Assembly: GCA_965198115.1 (NCBI GenBank)
Contig: OZ240241.1
Location: forward strand, 4,448,001 to 4,512,000
Origin: Candidatus Latescibacterota bacterium
Lineage (GTDB): Bacteria; Latescibacterota; UBA2968
Length of the DNA: 64,000 nucleotides
Direction of reading: 5' to 3'
The notes under the pieces are model-generated. The model made no database searches, was not told the origin of the DNA, and worked only from the letters and a program-made list of their open reading frames with translations. Positions 1 to 64,000 of this stretch are shown piece after piece; positions within the stretch are counted from its first letter, which is position 1, and every line of letters starts with the position of its first letter. Made by a program: the position numbers and the translations under genes.

Positions 1-156
1 GAGCGACGCCGCGGCGGACGCCCCCGCCAGCCCGGTCCCAACCACGATGATGTTGTAACGCCGCTTGTTGGCCGGGTTGACGAGCTTCATCTCGCTCTTA
101 CGGTTGTCCCATTTCTGCTCGATGGGACCATCTGGAATCTTGGAATCGAGCGGCAT
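1..156 (-). CDS. sdhA: Succinate dehydrogenase/fumarate reductase flavoprotein subunit, N-terminus (runs off window)
   Basis: Manual translation from ATG at 156: [52 protein letters not shown], with FAD-binding GxGLAG; TGATG overlap with the sdhC stop. Confidence 0.93.
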
Positions 157-851
157 CAGGAGGCTCCGGAGAAGTAAATCCAGATCGGTATCACGAAGAA
201 ACCTAGGGCGACGACAAATGCGATCACGCGACCCGCGCCATAGATGATGGGGGTGTACCGCTGATGATACAGGCCTAGGGACTGGAAAGCGCTCCAGAAC
301 GCGTGACTGAGGTGGATGCCGAGAATGATCATGGCGAGGGCATAGCCGATCGCCCATTCGGGCTGCTGGAACTTTTCGACGACCAGACGATACAGATCCC
401 GCATCTCCACACCTTCCACCGTCGCCACGTATCCTTCATCCTCTGCCGGACCGTATTTGAAGGTCCTCACGTGGACCACGATGAAGATCAGAACCAGAAA
501 GCCGGTGTAGACCATCGTGGAAGAGGCAAACGTCTTGCGGCTCGGTGACCCAGCCGATCTCAGTTTACCGTAGGCAATGGGGCGAGCTGCCTGCTTCCCA
601 CGCGCGATATTGATCGCCGTCCAGACGTGAATGAGCAGCGAACCCACCAGAATCAGTTCTGTCAGAATCAGCAGACCGCCCAGACCGACCAGAAAGTGAC
701 CGTAGCTGTTGAAGGCATCGGCGTTGCCTGTGAGGAGCTGGAGATTTCCGACCATGTGACCGATTACGAAACCGAGCATCACAAGACCGGAAAGGGACAT
801 CAGGATTTTACGGCCGACTGAGGATAGTGCCGCAGAAACGAGCGAGGCCAT
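156..851 (-). CDS. sdhC: Succinate dehydrogenase cytochrome b subunit (b558 family)
   Basis: [13 protein letters not shown]...HMVGNL, 5 TM helices, heme-ligand His residues ([14 protein letters not shown]); coupled to sdhA. Confidence 0.93.
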
Positions 852-1042
852 TCAGACTCCAAAAGGTTCTGATTCCTTGAACAAAGCTGGCTGGAACTTA
901 CTCCCGGCATTGGCGGATGTCAAGATTGCGCCCGTGAGCGAGGTCGCGTGCAATCTCATCCACGCATCGCACTTCTAGGGTCTTGGGCGTAGTCCTTGGC
1001 GATGACTGTCGAAAAGCCTTCGACTGGTTCGCCCACTTCGCA

Positions 1043-3253
1043 TCAAGCAATCTCGTACGCCACACTCTGAAGCGGCGACGCCACGATTGTCATCTTCGTG
1101 CCCACGATCGAATGGCAGTCTCTATTCTGATTCATCAGACGGACATAGCTGTCGAACACCTTCTCTACGTTGGGCATCCTTCGAAGCTCAAAGACGTCCG
1201 CTAGATCGAGGGTGACCTGCCGCGGCCACTGTAAGTCAAGATTATGGACGGCAACCAGTCCCCCCTTGTCCCCGAGCCGTGCGTAGGCCAGAATCCGATC
1301 TTCCTCCTCCCCTCCTGGAAATGTGGAGCGATGGAAGTAAATTCTCCCATCCCTCAACACGTCCTGGCCTTCCACAAAACGGTGCAAGCCTTCGTAAGAT
1401 TCAAAGAGAGCCACGCCCGGAGGCTCGTCCGCGCCGGACTCATCGATGAGAGTCGTATTTTCGAAATCGGTCTGTGTCTGCTCCCCCCACTCCGAGCCCC
1501 ATTCTGTGCCGTAGGATAGGTTCGTCAAACCAGCGCATCCGGCGGTCGCATCGATCAACGAAGCTTGCAGATTCTTGAGAAGCGCCATCGTCAACGAAGG
1601 CGCGTCGCTTCCCGTCTCCCCACGCCAGTACGTGCTGAGTGCCTCATCTTCCTGTAAGCGACCATCGAACCGCTCACGCCAGACACGGGTCGCCCTGGGA
1701 CTGTCGTGATTCTCAAAATAGGCCATCGCTACGGTGCCTGGGGGGTAAGCCCGATAGGTCTCCTCCAGAAAATCGATATACGGTGTGGCGCGATCTGCAT
1801 CGCGGTGGAAATCGACGAGCAGGGCGTAGACCACGTCGACCGGAACATCCACAGCTTCATCCAGCGGGCATAGTGTCTCTCCCAGAACGATCGCCTCCTC
1901 TTTAACCTCGTTGATCCGATTCTTGATCTGCTTGAGAAAGGGACGATCGATCGTTTGGCTCGCGTCGATGCGGACACCGTCAAAATCGCAGTGCCGAATC
2001 CAGAAGGGAGCAACGCCCGACAGGTAGTCCTGCAACGGTCGATTGAAGGGGAGATCCAAAAGCGCCACATCCGAGTAAACGAGCCAGGCAATCCGGTTGA
2101 TCCTCGGAACGCCAGCCTCATCCAACTCATACCACTCCGGGTGCTGCTCGATGAGCGAACAGTCGCGACTCGTCTGCTTGAGCACAAGATCGATGATCAC
2201 ACGCTTGCCGAGGGCGTGAGCTTCCCGCGTGAGCGCACGTAATCGAGCACGCCCCACAATCTGCCGCATCACGGGTTCCTCCACCCAGTCCATCAAAACC
2301 TTCCGCGAATCGAAACTCAGCAGGTCACTCGGCTCTCGTACGCGGTCCCTCTTTCTCGCATCGAGCAAGTCGCTCAGATCGAAGGGATCGATCAATCCTT
2401 CCGATACGAGACCCTCGAGATCGGCGTCATTCGGATCGTCGATCAGGGCGGGATCGATTCGAAAGAAATTCTTGACCGCATAGACACTGCCGAGCGCGCC
2501 CTTTCGAACATCTTCACCCGAGATAAGATCCTTGAATCCAGGCTCGAAAAAAGGCAACAGGTAGACGACGTCCGCGTGCATCGCTGACAATCGCTGCGTC
2601 ACCTGATCGATCGTGCCGCTGACGAAACGGTTGCCCTCCATTCGCGCTCCCATTTTTCTGGGACACACTTCGATCAGGGATGGACAGTCCAGCACCGATG
2701 TCGGGCCGACGACGAGCTGACAATCTCAGTTATGAGCGATATCGTTGATCGACACCCATCGCTTACCAGAATCCGCGACAGGCCTGCCATCGGCCGAAAA
2801 CTGGGCCGTTGCGTGAAAGACACCGGTCTTCGACACCTCGATCGGGTCTGACACGAACAGAACGTTGTTTCCTTTCAGAACCATTCGACCTCGGCTATCC
2901 GTCGCCGGATGCATGGGAAAGTGTGCGCCGCCCCCTGTCTGATAGATCCCCCGCTCATCGAGTGCTCCCCTGTCATTGACATCCGTCCAGACACGGGCAT
3001 CTACGCCGTGGCCGATGCCCTCCGGATCGGTATCTGTTACGTAGAGTTCCACTCTTACACGGACGCTCTGTGCGGATCCTGCCTCTATGTGGACCCGCAC
3101 AGAGCGCAGAATCCTGCCAGATCCCGTCCACACAGACGGCCAGGTTGCCTGCCCATACACGGGTCGGATCGTAGCGTTGGGGACTGAACGTGACGTGGAT
3201 GCTATCGTGGAGGGTAGCCATCGGTGGCGAAAGTAACCCTCCTTCATAATCAA
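1043..3253 (-). pseudogene. GH13 alpha-amylase-family protein with one in-frame TGA at 2726-2728
   Basis: ORFs 2726-3253 and 1043-2695 are in the same frame (IAHN*DCQLVVGPTSVLDCP); GH13 catalytic motifs DGVRIDAS, LGETL and FENHD are present. Confidence 0.75.
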
Positions 3254-3293
3254 ATCAAAGCACTCGGCGCACTCAGTCAGCAGCGCTCATTAG

Positions 3294-4924
3294 CCTGAAT
3301 TATGCATAAAAAAAAGGTAGTCTCCTTGTACAAGTGTTTGTTTTTCCCTACATTAGGGCTGACACATCAAAACAACACTTGGAAGGAACTACCGTGATAG
3401 AACCTAGTCAGATCCGGTTACCATTCGCAAGCATTTCGGGCAAGGTAGTTGAGGCTGATTTTGCCGGTGGCGCCGTCAGGAGTGACGGTGGAGTTCTGTT
3501 GCTTCGCGCCCTTGAGTCTCAGATGGGATTGATCGCCAGAATGGTAGATGCTTTGCGAGATCGTCGTCACCCAAGCTATATCGATCACACGCTTTTGGAT
3601 CTTGTGAAGCAGCGTGTTTTTCAGATCGCTTGCGGCTATGAAGATGCCGTCGATTGTGATGATTTGCGCCACGATCCGGGCGTCAAGGCTGCCTGCGATC
3701 GGCTTCCTCTTTCCGGTCCTGATCTCGGGAGCCAATCAACGATGACACGACTTGAGAATGATGTGCGACGCTCGGATTTGTATCGGCTCGCACGGGCTTT
3801 TGTAGACGGGTTCATCGCATCGTATGACCAGGCACCCCCAAGCATCATTCTCGATATCGACGACACGGATGACCCAACGCACGGTGCGCAACAATTTTCA
3901 CTCTTCAACGCGTATTACAATGAACACTGCTATATGCCGCTACATATCTATGAAGGCCAAAGCGGCAAGCTCATTACGACGATCTTGAGACCCGGGCATC
4001 CGACGAACGGTAAACAGGTCGTTTCTATTCTCAAGCGCTTGGTGGAACACCTACGCGGATCTTGGCCAAACGTGGAGATCATCGTTCGCGCAGACTCAAA
4101 GTTCAGCTCACCAGAGATGCACGATTTCTGCGAAGACAACGGTATCTACTACGTTCTGGGCCAGGGCGCCAACTCCAAGCTCAAAGCGGCTGGACAAAAC
4201 CTGATGGACCAAGCGCTACGTCTGAGCGAGCATAAGGAGACGATTCGCTTGTTCTCATCCTTCTCATATCAGGCTGGCACCTACCGGCAGCCTCGCCGGA
4301 TCATTCACAAGGCTGAAGTCACAAACGGCGAAGCAAATCCAAGATACCGCGTGACCAATTTACAGAGTAATCGAGACGGCTTTATCTATGATCGTATCTA
4401 CTGCGCAAGGGGACGCACGGAAGGCTTCATCAAGGACCACAAAACATTCCTTCACTCCGATCGAACATCGTGCCACAAGTTTGAAGCCAACCAGTTCCGA
4501 CTCTTTCTACACAGTGCTGCATACGCCTTGCTTCACGCACTCCGATCACAGGGACTCAAGGGCACCGCGTGGACCAAACCTCAGGTCAACACGATACAGA
4601 ACCGTTTCCTCAAAATCGGCGCGAGAGTCATTGAAAGCGCACGAAGAATCCGATTCCATTTTCCAACATCGTATCCACTCAAAAACGTCTTGGTGTCAAT
4701 CATCACCAGGCTCGAAACGAACACGCAGTAACAACGCCGATCTATACCGGGGACAGCTATGTACACGTCGCAAAACAACACCTGTTCCGGACGAAAATCG
4801 TGACTCTTGCGACTCGTAGAGACCGCTTACGGGACCTTGGACATCCGAAGAAGCCGAGAACAAATCCTGTGCGTGATCACATCACTCCAAAACAACCTAA
4901 ACTCAAATTCATGCATGATTCAGG
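3294..4924 (+). mobile_element. IS1380-family insertion sequence
   Basis: Terminal IRs CCTGAATTATGCATAAA / CCTGAATCATGCATGAA (reverse complement) enclose a transposase; ~1.63 kb. Confidence 0.9.
3334..4731 (+). CDS. IS1380-family DDE transposase
   Basis: Motifs ADFAGGAVRSDGG, GYEDAVDCDDLRHDP, LDIDDTDD, RADSKF, YCARGRTEGFIKD; the true start may be GTG ~3394. Confidence 0.92.
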   Translation: MFVFPYIRADTSKQHLEGTTVIEPSQIRLPFASISGKVVEADFAGGAVRSDGGVLLLRALESQMGLIARMVDALRDRRHPSYIDHTLLDLVKQRVFQIACGYEDAVDCDDLRHDPGVKAACDRLPLSGPDLGSQSTMTRLENDVRRSDLYRLARAFVDGFIASYDQAPPSIILDIDDTDDPTHGAQQFSLFNAYYNEHCYMPLHIYEGQSGKLITTILRPGHPTNGKQVVSILKRLVEHLRGSWPNVEIIVRADSKFSSPEMHDFCEDNGIYYVLGQGANSKLKAAGQNLMDQALRLSEHKETIRLFSSFSYQAGTYRQPRRIIHKAEVTNGEANPRYRVTNLQSNRDGFIYDRIYCARGRTEGFIKDHKTFLHSDRTSCHKFEANQFRLFLHSAAYALLHALRSQGLKGTAWTKPQVNTIQNRFLKIGARVIESARRIRFHFPTSYPLKNVLVSIITRLETNTQ

Positions 4925-4960
4925 CTAGTACCTGTCTTAAGCTTTTGATAAATATGAAGT

Positions 4961-5947
4961 TTAAAGGCGAACCACCTTCCCAGTATTTCCCGACTCCACG
5001 ATGGCGCAGGCGATGGCGATATTGATTCTCCCTTCCTCACCGGGGACGGGTGAAGGGCCATCGTTCCGGATGGCCTCGATGAACTGCCCGTTCGGGGTCA
5101 GGCGGCCAAGATCCCGGTCCCTTCCGGGATCGGGCTCGACGGTGATTTCCTCGGGTTCATCCATATCAGCCGTCTTGACCTTGACGGTATTTCGACCCGC
5201 TGCAACGGCCGAGCCCTTCGTGCCTGTGAAGCCGCGACCGGAAGATGGGAGCGTTTGCGACTGACTGGCCTCGAGATTTCCGAACCCACCGTTCGCGAAG
5301 GTCAGGATGGCGGAGAAGTGATCGAGGAAGGTGGGGGCCTCTTCGCGGCTGAAGGCGATCCGGGCGTAGACATCGGTGACGTCACCCCCGATGCTGCGCA
5401 CGAAGTCGATTTCGTGGACTTCCCACTCGAAGACGATGCCGCCGCTCTTGTCGAAGTCGAGCCGCCAGTTGGCTTCGTTCTTGATGCGATGATAGCTCTC
5501 TCGAAGACTCCAGGATTTGACGAAGTCTCCACAGCGTCCCGAGTCCAGGATGCGCTTGAGCTCGATCAGCGCGGGCATAAAGCGAGTCGACTGATCGACC
5601 ATTATCTTGACGCCCGCGTCCTTCGCGGTCGCGATCATCCGGTCGCAGTCTTCGAGCGAGAGCGCCATCGGCTTCTCGCACATCACGTGGGCGCCCGATT
5701 CCGCACAGTCGATCGTCTGCTGCGCGTGGAGAAAGCACGGCGAACAGACCCAGACGGCCTCCGGTTTCGCGTCCACGAGCATCGCACGGTGGTCGCCGTA
5801 GGCTTTGCCACCGACGTCGGAGGCGAGTGCTTCTGCACGATCCGTCATCGGATCCGCGACGCCCACGACCTGGACGTCGTCGATCGCAACGAGACTCTTT
5901 ACGTGGCCTGCCGCATTGTTGCCGGCGCCGATGATCGCGACTTTCAT
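4961..5947 (-). CDS. Gfo/Idh/MocA-family oxidoreductase
   Basis: MKVAIIGAG Rossmann start, HVMCEKPMA motif, SGGIVFEWEVHEID. Confidence 0.9.
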   Translation of the reverse strand: MKVAIIGAGNNAAGHVKSLVAIDDVQVVGVADPMTDRAEALASDVGGKAYGDHRAMLVDAKPEAVWVCSPCFLHAQQTIDCAESGAHVMCEKPMALSLEDCDRMIATAKDAGVKIMVDQSTRFMPALIELKRILDSGRCGDFVKSWSLRESYHRIKNEANWRLDFDKSGGIVFEWEVHEIDFVRSIGGDVTDVYARIAFSREEAPTFLDHFSAILTFANGGFGNLEASQSQTLPSSGRGFTGTKGSAVAAGRNTVKVKTADMDEPEEITVEPDPGRDRDLGRLTPNGQFIEAIRNDGPSPVPGEEGRINIAIACAIVESGNTGKVVRL

Positions 5948-6948
5948 ATCTATACCAAGAGAAAGAACTTTACCACGGAGAGCACGGAGAGAACCCTGAG
6001 TAAATCGAGGCAAGTCATAGCCACGCCCATACCGGATTCTTCGCGGCCGGAGGCCGCTCCTACCCGGTGGCGCTGCCACGCCTGCTCGCTGTCCTCGCTG
6101 CTATGCCTCTGCTACCACCCTCTTCAGGTTCGCGACGCCGGTGGTAATGCTGCCGAGGATGTCATCCGGATCGACGACTTCGAGAGAGACGGTGCCGTCG
6201 TAGCCGGCGTCCTTGAGGATGCGGATGATCTGTGGCCAGTCGGAGTCTCCTTCGCCACCGATGGCGTTCTTGATGTATTGGCCGTTGGGTGCCTGACGCC
6301 AGCTGTCATCCTGTGGTTCATCCGAGATGTGGAGGTCTTTCAGATGGGCGTGGACGACATCGCCCGCCAGGCGACGCACGCCTTCGATGTGATCCTGGCC
6401 GAAGACGGCACGGAAGTTCGTCGGGTCGATGTTGACGCCAAAGTTGTTACGGTCGACGAGACGGACGAGGCGTTCGGTCTGTTCGATGCGGCCGAGATGA
6501 CGGCCGTGGTTCTCGACGCCGACTGAGATGTCCATCGCCGCGGCGTCATCTGCGATCTGTTGCATCGACGCGGCCATCCGCTCGAGGACGTCGTCGAAGT
6601 CTGTGTCCTCGGGGGCATTGGGGAGTGACGAACGAGGATCGAGGCGGATGCGATCGGTTCCGAGGATCTGGGCGATTTCCAGTCGTGCGATACAGATCTC
6701 CAGACACTCCTGACTGGCCTCATCGTCGTAGACGGCAAAATTGCTGTCGAGCGTATAGCACGAGGCCGTGAGTCCCACTTCGTCCAGAATCTCCCGTGCT
6801 TCCTTCGCCTGTTCGGCTTCATCCCGCCCGTGATCCCAGTAGCGCGAGAGTGGTTCGTAACAGTCGGCTTCCGTTTTCTCACCGACAAAACGAATCGCAG
6901 ACGGCACGTCGATCTCGCCATCGAGGAACAGCTTGTTGAAGCAGTAAC

Positions 6949-7585
6949 TAAACCTTGGTAAGCCCCCGGCTCTGCCGGGGAGACTCCCAGAGTTTGACAG
7001 TTCCAGAAATATGTAAGAGCCTCCCTTGCCGTGGACCGCTCAAAGCACACGGAAGGAAGGCTCTCTAATGAACAACGTAAGGAGTCTACGTCACACGGTT
7101 TGGGAGTGCAAGTATGACGTTGTTTGGGTTCGGAAGTATCGTAGAAAAGTGTTGTATGGTGAAATTCGTCGCTATCTGGGCGAGGTGATTCGGGATCTGG
7201 CCGCACAGAAGGAATGCCGTGTGGAAGAGGGTCACCTGCGATCCGACCATGTGCACACGCTGATTTCGATCCCGCCGAAGCACTCAGTAGCTCAGACGGT
7301 AGGGTTCATCAAAGGAAAGAGTGCGATTCACATTGCTCGGAACTATCTGGGACGCAGGTCGAACTTCACCGGGCAGCATTTCTGGGCAAGAGGCTACTGG
7401 GTCTCCACCGTTGGCAAGGATGAACAGACGGTTCGGGAGTATATCCAGAACCAGGAGCGGGAGGACCGGCGTCTCGACCAGCTCAACATTTTCAGGTAAT
7501 CGCCACCTTTAGGTGGCGCTTGGTTTCCAACCGCTTTGAGCGGTTCACAAGTTTTCAAGCCTCCGGCTTTGCCGGAGGTCATGAC
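6949..7585 (+). mobile_element. IS200/IS605-family element, tnpA only (637 bp), copy 1
   Basis: Subterminal hairpins CCCCGGCTCTGCCGGGG and CCTCCGGCTTTGCCGGAGG; near-identical copy at 29315-29951. Confidence 0.92.
7068..7499 (+). CDS. tnpA: IS200-type Y1 HUH transposase
   Basis: KYRRKVLY, DHVHTL (HUH motif), FWARGY, catalytic Tyr in REYIQNQ. Confidence 0.95.
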   Translation: MNNVRSLRHTVWECKYDVVWVRKYRRKVLYGEIRRYLGEVIRDLAAQKECRVEEGHLRSDHVHTLISIPPKHSVAQTVGFIKGKSAIHIARNYLGRRSNFTGQHFWARGYWVSTVGKDEQTVREYIQNQEREDRRLDQLNIFR

Positions 7586-7755
7586 TGCAGACACCCGTTT
7601 TCATACTTTAAGCTCACCTAGGTTTAACGGTTGGCGATACGGCGTCCCCGTGCCGGAGCACGGGGACGAGCGCGCCGCCTTAATTGGATAGATTGAGTCG
7701 TGTGTCGTGCTCGCCCCTGAGCTCTGCTCGGGGGCGCCGTCGTGTTTTCGTGGTT

Positions 7756-8478
7756 CTACCCTCGAACACGTTTCGTCAACGCAGCCAACTCGGCCTGACA
7801 CGCCTTCCGTGCCTCGGCGAACCCCTCTTGGGTGACGTTGTCCCCGTTGAGGTAGTCGAGGACGATCTGCTCAGCGGCCACGTAGGGTTCGCAGACGTCA
7901 GCGACCTGAGCGGCAATCTCGTTTGGGATGGTCGAGACACCGTTGCAGTCGGCGTGGATCAAATCGCCGGGCAAGACCGGCAGACCGCCGATATGGACGG
8001 GTACGTGGACGTCGACGATGTGTCCGTATCCGTGCGAGGCGATGGCGCCGTTGCTGAAAGCGGGAAACCCGATTTCCCTGACCTGGTCCAGGTCGCGGGC
8101 TGCGCCGCTCGTTATGAGACCGACTGCGCCAAAGGTCTTGTACGTCGTGCACATCACCTCACCAAAGGAGGCAGCGGAGGTGGGCTCATCGAGGTCCTGC
8201 AAGACGACGACCGGGGGCCCCGGAATTTGGGCGAACGCTTCGAGCTGTTCACCCATACTCCCATACGCGATCCCGTCGACGGGCGGAGCGTCCGCGCGCC
8301 AGGTAGCCGTGGACGCGTAGCCTACGGTCGGTGGCATTTCGGGAAAACAGGCTTTGATGCTTTCGTTCGTGTATCCGACATTTCGTTTTTGTACGTCGAA
8401 GACTTCGATGACGTTGCAGATGGTCGGCGTGTCGTATTGACGAAGCCGGTCCAGCTCTTTCTGGGACAGTCCACCCAT
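7756..8478 (-). CDS. RraA-family / HMG-aldolase-like protein
   Basis: YDTPTICNVIE, VGYAST, FGEVM, GAARDLD, GDLIHADCNGV. Confidence 0.85.
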   Translation of the reverse strand: MGGLSQKELDRLRQYDTPTICNVIEVFDVQKRNVGYTNESIKACFPEMPPTVGYASTATWRADAPPVDGIAYGSMGEQLEAFAQIPGPPVVVLQDLDEPTSAASFGEVMCTTYKTFGAVGLITSGAARDLDQVREIGFPAFSNGAIASHGYGHIVDVHVPVHIGGLPVLPGDLIHADCNGVSTIPNEIAAQVADVCEPYVAAEQIVLDYLNGDNVTQEGFAEARKACQAELAALTKRVRG

Positions 8479-8491
8479 CGATGTTTACTCC

Positions 8492-9256
8492 TCAGACTCT
8501 GTTGTTCCCTCGTGGCATGAAGATTTCGTGTCGCTGCGGATCAGAATACCCTTCGATGTGGGCTGGCGCCACGCCCGGGCTCGAGAGGGCGACACGTACG
8601 ATCTCTTTGTTGAAGACGCTCACACCCTCCGCGTCCAGATACTCGGTGACGGGCATCCAGAGCGCTTCGGCGATCTCCTCCGCCTGGATGGTCACGTCCT
8701 GTGTCAGCGGGCGCAGACGGCACACGAAGTAAATGTCGCTCTTGCCATAGCGGTAGCCGTGCCAGTGCCGGAAGCATACGAGCGAGACGAATTCGGCGTC
8801 GACCCCTGTCTCCTCCTTGACTTCACGGATCACACACTGCTCGAGGTGCTCGCCGGCGTGCAGCGCGCCCCCTGGCAGCTTGTATGACGGCGTTTTTGAT
8901 CGTCGATAGCGTTCGCTTACGACGAGAAGCTCCTCCTTCTCGTTCAAAACGACGCCTCCGGCTCCAGTATAGTGCGTCGCGAACGGTGGAATGAAGGCCC
9001 CGTGCTCGAGTTGGTGAGTGAGCATCAAGTAGTCAACGTGACTGTGATGGAACGTGAACCCGTGATGGACGGCGATCGGGATGAGCGACGATTTTTCGAT
9101 CGGTACTTCGAGCCAGACGAGTTTAAAGTCGTCCCCCAACCATGTCTGTATGGAGACCCTCAGCCGGTCGTCGAAGTCCACCGGATCATCGGGTAAATGG
9201 GCCGGATCGGTGATGACGCCGCCAAACGGGTTTGTCGAAAATGCCAACGTATCCAT
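8492..9256 (-). CDS. NUDIX hydrolase (NUDT6-like, with N-terminal extension)
   Basis: Nudix box GGALHAGEHLEQCVIREVKEETG; FTFHH and KSDIYFVCRL motifs. Confidence 0.88.
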   Translation of the reverse strand: MDTLAFSTNPFGGVITDPAHLPDDPVDFDDRLRVSIQTWLGDDFKLVWLEVPIEKSSLIPIAVHHGFTFHHSHVDYLMLTHQLEHGAFIPPFATHYTGAGGVVLNEKEELLVVSERYRRSKTPSYKLPGGALHAGEHLEQCVIREVKEETGVDAEFVSLVCFRHWHGYRYGKSDIYFVCRLRPLTQDVTIQAEEIAEALWMPVTEYLDAEGVSVFNKEIVRVALSSPGVAPAHIEGYSDPQRHEIFMPRGNNRV

Positions 9257-9403
9257 AGTCCTCCTCGTGTTTGCCAGAGACGGCTGCTATGGTAGGTTCT
9301 GCATTCGAGCCGTGCAAGTGAATCGTGAGGGAGCCTTGACCCGCGGCGTGTTCCGCCCTATCCTGACGCCTCACTTCCCCCACTGAAATCACGGAGATTT
9401 CGC

Positions 9404-11807
9404 GTGGACTGGTTCCTTCTCAGCAAGCATTCGATCAGTTCCCTCGCCCAGTTCGTTCTGTCCCTGCTGATCACTGGCTACCTTCTCACCATCCGACGCA
9501 AGAGCGTGCCGACCTGGCTGTTGATCGGATTCTTCTCCGCCTTTACGGTCGCGTTGCTGTGCTCGTTTCTGCTTGTAGCGACACAGTCCGTGTATCGGCC
9601 CGTGTTCGGAGCCGCGCAAGCGATCCTGGGTGGGGTTTACGTGGTCATCATCATCCAGTTCGCCTACTGGTTTCCGACGAATCCGAACCCGCGGGAGTCG
9701 AGGATCGTTCTGTGGGTATCCACGGCGGTCGCGGCCGCACTCGTCTGGATCGGTGCAACCAACCTGCGGACGGATCCGACCTATGCGTTGTTGGTCCTCA
9801 GCTTCGGTCTTGGTGTATTGGTGGTCTGGGCCATCATCGTGTTTCTGAGACAGTCCGCCCACTACGCGCTGGGGACGAAGGATGCGGCTCTACTGACACC
9901 CAGGCATTCGGGTGCTCGAAACGCGAGGGCGCATCGCTCGTTCGCCTGGCTTGTCGGGCTGCTGCTCGTTCTCAGTCTCTCCTCGGTCCTCGAGGGGGCC
10001 GACATCATCTCGTTGGAAACGCTGATATCGATCGTGGCCGCGCTCTACCTGTGGTTTCTGATCGCCTTCGTTTTCGTCTACATCAACAACGCGCCCGTGC
10101 CGTCGACGTTTCTCGCGAAACTCGTGGGCGTACCCCTGGTGACGATGTTAGCCGTCGTCGGGGTGATGGGGAACGTGATCCTGGGTGCGCTCGAGCAGAC
10201 GTATGACACCGAACGTCGTAGAGAGCAGCGTCAGATCCTCCGGGGTATCGTCGAGGAGAACGATGCGTTGATTCCCGAGGGCGTTCGAATGGTGACGGCC
10301 CATCCGATTGACGTGGAGGGGGCAGCCAGGGTGCTTTACACAGGGGGAGATGAAGGCGGGCGAGGTGGCTTCGGCCCGTCTGGGGGACAGCCCTTTGCCA
10401 ACCGTGACGACGCCCTGCGCTTTCATCGAGCCTACGTGGAGGGAGAGTTTACGCCGGGCGTGCTCGATCACCTGCGTGCCAACACGTCTATGCGGCCAAA
10501 TGATGCAAAGGAGCTGATGCTGTCGGAGTTGAATCGGACCGACCTGATCCGGCTGACGTCGGAATTCAAATACCGGGGAACGGTGCAAGATCTGCGGTGT
10601 TCGATCTACTACTTCACGATGAGCGGTTTCCTGTTCGAGGCCGTTTACGCTCCCCACCTTTACCCGCGATACATTCACAGCTACGCCGTCCGAATGGCCG
10701 GCTTTCTGGTGGGGGCGACCCTGGTGATGCTCGTCGGCTTCCCCTACATCTTCAAGGGCGGAATGGATCGGCCCTTGCAGTCGCTGCTGACGGGTATGCG
10801 GGAGGTGAACGGCGGGAACACGGACGTGGCCGTACCGATTTACGTGGAGGACGAGTTCGGGGAATTGACCCATTCGTTCAACGGGATGGTCGATTCGATT
10901 CGCCGGGCGGAGGCGGGTTTGCGTCGTAACGCCGAGGCGCTGGAGGAGGCCAACCGGACGCTCGAACAGCGTGTCGACGAGAGAACGCGTGACCTGAACG
11001 AGAAGAACGATCAGCTTGAAACGGCCATCGTCGATCTGCAGGCGGCGCAGAATCAGCTGGTGGTGCAGGAGAAGATGGTGTCTCTCGGCCAACTCGTCGC
11101 CGGTCTCGCCCACGAGATCAACAATCCGGTCGGTGCCATCAACGCTTCGACCGATGTGGTGGCCCGGTGCGTCGATCAGGTCGATTCGGAAGTTACGGAA
11201 CAGTCGACCATCGAAGGGTTGCGTATAAGCTCGCGCTTTGGCCGGGCGACGCAGCTGCTGCGCGATAACATCGGGGTGCTCGGAGAGGCGGGAGACCGAA
11301 TTGCCCGTATCGTTCGTACCCTTCGGAATTTCGTGAGGTTGGACGAGGCGGCGTATCAGGTCGCGAGTGTCGAGGAAGGGCTCGAGAGTACGATTGCTCT
11401 GATGCGAACCCAGATTCAGGAGGGGGTCGAGGTGACCACCTCTTTCGCGGGTGTGGATCCGATTCCGTGTTCGCCGGGTGAGCTGAATCAGGTGTTCATG
11501 AATCTGATACGCAAATGCGTCCGAAGCGATAGACGGCACGGGGGTCATCGAGGTCAAGACCGGCGAGGATGACCATCGCGTGACTGTCACGGTGCGGGAC
11601 GACGGGCGCGGAATTCCAGAGGGGCGGCTTCAGACGATTTTCGATCTGGGCTTCAGTCGGCGCGGAGACCGTGTCAGGATGGGCACGGGATTGTCGACGG
11701 CGCTTCGGATCGTGCAGGCCCACCGGGGGGAACTGAACATCGACAGCGAAGAAGGGCGTGGTACGACCGTGACCGTCGTCCTTCCCAAGGAAGAGGCGAA
11801 TGGCTGA
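9404..11807 (+). CDS. Multi-TM HAMP sensor histidine kinase; +1 frameshift at ~11513
   Basis: TM N-terminus, HAMP (DEFGELTHSFNGM), H-box LAHEINNP; removing one A from CGCAAATGCG joins NLIRNASEAI to the HATPase G boxes (DDGRGI, GTGLS). Confidence 0.85.
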
Positions 11808-12996
11808 TCACATTTACGCAGCGCTGGGTGTGGATACGATCGTGAACGCCGCCGGGCCCGTCACGCGTTTGAGCGGGGCGCTGATGGATCCGGAGGTGAC
11901 GGCAGCGATGGCCGAGGCAGCGGGTCATTGTGTGGACATAGCCGAACTCCAGGCGGCCGCCGGACGATACATCGCGGAAGTCACGGGTGCCGAAGCCGGT
12001 TACATCACGTCGGGGGCATCGGCGGGCCTGCTCCTGGGTGTGGCGGCCTGCGTTACGGGACTCGACCCCGGCGCGATGAATCGGCTGCCGGACACGACGG
12101 GGCTCCCGGATGAAGTGATTATGCCGCGGAGCCATCGCAACTTCTACGACCACGCGATCCGGTCGGTCGGCGTGCGTCTGACCGAGGTGGGTCTGCCGGA
12201 CCGATTCAGCGGAGCCGGGGTCCGCGATACAGAGGCGTGGGAAATCGCGGATGCGATCTCCGATCGTACGGCGGCCATCGCTTACGTCGCGAACGCACGA
12301 TCCCGGCCGCCGCTCGAGGAAGTCGTGGAAGTCGCCCACGAGCGGGATGTTCCCGTGATTGTCGATGCGGCGGGTCAGCTGCCTCCCGCATCGAACCTGA
12401 AGCGGTTCATCACCGCGGGAGCTGATCTCGTGTGCTTCAGCGGGGGCAAGGTGGTCGGTGGTCCGCAGGGATCGGGAATCGCGTGCGGACGTCGCGATCT
12501 GATCGCTGCGATGGCGCTTCAGCATCTTGACCTGGACGTCCACTACGAACTGTGGGACCCGCCAACGGAGTGGGTCGAGAAAGAAGCCCTTCCGGGCGCA
12601 CCCCATCACGGTATTGGACGGCCGTGCAAGGTCGGCAAGGAGGCCATCGTCGGGTTGGTGACGGCGCTAAAGCGTTTCGTGGCCGTGTCCGATGAATCGC
12701 GCACCAAGACGTGGCTCGAGTCGATCCACGCGTTGCACGATGGGCTGTCGGAGGTGGTCGGGGTTGCAACAACGATGAGCGAGGGGGGAGATCGCGGTAT
12801 CCCGATGCTTTCGCTCGAGTTCGCTGACCTCGACGGGATCGAGGCGGCGCGTCGTCTGATGACAGGAGAGGACAGGGTTTTCGTGGGGACGTCGGGTGCG
12901 CGGGATGGCGTGCTGTCTGTCAGCCCCGTCTGTCTGAAGAAGGGGGATGTGGAGCGGATGTTGCACAAGGTCGCAGCCGTTGCGGGGTCCGCGTGA
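11800..12996 (+). CDS. SelA-like / DgaE-family PLP-dependent enzyme
   Basis: IVNAAGPVTRLSG, VDAAGQLPP, PLP-lysine motif FSGGKVVGGPQGSG, IGRPCKVGKE. Confidence 0.85.
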   Translation: MADHIYAALGVDTIVNAAGPVTRLSGALMDPEVTAAMAEAAGHCVDIAELQAAAGRYIAEVTGAEAGYITSGASAGLLLGVAACVTGLDPGAMNRLPDTTGLPDEVIMPRSHRNFYDHAIRSVGVRLTEVGLPDRFSGAGVRDTEAWEIADAISDRTAAIAYVANARSRPPLEEVVEVAHERDVPVIVDAAGQLPPASNLKRFITAGADLVCFSGGKVVGGPQGSGIACGRRDLIAAMALQHLDLDVHYELWDPPTEWVEKEALPGAPHHGIGRPCKVGKEAIVGLVTALKRFVAVSDESRTKTWLESIHALHDGLSEVVGVATTMSEGGDRGIPMLSLEFADLDGIEAARRLMTGEDRVFVGTSGARDGVLSVSPVCLKKGDVERMLHKVAAVAGSA

Positions 12997-13691
12997 ATGA
13001 GCGGTTTTTGCAGGTTGTCCTGTTGGTCGCGATGATCGGCACGACGGTCTACCTTTGGAACACGCTCCTGCTCTATCCCATCAAGCTGTTCGTCGTCCTG
13101 CTCCACGAACTGAGCCACGGGCTGGCCGCCGTTTCGACGGGTGGTGAGATTTTGAGCATCGAGGTCAACGAGCGTATCGGCGGTCTGTGCGAATACCGCG
13201 GCGGCAATCCCCTCGTCGTGGCGAGCGCCGGCTACCTGGGAAGTCTGGTATGGGGCGGATTGATCCTCATAACGACATCACGAACACGCGGAAGTCGCAT
13301 TGTCGCACTGACCGTCGTCCTCGTGATGGTGATCGCGGTGGTTCTGTGGATTCGGAACACGTTCGGCGTTTACTACACGGCGGGTTTCGCGGTGGTTCTC
13401 CTGCTGATGTCACGCTATCTCCCGCATTGGATGCTTCGATTGGTGCTACAATTCCTCGGCACGGCGAGTTGCCTCTACGTGCTCGTCGACATCTATGAAG
13501 ATCTGATCGTGGTCTACCAGGAAGGGAGCGATGCAGACGCCCTGGCGTCGCTGACGGGCATCCCCGCTGTCGTTTGGGGCGTGCTCTGGGGTACGCTCGC
13601 CGTTGCGATGATGGGATATTCCCTGTATCTCGCCGCATCTGTAAAACCAAAACCTCTCAACGAAGGGGACGCTGGGGCCGCAGAGGATTGA
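12993..13691 (+). CDS. M50B-family membrane metallopeptidase
   Basis: LLHELSHGL (HExxH), SAGYLG, GSDADAL; multiple TM helices. Confidence 0.88.
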   Translation: MNERFLQVVLLVAMIGTTVYLWNTLLLYPIKLFVVLLHELSHGLAAVSTGGEILSIEVNERIGGLCEYRGGNPLVVASAGYLGSLVWGGLILITTSRTRGSRIVALTVVLVMVIAVVLWIRNTFGVYYTAGFAVVLLLMSRYLPHWMLRLVLQFLGTASCLYVLVDIYEDLIVVYQEGSDADALASLTGIPAVVWGVLWGTLAVAMMGYSLYLAASVKPKPLNEGDAGAAED

Positions 13692-13772
13692 AACGGGGTG
13701 TTCCTCGACTAGGCTTTTCTCTGCGATCCCTGCGCTCTCTGTGTTGAAAGCCCTTGAATTGAAGGAGACAAA

Positions 13773-15116
13773 GTGATCGATTGGGAGAAGGAAGGCGCTG
13801 AAGCGGCCGCGCGTCTGGCCGGGATGGTGCGGTTCGACACGACGAACCCGCCCGGCAACGAGCTGGCACTGGCCGAGTGGTTGGCGGAGTCCGTGCGTTC
13901 CGAAGGTCTGGATGCAGAGGTGATCGAGTCGACGCCGGAGCGTGGGAATCTGGTCGTTAGAATGAAAGGATCGGGTGCGGAGCGACCGCTGCTCTTCCTG
14001 TCACACATCGACGTCGTACCGGCCGAGCCCGAGCGATGGACGCATCCGCCATTCGAGGGTACGATCGCCGACAGACACGTCTGGGGACGAGGCGCGATCG
14101 ATTCCAAACTAACAGGCGCGACTCAATTGCAAGCCCTGCTGATGGCGCATCGCAACGGGTTAAAACTCGAACGGGACCTGGTGCTCGTTGCGGCTGCGGA
14201 CGAGGAAATGGGCGCCGCACACGGCGTAAAGTGGTTAGCGCAGCATCGGCCGGACGTGTTCGACGCCGAATACGGGATCAACGAGGCCGGTGGGTTCGCG
14301 CTCGAGATCGGTGGGACCCCCGTCTATCTGGTTCAGGTGGCAGAGAAGGGGGGCGCGTCGCTCGATCTGGTTGGAAGGGGACGACCTGGTCACAGCTCCG
14401 TCCCGCACAACGACAATGCCATCATCGAGCTCGCCGATGCGCTCGGAAGAATGCGGGACGATAAGCTCCCGCATCAGGTGTCGCACAGCGTCAGGGCCTT
14501 TTTCGAGGGTGCGGCCGAGGGTCACAGCGACGAGAAGACGGCTGCGCTACTTCGGGACTGTCTGGACCCGGAGCGCGTGGAAGCGGCGCTGGAGGCACTC
14601 GAAGTCGAGCCCGCCACACGGTCCATGCTCGATGCAATGTTGCGGAACACCTGTGCGCCGACGATGCTGTCGGCGGGGCTGAAGCGGAACGTGATACCGA
14701 CGGACGCGCGTGCAGCACTGAGCGGCCGTCCGTTGCCGGGAGAGACCGAGGAAAGATTCGTCGAGCAGGTGCGAGCGCTCGTGGGCGAAGGCGTCGACAT
14801 CGAAATGGAAGGCGCGTTCAACCCGGCCGTCGAGTTCGATCACGAGACCCCGCTGTTCGACATCATTGCGGCGTCCACACACGTCTACGAGCCCGACGCG
14901 GTCGTCGTTCCCTTTATGCAGACCGGTGGCACGGATGCGCGGCATCTGGTCGATTTCGACCTCACGGTCTACGGCTACATTCCGATGCGCTATGAGAAGG
15001 GGATGGATTTCTACGAGCTGTGCCACGGTCACGACGAGCGGGTGTCGACCTCGAACGTGACGTTCGCGGTGCAGATTCTGTATGACCTGGTCCTGCGACT
15101 CAACGATCTGGAATAA
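13773..15116 (+). CDS. M20/M25/M40-family metallopeptidase
   Basis: DTTNPPGNE, SHIDVVP, WGRGAIDSK, ADEE, GHSSVP, GGTDAR, HGHDER. Confidence 0.92.
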   Translation: MIDWEKEGAEAAARLAGMVRFDTTNPPGNELALAEWLAESVRSEGLDAEVIESTPERGNLVVRMKGSGAERPLLFLSHIDVVPAEPERWTHPPFEGTIADRHVWGRGAIDSKLTGATQLQALLMAHRNGLKLERDLVLVAAADEEMGAAHGVKWLAQHRPDVFDAEYGINEAGGFALEIGGTPVYLVQVAEKGGASLDLVGRGRPGHSSVPHNDNAIIELADALGRMRDDKLPHQVSHSVRAFFEGAAEGHSDEKTAALLRDCLDPERVEAALEALEVEPATRSMLDAMLRNTCAPTMLSAGLKRNVIPTDARAALSGRPLPGETEERFVEQVRALVGEGVDIEMEGAFNPAVEFDHETPLFDIIAASTHVYEPDAVVVPFMQTGGTDARHLVDFDLTVYGYIPMRYEKGMDFYELCHGHDERVSTSNVTFAVQILYDLVLRLNDLE

Positions 15117-15247
15117 GGTGGCGCAATGTTTGGTATTGTTATCTGAGTGGTAGAAGGCGTAGGATTGAGTAGTGTCCGCGAAACCATCGATCCCCGGATG
15201 GCTGCTGTCTTGCGATGGGCCTTATTCAGGGAAGAGGATCGAAGAGG

Positions 15248-16690
15248 ATGATTGATCAGAAGATGTCGTCCTATATGGATGATTGGAAGCAGCGTGAGGA
15301 GATCGCCGAGTCGATGATCCCGCTCATCGGCAAGCTCTACCGTGACCGCGGCGTCGTCACAACCATCTACGATCGTTCATTGATCCACAACTCGACGATC
15401 GACATTCTCAAGGCTCACCGCTTCGCACGGCAGATTATCAGGGACGAGCTCTCCGTTTCATCGAGCTTCTCGATTCTGCAGTCTCTGAGCAAGCTCGACC
15501 TGTCGCCGGCTCGAATCGATATCGGGAAGCTGACGACCCGGTATCAGCACAATGGTGGGAAGGACATCCACACGTTCGTCAAGCGGGAACTGGCGGCGAT
15601 CAACACGGGAAAGAGGCCGGTGCTCGACACGCCCCAGGATGTTGTGCTCTACGGCTTCGGGCGAATCGGACGGATGCTGGCGCGCGTACTGATCGAGCGC
15701 AGCGGCGGAGGGGACAAGTGGCGCCTGCGGGCGATCGTGACACAGAAGAAGCAGGAAGACGACTTGATCAGGCGGGCCAGCCTCCTGCGGCGAGACTCGG
15801 TTCACGGTCCGTTCAAGGGGACCATTGTTGCGGACAGGAAAGAGAATGCCCTAGTCGTCAACGGGAATATGATCCGCATCCTCTATTCCGACCGGCCGGA
15901 AGACGTGCCATATAACAAGTACGGAATCGAGAATGCCATCGTGCTGGACAACACGGGCGTCTGGCGGGACCGCGAAGGCCTGGGTCGCCATCTGAAGGCG
16001 AAGGGAGTTGCCAAGGTCATTCTGACGGCCCCTGGCGTCGGGGACGTTCCAAACATCGTTTACGGGGCAAACAACGACTGCATCGGCAAAGAGGAACGAA
16101 TCTTTTCGGCGTGCAGTTGCACGACCAATGCCATCGTGCCGGTGCTCAAGGTGATGCACGATCGCTACGGCATCGAGGGCGGCCACATCGAAACCTGCCA
16201 CGCCTACACCAACGATCAGAACCTCATCGACAACTACCACAAGAAGAGTCGACGGGGCCGGGGTGCGCCGCTCAATATGGTCCTTACGGAGACGGGTGCG
16301 GCCGACGCGGTGGGGAAGGTACTTCCGGAATTGGCGGGCAAGCTCACCGCCAACGCGATTCGGGTGCCGACCCCGAATGTCTCACTGGCGATTCTGAGCC
16401 TGATTCTGAACTGTGAAATCAGCGTGGAAGAGGTAAACGGCTATCTTCGCGATCTTTCCCTCGAATCTCCGTTGCAGGGCCAGATCGACTATACGAGTTC
16501 GCCCGAAGTGGTTTCGAGCGACTTCGTGGGTAATCTGAAAACCGGGGTCGTCGATTCGCTGTCGACCATTGTCCAGGGAAGACGCTGCAATCTCTACGTC
16601 TGGTACGACAACGAATTCGGTTACGCTATCCAGGTGATCCGGATGGTGCAGCACCTTGCAAAGCTCGAGCTGCCTTCTTTCCCCAGGTGA
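15248..16690 (+). CDS. gap: Glyceraldehyde-3-phosphate dehydrogenase, long form with N-terminal extension
   Basis: LYGFGRIGR, catalytic SCTTNA, HAYTNDQ, RVPTPNVS, WYDNEFGY. Confidence 0.93.
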   Translation: MIDQKMSSYMDDWKQREEIAESMIPLIGKLYRDRGVVTTIYDRSLIHNSTIDILKAHRFARQIIRDELSVSSSFSILQSLSKLDLSPARIDIGKLTTRYQHNGGKDIHTFVKRELAAINTGKRPVLDTPQDVVLYGFGRIGRMLARVLIERSGGGDKWRLRAIVTQKKQEDDLIRRASLLRRDSVHGPFKGTIVADRKENALVVNGNMIRILYSDRPEDVPYNKYGIENAIVLDNTGVWRDREGLGRHLKAKGVAKVILTAPGVGDVPNIVYGANNDCIGKEERIFSACSCTTNAIVPVLKVMHDRYGIEGGHIETCHAYTNDQNLIDNYHKKSRRGRGAPLNMVLTETGAADAVGKVLPELAGKLTANAIRVPTPNVSLAILSLILNCEISVEEVNGYLRDLSLESPLQGQIDYTSSPEVVSSDFVGNLKTGVVDSLSTIVQGRRCNLYVWYDNEFGYAIQVIRMVQHLAKLELPSFPR

Positions 16691-16889
16691 TTTGAAGGGA
16701 TGAACAGAGCCTGCTGGCATCTGATGTAGGACCTGGCTCTGCCTGGGAAGGGGGCCATAGGCTGCCTCAATGCCCCATAATAACCCCAGCGACATGGATC
16801 TTTGTCAGGCGCTATGGTGACTGGCTAGAGAGCCTTTCCCAAGCTGGAGCTTGGTCTTACAACCTCAGGTCGGCGCATCGTCGAATCGA

Positions 16890-17130
16890 TCAATCCTGCC
16901 TGTATTCCAATGGGATGGAAACCGCAAACGTCGTCCCTTTCCCGACCTCGCTCACCACCGAAACAGACCCTCCCAGCAGCTCAGCGAACTTCTTCGTGAT
17001 CGACAGCCCCAGCCCCGTACCCTTTTGCACAGCACTCTCCGAGCCTTCCACCTGACGGTAATCATCGAAAATGGTAGGAAGCTCCTCCGCAGGAATACCC
17101 TTTCCGGTATCTGAAACGGAAATTGTTAGC
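16890..17130 (-). pseudogene. Orphan C-terminal HATPase_c fragment of a histidine kinase
   Basis: LTISVSDTGKGIP...KGTGLGLSITKKFAELLGG...GKGTTF; no upstream HisKA domain. Confidence 0.75.
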
Positions 17131-17147
17131 GCGCTTCGAGGGTCATC

Positions 17148-17188
17148 CTGGGCCCCTCGACTCCGCTCGGGATGAACTCTGTCGAAGG
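17148..17188. repeat. REP-like dispersed repeat, copy A
   Basis: 32/41 identical to 43360-43400. Confidence 0.6.
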
Positions 17189-17472
17189 ACGGCCCTCGGA
17201 GTGCACTCACAGTAATCGTGCCTGAGTCTGTGAATTTGATGTCCGGGTCCTTAGCTTTTTACCGTCCACCGTCCACCGTCCATCCGCCGAAGCTTCGGCG
17301 AAGGCGAATCTGTCTTCTGTCCTCTGCTCTACTCCCTGGCTCCCCGTTCTCTCAGCAATCCTTCAATCTCCTCGTGCTCCATCTGAATCGCCATCTCAAG
17401 CGGACGGATCCCGTTTCGTGTCTTCCGTGTGTGGAGTTTATAGTGGCGTATCGAGGGGTGGTCCCCCGCCTT

Positions 17473-18182
17473 TCAGAGCCCCATTTCGATGTAGGCACTC
17501 GAGATTCTCTCGATAGCCAACGCAAAGGCCGCGGTTCGTAGATCGGGGACACCGTCTCGGGTGAGGAAGATCTCGCGGATGTCCTGGTAACTGGTTCGCA
17601 TCGTGTCGTCCAGACCGGATCGGACGAGGTCGAGTTCGTTGGATCCGTAGGTGAGGTTCTTTCGGAATTCGTCTGGAATCGTCTTGCCCACCGTAGCCTC
17701 GATCGCGTCGATGATGTTCTGACCCTGGATTTCCTCGTGTCACCGGTCGAGCCGCCCGAAGCGGATGTGGGAGAGGTTTTTGATCCACTCGAAGTAGGAC
17801 ACGGTTACACCACCCGCGTTCATGAAGGCGTCGGGGAGAATGACGACGCCTTGCTCGCGCAGGTATTTGTCCGCCTCGAACGTGACTGGTCCGTTGGCCG
17901 CTTCGGCGATGAGCTTCGTCTTGATCCGGGGTGCATTCTCGAGCGTGATCTGACCCTCGAGAGCGGCCGGAATCAGGATGTCGCATTCCTCCTCCAGCGC
18001 GGCCCGGCTGTTCTCGACGAAGGAGGAGCCGGGGAAGCCTTCGGGGGTTCGATGTTCCTGGAGATGCGCGAAGACGGCTTCAACATCGAAGCCCTTAATC
18101 GAAGCCCTTATTGGAGAGGATGGCACCGTCGCGTTCGGCGATGCCGACGATGCGGGCCCCCTCCAGTTCGCTCAGGAACTTA
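17473..18182 (-). pseudogene. Glu/Leu/Phe/Val dehydrogenase (glutamate dehydrogenase-like), C-terminal half, degraded
   Basis: CDILIPAALE, IAEAANGP, NAGGVTVSYFEW, DLRTAA; in-frame TGA at 17740-17742, 13-bp tandem duplication at 18085-18110, 5' end cut by IS630. Confidence 0.88.
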
Positions 18183-19295
18183 GTACTCCTGTTCTCAAAT
18201 ACGGTGACGTATTCTAAGCAGACTTTGCCAAGGGCGTATCGTAGAACCTGAGTTTGTCGATCATCTCCGCGAGATCTGTTCGTGTGAACTTCCATTTGAA
18301 GGGTGTGGCGATACGTCCGTAGCGTTCCTGAAAACCGAGGATTCTTGCCTCAAGCTCTTCGAGCGATGCAAATTCGATAGGTGTCAGAGCCTTGCGTTTG
18401 AGGATCGAGAAGTAGATCTCGATCTGATTGAGCCAGCTTGCGTGGATCGGAAGGTGAACGGGGTGGATGTTTGGCCACTTCCCCTGGATACGGTCGATGC
18501 ATGTTTGCCCTCGGTGCGAGGAGCCATTATCCACGATGAGGTAGACTTTCTTTGCCGAGCAATAGGGTTTCCTGCTCATGATCAGGCTCAGGAGCCGGTT
18601 GAAGGGCTCGATACCCGAAGAAGACTGGTCTTTTCGTCGGCAGAAAGTACATATTCCCTCGGCCCTAAAGGCTTTCCTTGCCATTGGCGGTGATACAGAT
18701 CAAGGACTCTACCTGCTTTGGTTTGGAAGTCCGGGTCCCGTGGGAAAATCCAGGAGCGATGATACCAAGGACGAATCGCGTCCTCGTTCAACCAGCGCCA
18801 GACAGTGGCGCCGCTGATCTTGGCAACGAAGCCCCTTTGCACTGCCTCGGCGGCAATCTCGGAACAGCTGAACCGCGAGAGCGGTATCCCGCTCTCGCTC
18901 GGTAGTTCACACGCCAGCGCCTTGATCTGAACGACCACCTGAGGGGGGAAAACCGGGCGGGCGCCCGGGACGAGATCTATCTTCGAGTCCCGAAAGACGC
19001 TCTTCGAAAAAGCGCTTACGCCATTTGCTTACGATCGGACGCGGGACATCCAACCGTTGGGCGATAATCTTGTTGGATAATCCCTCGGCGGCGAGAAGCA
19101 CGATTTTCGATCGGATCACTTGATAATACGGTAACGTATATTGTCCAGCCATTCGCTCGAGGTCGACCCGTTCCTTCTCAGACAGTAGCACCACATAAGG
19201 CGAACGTCTTGGCATTGTTCTCCTCCTTTTGAAGGAGAACATAAGCTACAAATAATGTTCAAGACATACGTAATAATATTTATGAACCCATGCAT
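18183..19295 (-). mobile_element. IS630-family element, defective
   Basis: HTH ORF (VSKWRKRF...LEDRSRPGRP), SADEKTS, IVDNGSSHRG, HASWLNQIEIYF; TA at the left junction and imperfect IRs; frame break at TTTTCCCCCC and apparent internal deletion after DEKTS. Confidence 0.85.
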
Positions 19296-19298
19296 TTA

Positions 19299-20592
19299 GG
19301 GTTCGCGAATAAATAAACGGTCGATCTCAATGTTGAGCCATTGGCCGGATCGTGTAGTTCCAGTCGCCGTGGAAATCGTGCGGAGTGAGATCGATTTGGG
19401 TCATCTGTTCATCGGTCACCTTGACCCCGTTAGGGTAGGGTCGCTTGTCGATCTCGGAGCGTACTCGGAGACCGGCTTGAGTGGTCGTTCCGGCAATGAG
19501 ATTCACGGTTGCAGCCAGGCTGACCAGGGGCTTGCCTCGCCAGTTCATAGCGATGAAGGAGAACAGGCGATGTTCGATCTTGTTCCACTTACTAGTGCCA
19601 GGAGGGTAGTGGCATACGGTGATCGTCAGGCCAGTGCGATTCGCAAAGCGCTGCAGCTCCCACTTCCACAGCCGCGTCTTGGCGCCGTTGCTGCCGCCTG
19701 CGTCCGCCGTGATTAGCAGATGCGTCGAAGTGCCGTAGGCGGGCCGTCCCATGTTCTTCCACCAACTTCGGATCGCATTCACGGCGAAGCTGGCCGTGTC
19801 GTGATCGATACCGACACTTACCCAGCCTTCATCACGGCTCAGATCATACACTCCATAAGGGATCGCCTTGCCCTGAGCAGGCACTATGAAATCGTGTACC
19901 TTCACACGCTCCGGGTCTCCCTTGGGTCGCCATTCTCGGCCAGGATTCTTGAAGTCGCCGATCAACTCTTTCTTCTTGGTGTCCACCGAGATAACGGGAA
20001 GGCCCTGCTGCTGCTGCTGGCTAATCCGATCATCGAGGTAAACGAACTGAGCGTCCCGATCCGGGTGTGCAGATCCCTCCCTTGTCTTCCGATTCGCCTG
20101 CAGCGTGTAATCGTGTTCGTGCAGGAGATTGGCAACGATCCTGGGGCTCACCGAATGCCCCATCGCTTGCAACTCGGCGGCCAGTTTGCGAGTGCTCTTC
20201 GATGTCCATCTCAGAGGATTGTCGTCAGGCGACCCCGCAGTCGTTGGCTCGACCAGATCATTCAGGTCCTGCCACAGCGTCGGGTCCGTGTCGGCCTTCC
20301 GCTTACGACCGCCGCCTGGACGCCGGATGCGAGCCGGGTCCAAAGGTTCGTCCGACCTCAACTCCTGAATGCCACGAAAGATCCGCTCTCTGGACATTCC
20401 TGTCGCCAGAGCCACAATCGCGATCCCACCGTGACCCAACGCTTCGGCTTCCGTGGCGGCCCACAGACGACGCGTGCGTTCCGTCAGCACCGGAGCCAAG
20501 GCTTCATACTTCGTTCGGAGAGTTTCGACGTCCACACTCCGAGCGTAAGATCATTACCTTGAAAAGTGCAGCACTTATTTCGTGGCAAACCC
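19299..20592 (-). mobile_element. ISAzo13-family IS, copy 1
   Basis: IRs GGGTTTGCCACGAAATAA / GGGTTCGCGAATAAATAA; near-identical inverted copy at 26103-27397. Confidence 0.92.
19327..20535 (-). CDS. ISAzo13-family transposase (intact)
   Basis: RIRRPGGGRK, LRWTSKS, ISVDTKKKELIG, ADAGGSNG, YPPGTSKWNKIEHRLF. Confidence 0.93.
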   Translation of the reverse strand: MDVETLRTKYEALAPVLTERTRRLWAATEAEALGHGGIAIVALATGMSRERIFRGIQELRSDEPLDPARIRRPGGGRKRKADTDPTLWQDLNDLVEPTTAGSPDDNPLRWTSKSTRKLAAELQAMGHSVSPRIVANLLHEHDYTLQANRKTREGSAHPDRDAQFVYLDDRISQQQQQGLPVISVDTKKKELIGDFKNPGREWRPKGDPERVKVHDFIVPAQGKAIPYGVYDLSRDEGWVSVGIDHDTASFAVNAIRSWWKNMGRPAYGTSTHLLITADAGGSNGAKTRLWKWELQRFANRTGLTITVCHYPPGTSKWNKIEHRLFSFIAMNWRGKPLVSLAATVNLIAGTTTQAGLRVRSEIDKRPYPNGVKVTDEQMTQIDLTPHDFHGDWNYTIRPMAQH

Positions 20593-22518
20593 TAACGTCT
20601 TTTGGTTGATCTGGATTTCCGCCCGTTCCACGTTCGACGCCCGCTGCTGCGTCAGGCTTTCGAAACTGTTGACGGTCTGCTCTCTGTATTCGATCAGGTC
20701 TTTGAGTTTGACGACGAGCGCGACGATGGGCTTTTGGCGCCAGGGTGGCGTTCGCGCCAGGAGCTGTTCGATCTCGTCCTTCTCGAGGGACTGTATTCCA
20801 AGCGTTCTGAACATTTTTAGTACGTTGTTTTCGCAGAACTCGACGGTTTTTTACACCTTCTTGATCTGTGCTTCGAGAGCGAGGTCCGTGGCGATGCCAA
20901 TCGTCGTGGGTTGGCCCGCGGGCGATCCAGCGATCTCCGCCTCGAGTCGTCCCCCCGCCATCACGGTTCCACCGTGGATCGAGCCGCTCCGTTCTCCCTC
21001 GCCCGGCCGAACGACGACGTCGCGCCCCGCCCGAAGGTTTCCGTTTCGCACGTGATCACCGATCAGGATGTCGGTCTGGGCCATCACGCTGGCTTCCTGG
21101 ACGAATCGTGCCTCGACGCCGCCAAGTGCGATGATTTTTGCTTTGGGACCGCTGATGCCCTGGGCGACCGAGATGTTCCCTTTTGCGCTGACGGTGGCGC
21201 CGTTCTCGACACCGCCCCTGATCGTGACGTTGCCATCGACCTTGACGGTGGCTCCATCGAGCACGGAGCCAGTAATCTCGATGTCAGTCACGGCGGTGAT
21301 GGGCCCGGATTCGGGCGAGACATCGCCGTCGAAGCGGAGTACCGAGTGAACCTCCACCGTGTCGCCGTTGACCTTGAGGTTTCCGTCGATCTCCGCGACG
21401 AATTTCAGCGACTCTCCTTCCTTCACCTCCGCAACTACGTTCTCGCCGGCCTGGAAGTCGATGTCTTTGCCGTCTTCGGCTTCTACGGGTTCCCCTCGGA
21501 GCGTCATTCCCGGCAACCCAGGAGCGGCAGGCGACACTTCCGCGACGACTTCGCCCTTTCGAACGGGGATCGCACCGAGGCTCGCGTCGGGATTCTCCTC
21601 GAGGGCTCGACGCGAGGGCTCGCTGACGAGCAGCGCATCGCTCCCAGGGTGGGGCGGTTCCCCCTCGACCAGGAGGACCCCGGTGCGGCGTGAGCGGCCG
21701 TCTGCCAGGCGGTTCGTCAGCTGGCGGCTGGCGTTTTCGGGGATCTCTTCGTCGATGTTGTGGAGGGTGAGCAGATGCTCGATCCATTCAGGCTGGGGGA
21801 ACACGGAGCCGGCGTGGGGAAAGTGAATGTAGTAGGCACGTGATTCGTCTTTCGTGAGCCAGATGGGATTCATCATGTGGATGAAGTCGTTGAGATAACA
21901 GACGTAGCCGAAGCACTCGGCAAAGAACTGGCCATCTTCCTTCCGCACGTTGGTTCCCACCTTGAGGACCGCGGGCTTCGGTTCCGGGGGCTCCTCGGTC
22001 ACGTTCCCGTGGATATCCTTTCCGGTCGTGCCTTTCCGAGGGGGGGACAGGACGGCCAGCAGTTCGTCGGGTGCAGCGGGCTTGACGCGAATGTCGTGGG
22101 ACAAGACGTCTTCGAGGGTCGGGCTTCTGAAGGCCCGTCTCAGTTCGGTGTAGTCGAGTTTGACGTTCTTGGACAGGAGTTCCAGGAACTTGAGGCGGAG
22201 GCCTGCGTCTTCGGACTCTACGGCCGGACTCTCTCTGGCGATGATGAGGTTTCGTTTGGCGAAGTATTCCTTGTTGGGGTCGCGCCGTGCTTCCTGAACG
22301 ATCCGGTCGAGGATGTCTTCGTTTATCCCGTAGACGATGTTGTAGTTCTCCTCGAGCGCGGCGAAGATATCGTCGCGGGTGATGCTTTCGTCGCCGCCGA
22401 AGCAGAGTTCGCGAAGATGAGCGCGTGTGCCCGCGTTGTTCACTTCGACGTGGATCCAGGCCTTGCCGCGTTGCCCGAATTTCCGGCGATGATCGTTTCT
22501 GGAGAAAGGGTTCAGCAT
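20593..22518 (-). pseudogene. FapA (DUF342) flagellar-assembly-associated protein; in-frame TAA at 20851-20853 and 3' end cut by ISAzo13
   Basis: PPRKGTTGKDIHG, GMTLRGEP, FVAEIDG, beta-helix repeats (DIEITGSVLDGATVKVDGNVTIRGGVE); the frame continues past the TAA (KTVEFCENNVLKMFRTLG) up to the IS end. Confidence 0.78.
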
Positions 22519-22530
22519 CCGTGTCGTATT

Positions 22531-23547
22531 TCAGCCGTCCCGCCGGCCTTCGTCGGCCAATCGGTCCAGGTCTTCGATGTTTTCTATCACGTTGTCGAGT
22601 TTCAAAATCTCGGCGATCTGTCCCTTCCACTGACCCGCGTCCTGCTGGATCTGCGCATCGTTCATGGCGACCGCTGCCTGAAGGGCGAAACTGGCGGTGC
22701 TCTGCAGCGCGTCGTCCGGAACCTCGTCGCTGTGGGCGATTTCGATGAGTCCCATCAGGTCTTCCCCGCGCTGGATGGGGACGATGGCGAATCCGTCTCC
22801 TGCGTTGACGATCGAACGCGAGGCGAGCACGCCCGCCAGGGCTGCCTGCGACCGGCTTGCGTCGAGGTCGTCGAGGTCTTGGCGAGGCACCTTCCTGCCA
22901 TCCGTGGTCGCCGCGACGGGGACGAGGGTATCGTCTCCGAAACGGTAGATGACGATCCGATCGAGGCGCGTGACCTCGGCCGTGACCTGTGCGACGAGTT
23001 CCAGCGTTTCCTCGAGTGTGTGGTAGGTGAGCAGGTGCTGTGCGATTCGGTCCTTGCCCTCCAGTTCGGTCACCTTTTGACGCAGCTCCGCGGTTCGTTC
23101 CAGCACCTTCTGCTCGAGATGGGCGTTGAGTTCGGCGAGGTCTTTGGCCAGCCGATCGCGTTCCAGGTGCGTCCGGATCCGGATGAGCACTTCCTCTTTT
23201 TGGAAGGGTTTGGATATGTAATCGACGCCGCCTGCGCGGAAGCCTTCGAGTACGCCCTCGAGTTCATCTCGTGCCGTGAGGAAAATGACGGGAATCGCCC
23301 GGGTGGCCTCGTCGGCTTTGAGTCGCCTGCACGTCTCGAACCCATCGATGCCAGGCATCATGACGTCGAGCATGATGAGATCGGGGACGGTCTGGGCGGC
23401 TACCTTGAGTGCGCTTTCGCCGCTCGTCGCGACGAGGACGTTGTAGCTGTCGGCTTCGAGCGACTGACTCAGGATGTCGAGGTTCGCGGGAACGTCGTCC
23501 ACGATCAGGATTCGGGCGCCGGAGAGGTCGATGATCAGGTCATTCAT
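22531..23547 (-). CDS. Response regulator: REC + coiled coil + GAF-like domain
   Basis: ILIVDDVPAN, DLIMLDVMMPGIDG, IPVIFLTA, DYISKPF; C-terminal GAF-like segment. Confidence 0.85.
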   Translation of the reverse strand: MNDLIIDLSGARILIVDDVPANLDILSQSLEADSYNVLVATSGESALKVAAQTVPDLIMLDVMMPGIDGFETCRRLKADEATRAIPVIFLTARDELEGVLEGFRAGGVDYISKPFQKEEVLIRIRTHLERDRLAKDLAELNAHLEQKVLERTAELRQKVTELEGKDRIAQHLLTYHTLEETLELVAQVTAEVTRLDRIVIYRFGDDTLVPVAATTDGRKVPRQDLDDLDASRSQAALAGVLASRSIVNAGDGFAIVPIQRGEDLMGLIEIAHSDEVPDDALQSTASFALQAAVAMNDAQIQQDAGQWKGQIAEILKLDNVIENIEDLDRLADEGRRDG

Positions 23548-23746
23548 AGGTCGTTTCTTTCGGCGTTGGTGGGACTGACCCGGTAGTGTCACGATGCGGG
23601 CGTTCGTGGTGTCCTACCGCCTCTCGGCGGACACCATCGAACCGACCCTGTGCGAGGCGACGTCCCGAGCGTGCGGGCCGGCGAACCAAGCCAGGAAAAA
23701 AATAGGATCTCGGGGTCCTTCACGAGGTATTGATTCGGTCGCGCGC

Positions 23747-26099
23747 CTACGATGGCTCCTGCTGGATTCGGTCGAGGGTCTGTATGACCTGGTCCATGTC
23801 GTATCCCCCGCTGATCTCGCGCAGATGGGCCGCGAGCCTGGCGGTCGATCCGTCGATGGTCGCCAGTTCTTCGATGTGTTTTCGTAGATCGGTCACGCTG
23901 TAGCCTTCGGCCGCCTCGCGCAGCGCACGGTGGAGGTCGGCGGGGACCGAGACCGATGCGAAGTCGATTGCGAGGCCTGCGCCCTCGGGTTCGTCGTATT
24001 CGAACGTGACTCCGAGGGTCTCGGCCAGAGTGGCATAGACCTGGCCCGTCTTGAGGGGTTTGTCGATCAGGGCCTCGAATCCGGCTTCACGGTAGGTCTC
24101 CGTTTCGTGCAGGAGCACCGAAGCCGTGACGGCAATCGTTTTGGGTCGATCGTCGCCGTGTTCGTCCGTCAGCCTGCGCAGGGTCTCCATCCCATCCATC
24201 ACGGGCATCCGAATGTCGAGGAACAGGACGTCCGGGTGCCAGGACCTGACGATGTCGAGGGTTTCCTGACCCGACTCGACCGTTTTTACGTCCACGCCGA
24301 CGGTCGTGAGAACCTGCGCGAGGATGTCGCGGTTCGTGGCGTCGTCGTCGGTGACGACCGCCCTGATGTCCTGTCCCTGCGACAGGGCCCGCGCTCTCGA
24401 CCAGTCGTGTTCGGGCTTCACCGGCGTTCGGCCAGGCGGGAGCGCGAGGGTGAGGGTAAAGGCCGTCCCCTCACCGAGTTGGGATTGAAGGGTGAGGCTT
24501 CCACCCATCAGATCCACCTGTCGTCGCGAAATGGCCAACCCGAGCCCTGTTCCTCCCTGTCCTTCCACGCCTTGACGGAACGGTTCGAAAATCTGCTGCT
24601 GGAGTTCGCGCGAAATGCCCGGACCGGTGTCGATGATTTCGAATAGATGTCGATCGCCTTCGTGAGAAACGTTGAAAGTGACCGAACCGCTACTCGTGAA
24701 CTTGGCGGCGTTGCCGAGCAAATTGATCAGGATCTGCCGGAGCTTGTTCTCATCGCCACGGACGGGAGTCTGCGGCAGTTCTTCGTAAAGTTGCCACGCG
24801 AGACCCTTTTGCTCGCATCTCAGCTTGAACATAGCGTCCAGACCCGACAGCAGCCCCTTGAGGTCGAAATCGGTCGTTCTGAGCTCCTCGCGGCCCGCCT
24901 CGATTTTTGAGATGTCGAGCACGTTGTTGATGAGCGCGAGCAGGTGCTCCCCACTCTCTTGAATCGTGTCGATGGCCTTTCGGTGCTCGTCTTCGAGGCT
25001 CGGATCTCGTTCGAGGATCTGTGCATAGCCGAGGATGGCGTTCATGGGTGTTCTGATTTCGTGACTCATGTTCGCCAGAAATAGACTCTTTGCACGATTG
25101 GCCGCTTCGGCCGCATCGCGGGCGGCGAGCGACTCGTCTTCCTTGGACCGGAGGACCCGATTGCTGCGAAGAATCCGGCCCGCCTGCCATCCGGTGAGGA
25201 GGAGCGCAGCGAGGGAGAGCAGCACGAGCCAGGGTTGTTGCCACACAGGTGGAATGACGACGAAGGCCAGGCTGGCCTTCGTCTGATCGCTCTGAAAGTC
25301 GAGATCTCTCGCACGGACTTCGAACGTGTGGGGCCCCGCTGGCAAGGCGAGCAGGTCCTTGCTCGTGTCCGATCCGTAGGTGCTCCACGGTTCATCGTCG
25401 AGCCGCCAGGAAAACAGCAGGGCGTCGGCTTCGGTCGAGCTCCAGCGGTCGACACCCGACCAGCTGATCGTTGCGTTGCCCGGCTGGGCGATTTCGGTGA
25501 ACTGGGATTGGATGCGTGTTTCGGGGGGGGCCTGATCGGGGACGTATCTCAGGCACCGAAATGCATAGGTGGACGGGGGGGGGGGGGGCTGCGATCCGTG
25601 TTCGGCCCGTGTATACCAGTCCGAAAGGGTGATGGTGAACCAGAGTGCACCGGTCCGGTCCTGTTTGACCGCGGGAGCCCCGCCCTGTAACCAGGATCCG
25701 GGTACGACGTCGGGGGTCCACGACCGTCCGTCGTAGTGGCACACCCCTTCGTCGGAGACGACCCAAATGCTGCCGTCGTCGGCTTCGAGGACACTGCGGA
25801 GACGCCCTTCAGTCAGCCCGTCGCGCTCGTCGTATCGGGTCCACGATTGAAGGTCGAAATGGAAAAGCCCAAAGCTTCTGCTGACGGCCCAGAGGCCCCC
25901 CGAGGGTGGCGTGTAGACGACGTCGAACGGCGTGTTCGCGTAGAGCGCTATTTCGGAGTCGTGAGACCAACTCGTGCCATCGAACTTAACAGGCCTTCGA
26001 CGCCCCCCACCCAGAGTGCACCGTCTGAGGTGTGGCCGACTCCGTAGAAGAAGGTAGACGGGACCGAGCGGTGGCGATGCCATGTCGCCCCATCGAAAC
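23747..26099 (-). pseudogene. Hybrid sensor kinase (beta-propeller/Y_Y_Y sensor, HisKA, HATPase, REC), 5'-truncated by ISAzo13; frameshift ~25987
   Basis: FDGxxW propeller repeats, GPHTFEVRARD, FLANMSHEIRTPMNAILG, QILINLLGNAAKFT, REC motif FLDIRMPVMDG. Confidence 0.85.
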
Positions 26100-26102
26100 T
26101 AA

Positions 26103-27397
26103 GGGTTTGCCACGAAATAAGTGCTGCACTTTTCAAGGTAATGATCTTACGCTCGGAGTGTGGACGTCGAAACTCTCCGAACGAAGTATGAAGCCTTGGC
26201 TCCGGTGCTGACGGAACGCACGCGTCGTCTGTGGGCCGCCACGGAAGCCGAAGCGTTGGGTCACGGTGGGATCGCGATTGTGGCTCTGGCGACAGGAATG
26301 TCCAGAGAGCGGATCTTTCGTGGCATTCAGGAGTTGAGGTCGGACGAACCTTTGGACCCGGCTCGCATCCGGCGTCCAGGCGGCGGTCGTAAGCGGAAGG
26401 CCGACACGGACCCGACGCTGTGGCAGGACCTGAATGATCTGGTCGAGCCAACGACTGCGGGGTCGCCTGACGACAATCCTCTGAGATGGACATCGAAGAG
26501 CACTCGCAAACTGGCCGCCGAGTTGCAAGCGATGGGGCATTCGGTGAGCCCCAGGATCGTTGCCAATCTCCTGCACGAACACGATTACACGCTGCAGGCG
26601 AATCGGAAGACAAGGGAGGGATCTGCACACCCGGATCGGGACGCTCAGTTCGTTTACCTCGATGATCGGATTAGCCAGCAGCAGCAGCAGGGCCTTCCCG
26701 TTATCTCGGTGGACACCAAGAAGAAAGAGTTGATCGGCGACTTCAAGAATCCTGGCCGAGAATGGCGACCCAAGGGAGACCCGGAGCGTGTGAAGGTACA
26801 CGATTTCATAGTGCCTGCTCAGGGCAAGGCGATCCCTTATGGAGTGTATGATCTGAGCCGTGATGAAGGCTGGGTAAGTGTCGGTATCGATCACGACACG
26901 GCCAGCTTCGCCGTGAATGCGATCCGAAGTTGGTGGAAGAACATGGGACGGCCCGCCTACGGCACTTCGACGCATCTGCTAATCACGGCGGACGCAGGCG
27001 GCAGCAACGGCGCCAAGACGCGGCTGTGGAAGTGGGAGCTGCAGCGCTTTGCGAATCGCACTGGCCTGACGATCACCGTATGCCACTACCCTCCTGGCAC
27101 TAGTAAGTGGAACAAGATCGAACATCGCCTGTTCTCCTTCATCGCTATGAACTGGGCGAGGCAAGCCCCTGGTCAGCCTGGCTGCAACCGTGAATCTCAT
27201 TGCCGGAACGACCACTCAAGCCGGTCTCCGAGTACGCTCCGAGATCGACAAGCGACCCTACCCTAACGGGGTCAAGGTGACCGATGAACAGATGACCCAA
27301 ATCGATCTCACTCCGCACGATTTCCACGGCGACTGGAACTACACGATCCGGCCAATGGCTCAACATTGAGATCGACCGTTTATTTATTCGCGAACCC
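26103..27397 (+). mobile_element. ISAzo13-family IS, copy 2; transposase 26160-~27368 frameshifted by an extra G at ~27155
   Basis: Reverse complement of copy 1 plus one G (TGGGCGAG vs TGGCGAG); flanked by TAA on both sides. Confidence 0.92.
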
Positions 27398-27456
27398 TAA
27401 GCTGGGGTAAGCCCAAACGGAAATCGCCGTGATTGGATGGCCGTTTCCGAACCCAA

Positions 27457-27479
27457 CATTGCACCCGCTTGGTGCAATG
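27457..27479. promoter_or_regulatory. Inverted repeat CATTGCACC-N5-GGTGCAATG upstream of the TonB receptor (NtrC-box-like)
   Basis: Perfect 9-bp arms ending 20 bp before the ATG at 27500. Confidence 0.4.
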
Positions 27480-29314
27480 CCACTCAAGGAGTTCGACGCA
27501 TGAATTATCTTCGGTTTCTCAGAGTCGGTGCTGTCGCGCTTACGGTGATGGCGCTCGTCTTTGCACTGCCGCTCCAGGCCGACGCACAGTCGACGACCGG
27601 TAAGGTTTCCGGCCGCGTGACCGATGCCGCCACGGGCGAGCCGCTGCCGGGTGCCAACGTCGTCCTCGAGGGGACAACACGTGGCGCCACGACAAACGTG
27701 AATGGTGAGTATTTCATCATCCTCGTGACGCCTGGCCGCTACTCGGTTGCGGCCTCCATCGTCGGTTACCAGACGATTCACCAAACGAGCGTGGCCGTTC
27801 AGTTGGATCTGACGGCCATCGTGAATTTCGAGTTGACCGAGACCGCCGAACAGCTCGAAGATCTGATCGTGACGGCCGAGCGGCCGCCGGTTCAGATGGA
27901 CATCTCCTTCAGCCAGGCCTCCATGACGGCTGAACAGATCCAGGCTGCGCCCCTCGGTTCACGTCTTCGCCAGGCCTTCGAGACCCAGGTCGGTGTCGAC
28001 AACGACGACTGGGGCCTGACCATACGCGGATCCAACGAGGAAGAGCTTCTCTACAACCTCGACGGAATCGGCCAGCGCGACGGACGCAACAGCCGTCCTT
28101 TCTCGTCCTTCAGCGCGTCACCGGCGTTTCCGAAATGCAGGTGCTCACGGGCGGCTTCAACGCCGAGTACGACAACGTGCGCTCCGGCGTAGTCAACATC
28201 GTGACCAAGGAACCGCGCGCCCTCACGCTCAGCAGCGATCTGAAATGGAGCCCCGCGGCCGAGAAGTATCAGGGTGCCAAAATCTACAGCGCCGATAACT
28301 ACTGGGACATCGGCCGCTTCCAGTCGTTTGGCCCAACCGGCGACCTCGATAGGGACGGCGTGGTGGACTTCGCCGGGTGGGACGCCGTCTGGCAGGGCCT
28401 CACCGGTCCCGACAATCAGCCCATCGTTTCGGCTGCCCAGGCGAAGAGTATCTGGGACTGGCAGCATCGGTCGGTCGACGGTGGCGACATCAAACAATTG
28501 AACCGGAACGGAAGCGAACGGGCCGACGACCGTACGATCGACTACTCGGTCGGTGCACCGATCCTGCGAGATAGACTTTCCTTCCTCTTCTCGCATCGTG
28601 AGGAGCTCACCGCCTACACGTGGGGCATCGCCGTTCCAAGCTACAGGGACCGGTCGGTACAGGGCCGGCTGATTTCCAACCCGACACCCAGCACGAAACT
28701 CACCCTCGGCTGGGTACACAGCTGGGCGGAGGGTGGGAAATGGGGCAACTTCCAGGGGACTTATGCTCGAGGCCCGCGCTACGAAGGACAACAGTTCCGA
28801 AGCGCAAACACCTTCTCGCCGGGTTCGGGCGGTAACCTTCTGAGAATCACCCGAAATCACGGCACATTCAGCTGGACCCATACGCTCTCTCCCAAGACCT
28901 TCTACAACATCAGCGGGCGCTTGGGTTTCACCGATTTCCAGCACGACTACGGGGTCGGAGGTCCACAGAAAAGCGGTGTGCCCGCGGCTGCCATCAACCC
29001 CGATGGGACCATCGACGTCTTCAACGGGCAGATCGAGAGGACCAGCGACGGTCGAATCCTCCAGACGAATATCGACCGGAACCGGACGGGCACCAGCTCC
29101 GTGGCGGGTGCCGTCATCCTCGACGAGGGCCCGGTCGGTTTCGTGTATCGCCCGGCCCAGAGCGACATCCAGAGCCTCTACCGGCTGCGAGGGGGCTCGG
29201 GCAACAACGCCCGCGCCGGCGACTGGGGCACGGCGTGGGAGACCGACTGGTCGGTCGACATGACGAGCCAGATCACGCCGAACCACCAGGTCAAGGTCGG
29301 CGTCCAGGTCCACA

Positions 29315-29951
29315 GTCATGACCTCCGGCAAAGCCGGAGGCTTGAAAACTTGTGAACCGCTCAAAGCGGTTGGAAACCAAGCGCCACCTAAAGGTGGCGA
29401 TTACCTGAAAATGTTGAGCTGGTCGAGACGCCGGTCCTCCCGCTCCTGGTTCTGGATATACTCCCGAACCGTCTGTTCATCCTTGCCAACGGTGGAGACC
29501 CAGTAGCCTCTTGCCCAGAAATGCTGCCCGGTGAAGTTCGACCTGCGTCCCAGATAGTTCCGAGCAATGTGAATCGCACTCTTTCCTTTGATGAACCCTA
29601 CCGTCTGAGCTACTGAGTGCTTCGGCGGGATCGAAATCAGCGTGTGCACATGGTCGGATCGCAGGTGACCCTCTTCCACACGGCATTCCTTCTGTGCGGC
29701 CAGATCCCGAATCACCTCGCCCAGATAGCGACGAATTTCACCATACAACACTTTTCTACGATACTTCCGAACCCAAACAACGTCATACTTGCACTCCCAT
29801 ACCGTGTGACGTAGACTCCTTACGTTGTTCATTAGAGAGCCTTCCTTCCGTGTGCTTTGAGCGGTCTACGGCAAGGGAGGCTCTTACATATTTCTGGAAC
29901 TGTCAAACTCTGGGAGTCTCCCCGGCAGAGCCGGGGGCTTACCAAGGTTTA
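29315..29951 (-). mobile_element. IS200/IS605-family element, copy 2 (637 bp)
   Basis: Reverse complement of 6949-7585 with at least 2 substitutions. Confidence 0.92.
29401..29832 (-). CDS. tnpA: IS200-type Y1 HUH transposase
   Basis: Protein identical to copy 1. Confidence 0.95.
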   Translation of the reverse strand: MNNVRSLRHTVWECKYDVVWVRKYRRKVLYGEIRRYLGEVIRDLAAQKECRVEEGHLRSDHVHTLISIPPKHSVAQTVGFIKGKSAIHIARNYLGRRSNFTGQHFWARGYWVSTVGKDEQTVREYIQNQEREDRRLDQLNIFR

Positions 29952-31619
29952 GTTACAACATCCGCGAAATCCGCGGGTTTCTTTCCACCAACGAAGACCC
30001 GGCCAATCAGCCATTCGGCTGGGAACCCGAAATCCGGTTCGACACGAACGGCGACGGACAATTCTCGGCCGATGAGATCGGCCGCGGATTCGACTGGAAC
30101 AGCCTGCCCGACGCAGCACGTTTGGCCTACGAATCGGCCGCCGACCTTCGCCGTGCGGGCGCCACGGGCGATGAGATCAACGCCGCCATCATCAAGCGGC
30201 AGACGCAGCAGGCGCGCGAACTCCTCAACATCACCGACACGGCCGACTTCCACAACGTGTTCATCCGTTGGCCGACCTACGGTGGTGTCTACTTTCAAGA
30301 TCGCATGGAATACCGCCAGATCATCGTGAACGCGGGTTTGCGCCTCGACTGGCACCAGCCCGACCGCTACTTCGACCTTGGACGGCAGAGCCCGACAGAC
30401 CCGTTCGAGCGGGCCAACCTCCTGCGGGCTGGGATCGATCCCGACACCATCGGCCAGCACGGGCCGTGGCAGGTGCGAAACGCAGTCCTGCTCTACGCCA
30501 GCACCGACCGTGCGCAGCCCCCGACCAAGTGGGCGCTCAGCCCGCGGCTGGGCGTGTCACATCCGATCACCGTCGACAGCAAGCTGTTCTTCAACTACGG
30601 CCGTATGTCCGCGGTCCCGAGCGGCGACGAGCTCTACAACACGCAGAGCGGCATCGGCGAGGGACTAGAGCAGTTCGGCAACCCGTGGCTGAACCACATC
30701 CAGACCATCCAGTACGAGGTCGGTTACGAGCGGAACTTCCTGGATAACTACCTGACCACCGGAACACTCTATTTCCGCGATGTCGAGGGAGATATCAGCA
30801 ACTTCGACTTCCGCGGTATCACCGGCGGCGGCCCGAACCTGCGGCAGAACGGCAGGTCGAAGGACACCCGCGGGTTCGAGTTGAGCGTGAGGAGGGCTCG
30901 GGGCAAGTTCCTGACGGGCTACGTCTCCTACGACTTCCGCGTCGATCGGGACCGGCTTGTCGGCTACGACGACATATCGGACCAGCGGTTCTCCTCCAGG
31001 CCCATCCTCACCGACGTCGAGGACAACCCGGAAACGGCCAACCCGCCGTTCAAGGCGCGGCCCATCATCAAGGTCGGTATCAACGTGCGGACGCCCCTCG
31101 ACTACGGCGGGTCGAGCAGACTCTGGAAGGGCGGCTGGTCAGCCAACCTCTTCTTCCGGAACGAGGGCGGAAACTGGCTCAACTACAACCCCGCAGGTGA
31201 CCAGGCACTCCGCAACGTGCTCAACGCACAGTGGATCGACGAGCGCAGGGTCGACCTCCGGATCAGCAAGATCTTCGATCTTCCCGCGTCCCCCATGCTC
31301 TACGTGGAGGTCCAGAATCTCCTGGACTCCGACATCCCCTACTCCGACCGGGCCGGGGAGCGGGCCGGGGGTTCACGCGCCTCAGATGCGCAGGATCGCG
31401 TTTTCGAGCTGGTCGGCGGACGGAGAGATGACGACAATCTGGAACGCTACATGGAGGCGCTCGGATGGACCGTCGCCGCCGACGGCAGCCTGAACGAAGG
31501 CGGCAAGATAGGCGAGAAAGTGGATGTCGCTTTCATGCCCCAGCGTTCATACATGTTCTACACCTTCGCACGCGACATTCACTTCGGCCTTCGGTTGAAC
31601 TTCTAAGGACGGCTGTTTT

Positions 31620-31649
31620 CTGGCGGGCGCCCGGCCGGGCGCCCGCCAG
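31620..31649. other. Perfect 30-bp GC-rich palindrome (intercistronic hairpin)
   Basis: CTGGCGGGCGCCCGGCCGGGCGCCCGCCAG equals its own reverse complement. Confidence 0.8.
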
Positions 31650-31678
31650 GCCAACTTCTGAACGGGATGGAGGCACCA

Positions 31679-33964
31679 ATGCTTATTCGAATCGCGCTTG
31701 CCGTTCTCGCGCTCCTCGTTTCGACGAGCGGCGCGTGGGCGCAGACCGACTTGAACGTCGGCAAGAACTGGGGTGAGTGGTGGCCCGGCGGCTACAACGA
31801 AGACCGTACGACACCCGATATCGAATTCTCGGTCACCACCCGAGAATATGTTCTCGGCTACGCCCTTGCTTTCGAGAACTACAACACGCCCGACTTCACC
31901 GCGGATCGGCAGATTGTTGGATCGGAGGGCGGCACGATCCCTAGGTTCGTGATGGACAGGGTGGATGACCTTGGACAATACTCGTTCACATTCTTCCGCA
32001 CGGTGGATACCCGAGGGAGTCCGGCAGTTTGGAGACAGACCCCGCCCACCCTCACTCAGGATGGAGCGGTCATTCTTCGCGAAGCTTACAACTTCGACTC
32101 GTCGCGTAACGACCAGATCGTCTCGGGCCTGGGCTCCGATCTCTACCGGGAGAACCAGGAGACCACCTCGGCCGGCATCCACCGCCGGGAACAGACCTGG
32201 ACGTGGGAGCACACGGACTATGACGACATAAGGTTCGTTATTCACACCTACACATTCCCTACCACACCCTACCAGCCCGACCCCCGCGTGGGCGAGCGGG
32301 GTGCAGGCCCGGCCCCGGAGATCGCCACCAGAAACGCCGACGGCCACAAGCAATTCTTCATCTCCCACCACTGGTTCCAGTCTTCCGACAACCGTTCACC
32401 GTCGGGCGGCTCGTTCATCACGCCCAACCCCGGCGAGGGCTCCCGTACCTGGGAAGCGTTCGGTGTCGACCTGGGGGCCCTGGACGAAGTCCGCTACTAC
32501 GAAGACGACCTCACAGGTCCGATAGGTACCGCGGGTACGGAAGATCGAGCCGTCCTTCTGTGGTCTCACGACGGTGACGCTCAGGATTCCCCCGGCTTCC
32601 GGTCCGACCAGGACGACCGAGGCGATCCGGCGCCGGGCCCGGGGTCTAGGCTCGATGCGGCTGCCCAGACACTCATCCAGCCTGGCGAGTTCCTCGAGTC
32701 GATGGCCAAAGGCTGGCTCTTCCTCCACGTCGACAAGACACCGGTCACCGATCCTGGAAGCCTCGCCAGTCTCGAAGGCAACAACTGGCTCACTAGCGCC
32801 GACGACGCCGAGAGCACCCAGCCACGTTCGGCGAGATGGATCGACGACGTCTCCTGGACGAGTACCGAGAGCACCGACATCGATACGGTTTACGATTTCT
32901 TCACCGAGGCCAACACGACGCGCGCCGACCGAATCGTGCTCACGGATGTTGACGATCCGACGTGGACCGGCGCAATACAGGACTTCGTCGAGATGAGAAT
33001 GACCTGGGGCCCGTGGGACCAGATCCGCCCCGGCGAAAGCATTCGCTTCATCACGGCCTGGCTCGTCGCGGGGCCGAACTTCGACGACAACATCAGTGTC
33101 GGCTCGCAGTGGTTGAACGGCCAAATCTCCTTCTCGGAGAAGGAAGCCTTCCTCAATTCTGCCATCGACTCGCTCGATGGCGCGGTCGCTTCGACTCGGA
33201 CCGCGTGGGCAAACAGAAATACCGTTTCCGACGTAGTCAGCACGCTCACGCCTCTCTCCGCCATTCCGATCGGCATTCAGCCTGTCGGCCCGCTAGCACC
33301 GGATTGGCCCGATAACGTCACCTACGATTCGGGCCCCGGACAGAACGAGATCAGCTGGGACGCGGTCAGTGGTGCCGACGCCTACCGGATCTACCGGATG
33401 CTCGGGTTCCACACCCGGATCCCGACCGACGACTTCATCTCGCGAAACGGCAGACACTACATCGGGGAGACGACTGGGACGAGCTTCACCGACACCGACG
33501 TCGTCCGTGGCACGCGCTACTACTACGCGGTCACGTCCGTCGAGAACGTGGGCGGCGACGAGCGCGAGAGTGTCTTCATGGCCACGCGCAGCGAGGCATT
33601 GGGCGTCAGCCCGTTCGCGGCCCCGATCACTTCGAGCAGCGAGCTCGATAAGATCCGCGTCGTACCCAACCCCTACCAGATCCGGGGCGGCGAGTTGTCT
33701 CAGGGCGGGTTCAACTTCGACGGCCAGCCCGACAAGCTGTTGTTCGTCAACCTTCCCTCACGGGCCATCGTCAGGATCTTTTCAATCACAGGCGACATCA
33801 TCAACGAGTTGCGCCATACGGTGGGATCGGGCGACCTGTCCTGGGACCTGATGGTCAACGACAACAACCAGTTCATTACGCCCGGGATTTACATCGCCCA
33901 CATCACGAGCGAAGATCCGTCCGTACCCGGTACCCACATCGAGAGATTCGTGGTCGTCCGTTAA
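31679..33964 (+). CDS. Large secreted protein with FN3-like domain and T9SS/FlgD-Ig-like C-terminal domain
   Basis: Signal peptide (…SGAWA|Q); ISWDAVSGADAYRIYR...YYYAVTSV; C-terminus IRVVPNPY...FVNLP...VRIFSITGDII...WDL...PGIYI...RFVVVR. Confidence 0.8.
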   Translation: MLIRIALAVLALLVSTSGAWAQTDLNVGKNWGEWWPGGYNEDRTTPDIEFSVTTREYVLGYALAFENYNTPDFTADRQIVGSEGGTIPRFVMDRVDDLGQYSFTFFRTVDTRGSPAVWRQTPPTLTQDGAVILREAYNFDSSRNDQIVSGLGSDLYRENQETTSAGIHRREQTWTWEHTDYDDIRFVIHTYTFPTTPYQPDPRVGERGAGPAPEIATRNADGHKQFFISHHWFQSSDNRSPSGGSFITPNPGEGSRTWEAFGVDLGALDEVRYYEDDLTGPIGTAGTEDRAVLLWSHDGDAQDSPGFRSDQDDRGDPAPGPGSRLDAAAQTLIQPGEFLESMAKGWLFLHVDKTPVTDPGSLASLEGNNWLTSADDAESTQPRSARWIDDVSWTSTESTDIDTVYDFFTEANTTRADRIVLTDVDDPTWTGAIQDFVEMRMTWGPWDQIRPGESIRFITAWLVAGPNFDDNISVGSQWLNGQISFSEKEAFLNSAIDSLDGAVASTRTAWANRNTVSDVVSTLTPLSAIPIGIQPVGPLAPDWPDNVTYDSGPGQNEISWDAVSGADAYRIYRMLGFHTRIPTDDFISRNGRHYIGETTGTSFTDTDVVRGTRYYYAVTSVENVGGDERESVFMATRSEALGVSPFAAPITSSSELDKIRVVPNPYQIRGGELSQGGFNFDGQPDKLLFVNLPSRAIVRIFSITGDIINELRHTVGSGDLSWDLMVNDNNQFITPGIYIAHITSEDPSVPGTHIERFVVVR

Positions 33965-33979
33965 CGCAGGAGGGGAATA

Positions 33980-35101
33980 GTGAAACGCATACTACAAGGA
34001 CTCGGGCTGGTCGCGATCTGCCTGAGCTTGGTGACGGGCGATGTGCTCGCCCAAAAAGAAATTTTCAACTTCCCGGGACGCCTGCGTGAACTGTCCGAAT
34101 TCCTCCCGGGTGCCGAAGAAGCGGCCCCGACGCAAATCAAGTCGGGTCAGTCCGGATTCACGTTCCTGAAGCTTCCGACCGACGCGCGTACGGCCGCCAT
34201 GGGCGATGCCGGAAACGGTCTGATCGGGAGTGCGGCAGGACTGTTCTACAACCCGGCGACGCTGGCCTTCCTGGACAGCCGGGAGGCTTTCTTCACGCAG
34301 GTTCAGTGGATCGCCGACATAAAGATGTCGGTCGGCGGGGTCGCCATAAACCTGCCTGCGCACGGTACTGTCGCCGTGGGTTTCCAGACGCTCGATGCAG
34401 GAACCTTCCGGGGGACTGCGATCGACGGCGATCCATCGAACCTGGCAGGATTCAACGAGACGGGAGATTTTACGACGTCGAACTACGCCGTGACCGTGGG
34501 CTACGGGTTCAAGATCACCGATCGGTTCTCCTTCGGCGCCAGCCTGAAGTACGCCAGTCAGGACCTGACCGCCGGCACCATAGGGGACAATATCCTCATC
34601 GGTGGACAGGTGTCGGCAGCGGACAATTCGAAATCGGTCGTCGCATTCGACGTATCGACCTACTTCAACACCGGGTTCCGCAATACGGTGCTGGCCGCCA
34701 GCATCCGTAACTTCAGCTCGGAGTTGACCTACCAGCGGGACCGGTTCGAGCTGCCACGCAACATCCAGCTCGGGCTGCTGTTCGACCTGATCTCGTTATC
34801 CGGTAACACGCCCGCGCCTCACCACCTCGACCTGGCAACCGATCTGAACAACCCCGTCGATTTCGACGAGCGGGTCAGCTTGGGCCTGGAATATCAGTTC
34901 CGCCAGCCAGGCGGCCAAATCGGGTTTTCCGCACGCGGTGGCTGGAAGTTCAACCACGACACCGAGGACTACTCGGCGGGTGCTGGCATCAACTGGATGA
35001 ACGAAGAGGGAAGAGGCTTCCGGGTAGATTACGCTTTCCGCCACTTCAACGGGAACTTCTTCGATAACGTCAACATTTTCAGCGCTGGGATCATGTTTTA
35101 A
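33980..35101 (+). CDS. PorV/PorQ-family outer-membrane beta-barrel
   Basis: FTFLKLPTDARTAAMGDA, LFYNPATL, FSFGASLKY, RVDYAF, terminal Phe. Confidence 0.85.
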   Translation: MKRILQGLGLVAICLSLVTGDVLAQKEIFNFPGRLRELSEFLPGAEEAAPTQIKSGQSGFTFLKLPTDARTAAMGDAGNGLIGSAAGLFYNPATLAFLDSREAFFTQVQWIADIKMSVGGVAINLPAHGTVAVGFQTLDAGTFRGTAIDGDPSNLAGFNETGDFTTSNYAVTVGYGFKITDRFSFGASLKYASQDLTAGTIGDNILIGGQVSAADNSKSVVAFDVSTYFNTGFRNTVLAASIRNFSSELTYQRDRFELPRNIQLGLLFDLISLSGNTPAPHHLDLATDLNNPVDFDERVSLGLEYQFRQPGGQIGFSARGGWKFNHDTEDYSAGAGINWMNEEGRGFRVDYAFRHFNGNFFDNVNIFSAGIMF

Positions 35102-35123
35102 TCCAGCCTGATCGCAAGCTCGG

Positions 35124-35163
35124 CAAAGGCCGCGGATCTTTGGATCTGCGGCCTTTGTCTTTT
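35124..35163 (+). terminator. Rho-independent terminator after the porV-like gene
   Basis: CAAAGGCCGCGGATC-TTTG-GATCTGCGGCCTTTG followed by TCTTTT. Confidence 0.75.
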
Positions 35164-35286
35164 GATCCCGTGGCGAGGAGATCCACCTGGCAATCGCTCT
35201 TCCGTGAACAGGAATGTATCGAAACCGCACACAGCCCATCACCGTCGACCGTCCTTTGTCCTCAGTCTTCTGAATCAGTTATCTTG

Positions 35287-38013
35287 ATGCCTATGCTGCG
35301 GTTCCTGAAGACCACCCTTTGCTTCACGTTCTTAGTCACTGCCTCCACAGACGCCACGCAGGTCGTCCTCGACGATGGCTCCGTCCTAAAGGGCCGCATA
35401 CTCGACTCCACACCCGACAGCCTGATGCTCGAAACCAACGTGTTCGGTCGCATTTCTGTTCCGCATCAAAGGATCATCTTCACAAAGTCGGCTGACGGCA
35501 GGCACCTCCCTCCACGAGCCGGGGAAACCGAACCGCCTCCCATTTTGCAGGACAGCTATGGCGCCGGAGAAGACAGCATCGCGGTCGCTATGATTCGCGA
35601 GGCCATCGGCAACGCGGCAACCGAGGTTTTCACGACCCTCGATGCCGATCAAAAAGCACGCTACCTCGACCGTCTTTGGAGCCGGCGCAGCAGGCTCTTC
35701 CACAAATACTACTATGGCTACCACCTGGGTCGTCGCCGCTTCTCGGTGTCCGAAGCTTACTTCGAACGCGGAAACCTTTTCCAACGTCGCTACCTCACCG
35801 GTTTTCCGTCGCCGCACCCCGACAACATCAAAGAAGCCATCGCCTACATTCAGCGCGCTCTGTCGTTCGACCCCGAAGATCCGGTAGCACTCTGTGCACT
35901 GGGATATCTGAATCTTGAGCGTGATCATATAAAAGAGGCGCGCAAGCTCTTCCTGAAGGCCATCACGAAGGACCGTCGTCTCGTCGAAGCCCGCAACGGG
36001 CGCGCGCTGGCCATTCTCAAGATACACCACCAGAAGGCCAAGGCGCTCAGACTGTTCCGCGAGACGTGCGCGATGGACCGTGAATACATCGGGGCCAGCT
36101 ATGCCATGGGCATGTGTTACCTGGCCACCATGGGAAAGGATCGTGTCGGCCTCGACGAATATTTCGGAAAGGTTGTTCGACTCGATCCCAATCACCACGA
36201 TGGCTGGTTCAAGCTGGGTGTCTTCTACGAGTCCCTGCGCTACATCGATCGCGCAGCAGAATCTTACTCGCGCCAGCTGGCCGTCAACCCGAACCACGAA
36301 AGGGCGTCCGAGCGTCTGGCTCGTGTGAGCATACAGCTCGAGAGCGACAGTAAGGAGCATCTCTCACACAATAAGCTCATCGAGCTCGCGCGGCGCAGGC
36401 CGAAGCACTACCTGACCCTGCTCGCGGAATCCTACATCGAACGGGGTGAGTATCTCGGGGCGGAATCGGCCTACCAGAAATATCTCGAGATCCTTCCGTT
36501 CTCCGAGCGCCAGCATTTCGAGGATCTTTCCCTGATCGCCAAACGCGAAGCATTCGAGGAAATCGAGTCGGCCTACGGCAGGGATGAGCGGAACCGCGCG
36601 ATCCGTCGATTCTGGGCCCTACAGGATCCCACGCCGACCACACCCGTCAACGAGCGTCGCGTCGAACATTACCGGCGCGTCGCGCACGCGCGCAGATACT
36701 ATGCCGACGGCGTCAATCCAACGAGAGACATCGGTTGGGATCGGCGCGGCGACCTGTATGTACGGTTCGGCCACCCCGATCATACCTCCTCCACCGACTT
36801 CCTCGTGTTCGAGACCGACCCCCGGGTGGTCAAAGTCAAGAATCGGCTGAACGCCCTGGCCCACAACGCCCTGCACGAAGTCGTTCCGCCCCAAAACCTC
36901 GCGTCGGGCGCGGCGCCCTTTGCGGAGATCAACATCCGGGGAATCCCGACGTTCCCACTCCCCCGCCGAACAACGATGTTCACCGACGGTGTCGAATCAG
37001 GCTACAAGTGGGAAAGCTGGATCTACGGACACCTCGCGGGGGGGTTCGAAGTCACCTTCATCGACGAATTCGGCAGGGGATTCTACGAATTCGCCGTGCC
37101 ACCCCCGGGAACGCGCTACCCCATTTTTTGGCAACAGATGTCGCCCGAAGCCATCGTAGGCCGTATCGTCAGCGACCGGCCTTCTATCTACGAACACGAT
37201 TACGGGGGCGATCCACTCACCCTGTTCGTGACCACCGCCGGATTCAGAGGGGTCGGAGAAGAGACGAACCAGGAGATTTATCTGGGTCTTCCGCTAAAGG
37301 AGATCGCCCACGGCCGGAAAATTCGATTGCAGCTCGAGTTCGCACTCTACGACCGGAACTGGCGCATCGTTCGCACCACTCAGAATGAAATCGAGCAACA
37401 CCTTTCCTCGACGCCCGCCGGAGATGACCTATTCATCGATCAGGTCGTCGAACAAATTCATTCGGGATCCTATTTCCTCGCCCTTCAGGTCCGTGACCCG
37501 GAGACGGGGAACATCCAAATCTACAAGACCCCCGTTGAGATTCCCGATCTCAGCAGGAGTGAACTGCAGATCAGTGACATCGAGCTGGCAGGTCGCATCC
37601 GCCCGGCGGACGGAAGGACCGGCCCCTTCACCAAAGGGGACCTGGAGGTGCTGCCCCTCCCCACAAAGCGTCTGCTCGACGGCCAGGCCCATCTCTATTT
37701 CGAGATTTACAACCTCGCCCGCGACGAGTTCGGTAGAACACGGTATCTTGTGGATTACGAGACCACTTCTGAGACAGGGGTGACCGTGGTTGCCGCGCTC
37801 GGGCGGCTGCTCGGGGGAGGTCCTACGGAGGTGGCGTCATCGGTCTCCTACGAGCACACCGGGTCCTCCCAAAACGAGGCCATGCACGTCAGCCTCGCCC
37901 TTCCCGACACCGACGCGTCTCTCGTCGACCTGACCGTTCGCGTGACCGACCTGGTCGCGCAAGGCGAACCCCGCGCCGAGCGAGCGCTCCACATCGGTGG
38001 CTCTCCCCCGTGA
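35287..38013 (+). CDS. Secreted TPR + GWxTD-domain protein (paralog 1)
   Basis: TPR helices; FWALQDPTPTTPVNERRVEHYRRVAHA...GWDRRGDLYVRFGHPD, WESWIY; C-terminal ISDIELA...LYFEIYNL. Confidence 0.85.
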   Translation: MPMLRFLKTTLCFTFLVTASTDATQVVLDDGSVLKGRILDSTPDSLMLETNVFGRISVPHQRIIFTKSADGRHLPPRAGETEPPPILQDSYGAGEDSIAVAMIREAIGNAATEVFTTLDADQKARYLDRLWSRRSRLFHKYYYGYHLGRRRFSVSEAYFERGNLFQRRYLTGFPSPHPDNIKEAIAYIQRALSFDPEDPVALCALGYLNLERDHIKEARKLFLKAITKDRRLVEARNGRALAILKIHHQKAKALRLFRETCAMDREYIGASYAMGMCYLATMGKDRVGLDEYFGKVVRLDPNHHDGWFKLGVFYESLRYIDRAAESYSRQLAVNPNHERASERLARVSIQLESDSKEHLSHNKLIELARRRPKHYLTLLAESYIERGEYLGAESAYQKYLEILPFSERQHFEDLSLIAKREAFEEIESAYGRDERNRAIRRFWALQDPTPTTPVNERRVEHYRRVAHARRYYADGVNPTRDIGWDRRGDLYVRFGHPDHTSSTDFLVFETDPRVVKVKNRLNALAHNALHEVVPPQNLASGAAPFAEINIRGIPTFPLPRRTTMFTDGVESGYKWESWIYGHLAGGFEVTFIDEFGRGFYEFAVPPPGTRYPIFWQQMSPEAIVGRIVSDRPSIYEHDYGGDPLTLFVTTAGFRGVGEETNQEIYLGLPLKEIAHGRKIRLQLEFALYDRNWRIVRTTQNEIEQHLSSTPAGDDLFIDQVVEQIHSGSYFLALQVRDPETGNIQIYKTPVEIPDLSRSELQISDIELAGRIRPADGRTGPFTKGDLEVLPLPTKRLLDGQAHLYFEIYNLARDEFGRTRYLVDYETTSETGVTVVAALGRLLGGGPTEVASSVSYEHTGSSQNEAMHVSLALPDTDASLVDLTVRVTDLVAQGEPRAERALHIGGSPP

Positions 38014-40562
38014 CCGCGTTGTTCGCCCTTGCGTGCACGGCATGCCTTACTGTGGCGCACGCCGATGAGGTCGAGCAGTTAAGTCTTCTACCCGAATTCG
38101 ACGACGCTCACCACGCCATCAGCAAACGCCTGATCGAGCGTGAGGCCGGCCCCGACAGCAGCAGTCATTACTCGGGCCTCCACGACGACGCGAAGGCGGC
38201 CTTCCTCGACCGGTTCTGGGCACGCCAGAATCCCCTTCTGCATCGATTCTACTACGGCTACCACCTCGGAAAGAGACGGTTTACGGTCTCCCACGCCTAC
38301 TTCGAACGGGGCGATCTGATCCCCAAGATGTATCGCTGCGATTGGCCCCCGCCCGATTCGGCCCTCGTCGCCGAGGCTGTAGAGCTGACTGGGCTGATCG
38401 TCGAGGCGCTCCCCGAAGATGCGGTCGCGCTCAATGCTCGGGGCTACACACTGCTCGAAGCCGGGCGAGCCCTGGAAGCCGAGAAGCTGTTCCTCCGGGC
38501 CTGTGAGATCCAGCCTGACTTCCCGGAGGCCCGAAACGGTTGGGGGCTGTCTTACCTTCCCCAAAAAAAACGGCTGATGGAGGGCCTCTACCACTTCCGT
38601 GATGCCATCGCCAGTGGCGGACAGTATGCCGGTGCGTGGTACAACCTGGCCATGTGTCACCTCGCGATGGGCAGCATCGACCTCGATCATCGCTTTAGCC
38701 AGGTCACCCAGCGATTCCCGAATCACCCCGATGCCTTCCACAAACTCGGCGTCGTGTTCGAAGAGCTTTATAATTACAAACGTGCGGCGGGCGCCTACTC
38801 GAACCAACTAATGGTCAATCCGGACCATCGCCACGCGCGAGCCCGGCTCGCTCGCGTGAATCTCGAGATGTCCTGGACGCGACGCCGCCACTACGACATT
38901 CCAGACGTGGAGGCCCTCGTCGAGCAGGACCCCGTTCGGTATCTGCCCCTGCTCGCCGCCACCTACCTGGCCAAAGAGGACTACGAAGCGACGGAGGAGA
39001 CCTACAACCGCTACTTCAAACTCATCCCGGGACATTTGAAGAGGCATTTTGACGATGTCACGCTGCTCGCCACACGGAAGGAATTCACCGAAATCGAGGG
39101 TGCAGAAGACGTCCACCGGAAGCGTCTCCTGCGACAGTTCTGGCTGCGTCTCGACCCGACACCCGTCACAAGAATCAACGAGCGACGACTCGAGCACTTT
39201 CGCCGCGTGCACTATGCCCTCCGCAATTTCGGACTTGGGAAAAAGCCGTGGGACGTGCGGGGCGACGTCTACATCCGGCTCGGGCACCCCAATCACCGTT
39301 CGTGGTCGGAAAACCTCGTGTTCGAGACGCATCCCAAAGCGGTTCGTGTCAAGAGCCGCCTGAACGAACTCGTCCATCGTGCCAAGGGCGAGATCATGCC
39401 TTCTGATTTCAACACGAGGCCAGGTCTGTTTCTCGCACGGGAGTTGGGTGAGATTCGGGGGATTCCCATCTTTCCCGTTCCCCATCGTGGAAGCCCCTTC
39501 GCCGGCGTCGCCACGCTCAACGCCCGGTGGGAACTCTGGATCTACGGAGACGTTCTCGAAGGAGTCGAGATCACCTTCGTCGACGAGTACGGCGACGGAC
39601 TCTACGACTTTGCGCAGCCGCCACAATCCTCGTCCTACCACAGCCTGTGGCTGTCTCTCGCGCCCGAAACGATCTACCAGAGGGCGGTTTCGGAATCTCC
39701 CTCCCACTACACATTCGACTATAAGGGTGCCCCGCTCGATCTTCACGTCGACCACGCCGTCTTCCGCGATAACGACCGTTCCGCCGTGGAGATCTACATC
39801 GGCGTGCCGTGGAACCAGATCGGGCTGCAGCCACGGGGCAACGTTCTGTTCGGACAGCTCGACCGCAAGGTCGCCGTTTACGACGAGGATGTCCGGCTGG
39901 TCTACGCTGATACCGTCCGCATCGCCCAGGGGATTTCGGACGAATCGCAGGCCGGACCCGGAACACTCATGGTCGATCAGATTCGTGTTCCGATCGTGCC
40001 GGGGACTTACTTCCTGGGAGTCGACGTCCGGGATCCGGGAACGCAGAAAACTCAGGCACTCCTCAAAAAAATTCAGGTCCAGGATTTCCAGGCATCGGAG
40101 TTCGCACTAAGCGAGGTCGAGATCGCCGGTCAGATTGTCGATGCCGACCGCGAGATGGGTCACCAGTTTCTCAAGAACGAGCTGACGGTTCTCCCGCTGC
40201 CGTCGCGGACGTTCGCGCGGGATGCGCAGATCTACCTTTACTACGAAGTCTACAATCTGCTCAGGAACCGCGATGGACAGAGCCGCTATCGTGTCGACTA
40301 CCACATCCGAGGCGGCAAGCCAAAGGGGGCCCGACGTATCCTGGGTGGTCTCGCAAGGCTGATCGGAACATCCGCAGAGAGCGATGAGCTCCGCGTCTCC
40401 TACGAACACGAAGGGTTCAGCGCTTCCGAACCCATGTACATCGCGCTCGACGTGGATCCAGTCGACCGAGAGGAAATCGAAGTGGCCGTGCGTGTCACGG
40501 ACCTCATGCGAAACGACGAGCCGACGGCCAGCCGGGTTGTCGGCGTCAAACGAGGGAGATGA
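38010..40562 (+). CDS. Secreted TPR + GWxTD-domain protein (paralog 2)
   Basis: FWLRLDPTPVTRINERRLEHFRRVHYA...PWDVRGDVYIRLGHP, WELWIY, LYYEVYNL; GTGA overlap with paralog 1. Confidence 0.85.
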   Translation: MTALFALACTACLTVAHADEVEQLSLLPEFDDAHHAISKRLIEREAGPDSSSHYSGLHDDAKAAFLDRFWARQNPLLHRFYYGYHLGKRRFTVSHAYFERGDLIPKMYRCDWPPPDSALVAEAVELTGLIVEALPEDAVALNARGYTLLEAGRALEAEKLFLRACEIQPDFPEARNGWGLSYLPQKKRLMEGLYHFRDAIASGGQYAGAWYNLAMCHLAMGSIDLDHRFSQVTQRFPNHPDAFHKLGVVFEELYNYKRAAGAYSNQLMVNPDHRHARARLARVNLEMSWTRRRHYDIPDVEALVEQDPVRYLPLLAATYLAKEDYEATEETYNRYFKLIPGHLKRHFDDVTLLATRKEFTEIEGAEDVHRKRLLRQFWLRLDPTPVTRINERRLEHFRRVHYALRNFGLGKKPWDVRGDVYIRLGHPNHRSWSENLVFETHPKAVRVKSRLNELVHRAKGEIMPSDFNTRPGLFLARELGEIRGIPIFPVPHRGSPFAGVATLNARWELWIYGDVLEGVEITFVDEYGDGLYDFAQPPQSSSYHSLWLSLAPETIYQRAVSESPSHYTFDYKGAPLDLHVDHAVFRDNDRSAVEIYIGVPWNQIGLQPRGNVLFGQLDRKVAVYDEDVRLVYADTVRIAQGISDESQAGPGTLMVDQIRVPIVPGTYFLGVDVRDPGTQKTQALLKKIQVQDFQASEFALSEVEIAGQIVDADREMGHQFLKNELTVLPLPSRTFARDAQIYLYYEVYNLLRNRDGQSRYRVDYHIRGGKPKGARRILGGLARLIGTSAESDELRVSYEHEGFSASEPMYIALDVDPVDREEIEVAVRVTDLMRNDEPTASRVVGVKRGR

Positions 40563-40563
40563 A

Positions 40564-41859
40564 GTGAATAGACTGATTTACGCAGTGCTTCTGACCATCA
40601 CGATGTGGGGAATGCGACCGCCAGAGGGAATCGCCGCAACCGGAGATATCTACGTCGTCGCCGGAACCGGAAAATCGGGCTTCAGTGGTGATGGCGGGTC
40701 GGCCATGAACGCTGAATTGAGGGTTCCGTCAACGACAGTTGCCGACGGAAAAGGCCAGCTCTATGTCGTCGATACATCCAACAACCGCATTCGGCTGATC
40801 TCGCCCGAGGGTATCATCCGAAGCATCGTCGGAAACGGACAGCGCATCTATTCTGAGGACGGTCTCGACGCCCTCAAGACGGCGCTCCTGACGCCCTCTT
40901 CCGTGTTCGTCGATCGAACAGGCATCATCTACTTCTCCGAATGGAGCGGCCACCGCGTTCGGCGTGTCGACCCCGACGGCCGGATCTGGACCGTCGCTGG
41001 AAACGAGCAATCCGGTTACGTGGGTGAGGAGTTGAACGCGATCGAGACGTCCCTCGGGACGCCGTCCCGCATCTTCATCGACGGCCAGGGGCGTCTCTAC
41101 ATCTCCGAATGGAGCGCAAATCGGGTTCGACGTGTCGGTCGCGATGGAACGATCAACACGGTGGCCGGCAACGGCAAAGCCGACTTCGGCGGCGATGGTG
41201 GACCCGCGACGGACGCCTCGCTGAGATCTCCCAACGGCATCTTTGTCACCGACGACGGCATCCTCTACATCGCGGATCTCGGAAACAATCGCATCAGACG
41301 CGTCACTCCCGACGGCATCATCACATCCGTAGCAGGCGACGGCATTCCCGAATGGGCGGGCGACGGAGGCCCCGCCTCGATCGCGAGGCTGAACAGACCC
41401 TCAGGAGTCTTCGTCGATGCCAGGGGCGACCTCTACATCGCCGACTCGAGGAACAAGCGTATCCGTCGGATCGACGCCGACGGCATCATCTCTACCGTCG
41501 CTGGCGGAGGACAGACGGCCCCGCACAGTTTCGGCCCGGCCACGCAGTCGCTCCTCCGAAGTCCGTCCGACGTCTTCGTCGACGCCAAAGGCGACCTCTA
41601 CATCACCGACGGCTCGATCAGCATGATTCGCCGAGTCGAAGGGATCGCCACCCCGACCACGTTGGCAGCGCTCCGCCCGGACGCCCGGGTCTTCTACGAG
41701 CACCAACCCATCGGTCTCCTCGACGTGCTTCGAGTCTTCGCTCACTTCGGCCGCCAATCGGGATCGAACGAATTCGACCCACGGCTCGACGTCGACCCCG
41801 ATGGCCGAATATCCCTTGCCGACGTACCCGGCGTCCTCGCAGCCGCGATCGGGTTCTAA
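40564..41859 (+). CDS. Secreted NHL-repeat (teneurin-like propeller) protein with degenerate dockerin/EF-hand tail
   Basis: Repeated VAGxG..GDGGPA..A.L..P..vfVD..G.LYIAD..N.RIRR; tail FDPRLDVDPDGRISLADV. Confidence 0.85.
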   Translation: MNRLIYAVLLTITMWGMRPPEGIAATGDIYVVAGTGKSGFSGDGGSAMNAELRVPSTTVADGKGQLYVVDTSNNRIRLISPEGIIRSIVGNGQRIYSEDGLDALKTALLTPSSVFVDRTGIIYFSEWSGHRVRRVDPDGRIWTVAGNEQSGYVGEELNAIETSLGTPSRIFIDGQGRLYISEWSANRVRRVGRDGTINTVAGNGKADFGGDGGPATDASLRSPNGIFVTDDGILYIADLGNNRIRRVTPDGIITSVAGDGIPEWAGDGGPASIARLNRPSGVFVDARGDLYIADSRNKRIRRIDADGIISTVAGGGQTAPHSFGPATQSLLRSPSDVFVDAKGDLYITDGSISMIRRVEGIATPTTLAALRPDARVFYEHQPIGLLDVLRVFAHFGRQSGSNEFDPRLDVDPDGRISLADVPGVLAAAIGF

Positions 41860-41929
41860 CATCTTGGACAGAACCGGACGCTTTCGATGCCGATGACTCC
41901 TCGACGCAGGGATTCCGGTTAGGCCCAAA

Positions 41930-43162
41930 ATGCTCCACGCGCTCCTCATCCTTCTTGTATCCATCGGCTCTGCAAGCGCTCAGCCGCTCGAACTGATCGC
42001 CGGTGTCGGCCAATCGGGATTCAGCGGCGACGGGGGCCCGGCGACGGCCGCCCAGTTGAACGTGCCCGTCTCGGTCTTCGTCGACGATCGGTCCAACGTC
42101 TACGTGGCAGACATCGCAAACCGCCGTGTGCGGCGAATCGACGCATCCGGAACGATCGAAACCGTCGCCGGAACGGGGGAAGATGCGACGTCCGGTGACA
42201 ACGGCGCGGCCATCGACGCCGGCGTATTCGGACCGACCTCCGTCTTTCTGGATGGTGCGGGTGTGCTCTACGTCGCCGAATGGAACGGACACACCCTCCG
42301 AAGAGTCGACGCGTCGGGCCGTATCACCGCGTTCGCCGGTACGGGCGTCTACGGATACGGAGGAGAGGGGCAGCAGGCGGATGCAGCGAGACTTTGGAAC
42401 CCTTCTGCCGTTTTCCGATCGGGCGGGGGTGAAATCTACCTGACCGAGTGGAGCAATCACCGCATTCGACGGATCGAACAGGACGGCTCGATCGTGACGC
42501 TTGCCGGCACGGGGATCGCCGGTTTCACCGGCGATGGAGGACCGGCTGTTCTGGCTCGTGTCAACAGCCCGAACGGACTGTTCGTCGCTGAGGATGGCTC
42601 GATCTACTTCAGCGACCTCGGCAACCACCGCGTGCGACGCATCGACGCCCAGGGCACGATCACCACCGTCGCCGGCACGGGCATCCCCGACTTCACGGGA
42701 GACGGGGGACCGGCCGATCGAGGCACGCTGAGCAGCCCCGCGGGACTTTTCGTCGACGCGGCAGGAACGCTCTACATCGCCGACAGCCGGAACGCCAGAA
42801 TCCGCATCGTACGACCCGACGGAACGATCCACACGATCGTCGGCCCCGAACTGGGAGACCAGCTCCTGGCGCCACAGGACGTCTTCGTCGATTCCCGGGG
42901 CGATCTCTACATCGCCGACGGATCGGCCCACCGTGTCTACCGGGTTGCGGGTCTGGCCGCACCCACACGGTTGCCCGGGGCCGCCCCCAAGCCCATCGAC
43001 TTCAACGCCAACGAAATCGTCGACTTCGGCGACTTCCTGCTCTTCGTGGCACAGTTCGACACGGCCGACCCCGACACCCGGTTCGACCTCATCGAAGACG
43101 GCCTCATCGACTTTGCCGACTTCGTCCGCTTCGCCGAATCTTACACCACGCAATCACCGTAG
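41930..43162 (+). CDS. Secreted NHL-repeat protein with dockerin-like double EF-hand tail
   Basis: NHL repeats; tail DFNANEIVDFGDFLLF...FDLIEDGLIDFADFVRFA. Confidence 0.87.
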   Translation: MLHALLILLVSIGSASAQPLELIAGVGQSGFSGDGGPATAAQLNVPVSVFVDDRSNVYVADIANRRVRRIDASGTIETVAGTGEDATSGDNGAAIDAGVFGPTSVFLDGAGVLYVAEWNGHTLRRVDASGRITAFAGTGVYGYGGEGQQADAARLWNPSAVFRSGGGEIYLTEWSNHRIRRIEQDGSIVTLAGTGIAGFTGDGGPAVLARVNSPNGLFVAEDGSIYFSDLGNHRVRRIDAQGTITTVAGTGIPDFTGDGGPADRGTLSSPAGLFVDAAGTLYIADSRNARIRIVRPDGTIHTIVGPELGDQLLAPQDVFVDSRGDLYIADGSAHRVYRVAGLAAPTRLPGAAPKPIDFNANEIVDFGDFLLFVAQFDTADPDTRFDLIEDGLIDFADFVRFAESYTTQSP

Positions 43163-43359
43163 AATCCGCTCCGGTTCTTGACGCGAAAGTGGACGATCGA
43201 GGTTCGTTTCCGCCGAAACGTAATCGTTCAGCAACGAACGCCCACGTCGAACGCTGATTGGAGCCTGAAAAGTGATCCCGGGGCCACAATCTCTCCGACC
43301 ACCGTTCCACCCGTCTGAGCATTGTCCGAAGCAGTCGGTTCGCAACCCGGAGGTACACC

Positions 43360-43400
43360 CTGAGCCCCTAGGCTTCGCTCGGGTAAAACTCCGTCGTAGG
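43360..43400. repeat. REP-like dispersed repeat, copy B
   Basis: 32/41 identical to 17148-17188. Confidence 0.6.
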
Positions 43401-44733
43401 CTGCTCCCACCGAACGATTGAAGTCGACAGTGTTTTATGCCCCCTGCCTCCCGCTCGTGGCAAAGCCGTCTCTCCCCGCAATAGGGCGAAGCCGCAGCGA
43501 CATCTCTTGTCAATAGTCACTGGTCACCTGTCAATGGTCACTGCTACCGGTCAGCGGTCAATCGAATTGCGCCCTCCCGTGCCTGTCCGTACACTCTCGC
43601 GATGCCCCACACCCTCTCGCTCACCGAGGCGGCAACTCGCATCCGCGAAGGAACGCTTCGCAGTAGCGACCTCGTCAGTGCCTGTCTCGACAGGATCCGT
43701 GCAGTCGACACGAACATCGATGCTTGGACCTTCGTCGACACCGAACACGCCCTGAAAACGGCAGCGCAGCGCGACGCCGAGGCGGGGGACCCGAACCTCG
43801 GCCCCTTGCACGGGGTGCCAGTCGGCATCAAGGACATCGTGGAAACCGCCGGTCTCCCGACCGAAGGCGGTTCGAAGTTCCTGAAGGGTCACATACCGGA
43901 AAAGGACGCCCACGCCGTCAGCCGTCTGAAGAAGGCAGGCGCCGTGATTCTCGGTAAGACCGCGACGACCGAGTTTGCCTGCCGCGATCCCGCCAACACG
44001 AGCAACCCCTGGAATCCTGAGCATACGCCCGGAGGGTCGAGCAGCGGTACCGCTGCGGCCGTCGCCTCACGGATGGTCCCGGCCGCCATCGGCTCCCAAA
44101 CCGACCGGCGGGTCGATCTCTCGGCCGGCCGCCTATTGTGGCGTCGTCGGTTTCAAACCGACCTACGGTCGCATCAGCCTCCGAGGTGTCTACCAGGTCA
44201 GCTACAGCCTCGACCATCTGGGTTGCCTCGCGAGATCCGTCGCCGATGTTGCGCTGTTTGCTCGTGCGATGACCGGTCACGACCCGGAGGATCCCTTCAG
44301 CCTCTGTCGCGAAGACGCCTTCACGCGCGGGGAAGAGACTGTTCTCGAAACACCGCGCTTGGGCGTGGCGCATACCTTCTTCCTCGACGTCGCCGAAGAA
44401 GAGGTGGCCAAAACCACCCAGGAAGTGGCATCAGGTCTCACCGCCTCCGGCGCACACGTTTCGGTCGTCCCACTTCCCAAGAGCTTTAAAGACGTGCACA
44501 AAATGCATCGCCTCATCATGTACGCCGAAGCAGCGGCTTACCACGAGACACGATTCAGCCGCAAACCCGGAACCTTCCGACCCGACCTCCGATCGTTGAT
44601 CGAAGAGGGGCTGCTCCTTCCAGCCGCTGCCTACGCCGAAGCTCGGCGTCATCAGGTCATCTTTCGAAACGATATGCGCACCGCCTTTGGTCAAGTCCCA
44701 TAGTCAGTTGAAACTCATCGGGCTCCGTGGTAT

Positions 44734-45981
44734 TCATGCTCTCTGCCGAGCATCTTGATTGTCGCCGAGATTCAGGTTGTTTTTCAGTGCTTGCCTGAGC
44801 AGCGGGAGGTGTTTGTATCCGCTCACGCGTCGCAGGCGTGGTTCGATGTCGAGGAGTGCGGCCGCGACCCATCTGTGTCGCTGAGGAGAGTTGTTCCAGC
44901 GGTTGACCTTCCGTATCAGGTTGCCGGTCATGCTGTTGAGCGCCTCGATGCAATTGGTGGTTCGGAAGCTTCGCTTCAAGAACGGGAGCATCCCCAGCCG
45001 GTGGAGGGTCAGGGTTTCCTCCAGTCCTTCCTCGAGGCTTGCCACGGCAGACTGATTCATCAGCTTGAGTTCGGGTTTGAGTGATTCGAGTGCGGCCTTT
45101 GCCTCCTCGTAGGTGTCGCAGTCATAGGCTTTCTGAAGTTTCCGTCGAACTCTTGGACGTTCTGCCTCCGGGAGGTAGCTGACGACGTTCTCGCGCTTGT
45201 GCCACTGACAGCGATGCACGCACACATCCCCTTTGAGGGCTTTGGTGACGGCACAGCGGAGTCCCTTTGAGCCGTCCAGCACAACGAGAAGGCCCTGGTC
45301 GTAGCACAGGCCTCTCCGGATGAGATCCTGGATCAGCTGACGGCAGATCCGTTCGTTCTCCGTCGCCGATTCGACGAAGCCCAGGGGGATCTTCTGGCCG
45401 TCCGTCGTGACGCCCAGAGCGATCACGATCTCTTCGTCGGCAAAGCTCTTTCCGTCGATGAACAGGGCGACCAAGTCGTAGTCGTCGAGCGGTCGTTCCT
45501 GGAACTGCTTCAGCTTCTTTGCGGTGGCTTTGATGAACCGTCGCGAGACGGAGGATGCCGAGATTCCGAACGCTTCGGGTACCGACTCTGCACAGGCTCT
45601 GTAGTTGCGACAGGAGATTCCCTTGAGCACACGAAGCAGCAGCTTCTCATCCATCGCTCTGGGCCTCTGCATCCCCCGGTATGCGGCCAGAGAAACCTCC
45701 GTATCGGACTCGACGTCGCGCACACGGGGAACGGCCACCGGCAGCTTCTGGTCCATCAGATACACGGACCCTTTCTGGCTTCCCCATCGACGATGCGACT
45801 GCTCTGAACCCTTACGCGCATACCGAACGCCTGCGAGCTGCTCCACCTCCTGCTGGAGCACGTCGGCAACGGCCTCCAGACCCAGCGGAATCAGCGCCCG
45901 GATCACCGATAAACGCGTCTCCAAATCCATAACGTCTGACCCAACCTTGACTTCGCCATCCCCTGCAAATAGCTTCTCCAT
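44734..45981 (-). CDS. IS256-family (mutator-type) transposase
   Basis: LFIDGK, VLDGSKGL, HRCQWHK, RTTNCIE. Confidence 0.92.
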   Translation of the reverse strand: MEKLFAGDGEVKVGSDVMDLETRLSVIRALIPLGLEAVADVLQQEVEQLAGVRYARKGSEQSHRRWGSQKGSVYLMDQKLPVAVPRVRDVESDTEVSLAAYRGMQRPRAMDEKLLLRVLKGISCRNYRACAESVPEAFGISASSVSRRFIKATAKKLKQFQERPLDDYDLVALFIDGKSFADEEIVIALGVTTDGQKIPLGFVESATENERICRQLIQDLIRRGLCYDQGLLVVLDGSKGLRCAVTKALKGDVCVHRCQWHKRENVVSYLPEAERPRVRRKLQKAYDCDTYEEAKAALESLKPELKLMNQSAVASLEEGLEETLTLHRLGMLPFLKRSFRTTNCIEALNSMTGNLIRKVNRWNNSPQRHRWVAAALLDIEPRLRRVSGYKHLPLLRQALKNNLNLGDNQDARQRA

Positions 45982-46061
45982 CGTGGGCTCCTTTCTTACG
46001 GGTACACGCTCTCACACGCGTACCCACAACGTAAGTTTGGAGCCCTTTAAGTTTCAACTAG

Positions 46062-47614
46062 GAGCCTGTCGGAGTACCCAGCCGGAGGAAGATTTCGTAT
46101 TGTAGAAGTGCGATCAAGGTTCCGACTCTGAATTGGAGGTTTCCGTTGAGCACTTCTACTCGGTTTCGTGTCTACAATCCGGCTCAGTTGATGTTGCTGC
46201 CTCCGGATCTCCGGAGTTGGCTTCCCAAGGGTCATCCGACCTACTTCATTCTGGATATCGTCGGACAACTTGATTTGTCCGCGATCTACGAGACCTACGA
46301 TGGGTCTCAAGGTGGCCAGCCACCGTATGATCCCCGGATGATGGTGAGCCTACTGCTGTATGGTTACTGCGAAGGCATCAGGAGTTCCCGCAAGATTGAG
46401 CGTGCGACCTATGACTCCGTTGCTTTCCGTGTGCTCAGCCTGGATCAGCATCCTGATCACGACACGATATCGACCTTTCGTCAACGGCATCTGGATGCCC
46501 TCTCAGGTCTGTTCAGGCAAGTGCTGTGTCTCTGCGTGAAGGCAGGTCTGGTGAAGCTGGGACACGTGGCGTTGGATGGCACGAAAGTCAAAGCAAATGC
46601 CTCAAAACACAAAGCGATGAGCTACGGCCGGATGAAGAAGAAAGAAGCCGAGATCGAGGCCGAAGTGCGCAGACTCTTGACCGAGGCCGAAGCCACTGAC
46701 GCGGCCGAAGACGAACTCTACGGAAAGGACAACCGCGGCGACGAGTTGCCCGAGGAGTTGCAGCACCGGGAGACTCGACTCAAAGTAATCCGCGACGCAA
46801 TAGCCGAGATCGAAGCCGAAGCGGAGGCTGAGTTTCCTGAGAAGCAGGCAGCGTATGAAGAGAAGGTAAAGGCCCGGGAGCGCCGCGGCGGTCGTGGACG
46901 TAAGCCCAAGCCTCCATCGAAAGAGCCCGACTGAAAGGAACAACTGAACTTCACCGATCCCGACTCACGGATCATGGTCTCAGGGGGCCAATTCCTTCAA
47001 GCCTACAACTGCCAAGCTGCTGTGGATGACAAGGCCCAGATTGTCGTTGCTGCCGACGTCACCCAAGAAGCTGATGACAAGAACCAGATGACACCTATGG
47101 TCAACCAGATCAGAGCGAATATGGGCGGCACGACACCCAAGCACCTCACTGCCGACACCGGATACTTCAACCAAAGTCAGGTCGATCAGGTTCAATCAGA
47201 TGGCGTCGACCTCTATGTGGCGACGACAAAACAAAAACATGGAACGCCCATCGCGACCTGCCCCAGGGGACGGATCCCCAAGGGCGCAACGACGAAAGAC
47301 AAAATGGCGAGAAAGCTTCTCACACAGAAAGGTCGCTGCACCTACTGGAAAAGAAAACAGATCATCGAACCCGTGTTTGGACAGATCAAATCCGTTCGGA
47401 ACTTCACCCGATTCTCATTCCGCCGAATCCACAAAGTCATCAGAGAATGGAACCTGATCTGTCTCACACACAACCTTCTGAAACTCTATCGACTCTCATT
47501 GGCTACCTGATCCCGAAGAGAAACTCGGCTCAAGGAAAAACGAAGGTAACCGGTCGCTGACAGACTCAGCTGGACTTAATCTCAACGAGCTTCCGGGTGT
47601 AACCCGACAGGCTC
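46062..47614 (+). mobile_element. IS1182-family element
   Basis: IRs GAGCCTGTCGG / CCGACAGGCTC; CTAG TSD at 46058-46061 and 47615-47618. Confidence 0.92.
46146..47510 (+). pseudogene. IS1182 transposase with in-frame TGA at 46932-46934
   Basis: PPYDPRMM, SSRKIE, PDHDTISTFR, ALDGTKVKANASK, PD*KEQLNFTDPDSRIM, ADTGY, IEPVFGQIK. Confidence 0.88.
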
Positions 47615-47898
47615 CTAGGATAGGGACCTCACCCCGCCTTTCGGGACATCGACATCCTCCTGACACCCGCCGCGCCAGGTCCCGCGCCTCGCGGGCTCCA
47701 CTCGACGGGAGACCCCGCATTCAACGTGCCCTGGAGCTACTCGGGCTACCCCACGATCGTGCTGCCAACCGCTCTCACACGCGACGGGCTGCCCCTGGGC
47801 ATACAGCTCGTCGCACAGCCTTTCGACGAGGCGCGTCTGCTCGACGCCGCCCGGTGGATCGAGCGCCAGATCGGGTTCGATGCGACACCCGCCCTCTG

Positions 47899-49086
47899 AT
47901 GATCCTGTCGTTCCTGCTCAACATCCTGATGACGTCTCCCCTACGTGCCGCTCCACCGTGGGAAGCAGCCATCCATCGCATCATCCACTTGAGCCTCGAC
48001 GAAGACTTCGACGCGGCTCACACCGTCTCCGATTCCCTGATGCGAGCACATCCTCATCGTCCGGAACCCGCCTTCTACAAAGCCGTCGTCTACTGGCGAC
48101 AGGGCATGAATGTGCGCGACGGCGCGAAACTCGATCCGGATGTGTTTCGGTTCGTCGAAGCCACGATCGAACACGCCGAAAACCAGATGCGTCGCCACGG
48201 CGAATCGGCGGAGTTGTTTCTGTGGCTGGGTAATGCCTACGGTCTCCGCACGGGCCTCGAAATGCTGCGTCGCGAAGTGCTCAAAGGCGTCGTCGACGGA
48301 TTTCGGGGTCGCGAGTATCTCACCGAAGCGCTCGAGATCGACCCCGACCTGGTCGACGCCCGATTCGGCCTCGCGCTCTCCGATTACATCCTCGCGACGA
48401 AGCCCCGCATCCTCCGCGTGGTCCAACGGCTTTTCAATCTCCCCTCCGGCGATCGTCGGGGCGGTCTCGAGATGCTCGAACACGTCGCGAAGGAGGGTCG
48501 GTTCGCGGTCACAGACGCCCGATCGGCCCTGGCCTACATCGACCTCTACTACGAACGCGACAGACGCGCCGCATTCGCACGCGGTCGCGACCTTTTGAGG
48601 CGATACCCCAACAGTCTCGACTACCGCATCCGGGCGGTCGACGCGATGCTCGCCCTCAGCATCGAAGAAGGGGACGACCTGTCGTCGGCCCTCGTCGACT
48701 CGATCGCCAGCATCCGCACGATCGCGCGCCAGCGTCGTTCGGAACTCATCGGCTGGAGACGCTTGAAACTCCTGTTCGCCGAAGGTGTGTCGCTCTACCG
48801 ACTGGGGCAGCGCGAAGAGGCCAGAGCGGCGCTGTCACGGGTCGCTGCCACGCACAAAGATGATGACAATTGGTTGATCGGTCCGACGGAGCTCATCCTC
48901 GGGAAGCTGGCCGATCTCGAGGGCAACCGGGAGCGTGCGAAAGCACACTACGCGAAGGCTGAACGCCGCGAGGATGTGTGGGGGAGCTACGCGGAGGCGC
49001 GTCGTCTGCAGGTTAAACCGTTCAACGGTCGGGAACCTGCCCGCCGACCCAAGGACGACAAACAGCGCTATCCTGAGCGACCCTGA
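47899..49086 (+). CDS. Secreted TPR-repeat protein
   Basis: Signal-like N-terminus; helical repeats (ALEIDPDLVDARFGL); TGATG-coupled to the amidase stop. Confidence 0.75.
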   Translation: MILSFLLNILMTSPLRAAPPWEAAIHRIIHLSLDEDFDAAHTVSDSLMRAHPHRPEPAFYKAVVYWRQGMNVRDGAKLDPDVFRFVEATIEHAENQMRRHGESAELFLWLGNAYGLRTGLEMLRREVLKGVVDGFRGREYLTEALEIDPDLVDARFGLALSDYILATKPRILRVVQRLFNLPSGDRRGGLEMLEHVAKEGRFAVTDARSALAYIDLYYERDRRAAFARGRDLLRRYPNSLDYRIRAVDAMLALSIEEGDDLSSALVDSIASIRTIARQRRSELIGWRRLKLLFAEGVSLYRLGQREEARAALSRVAATHKDDDNWLIGPTELILGKLADLEGNRERAKAHYAKAERREDVWGSYAEARRLQVKPFNGREPARRPKDDKQRYPERP

Positions 49087-49088
49087 CC

Positions 49089-50609
49089 GTGCCCGAAACG
49101 ATTTCACCCGCCATCGACGCTCGAGGCTTGACCAAGCGCTACGGCGCCGTCCTCGCCAACGACCGTGTCGACCTGACCCTCGCCCGTGGCGAAATCCACG
49201 GCCTCCTGGGGGAGAACGGCGCGGGAAAGTCGACCGTCGTACACACCATCGCCGGCCTCGTGGCGCCCGAAGAGGGCATCGTTCGAATCCACGGAGAGAC
49301 GCTCGCGCCAGGGTCTCCCGAGGCAGCACTCGCATCGGGGGTCGGACTCGTCGCCCAGCACTTTTCGCTCGTCCCGGACCTGACTGTGTGGGAAAACATC
49401 GTCCTCGGCCGCGAACCGGGAAGATGGGGTTTTATCGATCGCCGACAGGCAAGACGTCGTGCCCGCGATCTGATCGATCAACTGGGCGTCGACATATCCA
49501 CAGACGTCACGGTCGGTCGTCTGCCCATCGGGAATCGACAGATCGTCGAGATTGCCAAAGCCCTCGATCGTCAGACGAGTGTGCTGATCCTCGATGAGCC
49601 CACCTCCACGCTCTCGCCGATCGAGTCCGAGAGATTGTTCGACCTGATCGACCGCCTCCGTGACGGGGGAACCACGATCCTTCTCGTCACCCACCGGATC
49701 ACCGACATCCTCGAACACGCGAACCGCGCTACCGTGTTGCGCGAGGGGCGAGTCGTCCACCGGGCCGAGCAGGAAACGTGGTCGCAATCCGAACTCGTCC
49801 GAGCCATCGTCGGGGATCGAAGTGTCACGACGGCCGCTGGGCCCCCCTCACCGACAGCGGGTCGGACACGGTTGCGCGCGCACAGCCTGACCACCCGTCT
49901 GAGGGAGGGCCAGAATCTCCACGAGGTCACTCTCGATGTTCGTCGGGGCGAAACCGTCGGTCTGGCCGGAGTCGCCGGCAATGGCCAGGAAACGTTGTTG
50001 CGTGTCCTCGTCGGGCTGGTCCCCGTCGAAGACGGACAGATATTGTTGGAGGACGCCGACATCACACACACCTCGGCCAGCACCCGACGGGAGATGGGAT
50101 TCGCCTACATACCGGAAGACAGACACGACGAAGGCACGGTCGATTCCTTCTCGATCGCAGACAACCTGCTCCTCGGAGACCACAGACGGTTCGGCACCGC
50201 GACCCGCATCGACAGCGAAGCCGCCAGGTCCCACGCCGATCGGCTCGTCGAGACGTTCAACATCCGCGGTCCGGATCCGTCAGAGCCGATCGTCGCACTC
50301 TCGGGCGGCAACCAGCAGAAAGTGATCGTGGCGAGAGCTCTGTCCCCCGAACCCAGCCTCGTGCTGGCCGCACAGCCGACCCGGGGTCTCGACCTCGCCG
50401 CCGCCTACGAGATTCGGGAGCGCCTCGCACGCACGAAAGAGAACGGCGGAAGTGTGATCGTCACATCCGCCGATCTGGATGAGCTGTTCGACCTTTGCGA
50501 TCGGATCATTGTCCTCTATGCCGGACGGATTGCCGGTCGTCTCGATCGCGTCGACTACGACCGAAATCGCATCGGCAGACTCATGACGCTGGGCGGAGAA
50601 GACACGTGA
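49089..50609 (+). CDS. ABC transporter ATP-binding protein, CUT2 sugar/nucleoside type (two NBDs)
   Basis: GENGAGKST, ILDEPT, LSGGNQQK, AQPTRGLD. Confidence 0.93.
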   Translation: MPETISPAIDARGLTKRYGAVLANDRVDLTLARGEIHGLLGENGAGKSTVVHTIAGLVAPEEGIVRIHGETLAPGSPEAALASGVGLVAQHFSLVPDLTVWENIVLGREPGRWGFIDRRQARRRARDLIDQLGVDISTDVTVGRLPIGNRQIVEIAKALDRQTSVLILDEPTSTLSPIESERLFDLIDRLRDGGTTILLVTHRITDILEHANRATVLREGRVVHRAEQETWSQSELVRAIVGDRSVTTAAGPPSPTAGRTRLRAHSLTTRLREGQNLHEVTLDVRRGETVGLAGVAGNGQETLLRVLVGLVPVEDGQILLEDADITHTSASTRREMGFAYIPEDRHDEGTVDSFSIADNLLLGDHRRFGTATRIDSEAARSHADRLVETFNIRGPDPSEPIVALSGGNQQKVIVARALSPEPSLVLAAQPTRGLDLAAAYEIRERLARTKENGGSVIVTSADLDELFDLCDRIIVLYAGRIAGRLDRVDYDRNRIGRLMTLGGEDT

Positions 50610-51631
50610 TTCGTCGGGCGCCGATCCTTGCTGGAGTAGGGAGGTCCCTGACCGCCTTGGCCGCCGCCTTCGTCGTCGGTTTCGCCCTGATCGCCGTATC
50701 GGGTGGAGACCCGGGCAGGGCGGCGAGCGCCCTCTTCTACGGGGCCTTCGGTACGCCTACGAACGTGGCCGGCGTCTTGATCAAGACCGTGCCCCTGCTG
50801 CTGACGGGTCTCTCGGTTGCGGTCGCGTTTCGGGTCGGGTTGTTCAACATCGGAGGGGAAGGTCAGCTCTACGTCGGTGCCCTCGTCGCGGCTGCGCTCG
50901 GCGCCCTCGACCTCGGGCTGCCCCGAATCATCCACTTGCCCGTGGTGTTGCTGGCCGCATCTCTGGGCGGGGGACTGTGGGGGGCCATCCCAGGCTGGCT
51001 TCGGGCACGTCGTGGCGTTCACGAAGTCATCAACACCATCATGCTCAACTACATCGCCATCCAGGCCACCGACTACCTCGTCACGGGACCCCTCAACGCC
51101 GGTGCGTATGCCACCAAAACACGTCCGCTGGTCGACACCGCCGTCCTGCCCAGCCTCTGGACCGTGCAACCCACACCCGTGAGCGTGGGCATTCTGCTGG
51201 CGCTGATCGTGTGTGGCCTCGCCGCGTGGTGGCTATTCCTGACCCCGAGTGGAACCGAGTTTCGGGCCGTTGGACTCAACAGAAACGCCGCCCGCGCAGC
51301 TGGCATTCGGGACGCACGGCATCTGGTTCTGGGCATGACCCTCGCGGGTGGCCTGGCCGGACTGGCAGGCAGCCTCGAGGTGACGGGGGTCCACTACACC
51401 CTCTACGCCCAGTTCTCACCCGGCTACGGGTTCGACGGAATCGCCGTCGCCCTCATCGCGCGCAACCATCCGCTCGCTGTTATCCCGGCCGCCCTCCTGT
51501 TCGGATCACTTCGCACCGCCGATCGGTGGTTGCAGCTGGTCGCCGGAGTACCCCGAGATATGGTCATCATCATCCAGGCGGTCGCCGTCCTCGGCGTCGG
51601 CCTCCAGACCGTCCTTACCCGGCGACGCTGA
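50606..51631 (+). CDS. ABC transporter permease (nucleoside/BMP type)
   Basis: GLFNIGGEGQ, VHEVINTIMLNY, GYGFDGIAVAL. Confidence 0.92.
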   Translation: MIRRAPILAGVGRSLTALAAAFVVGFALIAVSGGDPGRAASALFYGAFGTPTNVAGVLIKTVPLLLTGLSVAVAFRVGLFNIGGEGQLYVGALVAAALGALDLGLPRIIHLPVVLLAASLGGGLWGAIPGWLRARRGVHEVINTIMLNYIAIQATDYLVTGPLNAGAYATKTRPLVDTAVLPSLWTVQPTPVSVGILLALIVCGLAAWWLFLTPSGTEFRAVGLNRNAARAAGIRDARHLVLGMTLAGGLAGLAGSLEVTGVHYTLYAQFSPGYGFDGIAVALIARNHPLAVIPAALLFGSLRTADRWLQLVAGVPRDMVIIIQAVAVLGVGLQTVLTRRR

Positions 51632-51768
51632 TGGCCCCTACGGATAGATGAGATAGCGCGATCTCAGCAGTTGCCTAACAGCCAAACGCAAGCTAGGGAA
51701 TGCCTCACGACGCACTTTACTCCCGAACACTGAACACCGAACACTTTCTCTACGACGGAGTCTCACCC

Positions 51769-52392
51769 ATGCTTCTGAAGTCGATCGTCGTCGGTCCCCT
51801 CGAGGTGAACTGTCTCGTCCTGGCCTGTGAAGAAACCCGAAAAGGCATCGTCATCGACCCAGGCGACAACGTGCCCGGAATCCTGCAGCTCGTCAAAGAG
51901 GACGACATCGACGTGATCGAAATCGTTGCCACGCACGGCCACTTCGATCATATCGGCCGCGTCACATCCCTTCAGCAGGAGCTGAACGTGCCGTTCACCA
52001 TCCACCGGGCCGATCTCTTCATGGTCGAAGGCCTCGTAGAGATCGCCTCCTTCCTCGGTGTCGACACGGATGACGCCCCACGCGTGGATCGCTTCATAGA
52101 AGAGGGAGACACCATCGCCTTCGGCCAAGAAACGCTCGACATCGTCCACACACCCGGCCACGCACCGGGCAACGTCACCTTCCTATGGCCCGACCACGCC
52201 ATCGTCGGCGACGTGATCTTCGCCGGCTCCATCGGCCGAACGGATCTCGAAGGTGCCGATCCCGACACTCTCATGCGGTCGATTCGTGAAAAGGTGATGG
52301 TTCTTCCAGATGAAACCCACCTCTACCCTGGCCACGGCCCATTCACCACGGTCGGTCAGGAGCGCCGCACGAATCCATTTCTTCAGACGTAG
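51769..52392 (+). CDS. MBL-fold metallohydrolase (GloC/YcbL-like)
   Basis: THGHFDHIG, HTPGHAPG, GDVIFAGSIGRTDL, PGHGP, ERRTNPF. Confidence 0.9.
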   Translation: MLLKSIVVGPLEVNCLVLACEETRKGIVIDPGDNVPGILQLVKEDDIDVIEIVATHGHFDHIGRVTSLQQELNVPFTIHRADLFMVEGLVEIASFLGVDTDDAPRVDRFIEEGDTIAFGQETLDIVHTPGHAPGNVTFLWPDHAIVGDVIFAGSIGRTDLEGADPDTLMRSIREKVMVLPDETHLYPGHGPFTTVGQERRTNPFLQT

Positions 52393-52604
52393 CTCAAGAT
52401 CGGTTCCAGACTCTTTCGAACATCGGAAATCACCAATCGGATTTCGGATATCGATTTGTGTTCTGCCGAATGTCCATCATCGATGTCTGAGTCCACTCGA
52501 CGTTCGGAGTTGGTCATTCGATGTTCGAAGTTCGCCCTCAACGGGCAATGAAATGGCCTCCCCTTGAAAGGAGAGGCCGGCGGTTCATCGCAGGACGTCA
52601 ATGA

Positions 52605-53825
52605 TCAAGGCGCAGCCGCGTCTTCTCCAGCTCCCCCGCTCAGGGCTTCCTCGAAGATCCCCGAGAGAATCGTCAGGTCGGCCAGATCGATGGCCCCGTT
52701 GGCATTCAGATCGAACCGGCCGTCGAACCCTTGTTGCGTAGACGTCGTCCCGAAGACCGAGGCAAACAGAAGAAAGTCACGGAAGTCAGTAACCCGGCTG
52801 CCGTCGAAATCGATTGAACTGGAGATCAGAACCGACCCGGTTCCGGAATGCAGGAACCTGCCCCCCCGAAGCATTTCCCCTCGAACAAGGGAGACACGTG
52901 CTTCACGGAGACCCGCCTCCGGCGTGAAGATCAGGTTCCCGATGAAGCCCGAATTGTCACCGATGGCGTTCACCGTATCGGCCACCGTCACCAGAATCGA
53001 GGTGCCTGTCGTATCGGCCGGGAGGGTGCTCGCTCCCGCGAACACGCCACCGCTATCGACGGTACCGGGCTGGAACGACTCGAACGTAAGCCCGGGCTGA
53101 ACCACGAATTCCAAGATGAACCCGACGGCACTACGAATCCTGTTTCCGTGGACCTCCACCCTCACGTCCGAATCCGCACCCACACCGAACAGCTGGGTGC
53201 GTCCCTGATCCCGGCGCGGCTCCGGCTCTACGCGTGACGTATCTACATCGAGGGTAAGATCGAAATCCGTATTCGTGATCAGGAAGAACGCCTCGCCAAC
53301 CGCCACGGAATCACGCTGACCCGTGCGACCGTCGACCACCTGGGTCCGCCCGCCCTCGAGACGCACGGTCGTCCCCGAGTCGATGTCCTGAAGGGCACGC
53401 AGTTTCACCGTCGCGATGTATCCGTTCGCACCGATCGTACGGCTCGCTCCATTGAAGACGGATGTGATCGCTCCCCGCGCCTCTCCCGATCGCCCGACCA
53501 ACCCCTCGATGGAGTGGATGCTGAAGAACCTGGAGAACGCGTGCAGATCACCCGGGAGCGGGGTGTTCTCGAACACGAGCGTGATTCCTTCGATCGACAG
53601 CCCTTCCCCCTCTGGAAGGAACAGGTCGAACGTCACGAGTTCGCCCGAGGCGACGGGCGGAAGGGTTTGCGTGGAATCGTTGAAAATAGGCGGAATCGCC
53701 TCAACCTGCGTGTCGATCAACAGGGATTCACCTTCGAAGCTGCCCGCTGCAACGTCTACTGCCGGCAGCAGGATCGCCAGGGTGTAAAAAACCAGCCTGT
53801 TCAGGGATGTTCGAACGTGCATCAT
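52605..53825 (-). CDS. Secreted beta-sandwich (cohesin-like) protein with dockerin-like EF-hand tail
   Basis: Signal peptide; two beta-rich domains (NGYIATVKL, SGFIGNLIF); tail DFDGSRVTDFRDFLLFASVFG...FDLNANGAIDLADL. Confidence 0.7.
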   Translation of the reverse strand: MMHVRTSLNRLVFYTLAILLPAVDVAAGSFEGESLLIDTQVEAIPPIFNDSTQTLPPVASGELVTFDLFLPEGEGLSIEGITLVFENTPLPGDLHAFSRFFSIHSIEGLVGRSGEARGAITSVFNGASRTIGANGYIATVKLRALQDIDSGTTVRLEGGRTQVVDGRTGQRDSVAVGEAFFLITNTDFDLTLDVDTSRVEPEPRRDQGRTQLFGVGADSDVRVEVHGNRIRSAVGFILEFVVQPGLTFESFQPGTVDSGGVFAGASTLPADTTGTSILVTVADTVNAIGDNSGFIGNLIFTPEAGLREARVSLVRGEMLRGGRFLHSGTGSVLISSSIDFDGSRVTDFRDFLLFASVFGTTSTQQGFDGRFDLNANGAIDLADLTILSGIFEEALSGGAGEDAAAP

Positions 53826-54051
53826 CGGCTTTCCGTAACCTCGTGAATACGTCGAAAACGAAACCAAGAGCCCTCCTTCTTAGATCGGCCGTTTCGCCGT
53901 TCTCCTTGACCTCCGAGAATCCGAAAAAGACCGCCACGACGCGGAAAAACGAAGACAAGAGGGTGCCCATCACACCTCGGCGGTTTGAATCCGACCCGAC
54001 GCCCCCTATATTGCCTCCATCCGACTTTGAAAGGATGGTAGACCACCTCAC

Positions 54052-54669
54052 GTGACCGACATTCTCATCGTCTGCCAGGGCCAGGCCCAGACGCGGCGGG
54101 GTAACACCCTGTTCGGATGGTGGTCCGACGTCCCGCTCTCGTCACTCGGACGCCGTCAGTCTCTGCTGCTGGCAGGACGTCTCCAGACGGACTTCCAAGT
54201 CACCGCCCTCTACACAAGCCCGCTCCGCAGGGCGACCGAAATGGCTGATCTCATCGCCGATCAGGTCAAGGTTGTTCCTCAACAGCGGGCCGACCTGCGG
54301 GAACTCGACTGTGCGTCCCTCGAGGGCCTGTCCTACAAAGAAGCCTACGCCAAGTTTCCCGATTTAGTCCTCCACGGTCCCTCGGCAAGCGGTCACGGCG
54401 TCGAATCGTATGGCCAGTTCCAGGTACGCGTGGCGACGTCCATCAGGTCGATCATCCGGGAGAACAAAGGAGGGTGCGTCGTCGTCACACACGGGGGCCC
54501 CATCGTCGCCTACCTGCGCCACGTCCTCGGCCATACGTCCGGGGAGAATGAACCGGGACCCTACTTCGAAACGGCGCCCGCATCCGTACACGCTCTGTGC
54601 TTCGAAAGCCAAATCCCCACCGTCATCCGTCTCAACGACGTTTCACATCTCGCCGATGGCCCGAACTGA
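54052..54669 (+). CDS. Histidine phosphatase family protein (RHG motif degenerate: CQG)
   Basis: [32 protein letters not shown]. Confidence 0.82.
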
Positions 54670-55915
54670 CGCTCAAACGAACACCTACCCTGCGCGGACC
54701 CATCGGGACTCCAGAATCGCCGACCTGCAACCGGGCGTGCGTGCCACGATCGCCGGCCGACTGTTGATGTCCGGGGCAACCGTGCGACTTAGAGACGCGA
54801 GCGGCGAAGTCCCCATCGATCGGATCAGCGCCCCTGCAGACAGCATCGTCGAATGCATCGGACGTTGGAATCCACCCACGTTCACGGTCGATGCGGTCGA
54901 AGTCCTGGCGCCCTCGTCCCGACGCCCAGAGGCTACGACAGGTCAGATCCGGATGCGAGCCAGGATCCTCCGGCGGACGAGGGAGTTTTTCCACTCCCGT
55001 CATTTTGTCGAAGTCGAAACCCCCCTGCTGGTTCCGACGCCGGGAATGGAACCCCATTTGCGAGCCTTCGAAACGCTGAGCCAGCGGAAGACCCGGCGAT
55101 TTCTCCCCACATCCCCCGAATACGCAATGAAGCGGCTCCTCGCCCGTGGCGAAGAGCGGATCTATCAGATCTGCAAGGCCTTCCGGGACGAGCCGTTCTC
55201 GCGCTTCCACAGCGCCGAATTCACGATGCTCGAGTGGTATCGGGCCTTTGCTTCCTTCGAGGATATCGCGCACGACACGGAAGAACTCGTCAGCTGCCTG
55301 GCGGAGGAGACCCTCGGTAGCGCGCACCTCACAGTCGGGAGCGATCGAATCGCCCTCACTCCCCCCTGGGAACGGCTCACGGTCGACGAAGCCTTCGACC
55401 GGTATGCGTCGATCGACCGGCTTCCGGCTGCCGACCCGAGGGGATTCGTCCAAAGCTGTCTCGGCGATGCCACGTTGGGAGTGACACGGGAAGACACTTT
55501 TGAGGACATCTTCTTCAGGGTGTTTCTCGACCGCGTCGAACCCCGATTGGGGCGATCGAAGCCGACCATCCTCACAGACTACCCCGCCTCGATGGCCGCG
55601 CTCGCCAAATGCCGCGACGCTGCGCCACACACCGCAGAACGTTTCGAAATTTTCATCGGAGGCATTGAGCTTACGAACGCGTTCACCGAGCTCAACGACC
55701 CCGTCGAGCAGCGGGAACGCTTGAAGACCGAGGCCGGCGAGCGGACCCGCCACGGGATGCCCGAACAACCGATCGACGAAGCGTTCCTCGGCGCGCTCGA
55801 GATGGGAGTGCCACCTGCGGGCGGTATCGCTCTCGGGGTCGACCGCTTGATCATGCTCATGACGGAATCCACCCACATCAGGGATGTTTTGGCGTTTCCT
55901 GATCCACACATCTGA
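54656..55915 (+). CDS. epmA: EF-P lysine aminoacylase EpmA/GenX with N-terminal OB-fold-like extension
   Basis: [68 protein letters not shown]. Confidence 0.85.
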
Positions 55916-55935
55916 ACCGTTACCGGAGGAAAACG

Positions 55936-56697
55936 ATGGGTCAACTCGAAGGCAAGGTCGCCCTCATCACCGGCGGGGGTACCGGGATCGGCCGGGCAAC
56001 CGCCCTGCGCTTTGCTCGAGACGGCGCCGATGTCGCCGTCAACTACAGTCGATCGAAGGACGACGCCGACCAGACCGTGGCCGACCTCGAAGCCCTCGGA
56101 CGGAAGGCCGTCGCCATCCAGGCCGACGTGTCGGACAACACCTCGGTCGTAAAAATGGTCGAAGAGACGGTCGCTGCCCTGGGCAGGCTCGATATCCTCG
56201 TCAACAACGCGGGCACCACCAGGATGGTCCCCCTCGACGACCTCGATGGCCTTACCGACGAAGACTGGAACCGGACCGTGGCGGTCAACGTCAAAGGGAC
56301 CTTCTACACCTGCCGGGCGGCGATTCCCAGAATGAAGGAGACCGGAGGCGGCCGCATCGTCAACGTCGGCTCGATCGCCGGCACGACCGGCCAGGGCAGT
56401 TCGATCGCCTACGCGGCGTCCAAAGCAGCCATCATCTGCATGACGAAGTCGCTCGCCGTGAGCCAGGCTCCCGAGATCCAGGTCAACGTGGTCTCTCCGG
56501 GCCTCGTCGAGACCCGCTGGTCCGCGGGCTGGGAGGAGTCCAATCAGGGCCACGCTCGGAGCACACCCATGCACCGTAACGCCCAGGCCGAAGATGTGGC
56601 CGAAGCCATCTACGGGGTCGCAACCAGCGGGTTCGTGACCGGTCAGAACCTGATCATCGACGGCGGCCGCACCCTCTGGCTCTCTGCTGCCCGATAG
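55936..56697 (+). CDS. SDR-family oxidoreductase
   Basis: TGGGTGIG, NNAG, YAASK. Confidence 0.93.
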   Translation: MGQLEGKVALITGGGTGIGRATALRFARDGADVAVNYSRSKDDADQTVADLEALGRKAVAIQADVSDNTSVVKMVEETVAALGRLDILVNNAGTTRMVPLDDLDGLTDEDWNRTVAVNVKGTFYTCRAAIPRMKETGGGRIVNVGSIAGTTGQGSSIAYAASKAAIICMTKSLAVSQAPEIQVNVVSPGLVETRWSAGWEESNQGHARSTPMHRNAQAEDVAEAIYGVATSGFVTGQNLIIDGGRTLWLSAAR

Positions 56698-56715
56698 TCC
56701 GCGGCCTTCGGTCGT

Positions 56716-56743
56716 TGCCCGGGACGGTGGTGCGTCCCGGGCA
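56716..56743. terminator. Hairpin after the SDR gene
   Basis: TGCCCGGGACG-N6-CGTCCCGGGCA; no U-tract. Confidence 0.5.
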
Positions 56744-56752
56744 GCCATCTCT

Positions 56753-56785
56753 GGAAAATTATTCCGAGCACCGGAAAAATTATCC
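56753..56785. promoter_or_regulatory. Tandem near-palindromic sites, putative enhancer (UAS)
   Basis: GGAAAATTATTCC (56753) and GGAAAAATTATCC (56773), 20 bp apart. Confidence 0.6.
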
Positions 56786-56887
56786 GTCCGCTTCTTGACT
56801 CCCTTCAGCCGCGAGCCTACATTCAAGTCCGGAATTGACAGCAGGTTAGCGCCCACATCCGGTCCGTGAGCCACACCCCCTGTGGTG

Positions 56888-56903
56888 TGGATTCCGCTTT
56901 GCA
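56888..56903 (+). promoter_or_regulatory. Putative sigma54 -24/-12 promoter
   Basis: TGGATTCCGCTTTGCA = GG-N10-GC with TTGCA, ~100-135 bp downstream of the tandem sites. Confidence 0.55.
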
Positions 56904-57044
56904 CTGCGCTTGGGGATCCAGACCGGTCGTGGAGCGTTTTCGAAGGGTCGCGGCCTCCCCCTCGAGCCGAACCTCCTTCGAACACTCCCCGCACGCTGGC
57001 GTCTCGACCGGACACGGGTCGACACCCTCACACCGGGCATTCTT

Positions 57045-57602
57045 ATGGCTGGTGAATCCATCCTGATCGTCGACGATGACCCCTTTATGCGCGAACTCCT
57101 CCAGGAGTCGCTCACCGAGGCGGAATTCGTCGTCGACGTGGCCGAAACCGGCAAAGACGCACTTCATCGAGTAAGCACGCGGGAATTCCACGTCGCGCTG
57201 ATCGATCTCAGTCTGGAGGACATGAGCGGACTCGACGTCGTCGACACGCTGATCGACGGATCTCCAGACACGCGTATCATCATCATGACCGGCTACCCGA
57301 GCATCCAGACGGCCATCGACGCGCTGCGACGGGGCGCTCAGGACTACATCATCAAGCCTTTCAAAATGCCCGAAGTCCAGGCCGCCGTCGCTCGGAGCCT
57401 GCGTGTGCAAAAGATAGAGGCCGAAGTTCGGTCGCTTAGGCTCAAGGTGCGGGATCAGGAACAGGAAATCACACGACTTCGCGCCGGGACCCCGGGGCGA
57501 CCCGTCGCCGGCGGGCCCCAGGCGGCCCCACGGCCTGCCGCACTTCCGGGCTCCTACGGTGCACCCCGGGCACAACCGCCCGAGGAAGAAGGTCAGGCGT
57601 GA
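57045..57602 (+). CDS. Response regulator (REC + coiled coil, no DNA-binding domain)
   Basis: ILIVDDD, ALIDLSL, MTGY, DYIIKPF. Confidence 0.87.
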   Translation: MAGESILIVDDDPFMRELLQESLTEAEFVVDVAETGKDALHRVSTREFHVALIDLSLEDMSGLDVVDTLIDGSPDTRIIIMTGYPSIQTAIDALRRGAQDYIIKPFKMPEVQAAVARSLRVQKIEAEVRSLRLKVRDQEQEITRLRAGTPGRPVAGGPQAAPRPAALPGSYGAPRAQPPEEEGQA

Positions 57603-57922
57603 GCCTCCAGGACATCCGTCGTCTCGAACACCGGGCCTCAGAGCTCGCCAACCGGATCGGGAAGAAACTCTCCGAAGGCGAGAATCCGACGTCTCTGCTC
57701 CAGGACATCCAGGAGCAGATCGATGTCGTCAACGTCCTGCACCGCGAGATTCAGGTCCTGGCAGAGGCTCCCGACGGTCGGCTCAGCGTGGCGGCGCTCA
57801 AGCGCTTGAAGGCATCCTTCAAAGCCCTCGCCGACTGCGTGGACGCCAATGTCCAGACGGCACGGAAGAAGGGAGTCCGCATCACGCCGCCGGCCGAACC
57901 GGCTCGGGGAGCGACGCGCTGA
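57599..57922 (+). CDS. Small helical hypothetical protein
   Basis: GTGA-coupled to the upstream gene; amphipathic helices. Confidence 0.65.
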   Translation: MSLQDIRRLEHRASELANRIGKKLSEGENPTSLLQDIQEQIDVVNVLHREIQVLAEAPDGRLSVAALKRLKASFKALADCVDANVQTARKKGVRITPPAEPARGATR

Positions 57923-57927
57923 AGCCC

Positions 57928-59150
57928 ATGTCCGATACCACGCCCGACGACCTGGCTGCGTTCGCGGAGGCTTACACGGCCTTTAACAGCGCGCTCGAAA
58001 AGCTGGCCGCTTCCCAGCGCGATCTGGAGTCCCACTTTCACACACTGAGCCACAGTTACAGGCCACCAACGAGCGATTGCAAAGCAGCCTCGAGGACGAA
58101 AACCGGCTCAGCGCCTATCTTGAAAGCATGCTCGAGGGACTGAGTTCCGGGATCGTCGCCGTCGACACGGCCAACCGCGTGACGCTCATCAACGAAGCCG
58201 CCGCGAGCCTCCTCGAATGCCGACCCGAATCGATCCTGCACGAGCCCGCAGAAACGGTGCTCGGCGACGCGGCCAGTCTTCTTCACCTCACCATCACCGC
58301 CGGTGAGGGGGTGTCGGAACAGGATCGAGAGCTCACCGCCACCGAAGGTCATTCACGACCCGTGAGGTTCAAGACCGCCTGCCTGAGGAGTCGTGACGGC
58401 ACAGTGCTCGGTGCGCTGGCCATCATCGACGACGTGTCGCAGATGCGGGAGTTGTCGCGGCAGGCCAGCCGGGTGAGCACCCTGACCGCCTTGGGAGAAA
58501 TGTCGGCCACCGTCGCCCACGAAATCAGAAACCCTCTGGGCGGGATCGGAGGATTCGCCGACGTCCTGGCCCGCAAGCTCGAGCCCGACGACCCCAGGCG
58601 TCGCCTCGTCGTCAAGATCACCGAGGGCATCGATCGACTCAACAGCGTCGTTTCGAACCTGTTGACCTACACGAGGCCCGCCCAGCTCAACCTGCGTCCC
58701 GTCGAAGTCGTCGAGGACTGCGTCGGATTCTTCGAGATCGACGTTCAGCGCGACTACACGGTCGAGAAGCTGCCCTGCCAGATCGACCCGGAGCAGGTGC
58801 AGCAGATCGTCCTGAACCTCTTGCACAACGCCGTGCAGGCCATTCCAGAGTCCGGATGGGTCAGGATACAGGTTCGATCTGAAGACGATGCCGCCGGCCT
58901 CTACGAGTGGGAAGAAACGGCCACCCCCTCCTCACCCGTCGCCGTGCTCTCCATCGCGGATTCCGGCATCGGAATGACAAAGGACATTCAGGCCAAGCTG
59001 TTCCGTCCCTTCTTCACGACGAAAGAAGACGGCAACGGCCTCGGTCTGGCCACAGCCAAAAAAATCATCGAAGCACACGGGGGTGCCATCGACGTGCAGA
59101 GCAAGCCCCGTAAGGGTACGGAGTTCAGTGTGATTCTTCCGGTCGGCTGA
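57928..59150 (+). CDS. Cytoplasmic PAS sensor histidine kinase (FleS/FlrB-like architecture); frameshift ~58051
   Basis: N-terminal coil (AFNSALEKL) joins QLQATNERLQ after a 1-bp shift; PAS (LSSGIVAVD), VAHEIRNPLGG, NLLHNAVQA, FTTKEDGNGLGL. Confidence 0.82.
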
Positions 59151-59188
59151 ACACACCTTCCCGGCGCGCACCGGGAACAGTCAGAGGA

Positions 59189-60592
59189 ATGAACATGAAA
59201 AAGCTCCTGATCGTGGACGACGACGGATACTCTCGGTCATCCTTCGTATCCCAGCTCGAGGACGCCTACGAAGTAGACGAAGCCGAAAACGGCGACGAGG
59301 CGCTCACAAAACTCGCCGAAGGGGACTTCGACGTCGTCCTCTCCGACATTCGCATGCCGGGCATGTCGGGCATCGACCTGCTCGAGAGAGTGACCGAACG
59401 GCACCCCGACGTGCGGGTCCTCATGATCTCAGCACTCGATCAGGTCGACACGGCCGTCGAAGCCATGCGAAAGGGCGCCTACGACTACCTCGTCAAAGGG
59501 GAAGTCGTGGGTGACGAGCTGGGTCTGCGAGTCGACCGGGTGCTCGAAGTGCAGGAGCTCAAAAAAGAGAACACCCGACTCAAAACCGAGCTTGGGCAAC
59601 GGTTCAGCTTTGGAAACATGGTCGGAAAGACCAAGATCATGGACGAAGTCTTCGAGCTCGTCGAAACGGTGGCAAAGAGCCGGTCGACGGTCCTCATCAA
59701 CGGAGAGAGCGGAACTGGAAAGGAATTGGTGGCTCGCGCAATTCACTACAACAGCCCGCGGGCAGACCGACCCTTCATCAAACTCAACTGCGCCGCATTG
59801 CCACAAGACCTGATCGAAAGCGAGTTGTTCGGACACGAAAAAGGCTCGTTCACCGGCGCCGTCAAGCAGACGAAGGGGCGCTTCGAGCTCGCCGACGGCG
59901 GCACGCTCCTCCTGGACGAAATCAGCGAGATCGAACCGCCTTTGCAGGCCAAGCTGCTTCGCGTACTGCAGGAACGCGAATTCGAACGCATCGGCAGCGG
60001 GAACACCATCACCGTTGACGTCCGGATCGTCGCCACGACGAACCGGAACCTCAGAGAAGAGATCGAGAAAGGGAAATTTAGAGAAGACCTCTACTATCGG
60101 CTCAACGTCATTCCCATCCAGATGCCCACGCTGAGGGACCGGAAGGGTGACATCCCTTCGCTCGCAGAGCACTTTCTGGAGAAATACAACGCCGAAAACG
60201 AAAAAGAAATCAGCGGGTTCAACGAGAAGGCGATGGAAATTTTCATGGCCTACGACTGGCCGGGTAATGTCCGCGAACTCGAAAACTACGTCGAGCGCGC
60301 TGTCGTCATCTGCCAGGAACCGCAGGTGCGCGAAAATCACCTGCCCCTCGACATCCTCACCGGCGCACCGCGTACCGGCGGTGGAGACGACGGCGTCAGC
60401 GTCGGAACGACCGTCAGAGAGATGGAAAAGAGACTCATCCTCAAGACCCTCGAGGCCAGCGACGGAAACAGGACGAACGCCGCGGACTTGCTCGGAATCA
60501 GCTCCAGGACCCTGCGCAACAAATTGCACGAATACGGTATGGCCGGCATCTACCGAAAGGGCGCTCCCGCGTCGGAAAGCGCCGATGCCTGA
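59189..60592 (+). CDS. Sigma54-dependent response regulator (NtrC/FleR-like)
   Basis: REC domain, GESGTGKE, ESELFGHEKGSFTGA, LDEISE, FREDLYYRLNV, WPGNVRELEN, Fis HTH with ISSRTLRNKL. Confidence 0.93.
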   Translation: MNMKKLLIVDDDGYSRSSFVSQLEDAYEVDEAENGDEALTKLAEGDFDVVLSDIRMPGMSGIDLLERVTERHPDVRVLMISALDQVDTAVEAMRKGAYDYLVKGEVVGDELGLRVDRVLEVQELKKENTRLKTELGQRFSFGNMVGKTKIMDEVFELVETVAKSRSTVLINGESGTGKELVARAIHYNSPRADRPFIKLNCAALPQDLIESELFGHEKGSFTGAVKQTKGRFELADGGTLLLDEISEIEPPLQAKLLRVLQEREFERIGSGNTITVDVRIVATTNRNLREEIEKGKFREDLYYRLNVIPIQMPTLRDRKGDIPSLAEHFLEKYNAENEKEISGFNEKAMEIFMAYDWPGNVRELENYVERAVVICQEPQVRENHLPLDILTGAPRTGGGDDGVSVGTTVREMEKRLILKTLEASDGNRTNAADLLGISSRTLRNKLHEYGMAGIYRKGAPASESADA

Positions 60593-61071
60593 CACCTTCA
60601 TCGCCGAACGAGGACCCGTCACGGTCGGGGCGTTTCTGTTTCCGGTCCCCGGAAGGGGAAGCAACGCTCAAACTCGCTTCTGAATCTTCAGGAAGGGTAA
60701 TGACAAGCGCAGAATAAATTAGAGTTGGTAACTTATCGTATTATCAAGTCTTGATAAATCTCCGCCAACACATTATACTCTTCACAACCCAAAAGCATCA
60801 TACACGGCAACCGCTCCACGAGGCCTGTCTCCGGCCCAAACATCTGACGCTGCATACGACGACGACAAGCAGACCCGTCCTCTGGGATCGCGCGATCCTT
60901 CGCAGCGGAGCAGAGCCCGGGCCGTCGAGCGCAACGAGCCGGCCGGGAGCGTGAGTCGAGAGCCGCAACCTCAACACCGGAGGGGATGATGCCACCGGGC
61001 AGTCTATGCGGGCGCGGCGTTAACCTTTCGTCGTGCCCGCTACGCATTTCCCCTCCCCCTGGAGCCCTCCT

Positions 61072-61506
61072 ATGAAAGTCAACGACATTCTCCAAACCAA
61101 GGGCACACGCGTCGTGTTCGTCGGACCCGACCTCAAGTTGTCCGAAGCGCTCGACACCATGATCTCCAACAAAGTCGGGGCCCTGCCCGTCAAGGACAAG
61201 TCCGGCGACATCATCGGCATCATCACCGAGCGCGACCTGATGAGAGCCGTTCACCAGAACGCCGACCTCGATGCCGAGCGCGTCGTCGACCGAATGACGC
61301 AAGACATCGTCGCCGGCCACCTCGATGACAGCCTCGAGCACGTCATGGCCACCATGACGGAGCGTCGTTTCAGACACATGCCGATCCTCCAGGAAGGTAA
61401 GCTCGTCGGCATCATGAGCATCGGCGACCTCGTCAAATCGCAGCTACGCCACGTCGAACGACAGGTCAGCGAACTCACCGACTACGTCGCAGGAAACGCA
61501 GCGTAA
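61072..61506 (+). CDS. CBS-domain protein
   Basis: MKVNDILQTKG, GIITERD, RRFRHMP, GIMSIGDLVK. Confidence 0.9.
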   Translation: MKVNDILQTKGTRVVFVGPDLKLSEALDTMISNKVGALPVKDKSGDIIGIITERDLMRAVHQNADLDAERVVDRMTQDIVAGHLDDSLEHVMATMTERRFRHMPILQEGKLVGIMSIGDLVKSQLRHVERQVSELTDYVAGNAA

Positions 61507-61563
61507 ACAGAAAAAGGCCGCCCTGTCCTAGACAGAGCAGCCCTGTCAGGTTTGTCGACGTCG

Positions 61564-62787
61564 CTACCGGTATCCGTCGTTCACCTCCCCGACCTCACGA
61601 ACCAGTCTGATTCCGATTCCGATCCCCGCACCCTCGGTTTCCGTAAAATCTCTGGCCGCAGAGCGCACGCCCTCGCGACTCGACTGGTAAGACCCGCCGC
61701 GTACGACCCGCTTCGAGCGATACCCCGAATCCGAGTGCACACCCGATGCAGGGCCCGACGGGTCGATCTGAAGTCCCCCCGTGTAGGGTCGATACCAGTC
61801 CTGGACCCACTCGGCCACGTTGCCGTGCACATCGTAAAGACCCCAGTCATTCGGACGTCGAGTCCCCACGGGGTGCGCGAAACCTTCCCCACGGTTAAGG
61901 GTGTTCGCCTCGATCCACGCGTATTCCGTCAGATCGACTTCATCCGAACCCCACGGCGTTTGCGAACCCGCGCGGGCCGCATACTCCCATTCGGCCTCGG
62001 TCGGTAGCCGGTAGACGGGTCTGCCCGCGTGCGCGTTCAGGGCGCGCAGGAGATCCTGGACCCCCTCCCAGCCCGTGCTTTCGGCCGGGTAGGCATCCCC
62101 ATCTGGCGAGAACACGAGCGCGTCGGGATTTCCGATCCGTTCCACCACGTCCCGATACGTGCGCCACGGCGTCGTCCCGACCGCCTGGTACCACTGTCTT
62201 TGCGTCAGCTCGTGCCGACTGACGTAGTAATCGCGCGTCAAGACCACTTCGACGCGCGGGCCTTCGTCGACCGAGCGGCCGGGCTCCGTCGCGGGTGACC
62301 CCATCCAGAACTTGCCCGCGCGAACCCGTACTATCTCGATCTCGGTCCCTCCCGGCAACGAGAAAATCCGGACGTCCGACGGATGTGGAATGGCGTAGGT
62401 CGAGCGGGAACCGTTGAGATCGAGCGTTAGATGGTATTCGCGCCCGGCGTTGAGCGGCAGGCTGGCCCACGATCCGAGTGGACGACCGGCCAGCGAAGCG
62501 ATCGCTTCGTAATAGCCGTGCGTGGACGGCAGATGGAAGATCGACTTTCCGCGATCGTCCGTGCGCTCTGCGATAGAGCGACCGGGTCGTCCTGAGGGCC
62601 GGAGTCGGACGTCCACACCCTTTACGGGTGTGCCGGTGTCGGTGAGAGTCACCACCACCGACAACCGTTTCGAGACGGCTGGCTTGGACAGGACACCGGG
62701 CGCGAGGGAAAGCGCGCCATCGGTTCCACATCCGAAGACGGATAGGGTCGCCAGCCAGAGACCCAGGCGCAGGGGGAGTGTGCGCAC
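61564..62787 (-). CDS. Lipoprotein with formylglycine-generating-enzyme (SUMF1/FGE-sulfatase) domain
   Basis: Lipobox VFGC; FWMGS, YRLPTEAEWEYAARAG, NDWGLYDVHGNVAEWVQDWY, RVVRGGS. Confidence 0.9.
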   Translation of the reverse strand: MRTLPLRLGLWLATLSVFGCGTDGALSLAPGVLSKPAVSKRLSVVVTLTDTGTPVKGVDVRLRPSGRPGRSIAERTDDRGKSIFHLPSTHGYYEAIASLAGRPLGSWASLPLNAGREYHLTLDLNGSRSTYAIPHPSDVRIFSLPGGTEIEIVRVRAGKFWMGSPATEPGRSVDEGPRVEVVLTRDYYVSRHELTQRQWYQAVGTTPWRTYRDVVERIGNPDALVFSPDGDAYPAESTGWEGVQDLLRALNAHAGRPVYRLPTEAEWEYAARAGSQTPWGSDEVDLTEYAWIEANTLNRGEGFAHPVGTRRPNDWGLYDVHGNVAEWVQDWYRPYTGGLQIDPSGPASGVHSDSGYRSKRVVRGGSYQSSREGVRSAARDFTETEGAGIGIGIRLVREVGEVNDGYR

Positions 62788-63124
62788 GGATCACCTTCCT
62801 GAAGGGGAATGTCAGGATGATGGCGAATGTGTTATCGTTATCGGTCAACGGCCAAAAAACTGTAGACCTGGCAGCAAAGATACAGGCTAAGGCCTGAAAT
62901 ATCAAACAGTTGTCACTAAATCTAGATCGAGGAAGATCGGGGAACCCCGCGCCCACACGATCGTTTAAGGGGTGAGCTATTAGAAACAGTCCGGTTATTG
63001 GACTGTCACGTTAGCTCACATTATACTTAGCACCTACCGCGTGGCGTGCGGCAGAGTAGCCGTTACGGTTACCCCGCATCCAACCGGCAGACGAAGGCGC
63101 CCAACCCTCCCGTGGGCGCCTTCG

Positions 63125-64000
63125 CTATCTCTGGTCCGGAACGTGAGGCCCGACCCGAATCGAATGGGCCTTCACCAGACAATACACCCCGTCCCCGGTC
63201 TTCAGACCCAGTTCCTCGACCGCCTCCAGCGTGATCTCCACGAGCAGGCGCTTTCCCACGTCGACCGACACCATCGCCAACGAACCGGCACGACGAACGT
63301 CCGCGATCTGTCCTCGCAAGGCGTTGCGAAGACTCAGGCCGTGCGGCTCCGTCCGTGACAGGATGATGTCGTTCGCCCGGATACCGATGAACAACCGGGT
63401 TCCCAGTGGACGACCGCACGGTGGGATCTTGATCTCCTGCCCTCGGAATGAGACCCGGGACACGCCTGCTTCCGTGTCTTCCCGCTCGACCTGAACCTGC
63501 AGGACATTCTCGAACCCGTAATCTCCCAGCAGCGGCGTCACGGCTTCTTGGTGGGCCACGTCGAAAAAATCGCCCTGGGCCACGCACCGGCCCCCCGACA
63601 GAATGGCCACCTGTCCCGTCAGCTGAAGGATGTCGCCCACCGAATGGCTGACATACAGCATCGGCAGTCCCAGAGAATCCCTGATCGTCCTCAGATAGGG
63701 GAGAATCCGATTTTTCAGACCCTGATCAAGCGCAGCCAGGGGTTCGTCGAGGGTCAGGAACCGTGGGGATCGGAGCAGAGCACGACCGAGTGCCACGCGC
63801 TGGCGTTCGCCACCCGACAGCTGGGCGGGGCGATGGTCCAGCCGCGAGTCGAGGTCGAGCAGTCCGATCACGTCGTCTGGGCGCATCCGCCGATCGGACG
63901 GGGGCTGCAGGTCATACCCGTAGAGAAGGTTCCGACAGACCGTCATATGGGGAAACAGCAGCTCATCCTGGAACACGCACCCGATCCCCCGATGCTCGGG
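63125..64000 (-). CDS. modC: Molybdate ABC transporter ATP-binding protein (5' end outside window)
   Basis: IGCVFQDELLFPH, LSGGERQRVALGRALL, LDEPLAALD, YVSHS; C-terminal Mop/TOBE (SLRNALRG, EITLEAVEELGL..G..VYCLVK). Confidence 0.9.
   Translation of the reverse strand, partial: PEHRGIGCVFQDELLFPHMTVCRNLLYGYDLQPPSDRRMRPDDVIGLLDLDSRLDHRPAQLSGGERQRVALGRALLRSPRFLTLDEPLAALDQGLKNRILPYLRTIRDSLGLPMLYVSHSVGDILQLTGQVAILSGGRCVAQGDFFDVAHQEAVTPLLGDYGFENVLQVQVEREDTEAGVSRVSFRGQEIKIPPCGRPLGTRLFIGIRANDIILSRTEPHGLSLRNALRGQIADVRRAGSLAMVSVDVGKRLLVEITLEAVEELGLKTGDGVYCLVKAHSIRVGPHVPDQR

Follow-up and report, generated by a model that had tools for sequence, protein, structure and literature searches.

A cassette of three genes, encoding a TonB-dependent transporter (TBDT), a putatively secreted cargo and an outer-membrane barrel of the PorV/PorQ family, is conserved and co-inherited, and likely builds a nutrient-capture unit which does without the usual SusD lid. 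SusD does the lid job on Bacteroides importers. One copy of the cassette, hereafter the triad, lies on the forward strand of the window, as we call the whole analysed stretch of 64,000 nucleotides of a Latescibacterota genome (G000); its genes are co-oriented, as originally predicted, and the cargo in the middle is 761 aa long. The cargo is probably a type IX-secreted binding lid, kept beside its TBDT by a private barrel in the style of PorZ and PorQ. According to this view, a C-terminal domain (CTD) of a subtype of its own would direct the cargo through the SprA translocon; the cargo would stay bound through this CTD, uncleaved, to the neighbouring barrel, and its predicted beta-supersandwich would contact the TBDT and serve as a substrate-binding lid over it. 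The substrate may be of glycan or peptide type, and plausibly differs between paralogues.

Conservation and co-inheritance of the triad

The gene order on which the original prediction relied is strongly conserved in related genomes and in loci of the Bacteroidota phylum. TBDT-cargo-barrel order was found around 21 of the 28 barrel ORFs examined in G018, a related Latescibacterota genome, around 18 of 23 in G029, where two further loci resemble damaged triads, and around all 11 examined in G022 (11 of the 14 matches over the cut-off). Median gaps between the genes are 66 and 19 bases, and the genes flanking triads vary. In G018, 21 of the 36 plug-domain matches belong to the triads, and some relatives of Bacteroides have about 20 triads in a single genome. 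In genomes of the Bacteroidota phylum the three genes are contiguous in the best 27 loci (27/27, from 27 genomes), arranged as TBDT-cargo-barrel in 24, barrel-TBDT-cargo in two and TBDT-barrel-cargo in one. A search for related loci with a single protein returned 19 loci.

Judged from their distances and trees, the three triad genes are co-inherited. Paralogue distance matrices of the three genes correlate within each genome (Spearman 0.41-0.85, permutation p <= 0.011), and the three gene trees have 27-32 of 49 splits in common, against 0.2-0.3 with shuffled labels. Any operon that has been duplicated should show co-inheritance, which is not proof of contact.

The cargo protein

The cargo gene (31679..33964, forward strand) encodes a type I signal peptide, a predicted beta-supersandwich (residues ~26-510), an FN3 domain (539-638) and a CTD (651-761), as delineated on the sequence and on a predicted model. 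The notion that the position of SusD is here occupied by a partner which is neither a lipoprotein nor a SusD is supported. The 761 residues include no Cys, hence no lipobox cysteine, 46 of 50 paralogous cargoes are devoid of a lipobox pattern, and SusD family models matched neither the window cargo nor the 46 family members scanned. A SusD/TPR chain is absent among the matches listed in fold searches of the cargo model.

The Foldseek matches of the full-length model are mostly to FN3 proteins, and the N-domain was for this reason folded separately; FN3 repeats also dominate the matches of a protein-representative search with the full-length cargo alignment. The model is a predicted beta-supersandwich with three or four helices, and the best match of the N-domain is the non-catalytic domain of GH15/65/94/116 enzymes (Z 13.2, rmsd 4.5, 263 aligned). 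The alignments are confined to the N-terminal domains of these enzymes, and the full-length model, taken up by supersandwich, short helices, FN3 and CTD, has no room for their catalytic (alpha/alpha)6 barrel. The supersandwich is not proof of sugar binding, since the same fold is found in YidC and in a lysosomal transporter chain. Profiles of the N-domain and of the CTD found no match among the sequences of solved structures, and the ESM Atlas returned unnamed clusters only, commonest in Fidelibacterota and Gemmatimonadota.

The N-domain also matches mutarotase-like proteins (Z 8.8-8.9) and polysaccharide lyases (Z 9-10.8), and an acidic residue occupies cargo positions 154, 182 and 269 in 88-98% of 65 sequences. 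Both observations would suit a surface enzyme, with a mutarotase/epimerase- or lyase-like supersandwich, which trims or converts the substrate before import rather than acting as a passive lid. We hold this distinctly unlikely, because the best fold matches are non-catalytic N-terminal domains of glycoside hydrolases and phosphorylases, the invariant residues of the N-domain are Gly and Pro, with no invariant polar residue and no conserved histidine, and no enzyme family is common to the 46 members scanned. The only models recurring among the latter are CTD-bearing type IX secretion system (T9SS) models; another four models each hit a single member.

The triad-type CTD (33629..33961, forward strand) conforms to V.PNP[YF]...G.Y...F.[IV][IV][RK], and has a predicted PorZ-CTD-like fold. 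The original prediction of a secreted protein with a T9SS-type CTD holds for the signal peptide and for the VVPNPY...PGIY...RFVVVR tail, but the tail misses TIGR04183: neither this model nor PF18962, nor any other Pfam or NCBIfam model, matched it. Eight of the 46 members match TIGR04183/PF18962 weakly (best E 1.7e-4), and three match CHU_C (PF13585), weakly as well (best E 1e-4). Residues 651-761 of the cargo model, where pLDDT is modest, superpose on residues 684-775 of PorZ (5m11; Z 11.3, rmsd 2.7, 87 aligned), and the cargo CTD profile matches a type A CTD of G000 (E 2.3e-5). The assignment of the tail as a putative CTD rests on structure and on the weak matches of family members.

The cargo CTD is, to judge from profile searches, a subtype mostly confined to triads. 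The profile yielded 3, 21, 11 and 20 matches in G000, G018, G022 and G029, numbers equal to the triad counts, an equality which is partly circular because triad cargoes were the source of the profile. None of the three G000 cargoes is among the 19 proteins of that genome matched by TIGR04183. In G123, nine of 15 triad-CTD matches reside in full triads, four have neither neighbour, and one is accompanied by a barrel, without receptor.

The barrel

The third gene (33980..35101, forward strand) encodes a 373-aa outer-membrane barrel of the PorV/PorQ family, triad clade. The PorV-like nature ascribed to it early on is supported by the match to NF033709 (167.9 bits, cut-off 90), and by the profile match to the solved PorV 6h3i_F (E 1.2e-28). 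Scores are below the equivalog cut-offs of both PorV (65.3 bits vs 250) and PorQ (76.5 bits vs 220). The match to the PorP/SprF model PF11751 (25.6 bits) is just above the cut-off of 22.3 and far under that to NF033709, and TIGR03519 did not match the window barrel. In a quick maximum-likelihood tree a separate housekeeping PorV candidate (156 bits as PorV) falls in another clade; the triad barrel is a PorV/PorQ-family paralogue, not the housekeeping PorV, and the cassette has its own paralogue as suggested. Four barrels nested in the triad clade sit in a single locus, L052, without receptor or CTD cargo.

The barrel could act as a shuttle only, taking the cargo from SprA; a PorU-like protein would then cleave the CTD, and the cargo would be anchored to LPS, or released as a soluble scavenger which brings substrate back to the TBDT, as a hemophore does. 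Gene linkage and co-inheritance fit this scheme equally well, and a PorU-like protein was found, under the model cut-off, in five of five genomes tested. PorV is moreover known, from the available text of PMC5562754, as the shuttle to the attachment complex. Yet one co-diverging barrel per cassette would be superfluous if the housekeeping PorV could shuttle, and the one-to-one pairs PorQ-PorZ and SprF-SprB are described, in the available parts of PMC5562754 and PMC9143113, as anchors. A mere shuttle looks unlikely to us. Retention of the cargo by its barrel, the reading which we favour, recalls that PorZ is kept on the surface by PorQ, as stated in the same part of PMC5562754.

SusD and the secretion machinery

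SusD matches are absent from G000, and at most one was found in each of 40 relatives. Across 251 genomes, which are phylogenetically non-independent, and among the matches listed, none of the 47 genomes with at least 7 triad-type CTDs has at least 8 SusD, 38 of the 46 SusD-rich genomes have no triad-type CTD, and SusD occurs as well in 51 of the 58 genomes carrying 3-6 triad CTDs.

A SprA/Sov protein, sought to substantiate the T9SS, is encoded in G000 (TIGR04189, 645 bits, cut-off 200), together with a PorU-like protein, the housekeeping PorV candidate and TonB. Of the porKLMN set suggested along with sprA, the GldM and GldN models gave no match. The GldM model matched none of 16 triad-bearing genomes and 10 of 20 genomes without triad CTD, and GldN, for which there was no positive control, none of five genomes; divergent forms of either could escape. 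The lack of GldM and GldN matches implies that the secretion system of triad hosts is, on this sequence evidence, non-canonical.

The absence of GldM from 16 of 16 triad-bearing genomes is also compatible with a cassette which is not meant for uptake, the TBDT helping instead to export or assemble the cargo, which would be an adhesin or envelope protein, with TonB energy possibly replacing the GldLM motor. A TBDT is reportedly needed for protein secretion in the case of Oar/PopC (PMC6434023). Evident glycan enzymes, too, are few beside the Latescibacterota triads scanned, whose neighbours are mostly DUF6785/6784 membrane proteins, TPR/GWxTD proteins and oxidoreductases. We nevertheless regard an export role as very improbable. 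CTD proteins of the ordinary type A, with 19 matches in G000, lack a TBDT of the triad class, and secretion in general is therefore independent of it. In turn, twenty divergent receptor-cargo pairs per genome, some adjoining LacI/GntR regulators, a heparinase-like gene or putative membrane transporters, better fit substrate diversity.

Relation to known systems

No description of the TBDT-cargo-barrel triad was found in the literature, and none is given in the available portions of PMC4454575, PMC3534657, PMC5317091, PMC12419801 and 10.1101/095471. The triad resembles SusC/SusD, and the alternative lids of Bacteroides as far as the accessible text describes them, in that a TBDT with an N-terminal CarboxypepD_reg-like domain is directly followed by a dedicated surface-type partner, and many paralogous pairs occur per genome. 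The six alternative TBDT lid families of Bacteroides are, like SusD, lipoproteins in the accessible part of bioRxiv 10.1101/2023.03.17.533168, whereas the triad partner lacks cysteine, is predicted to be beta-rich, and has a CTD and its own barrel. Unlike SusC, triad TBDTs score 58-79 bits on the SusC/RagA model TIGR04056 (63.5 the window 5' piece, 58.5 the L033 and 78.5 the L115 transporter), below the cut-off of 368.

The association of a CTD protein with a PorV/PorQ-family barrel, known here from genes and models, is reminiscent of PorZ-PorQ and PorU-PorV as outlined in the available text, and the triad CTD superposes on that of PorZ. These are single-copy housekeeping secretion parts, whereas the triad pair is repeated and linked to a TBDT, and its barrel is under both equivalog cut-offs. 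According to PMC10202324 and PMC9143113, type B cargo genes cluster with their own PorP/SprF, and cognate barrels are proposed to shield the CTDs against cleavage. As in the SprB-SprF type B system described there, the triad has a cargo gene beside its own barrel, a private CTD type with private barrels, and a proposed anchoring. Unlike in type B, the triad barrel matches the PorV/PorQ family (168 bits) far more strongly than PorP/SprF (25.6 bits), and CHU_C was found, weakly, in only three of 46 cargoes. The word "TonB" is absent from the main text of PMC9143113.

The xylan locus of Rhodothermus marinus includes, as reported in the accessible text of PMC6987092, a TBDT, then a hypothetical protein that bears a Por C-terminal domain, and a further exported protein, likewise hypothetical (Rmar_1070-1072). 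Compared by description only, this is a triad-like pattern within a polysaccharide locus; that text, in contrast to the triad as read here, names neither a barrel nor a module at these genes, and their membership in the triad class is a lead.

Implications

A broader view, possible rather than probable, is that Latescibacterota and other SusD-poor FCB lineages rely on the triad as their main nutrient-capture core. It would represent a third type of lid, in which a privately addressed CTD-barrel pair replaces the lipid anchor, would operate with SprA, PorV and a PorU-like protein and no recognisable GldLM motor, would in some genomes include over half of all TonB importers, and would be an alternative to SusCD at the scale of the superphylum. 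Polysaccharide-utilisation loci are recognised by SusC/SusD pairs, and uptake in SusD-poor FCB phyla is for this reason hard to see. If the proposal is true, the triad would be a marker of uptake loci in these phyla, a large unannotated protein family would get a name, and a direct tie between type IX secretion and TonB-dependent import would be established. A cell with twenty cognate CTD-barrel pairs would provide a natural test set for cargo discrimination by the PorV family, and, with GldM missing, one may ask what drives secretion in these organisms.

The window copy

G000 hosts three triads: the window copy, an intact paralogue (C1:517597-524436), and a third one with apparent frameshifts (C1:5599637-5606842). 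The window triad is a decaying copy, and its importer gene is a pseudogene. The assignment to the TonB-dependent transporters made originally stands, on matches to CarboxypepD_reg, Plug and barrel models, but the gene is broken, which had been overlooked. An intact orthologous TBDT, L033, was the tblastn reference for the window pieces, all on the forward strand. The 5' piece (27500..28120) encodes signal peptide, CarboxypepD_reg-like domain and plug start (58% identity to L033 residues 4-204), the middle piece (28120..29313) the plug end and the first part of the barrel (47% identity to residues 204-613), the 3' piece (29956..31606) the remaining beta-barrel, with Phe as last residue (PF00593 70.9 bits; 50% identity to residues 640-1068). 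The reading frame shifts near 28120, and the gap in the alignment is filled by an IS200/IS605 element (29314..29955, reverse strand; tnpA 29401-29832; Y1_Tnp 129 bits, NF033573 139 bits).

Frameshift and insertion are both probably real DNA, because two short-read contigs from one sample, possibly the source sample (X1 and X2), align gap-free to 27400-29341, and no joint skipping the element was found. A long-read error at the frameshift was rejected on the strength of the same contigs.

The unit closes with the terminator previously noticed, an intrinsic-terminator-like structure (35122..35165, forward strand) consisting of a hairpin (35122-35159) and a T-run (fold z -4.6, none of 200 shuffles as good). 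A second, G+C-rich hairpin without T-run lies in the gap between TBDT and cargo (31620..31649, forward strand; z -2.8, two of 200 shuffles as good). A promoter scan gave two sites, against 2.9 expected by chance. An ISAzo13-family element resides directly upstream of the TBDT gene (26100..27401, forward strand; NF033519 485.6 bits), stops some 100 bases before the likely start codon, and may have severed the gene from its promoter. The IS200/IS605 element is present in about 38 near-full-length copies in G000.

Triad organization and probable decay

The triad formed by genes encoding a TonB-dependent transporter (TBDT), a cargo protein ending in a C-terminal domain (CTD) and a barrel of the PorV/PorQ family is a real, widespread module, apparently not previously described, and the window holds a damaged copy of it. 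As the original prediction had it, the three genes are co-oriented, and followed by a strong terminator-like hairpin (35122-35165). The third gene (33980-35101), anticipated to encode a PorV-like barrel, does so, scoring 167.9 bits against the family model NF033709 (cut-off 90), though only 65 and 76.5 bits against the PorV and PorQ equivalogs, respectively. The cargo gene (31679-33964) encodes 761 aa including a type I signal peptide and no cysteine, and no Pfam or NCBIfam match was found at E 0.1. The first gene had been correctly assigned to the TBDT family, but its interruption was overlooked. An intact orthologue aligns to it as three pieces: the reading frame shifts near 28120, and the gene is interrupted by an IS200/IS605 element (29314-29955). 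Short-read contigs from a single sample, which may be the source sample, match gaplessly across the frameshift, and include no joint skipping the element. Because the TBDT gene is broken by both lesions, and the end of an ISAzo13 element lies about 100 bases upstream of its likely start codon, the window triad is probably a decaying copy.

Insertion sequences abound in the window (18214-20535, 26100-27401, 29314-29955, 44734-46934) and in the genome as a whole: IS200 is present in about 38 near-full copies, ISAzo13 in at least 40 near-identical ones. A gene for a hybrid histidine kinase on the minus strand (23747-26083) seems to be cut at its 5' end by the ISAzo13 copy at 26100-27401.

The host genome is a single contig (C1) of 8.43 Mb. 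NF033709 has 11 matches in it, 8 of which exceed the cut-off, and three barrels reside in triads. In addition to the window's copy, an intact paralogous triad, preceded by a DUF6785/6784 gene, is found at C1:517597-524436 (L093, minus strand; TBDT 1098 aa, cargo 776 aa, barrel 362 aa), and represents a better study object. The third (L092, C1:5599637-5606842, minus strand) belongs to a long-cargo subtype, and carries apparent frameshifts in all three genes. SprA, whose presence was to be checked, was found (645 bits), and so were TonB, a PorU-like protein (292 bits, cut-off 420) and a PorV candidate separate from the triad barrel (156 bits). Ordinary type A CTDs gave 19 matches. GldM was matched in none of 16 triad-bearing genomes (this one and 15 others) versus 10 of 20 others. 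SprA, PorV, the PorU-like protein and the many CTD proteins point to a type IX system that possibly lacks the known motor.

Conservation and co-inheritance

Conservation of the gene order, which was to be checked across FCB genomes, was supported in the genomes surveyed. The first search covered 41 genomes, each of which matches the cargo alignment; within the family, 19 of 23 best loci, one being the paralogous triad of the same genome, have the receptor upstream and the barrel downstream, and four are cut by a contig edge. When the surroundings of PorV-family genes were examined in three complete genomes, triads accounted for 21 of 28 barrel ORFs in G018, 18 of 23 in G029, and all 11 examined in G022, out of 14 matches exceeding the cut-off. 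Two further G029 loci miss the strict rule because of a split cargo gene (L070) or a short receptor ORF (L061). Triads contain 21 of 36 plug-domain matches in G018, and 3 of 22 in the window's genome. Within the window's phylum, 114 of 121 genomes have matches to a profile of triad CTDs, as many as 28 in a single genome; in the phylum to which a record titled Bacteroidetes belongs, 143 of 251 genomes do. In the latter, gene maps of the top-scoring locus in each of 27 genomes, a choice favouring triads, revealed contiguous genes in 27/27 (receptor-cargo-barrel 24, barrel-receptor-cargo 2, receptor-barrel-cargo 1); a strict script count gave 27 of 45 CTD hits with both neighbours, a figure that reordering, splits and edges bring down. 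In G123, the sole genome of that phylum examined in full, 9 of 15 CTD matches are in triads; four have neither neighbour, one has the barrel only, and one has a barrel, its upstream side lying beyond the examined sequence. At one G123 locus (L118, C1:178000-194000) two near-identical cargo genes lie between a single TBDT and a single barrel. For cargo homologues further away, the source names include Handelsmanbacteria, Rhodothermales and KSB1.

Receptor, cargo and barrel distances are correlated among paralogues of one genome (Spearman 0.41-0.85), the median identity of cargo paralogues being 22-34%. Trees of 52 triads have 27-32 of 49 splits in common, versus 0.2-0.3 with shuffled labels. 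The flanks vary, and include DUF6785/6784 membrane proteins, TPR/GWxTD proteins, a small OMP barrel, oxidoreductases, regulators and a heparinase-like gene. The three genes have therefore been duplicated and kept as a unit, with barrels seldom swapped; such co-inheritance matches what a cognate complex would predict, without proving contact. In a quick tree triad barrels are separate from housekeeping barrels, except for four non-triad barrels nested among the triad ones. These four alternate with other exported proteins at L052 (G018:C1:1258074-1278000), a locus with no TBDT and no triad-type CTD cargo.

DUF6785/DUF6784 genes are often beside triads (L032, L040, L041, L043, L046, L049, L065, L066, L093), and their product is a candidate inner-membrane transporter of the triad pathway. 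In one triad clade (L037-L049, L063, L068, L069, L071, L074, L083, L085, L088, L089) a fourth gene, upstream of the TBDT, encodes an exported protein of roughly 235 aa; about 10 of these proteins were scanned, and 3 gave OMP_b-brl family matches (E 1e-6).

Cargo structure, SusD and possible function

The cargo, foreseen as a secreted CTD protein of about 760 aa, has the expected length, a signal peptide and a predicted CTD fold, its modelled CTD superposing well on the PorZ one (Z 11.3, rmsd 2.7); the TIGR04183 scan, in turn, gave no match. The CTD is a distinct subtype: none of the three cargoes in this genome is matched by TIGR04183, while matches to the triad profile equal triad numbers (3 here, 21 in G018, 11 in G022, 20 in G029; an equality partly circular, the profile being derived from triad cargoes). 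The full-length model has a pLDDT of 63, that of the N-domain is better (pLDDT 76, pTM 0.84), and the predicted layout is a beta-supersandwich, a few helices, an FN3 domain and the CTD. The N-domain model resembles N-terminal domains of GH94, GH65, GH15 and GH116 enzymes (best Z 13.2, rmsd 4.5, 263 aligned residues), with weaker resemblance to mutarotases, lyases and YidC. Those GH enzymes have a catalytic barrel, which the cargo model lacks. That the cargo is a surface enzyme we regard as quite unlikely.

The supposition of a partner other than SusD is supported, the window cargo having no SusD family match. The SusD search gave no match in its genome, and the 41 genomes around the window's have 0 or 1 each. 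Among the matches listed for the 251 genomes, 36 of the 47 with at least 7 triad-type CTDs have no SusD match and none has at least 8, 38 of 46 SusD-rich genomes lack triad-type CTDs, and the two counts are inversely correlated (Spearman -0.66, 200 genomes with either), related genomes not being independent. The two systems coexist, because 51 of 58 genomes with 3-6 listed triad-type CTDs also have SusD. A non-uptake role, in which the TBDT serves export, looks quite improbable.

We consider it reasonably probable that the cargo is a binding lid of the adjoining TBDT: SprA would export it, the cognate barrel would receive it, and it would stay uncleaved on the surface, as PorZ on PorQ. PorZ is reported to be anchored by PorQ, and PorU by PorV (PMC5562754). 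Type B cargo genes cluster with cognate PorP/SprF genes, and cognate barrels have been proposed to protect a CTD (PMC10202324, PMC9143113). A barrel acting only as a shuttle, with the cargo cleaved or released as a scavenger, is an unlikely reading. Each ingredient of the favoured lid model is precedented, as TBDT lids and dedicated barrel-cargo pairs are on record, and other FCB phyla may have a T9SS (PMC11285876). The six alternative lid families treated in one source are lipoproteins (10.1101/2023.03.17.533168), whereas the window cargo has no cysteine at all. A search of the open-access literature did not find the combination described. The xylan locus of Rhodothermus marinus has the same pattern, left unremarked, and is a candidate member (PMC6987092, Table 1).

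Two TPR and GWxTD proteins are encoded after the window triad (35140-40562), and genes of this type are also 3' of the intact orthologous triad (L033) and of several paralogous triads. Further on (40384-43162) are two genes for what we take to be exported proteins with NHL-like repeats and a dockerin/EF-hand-like tail at the end.
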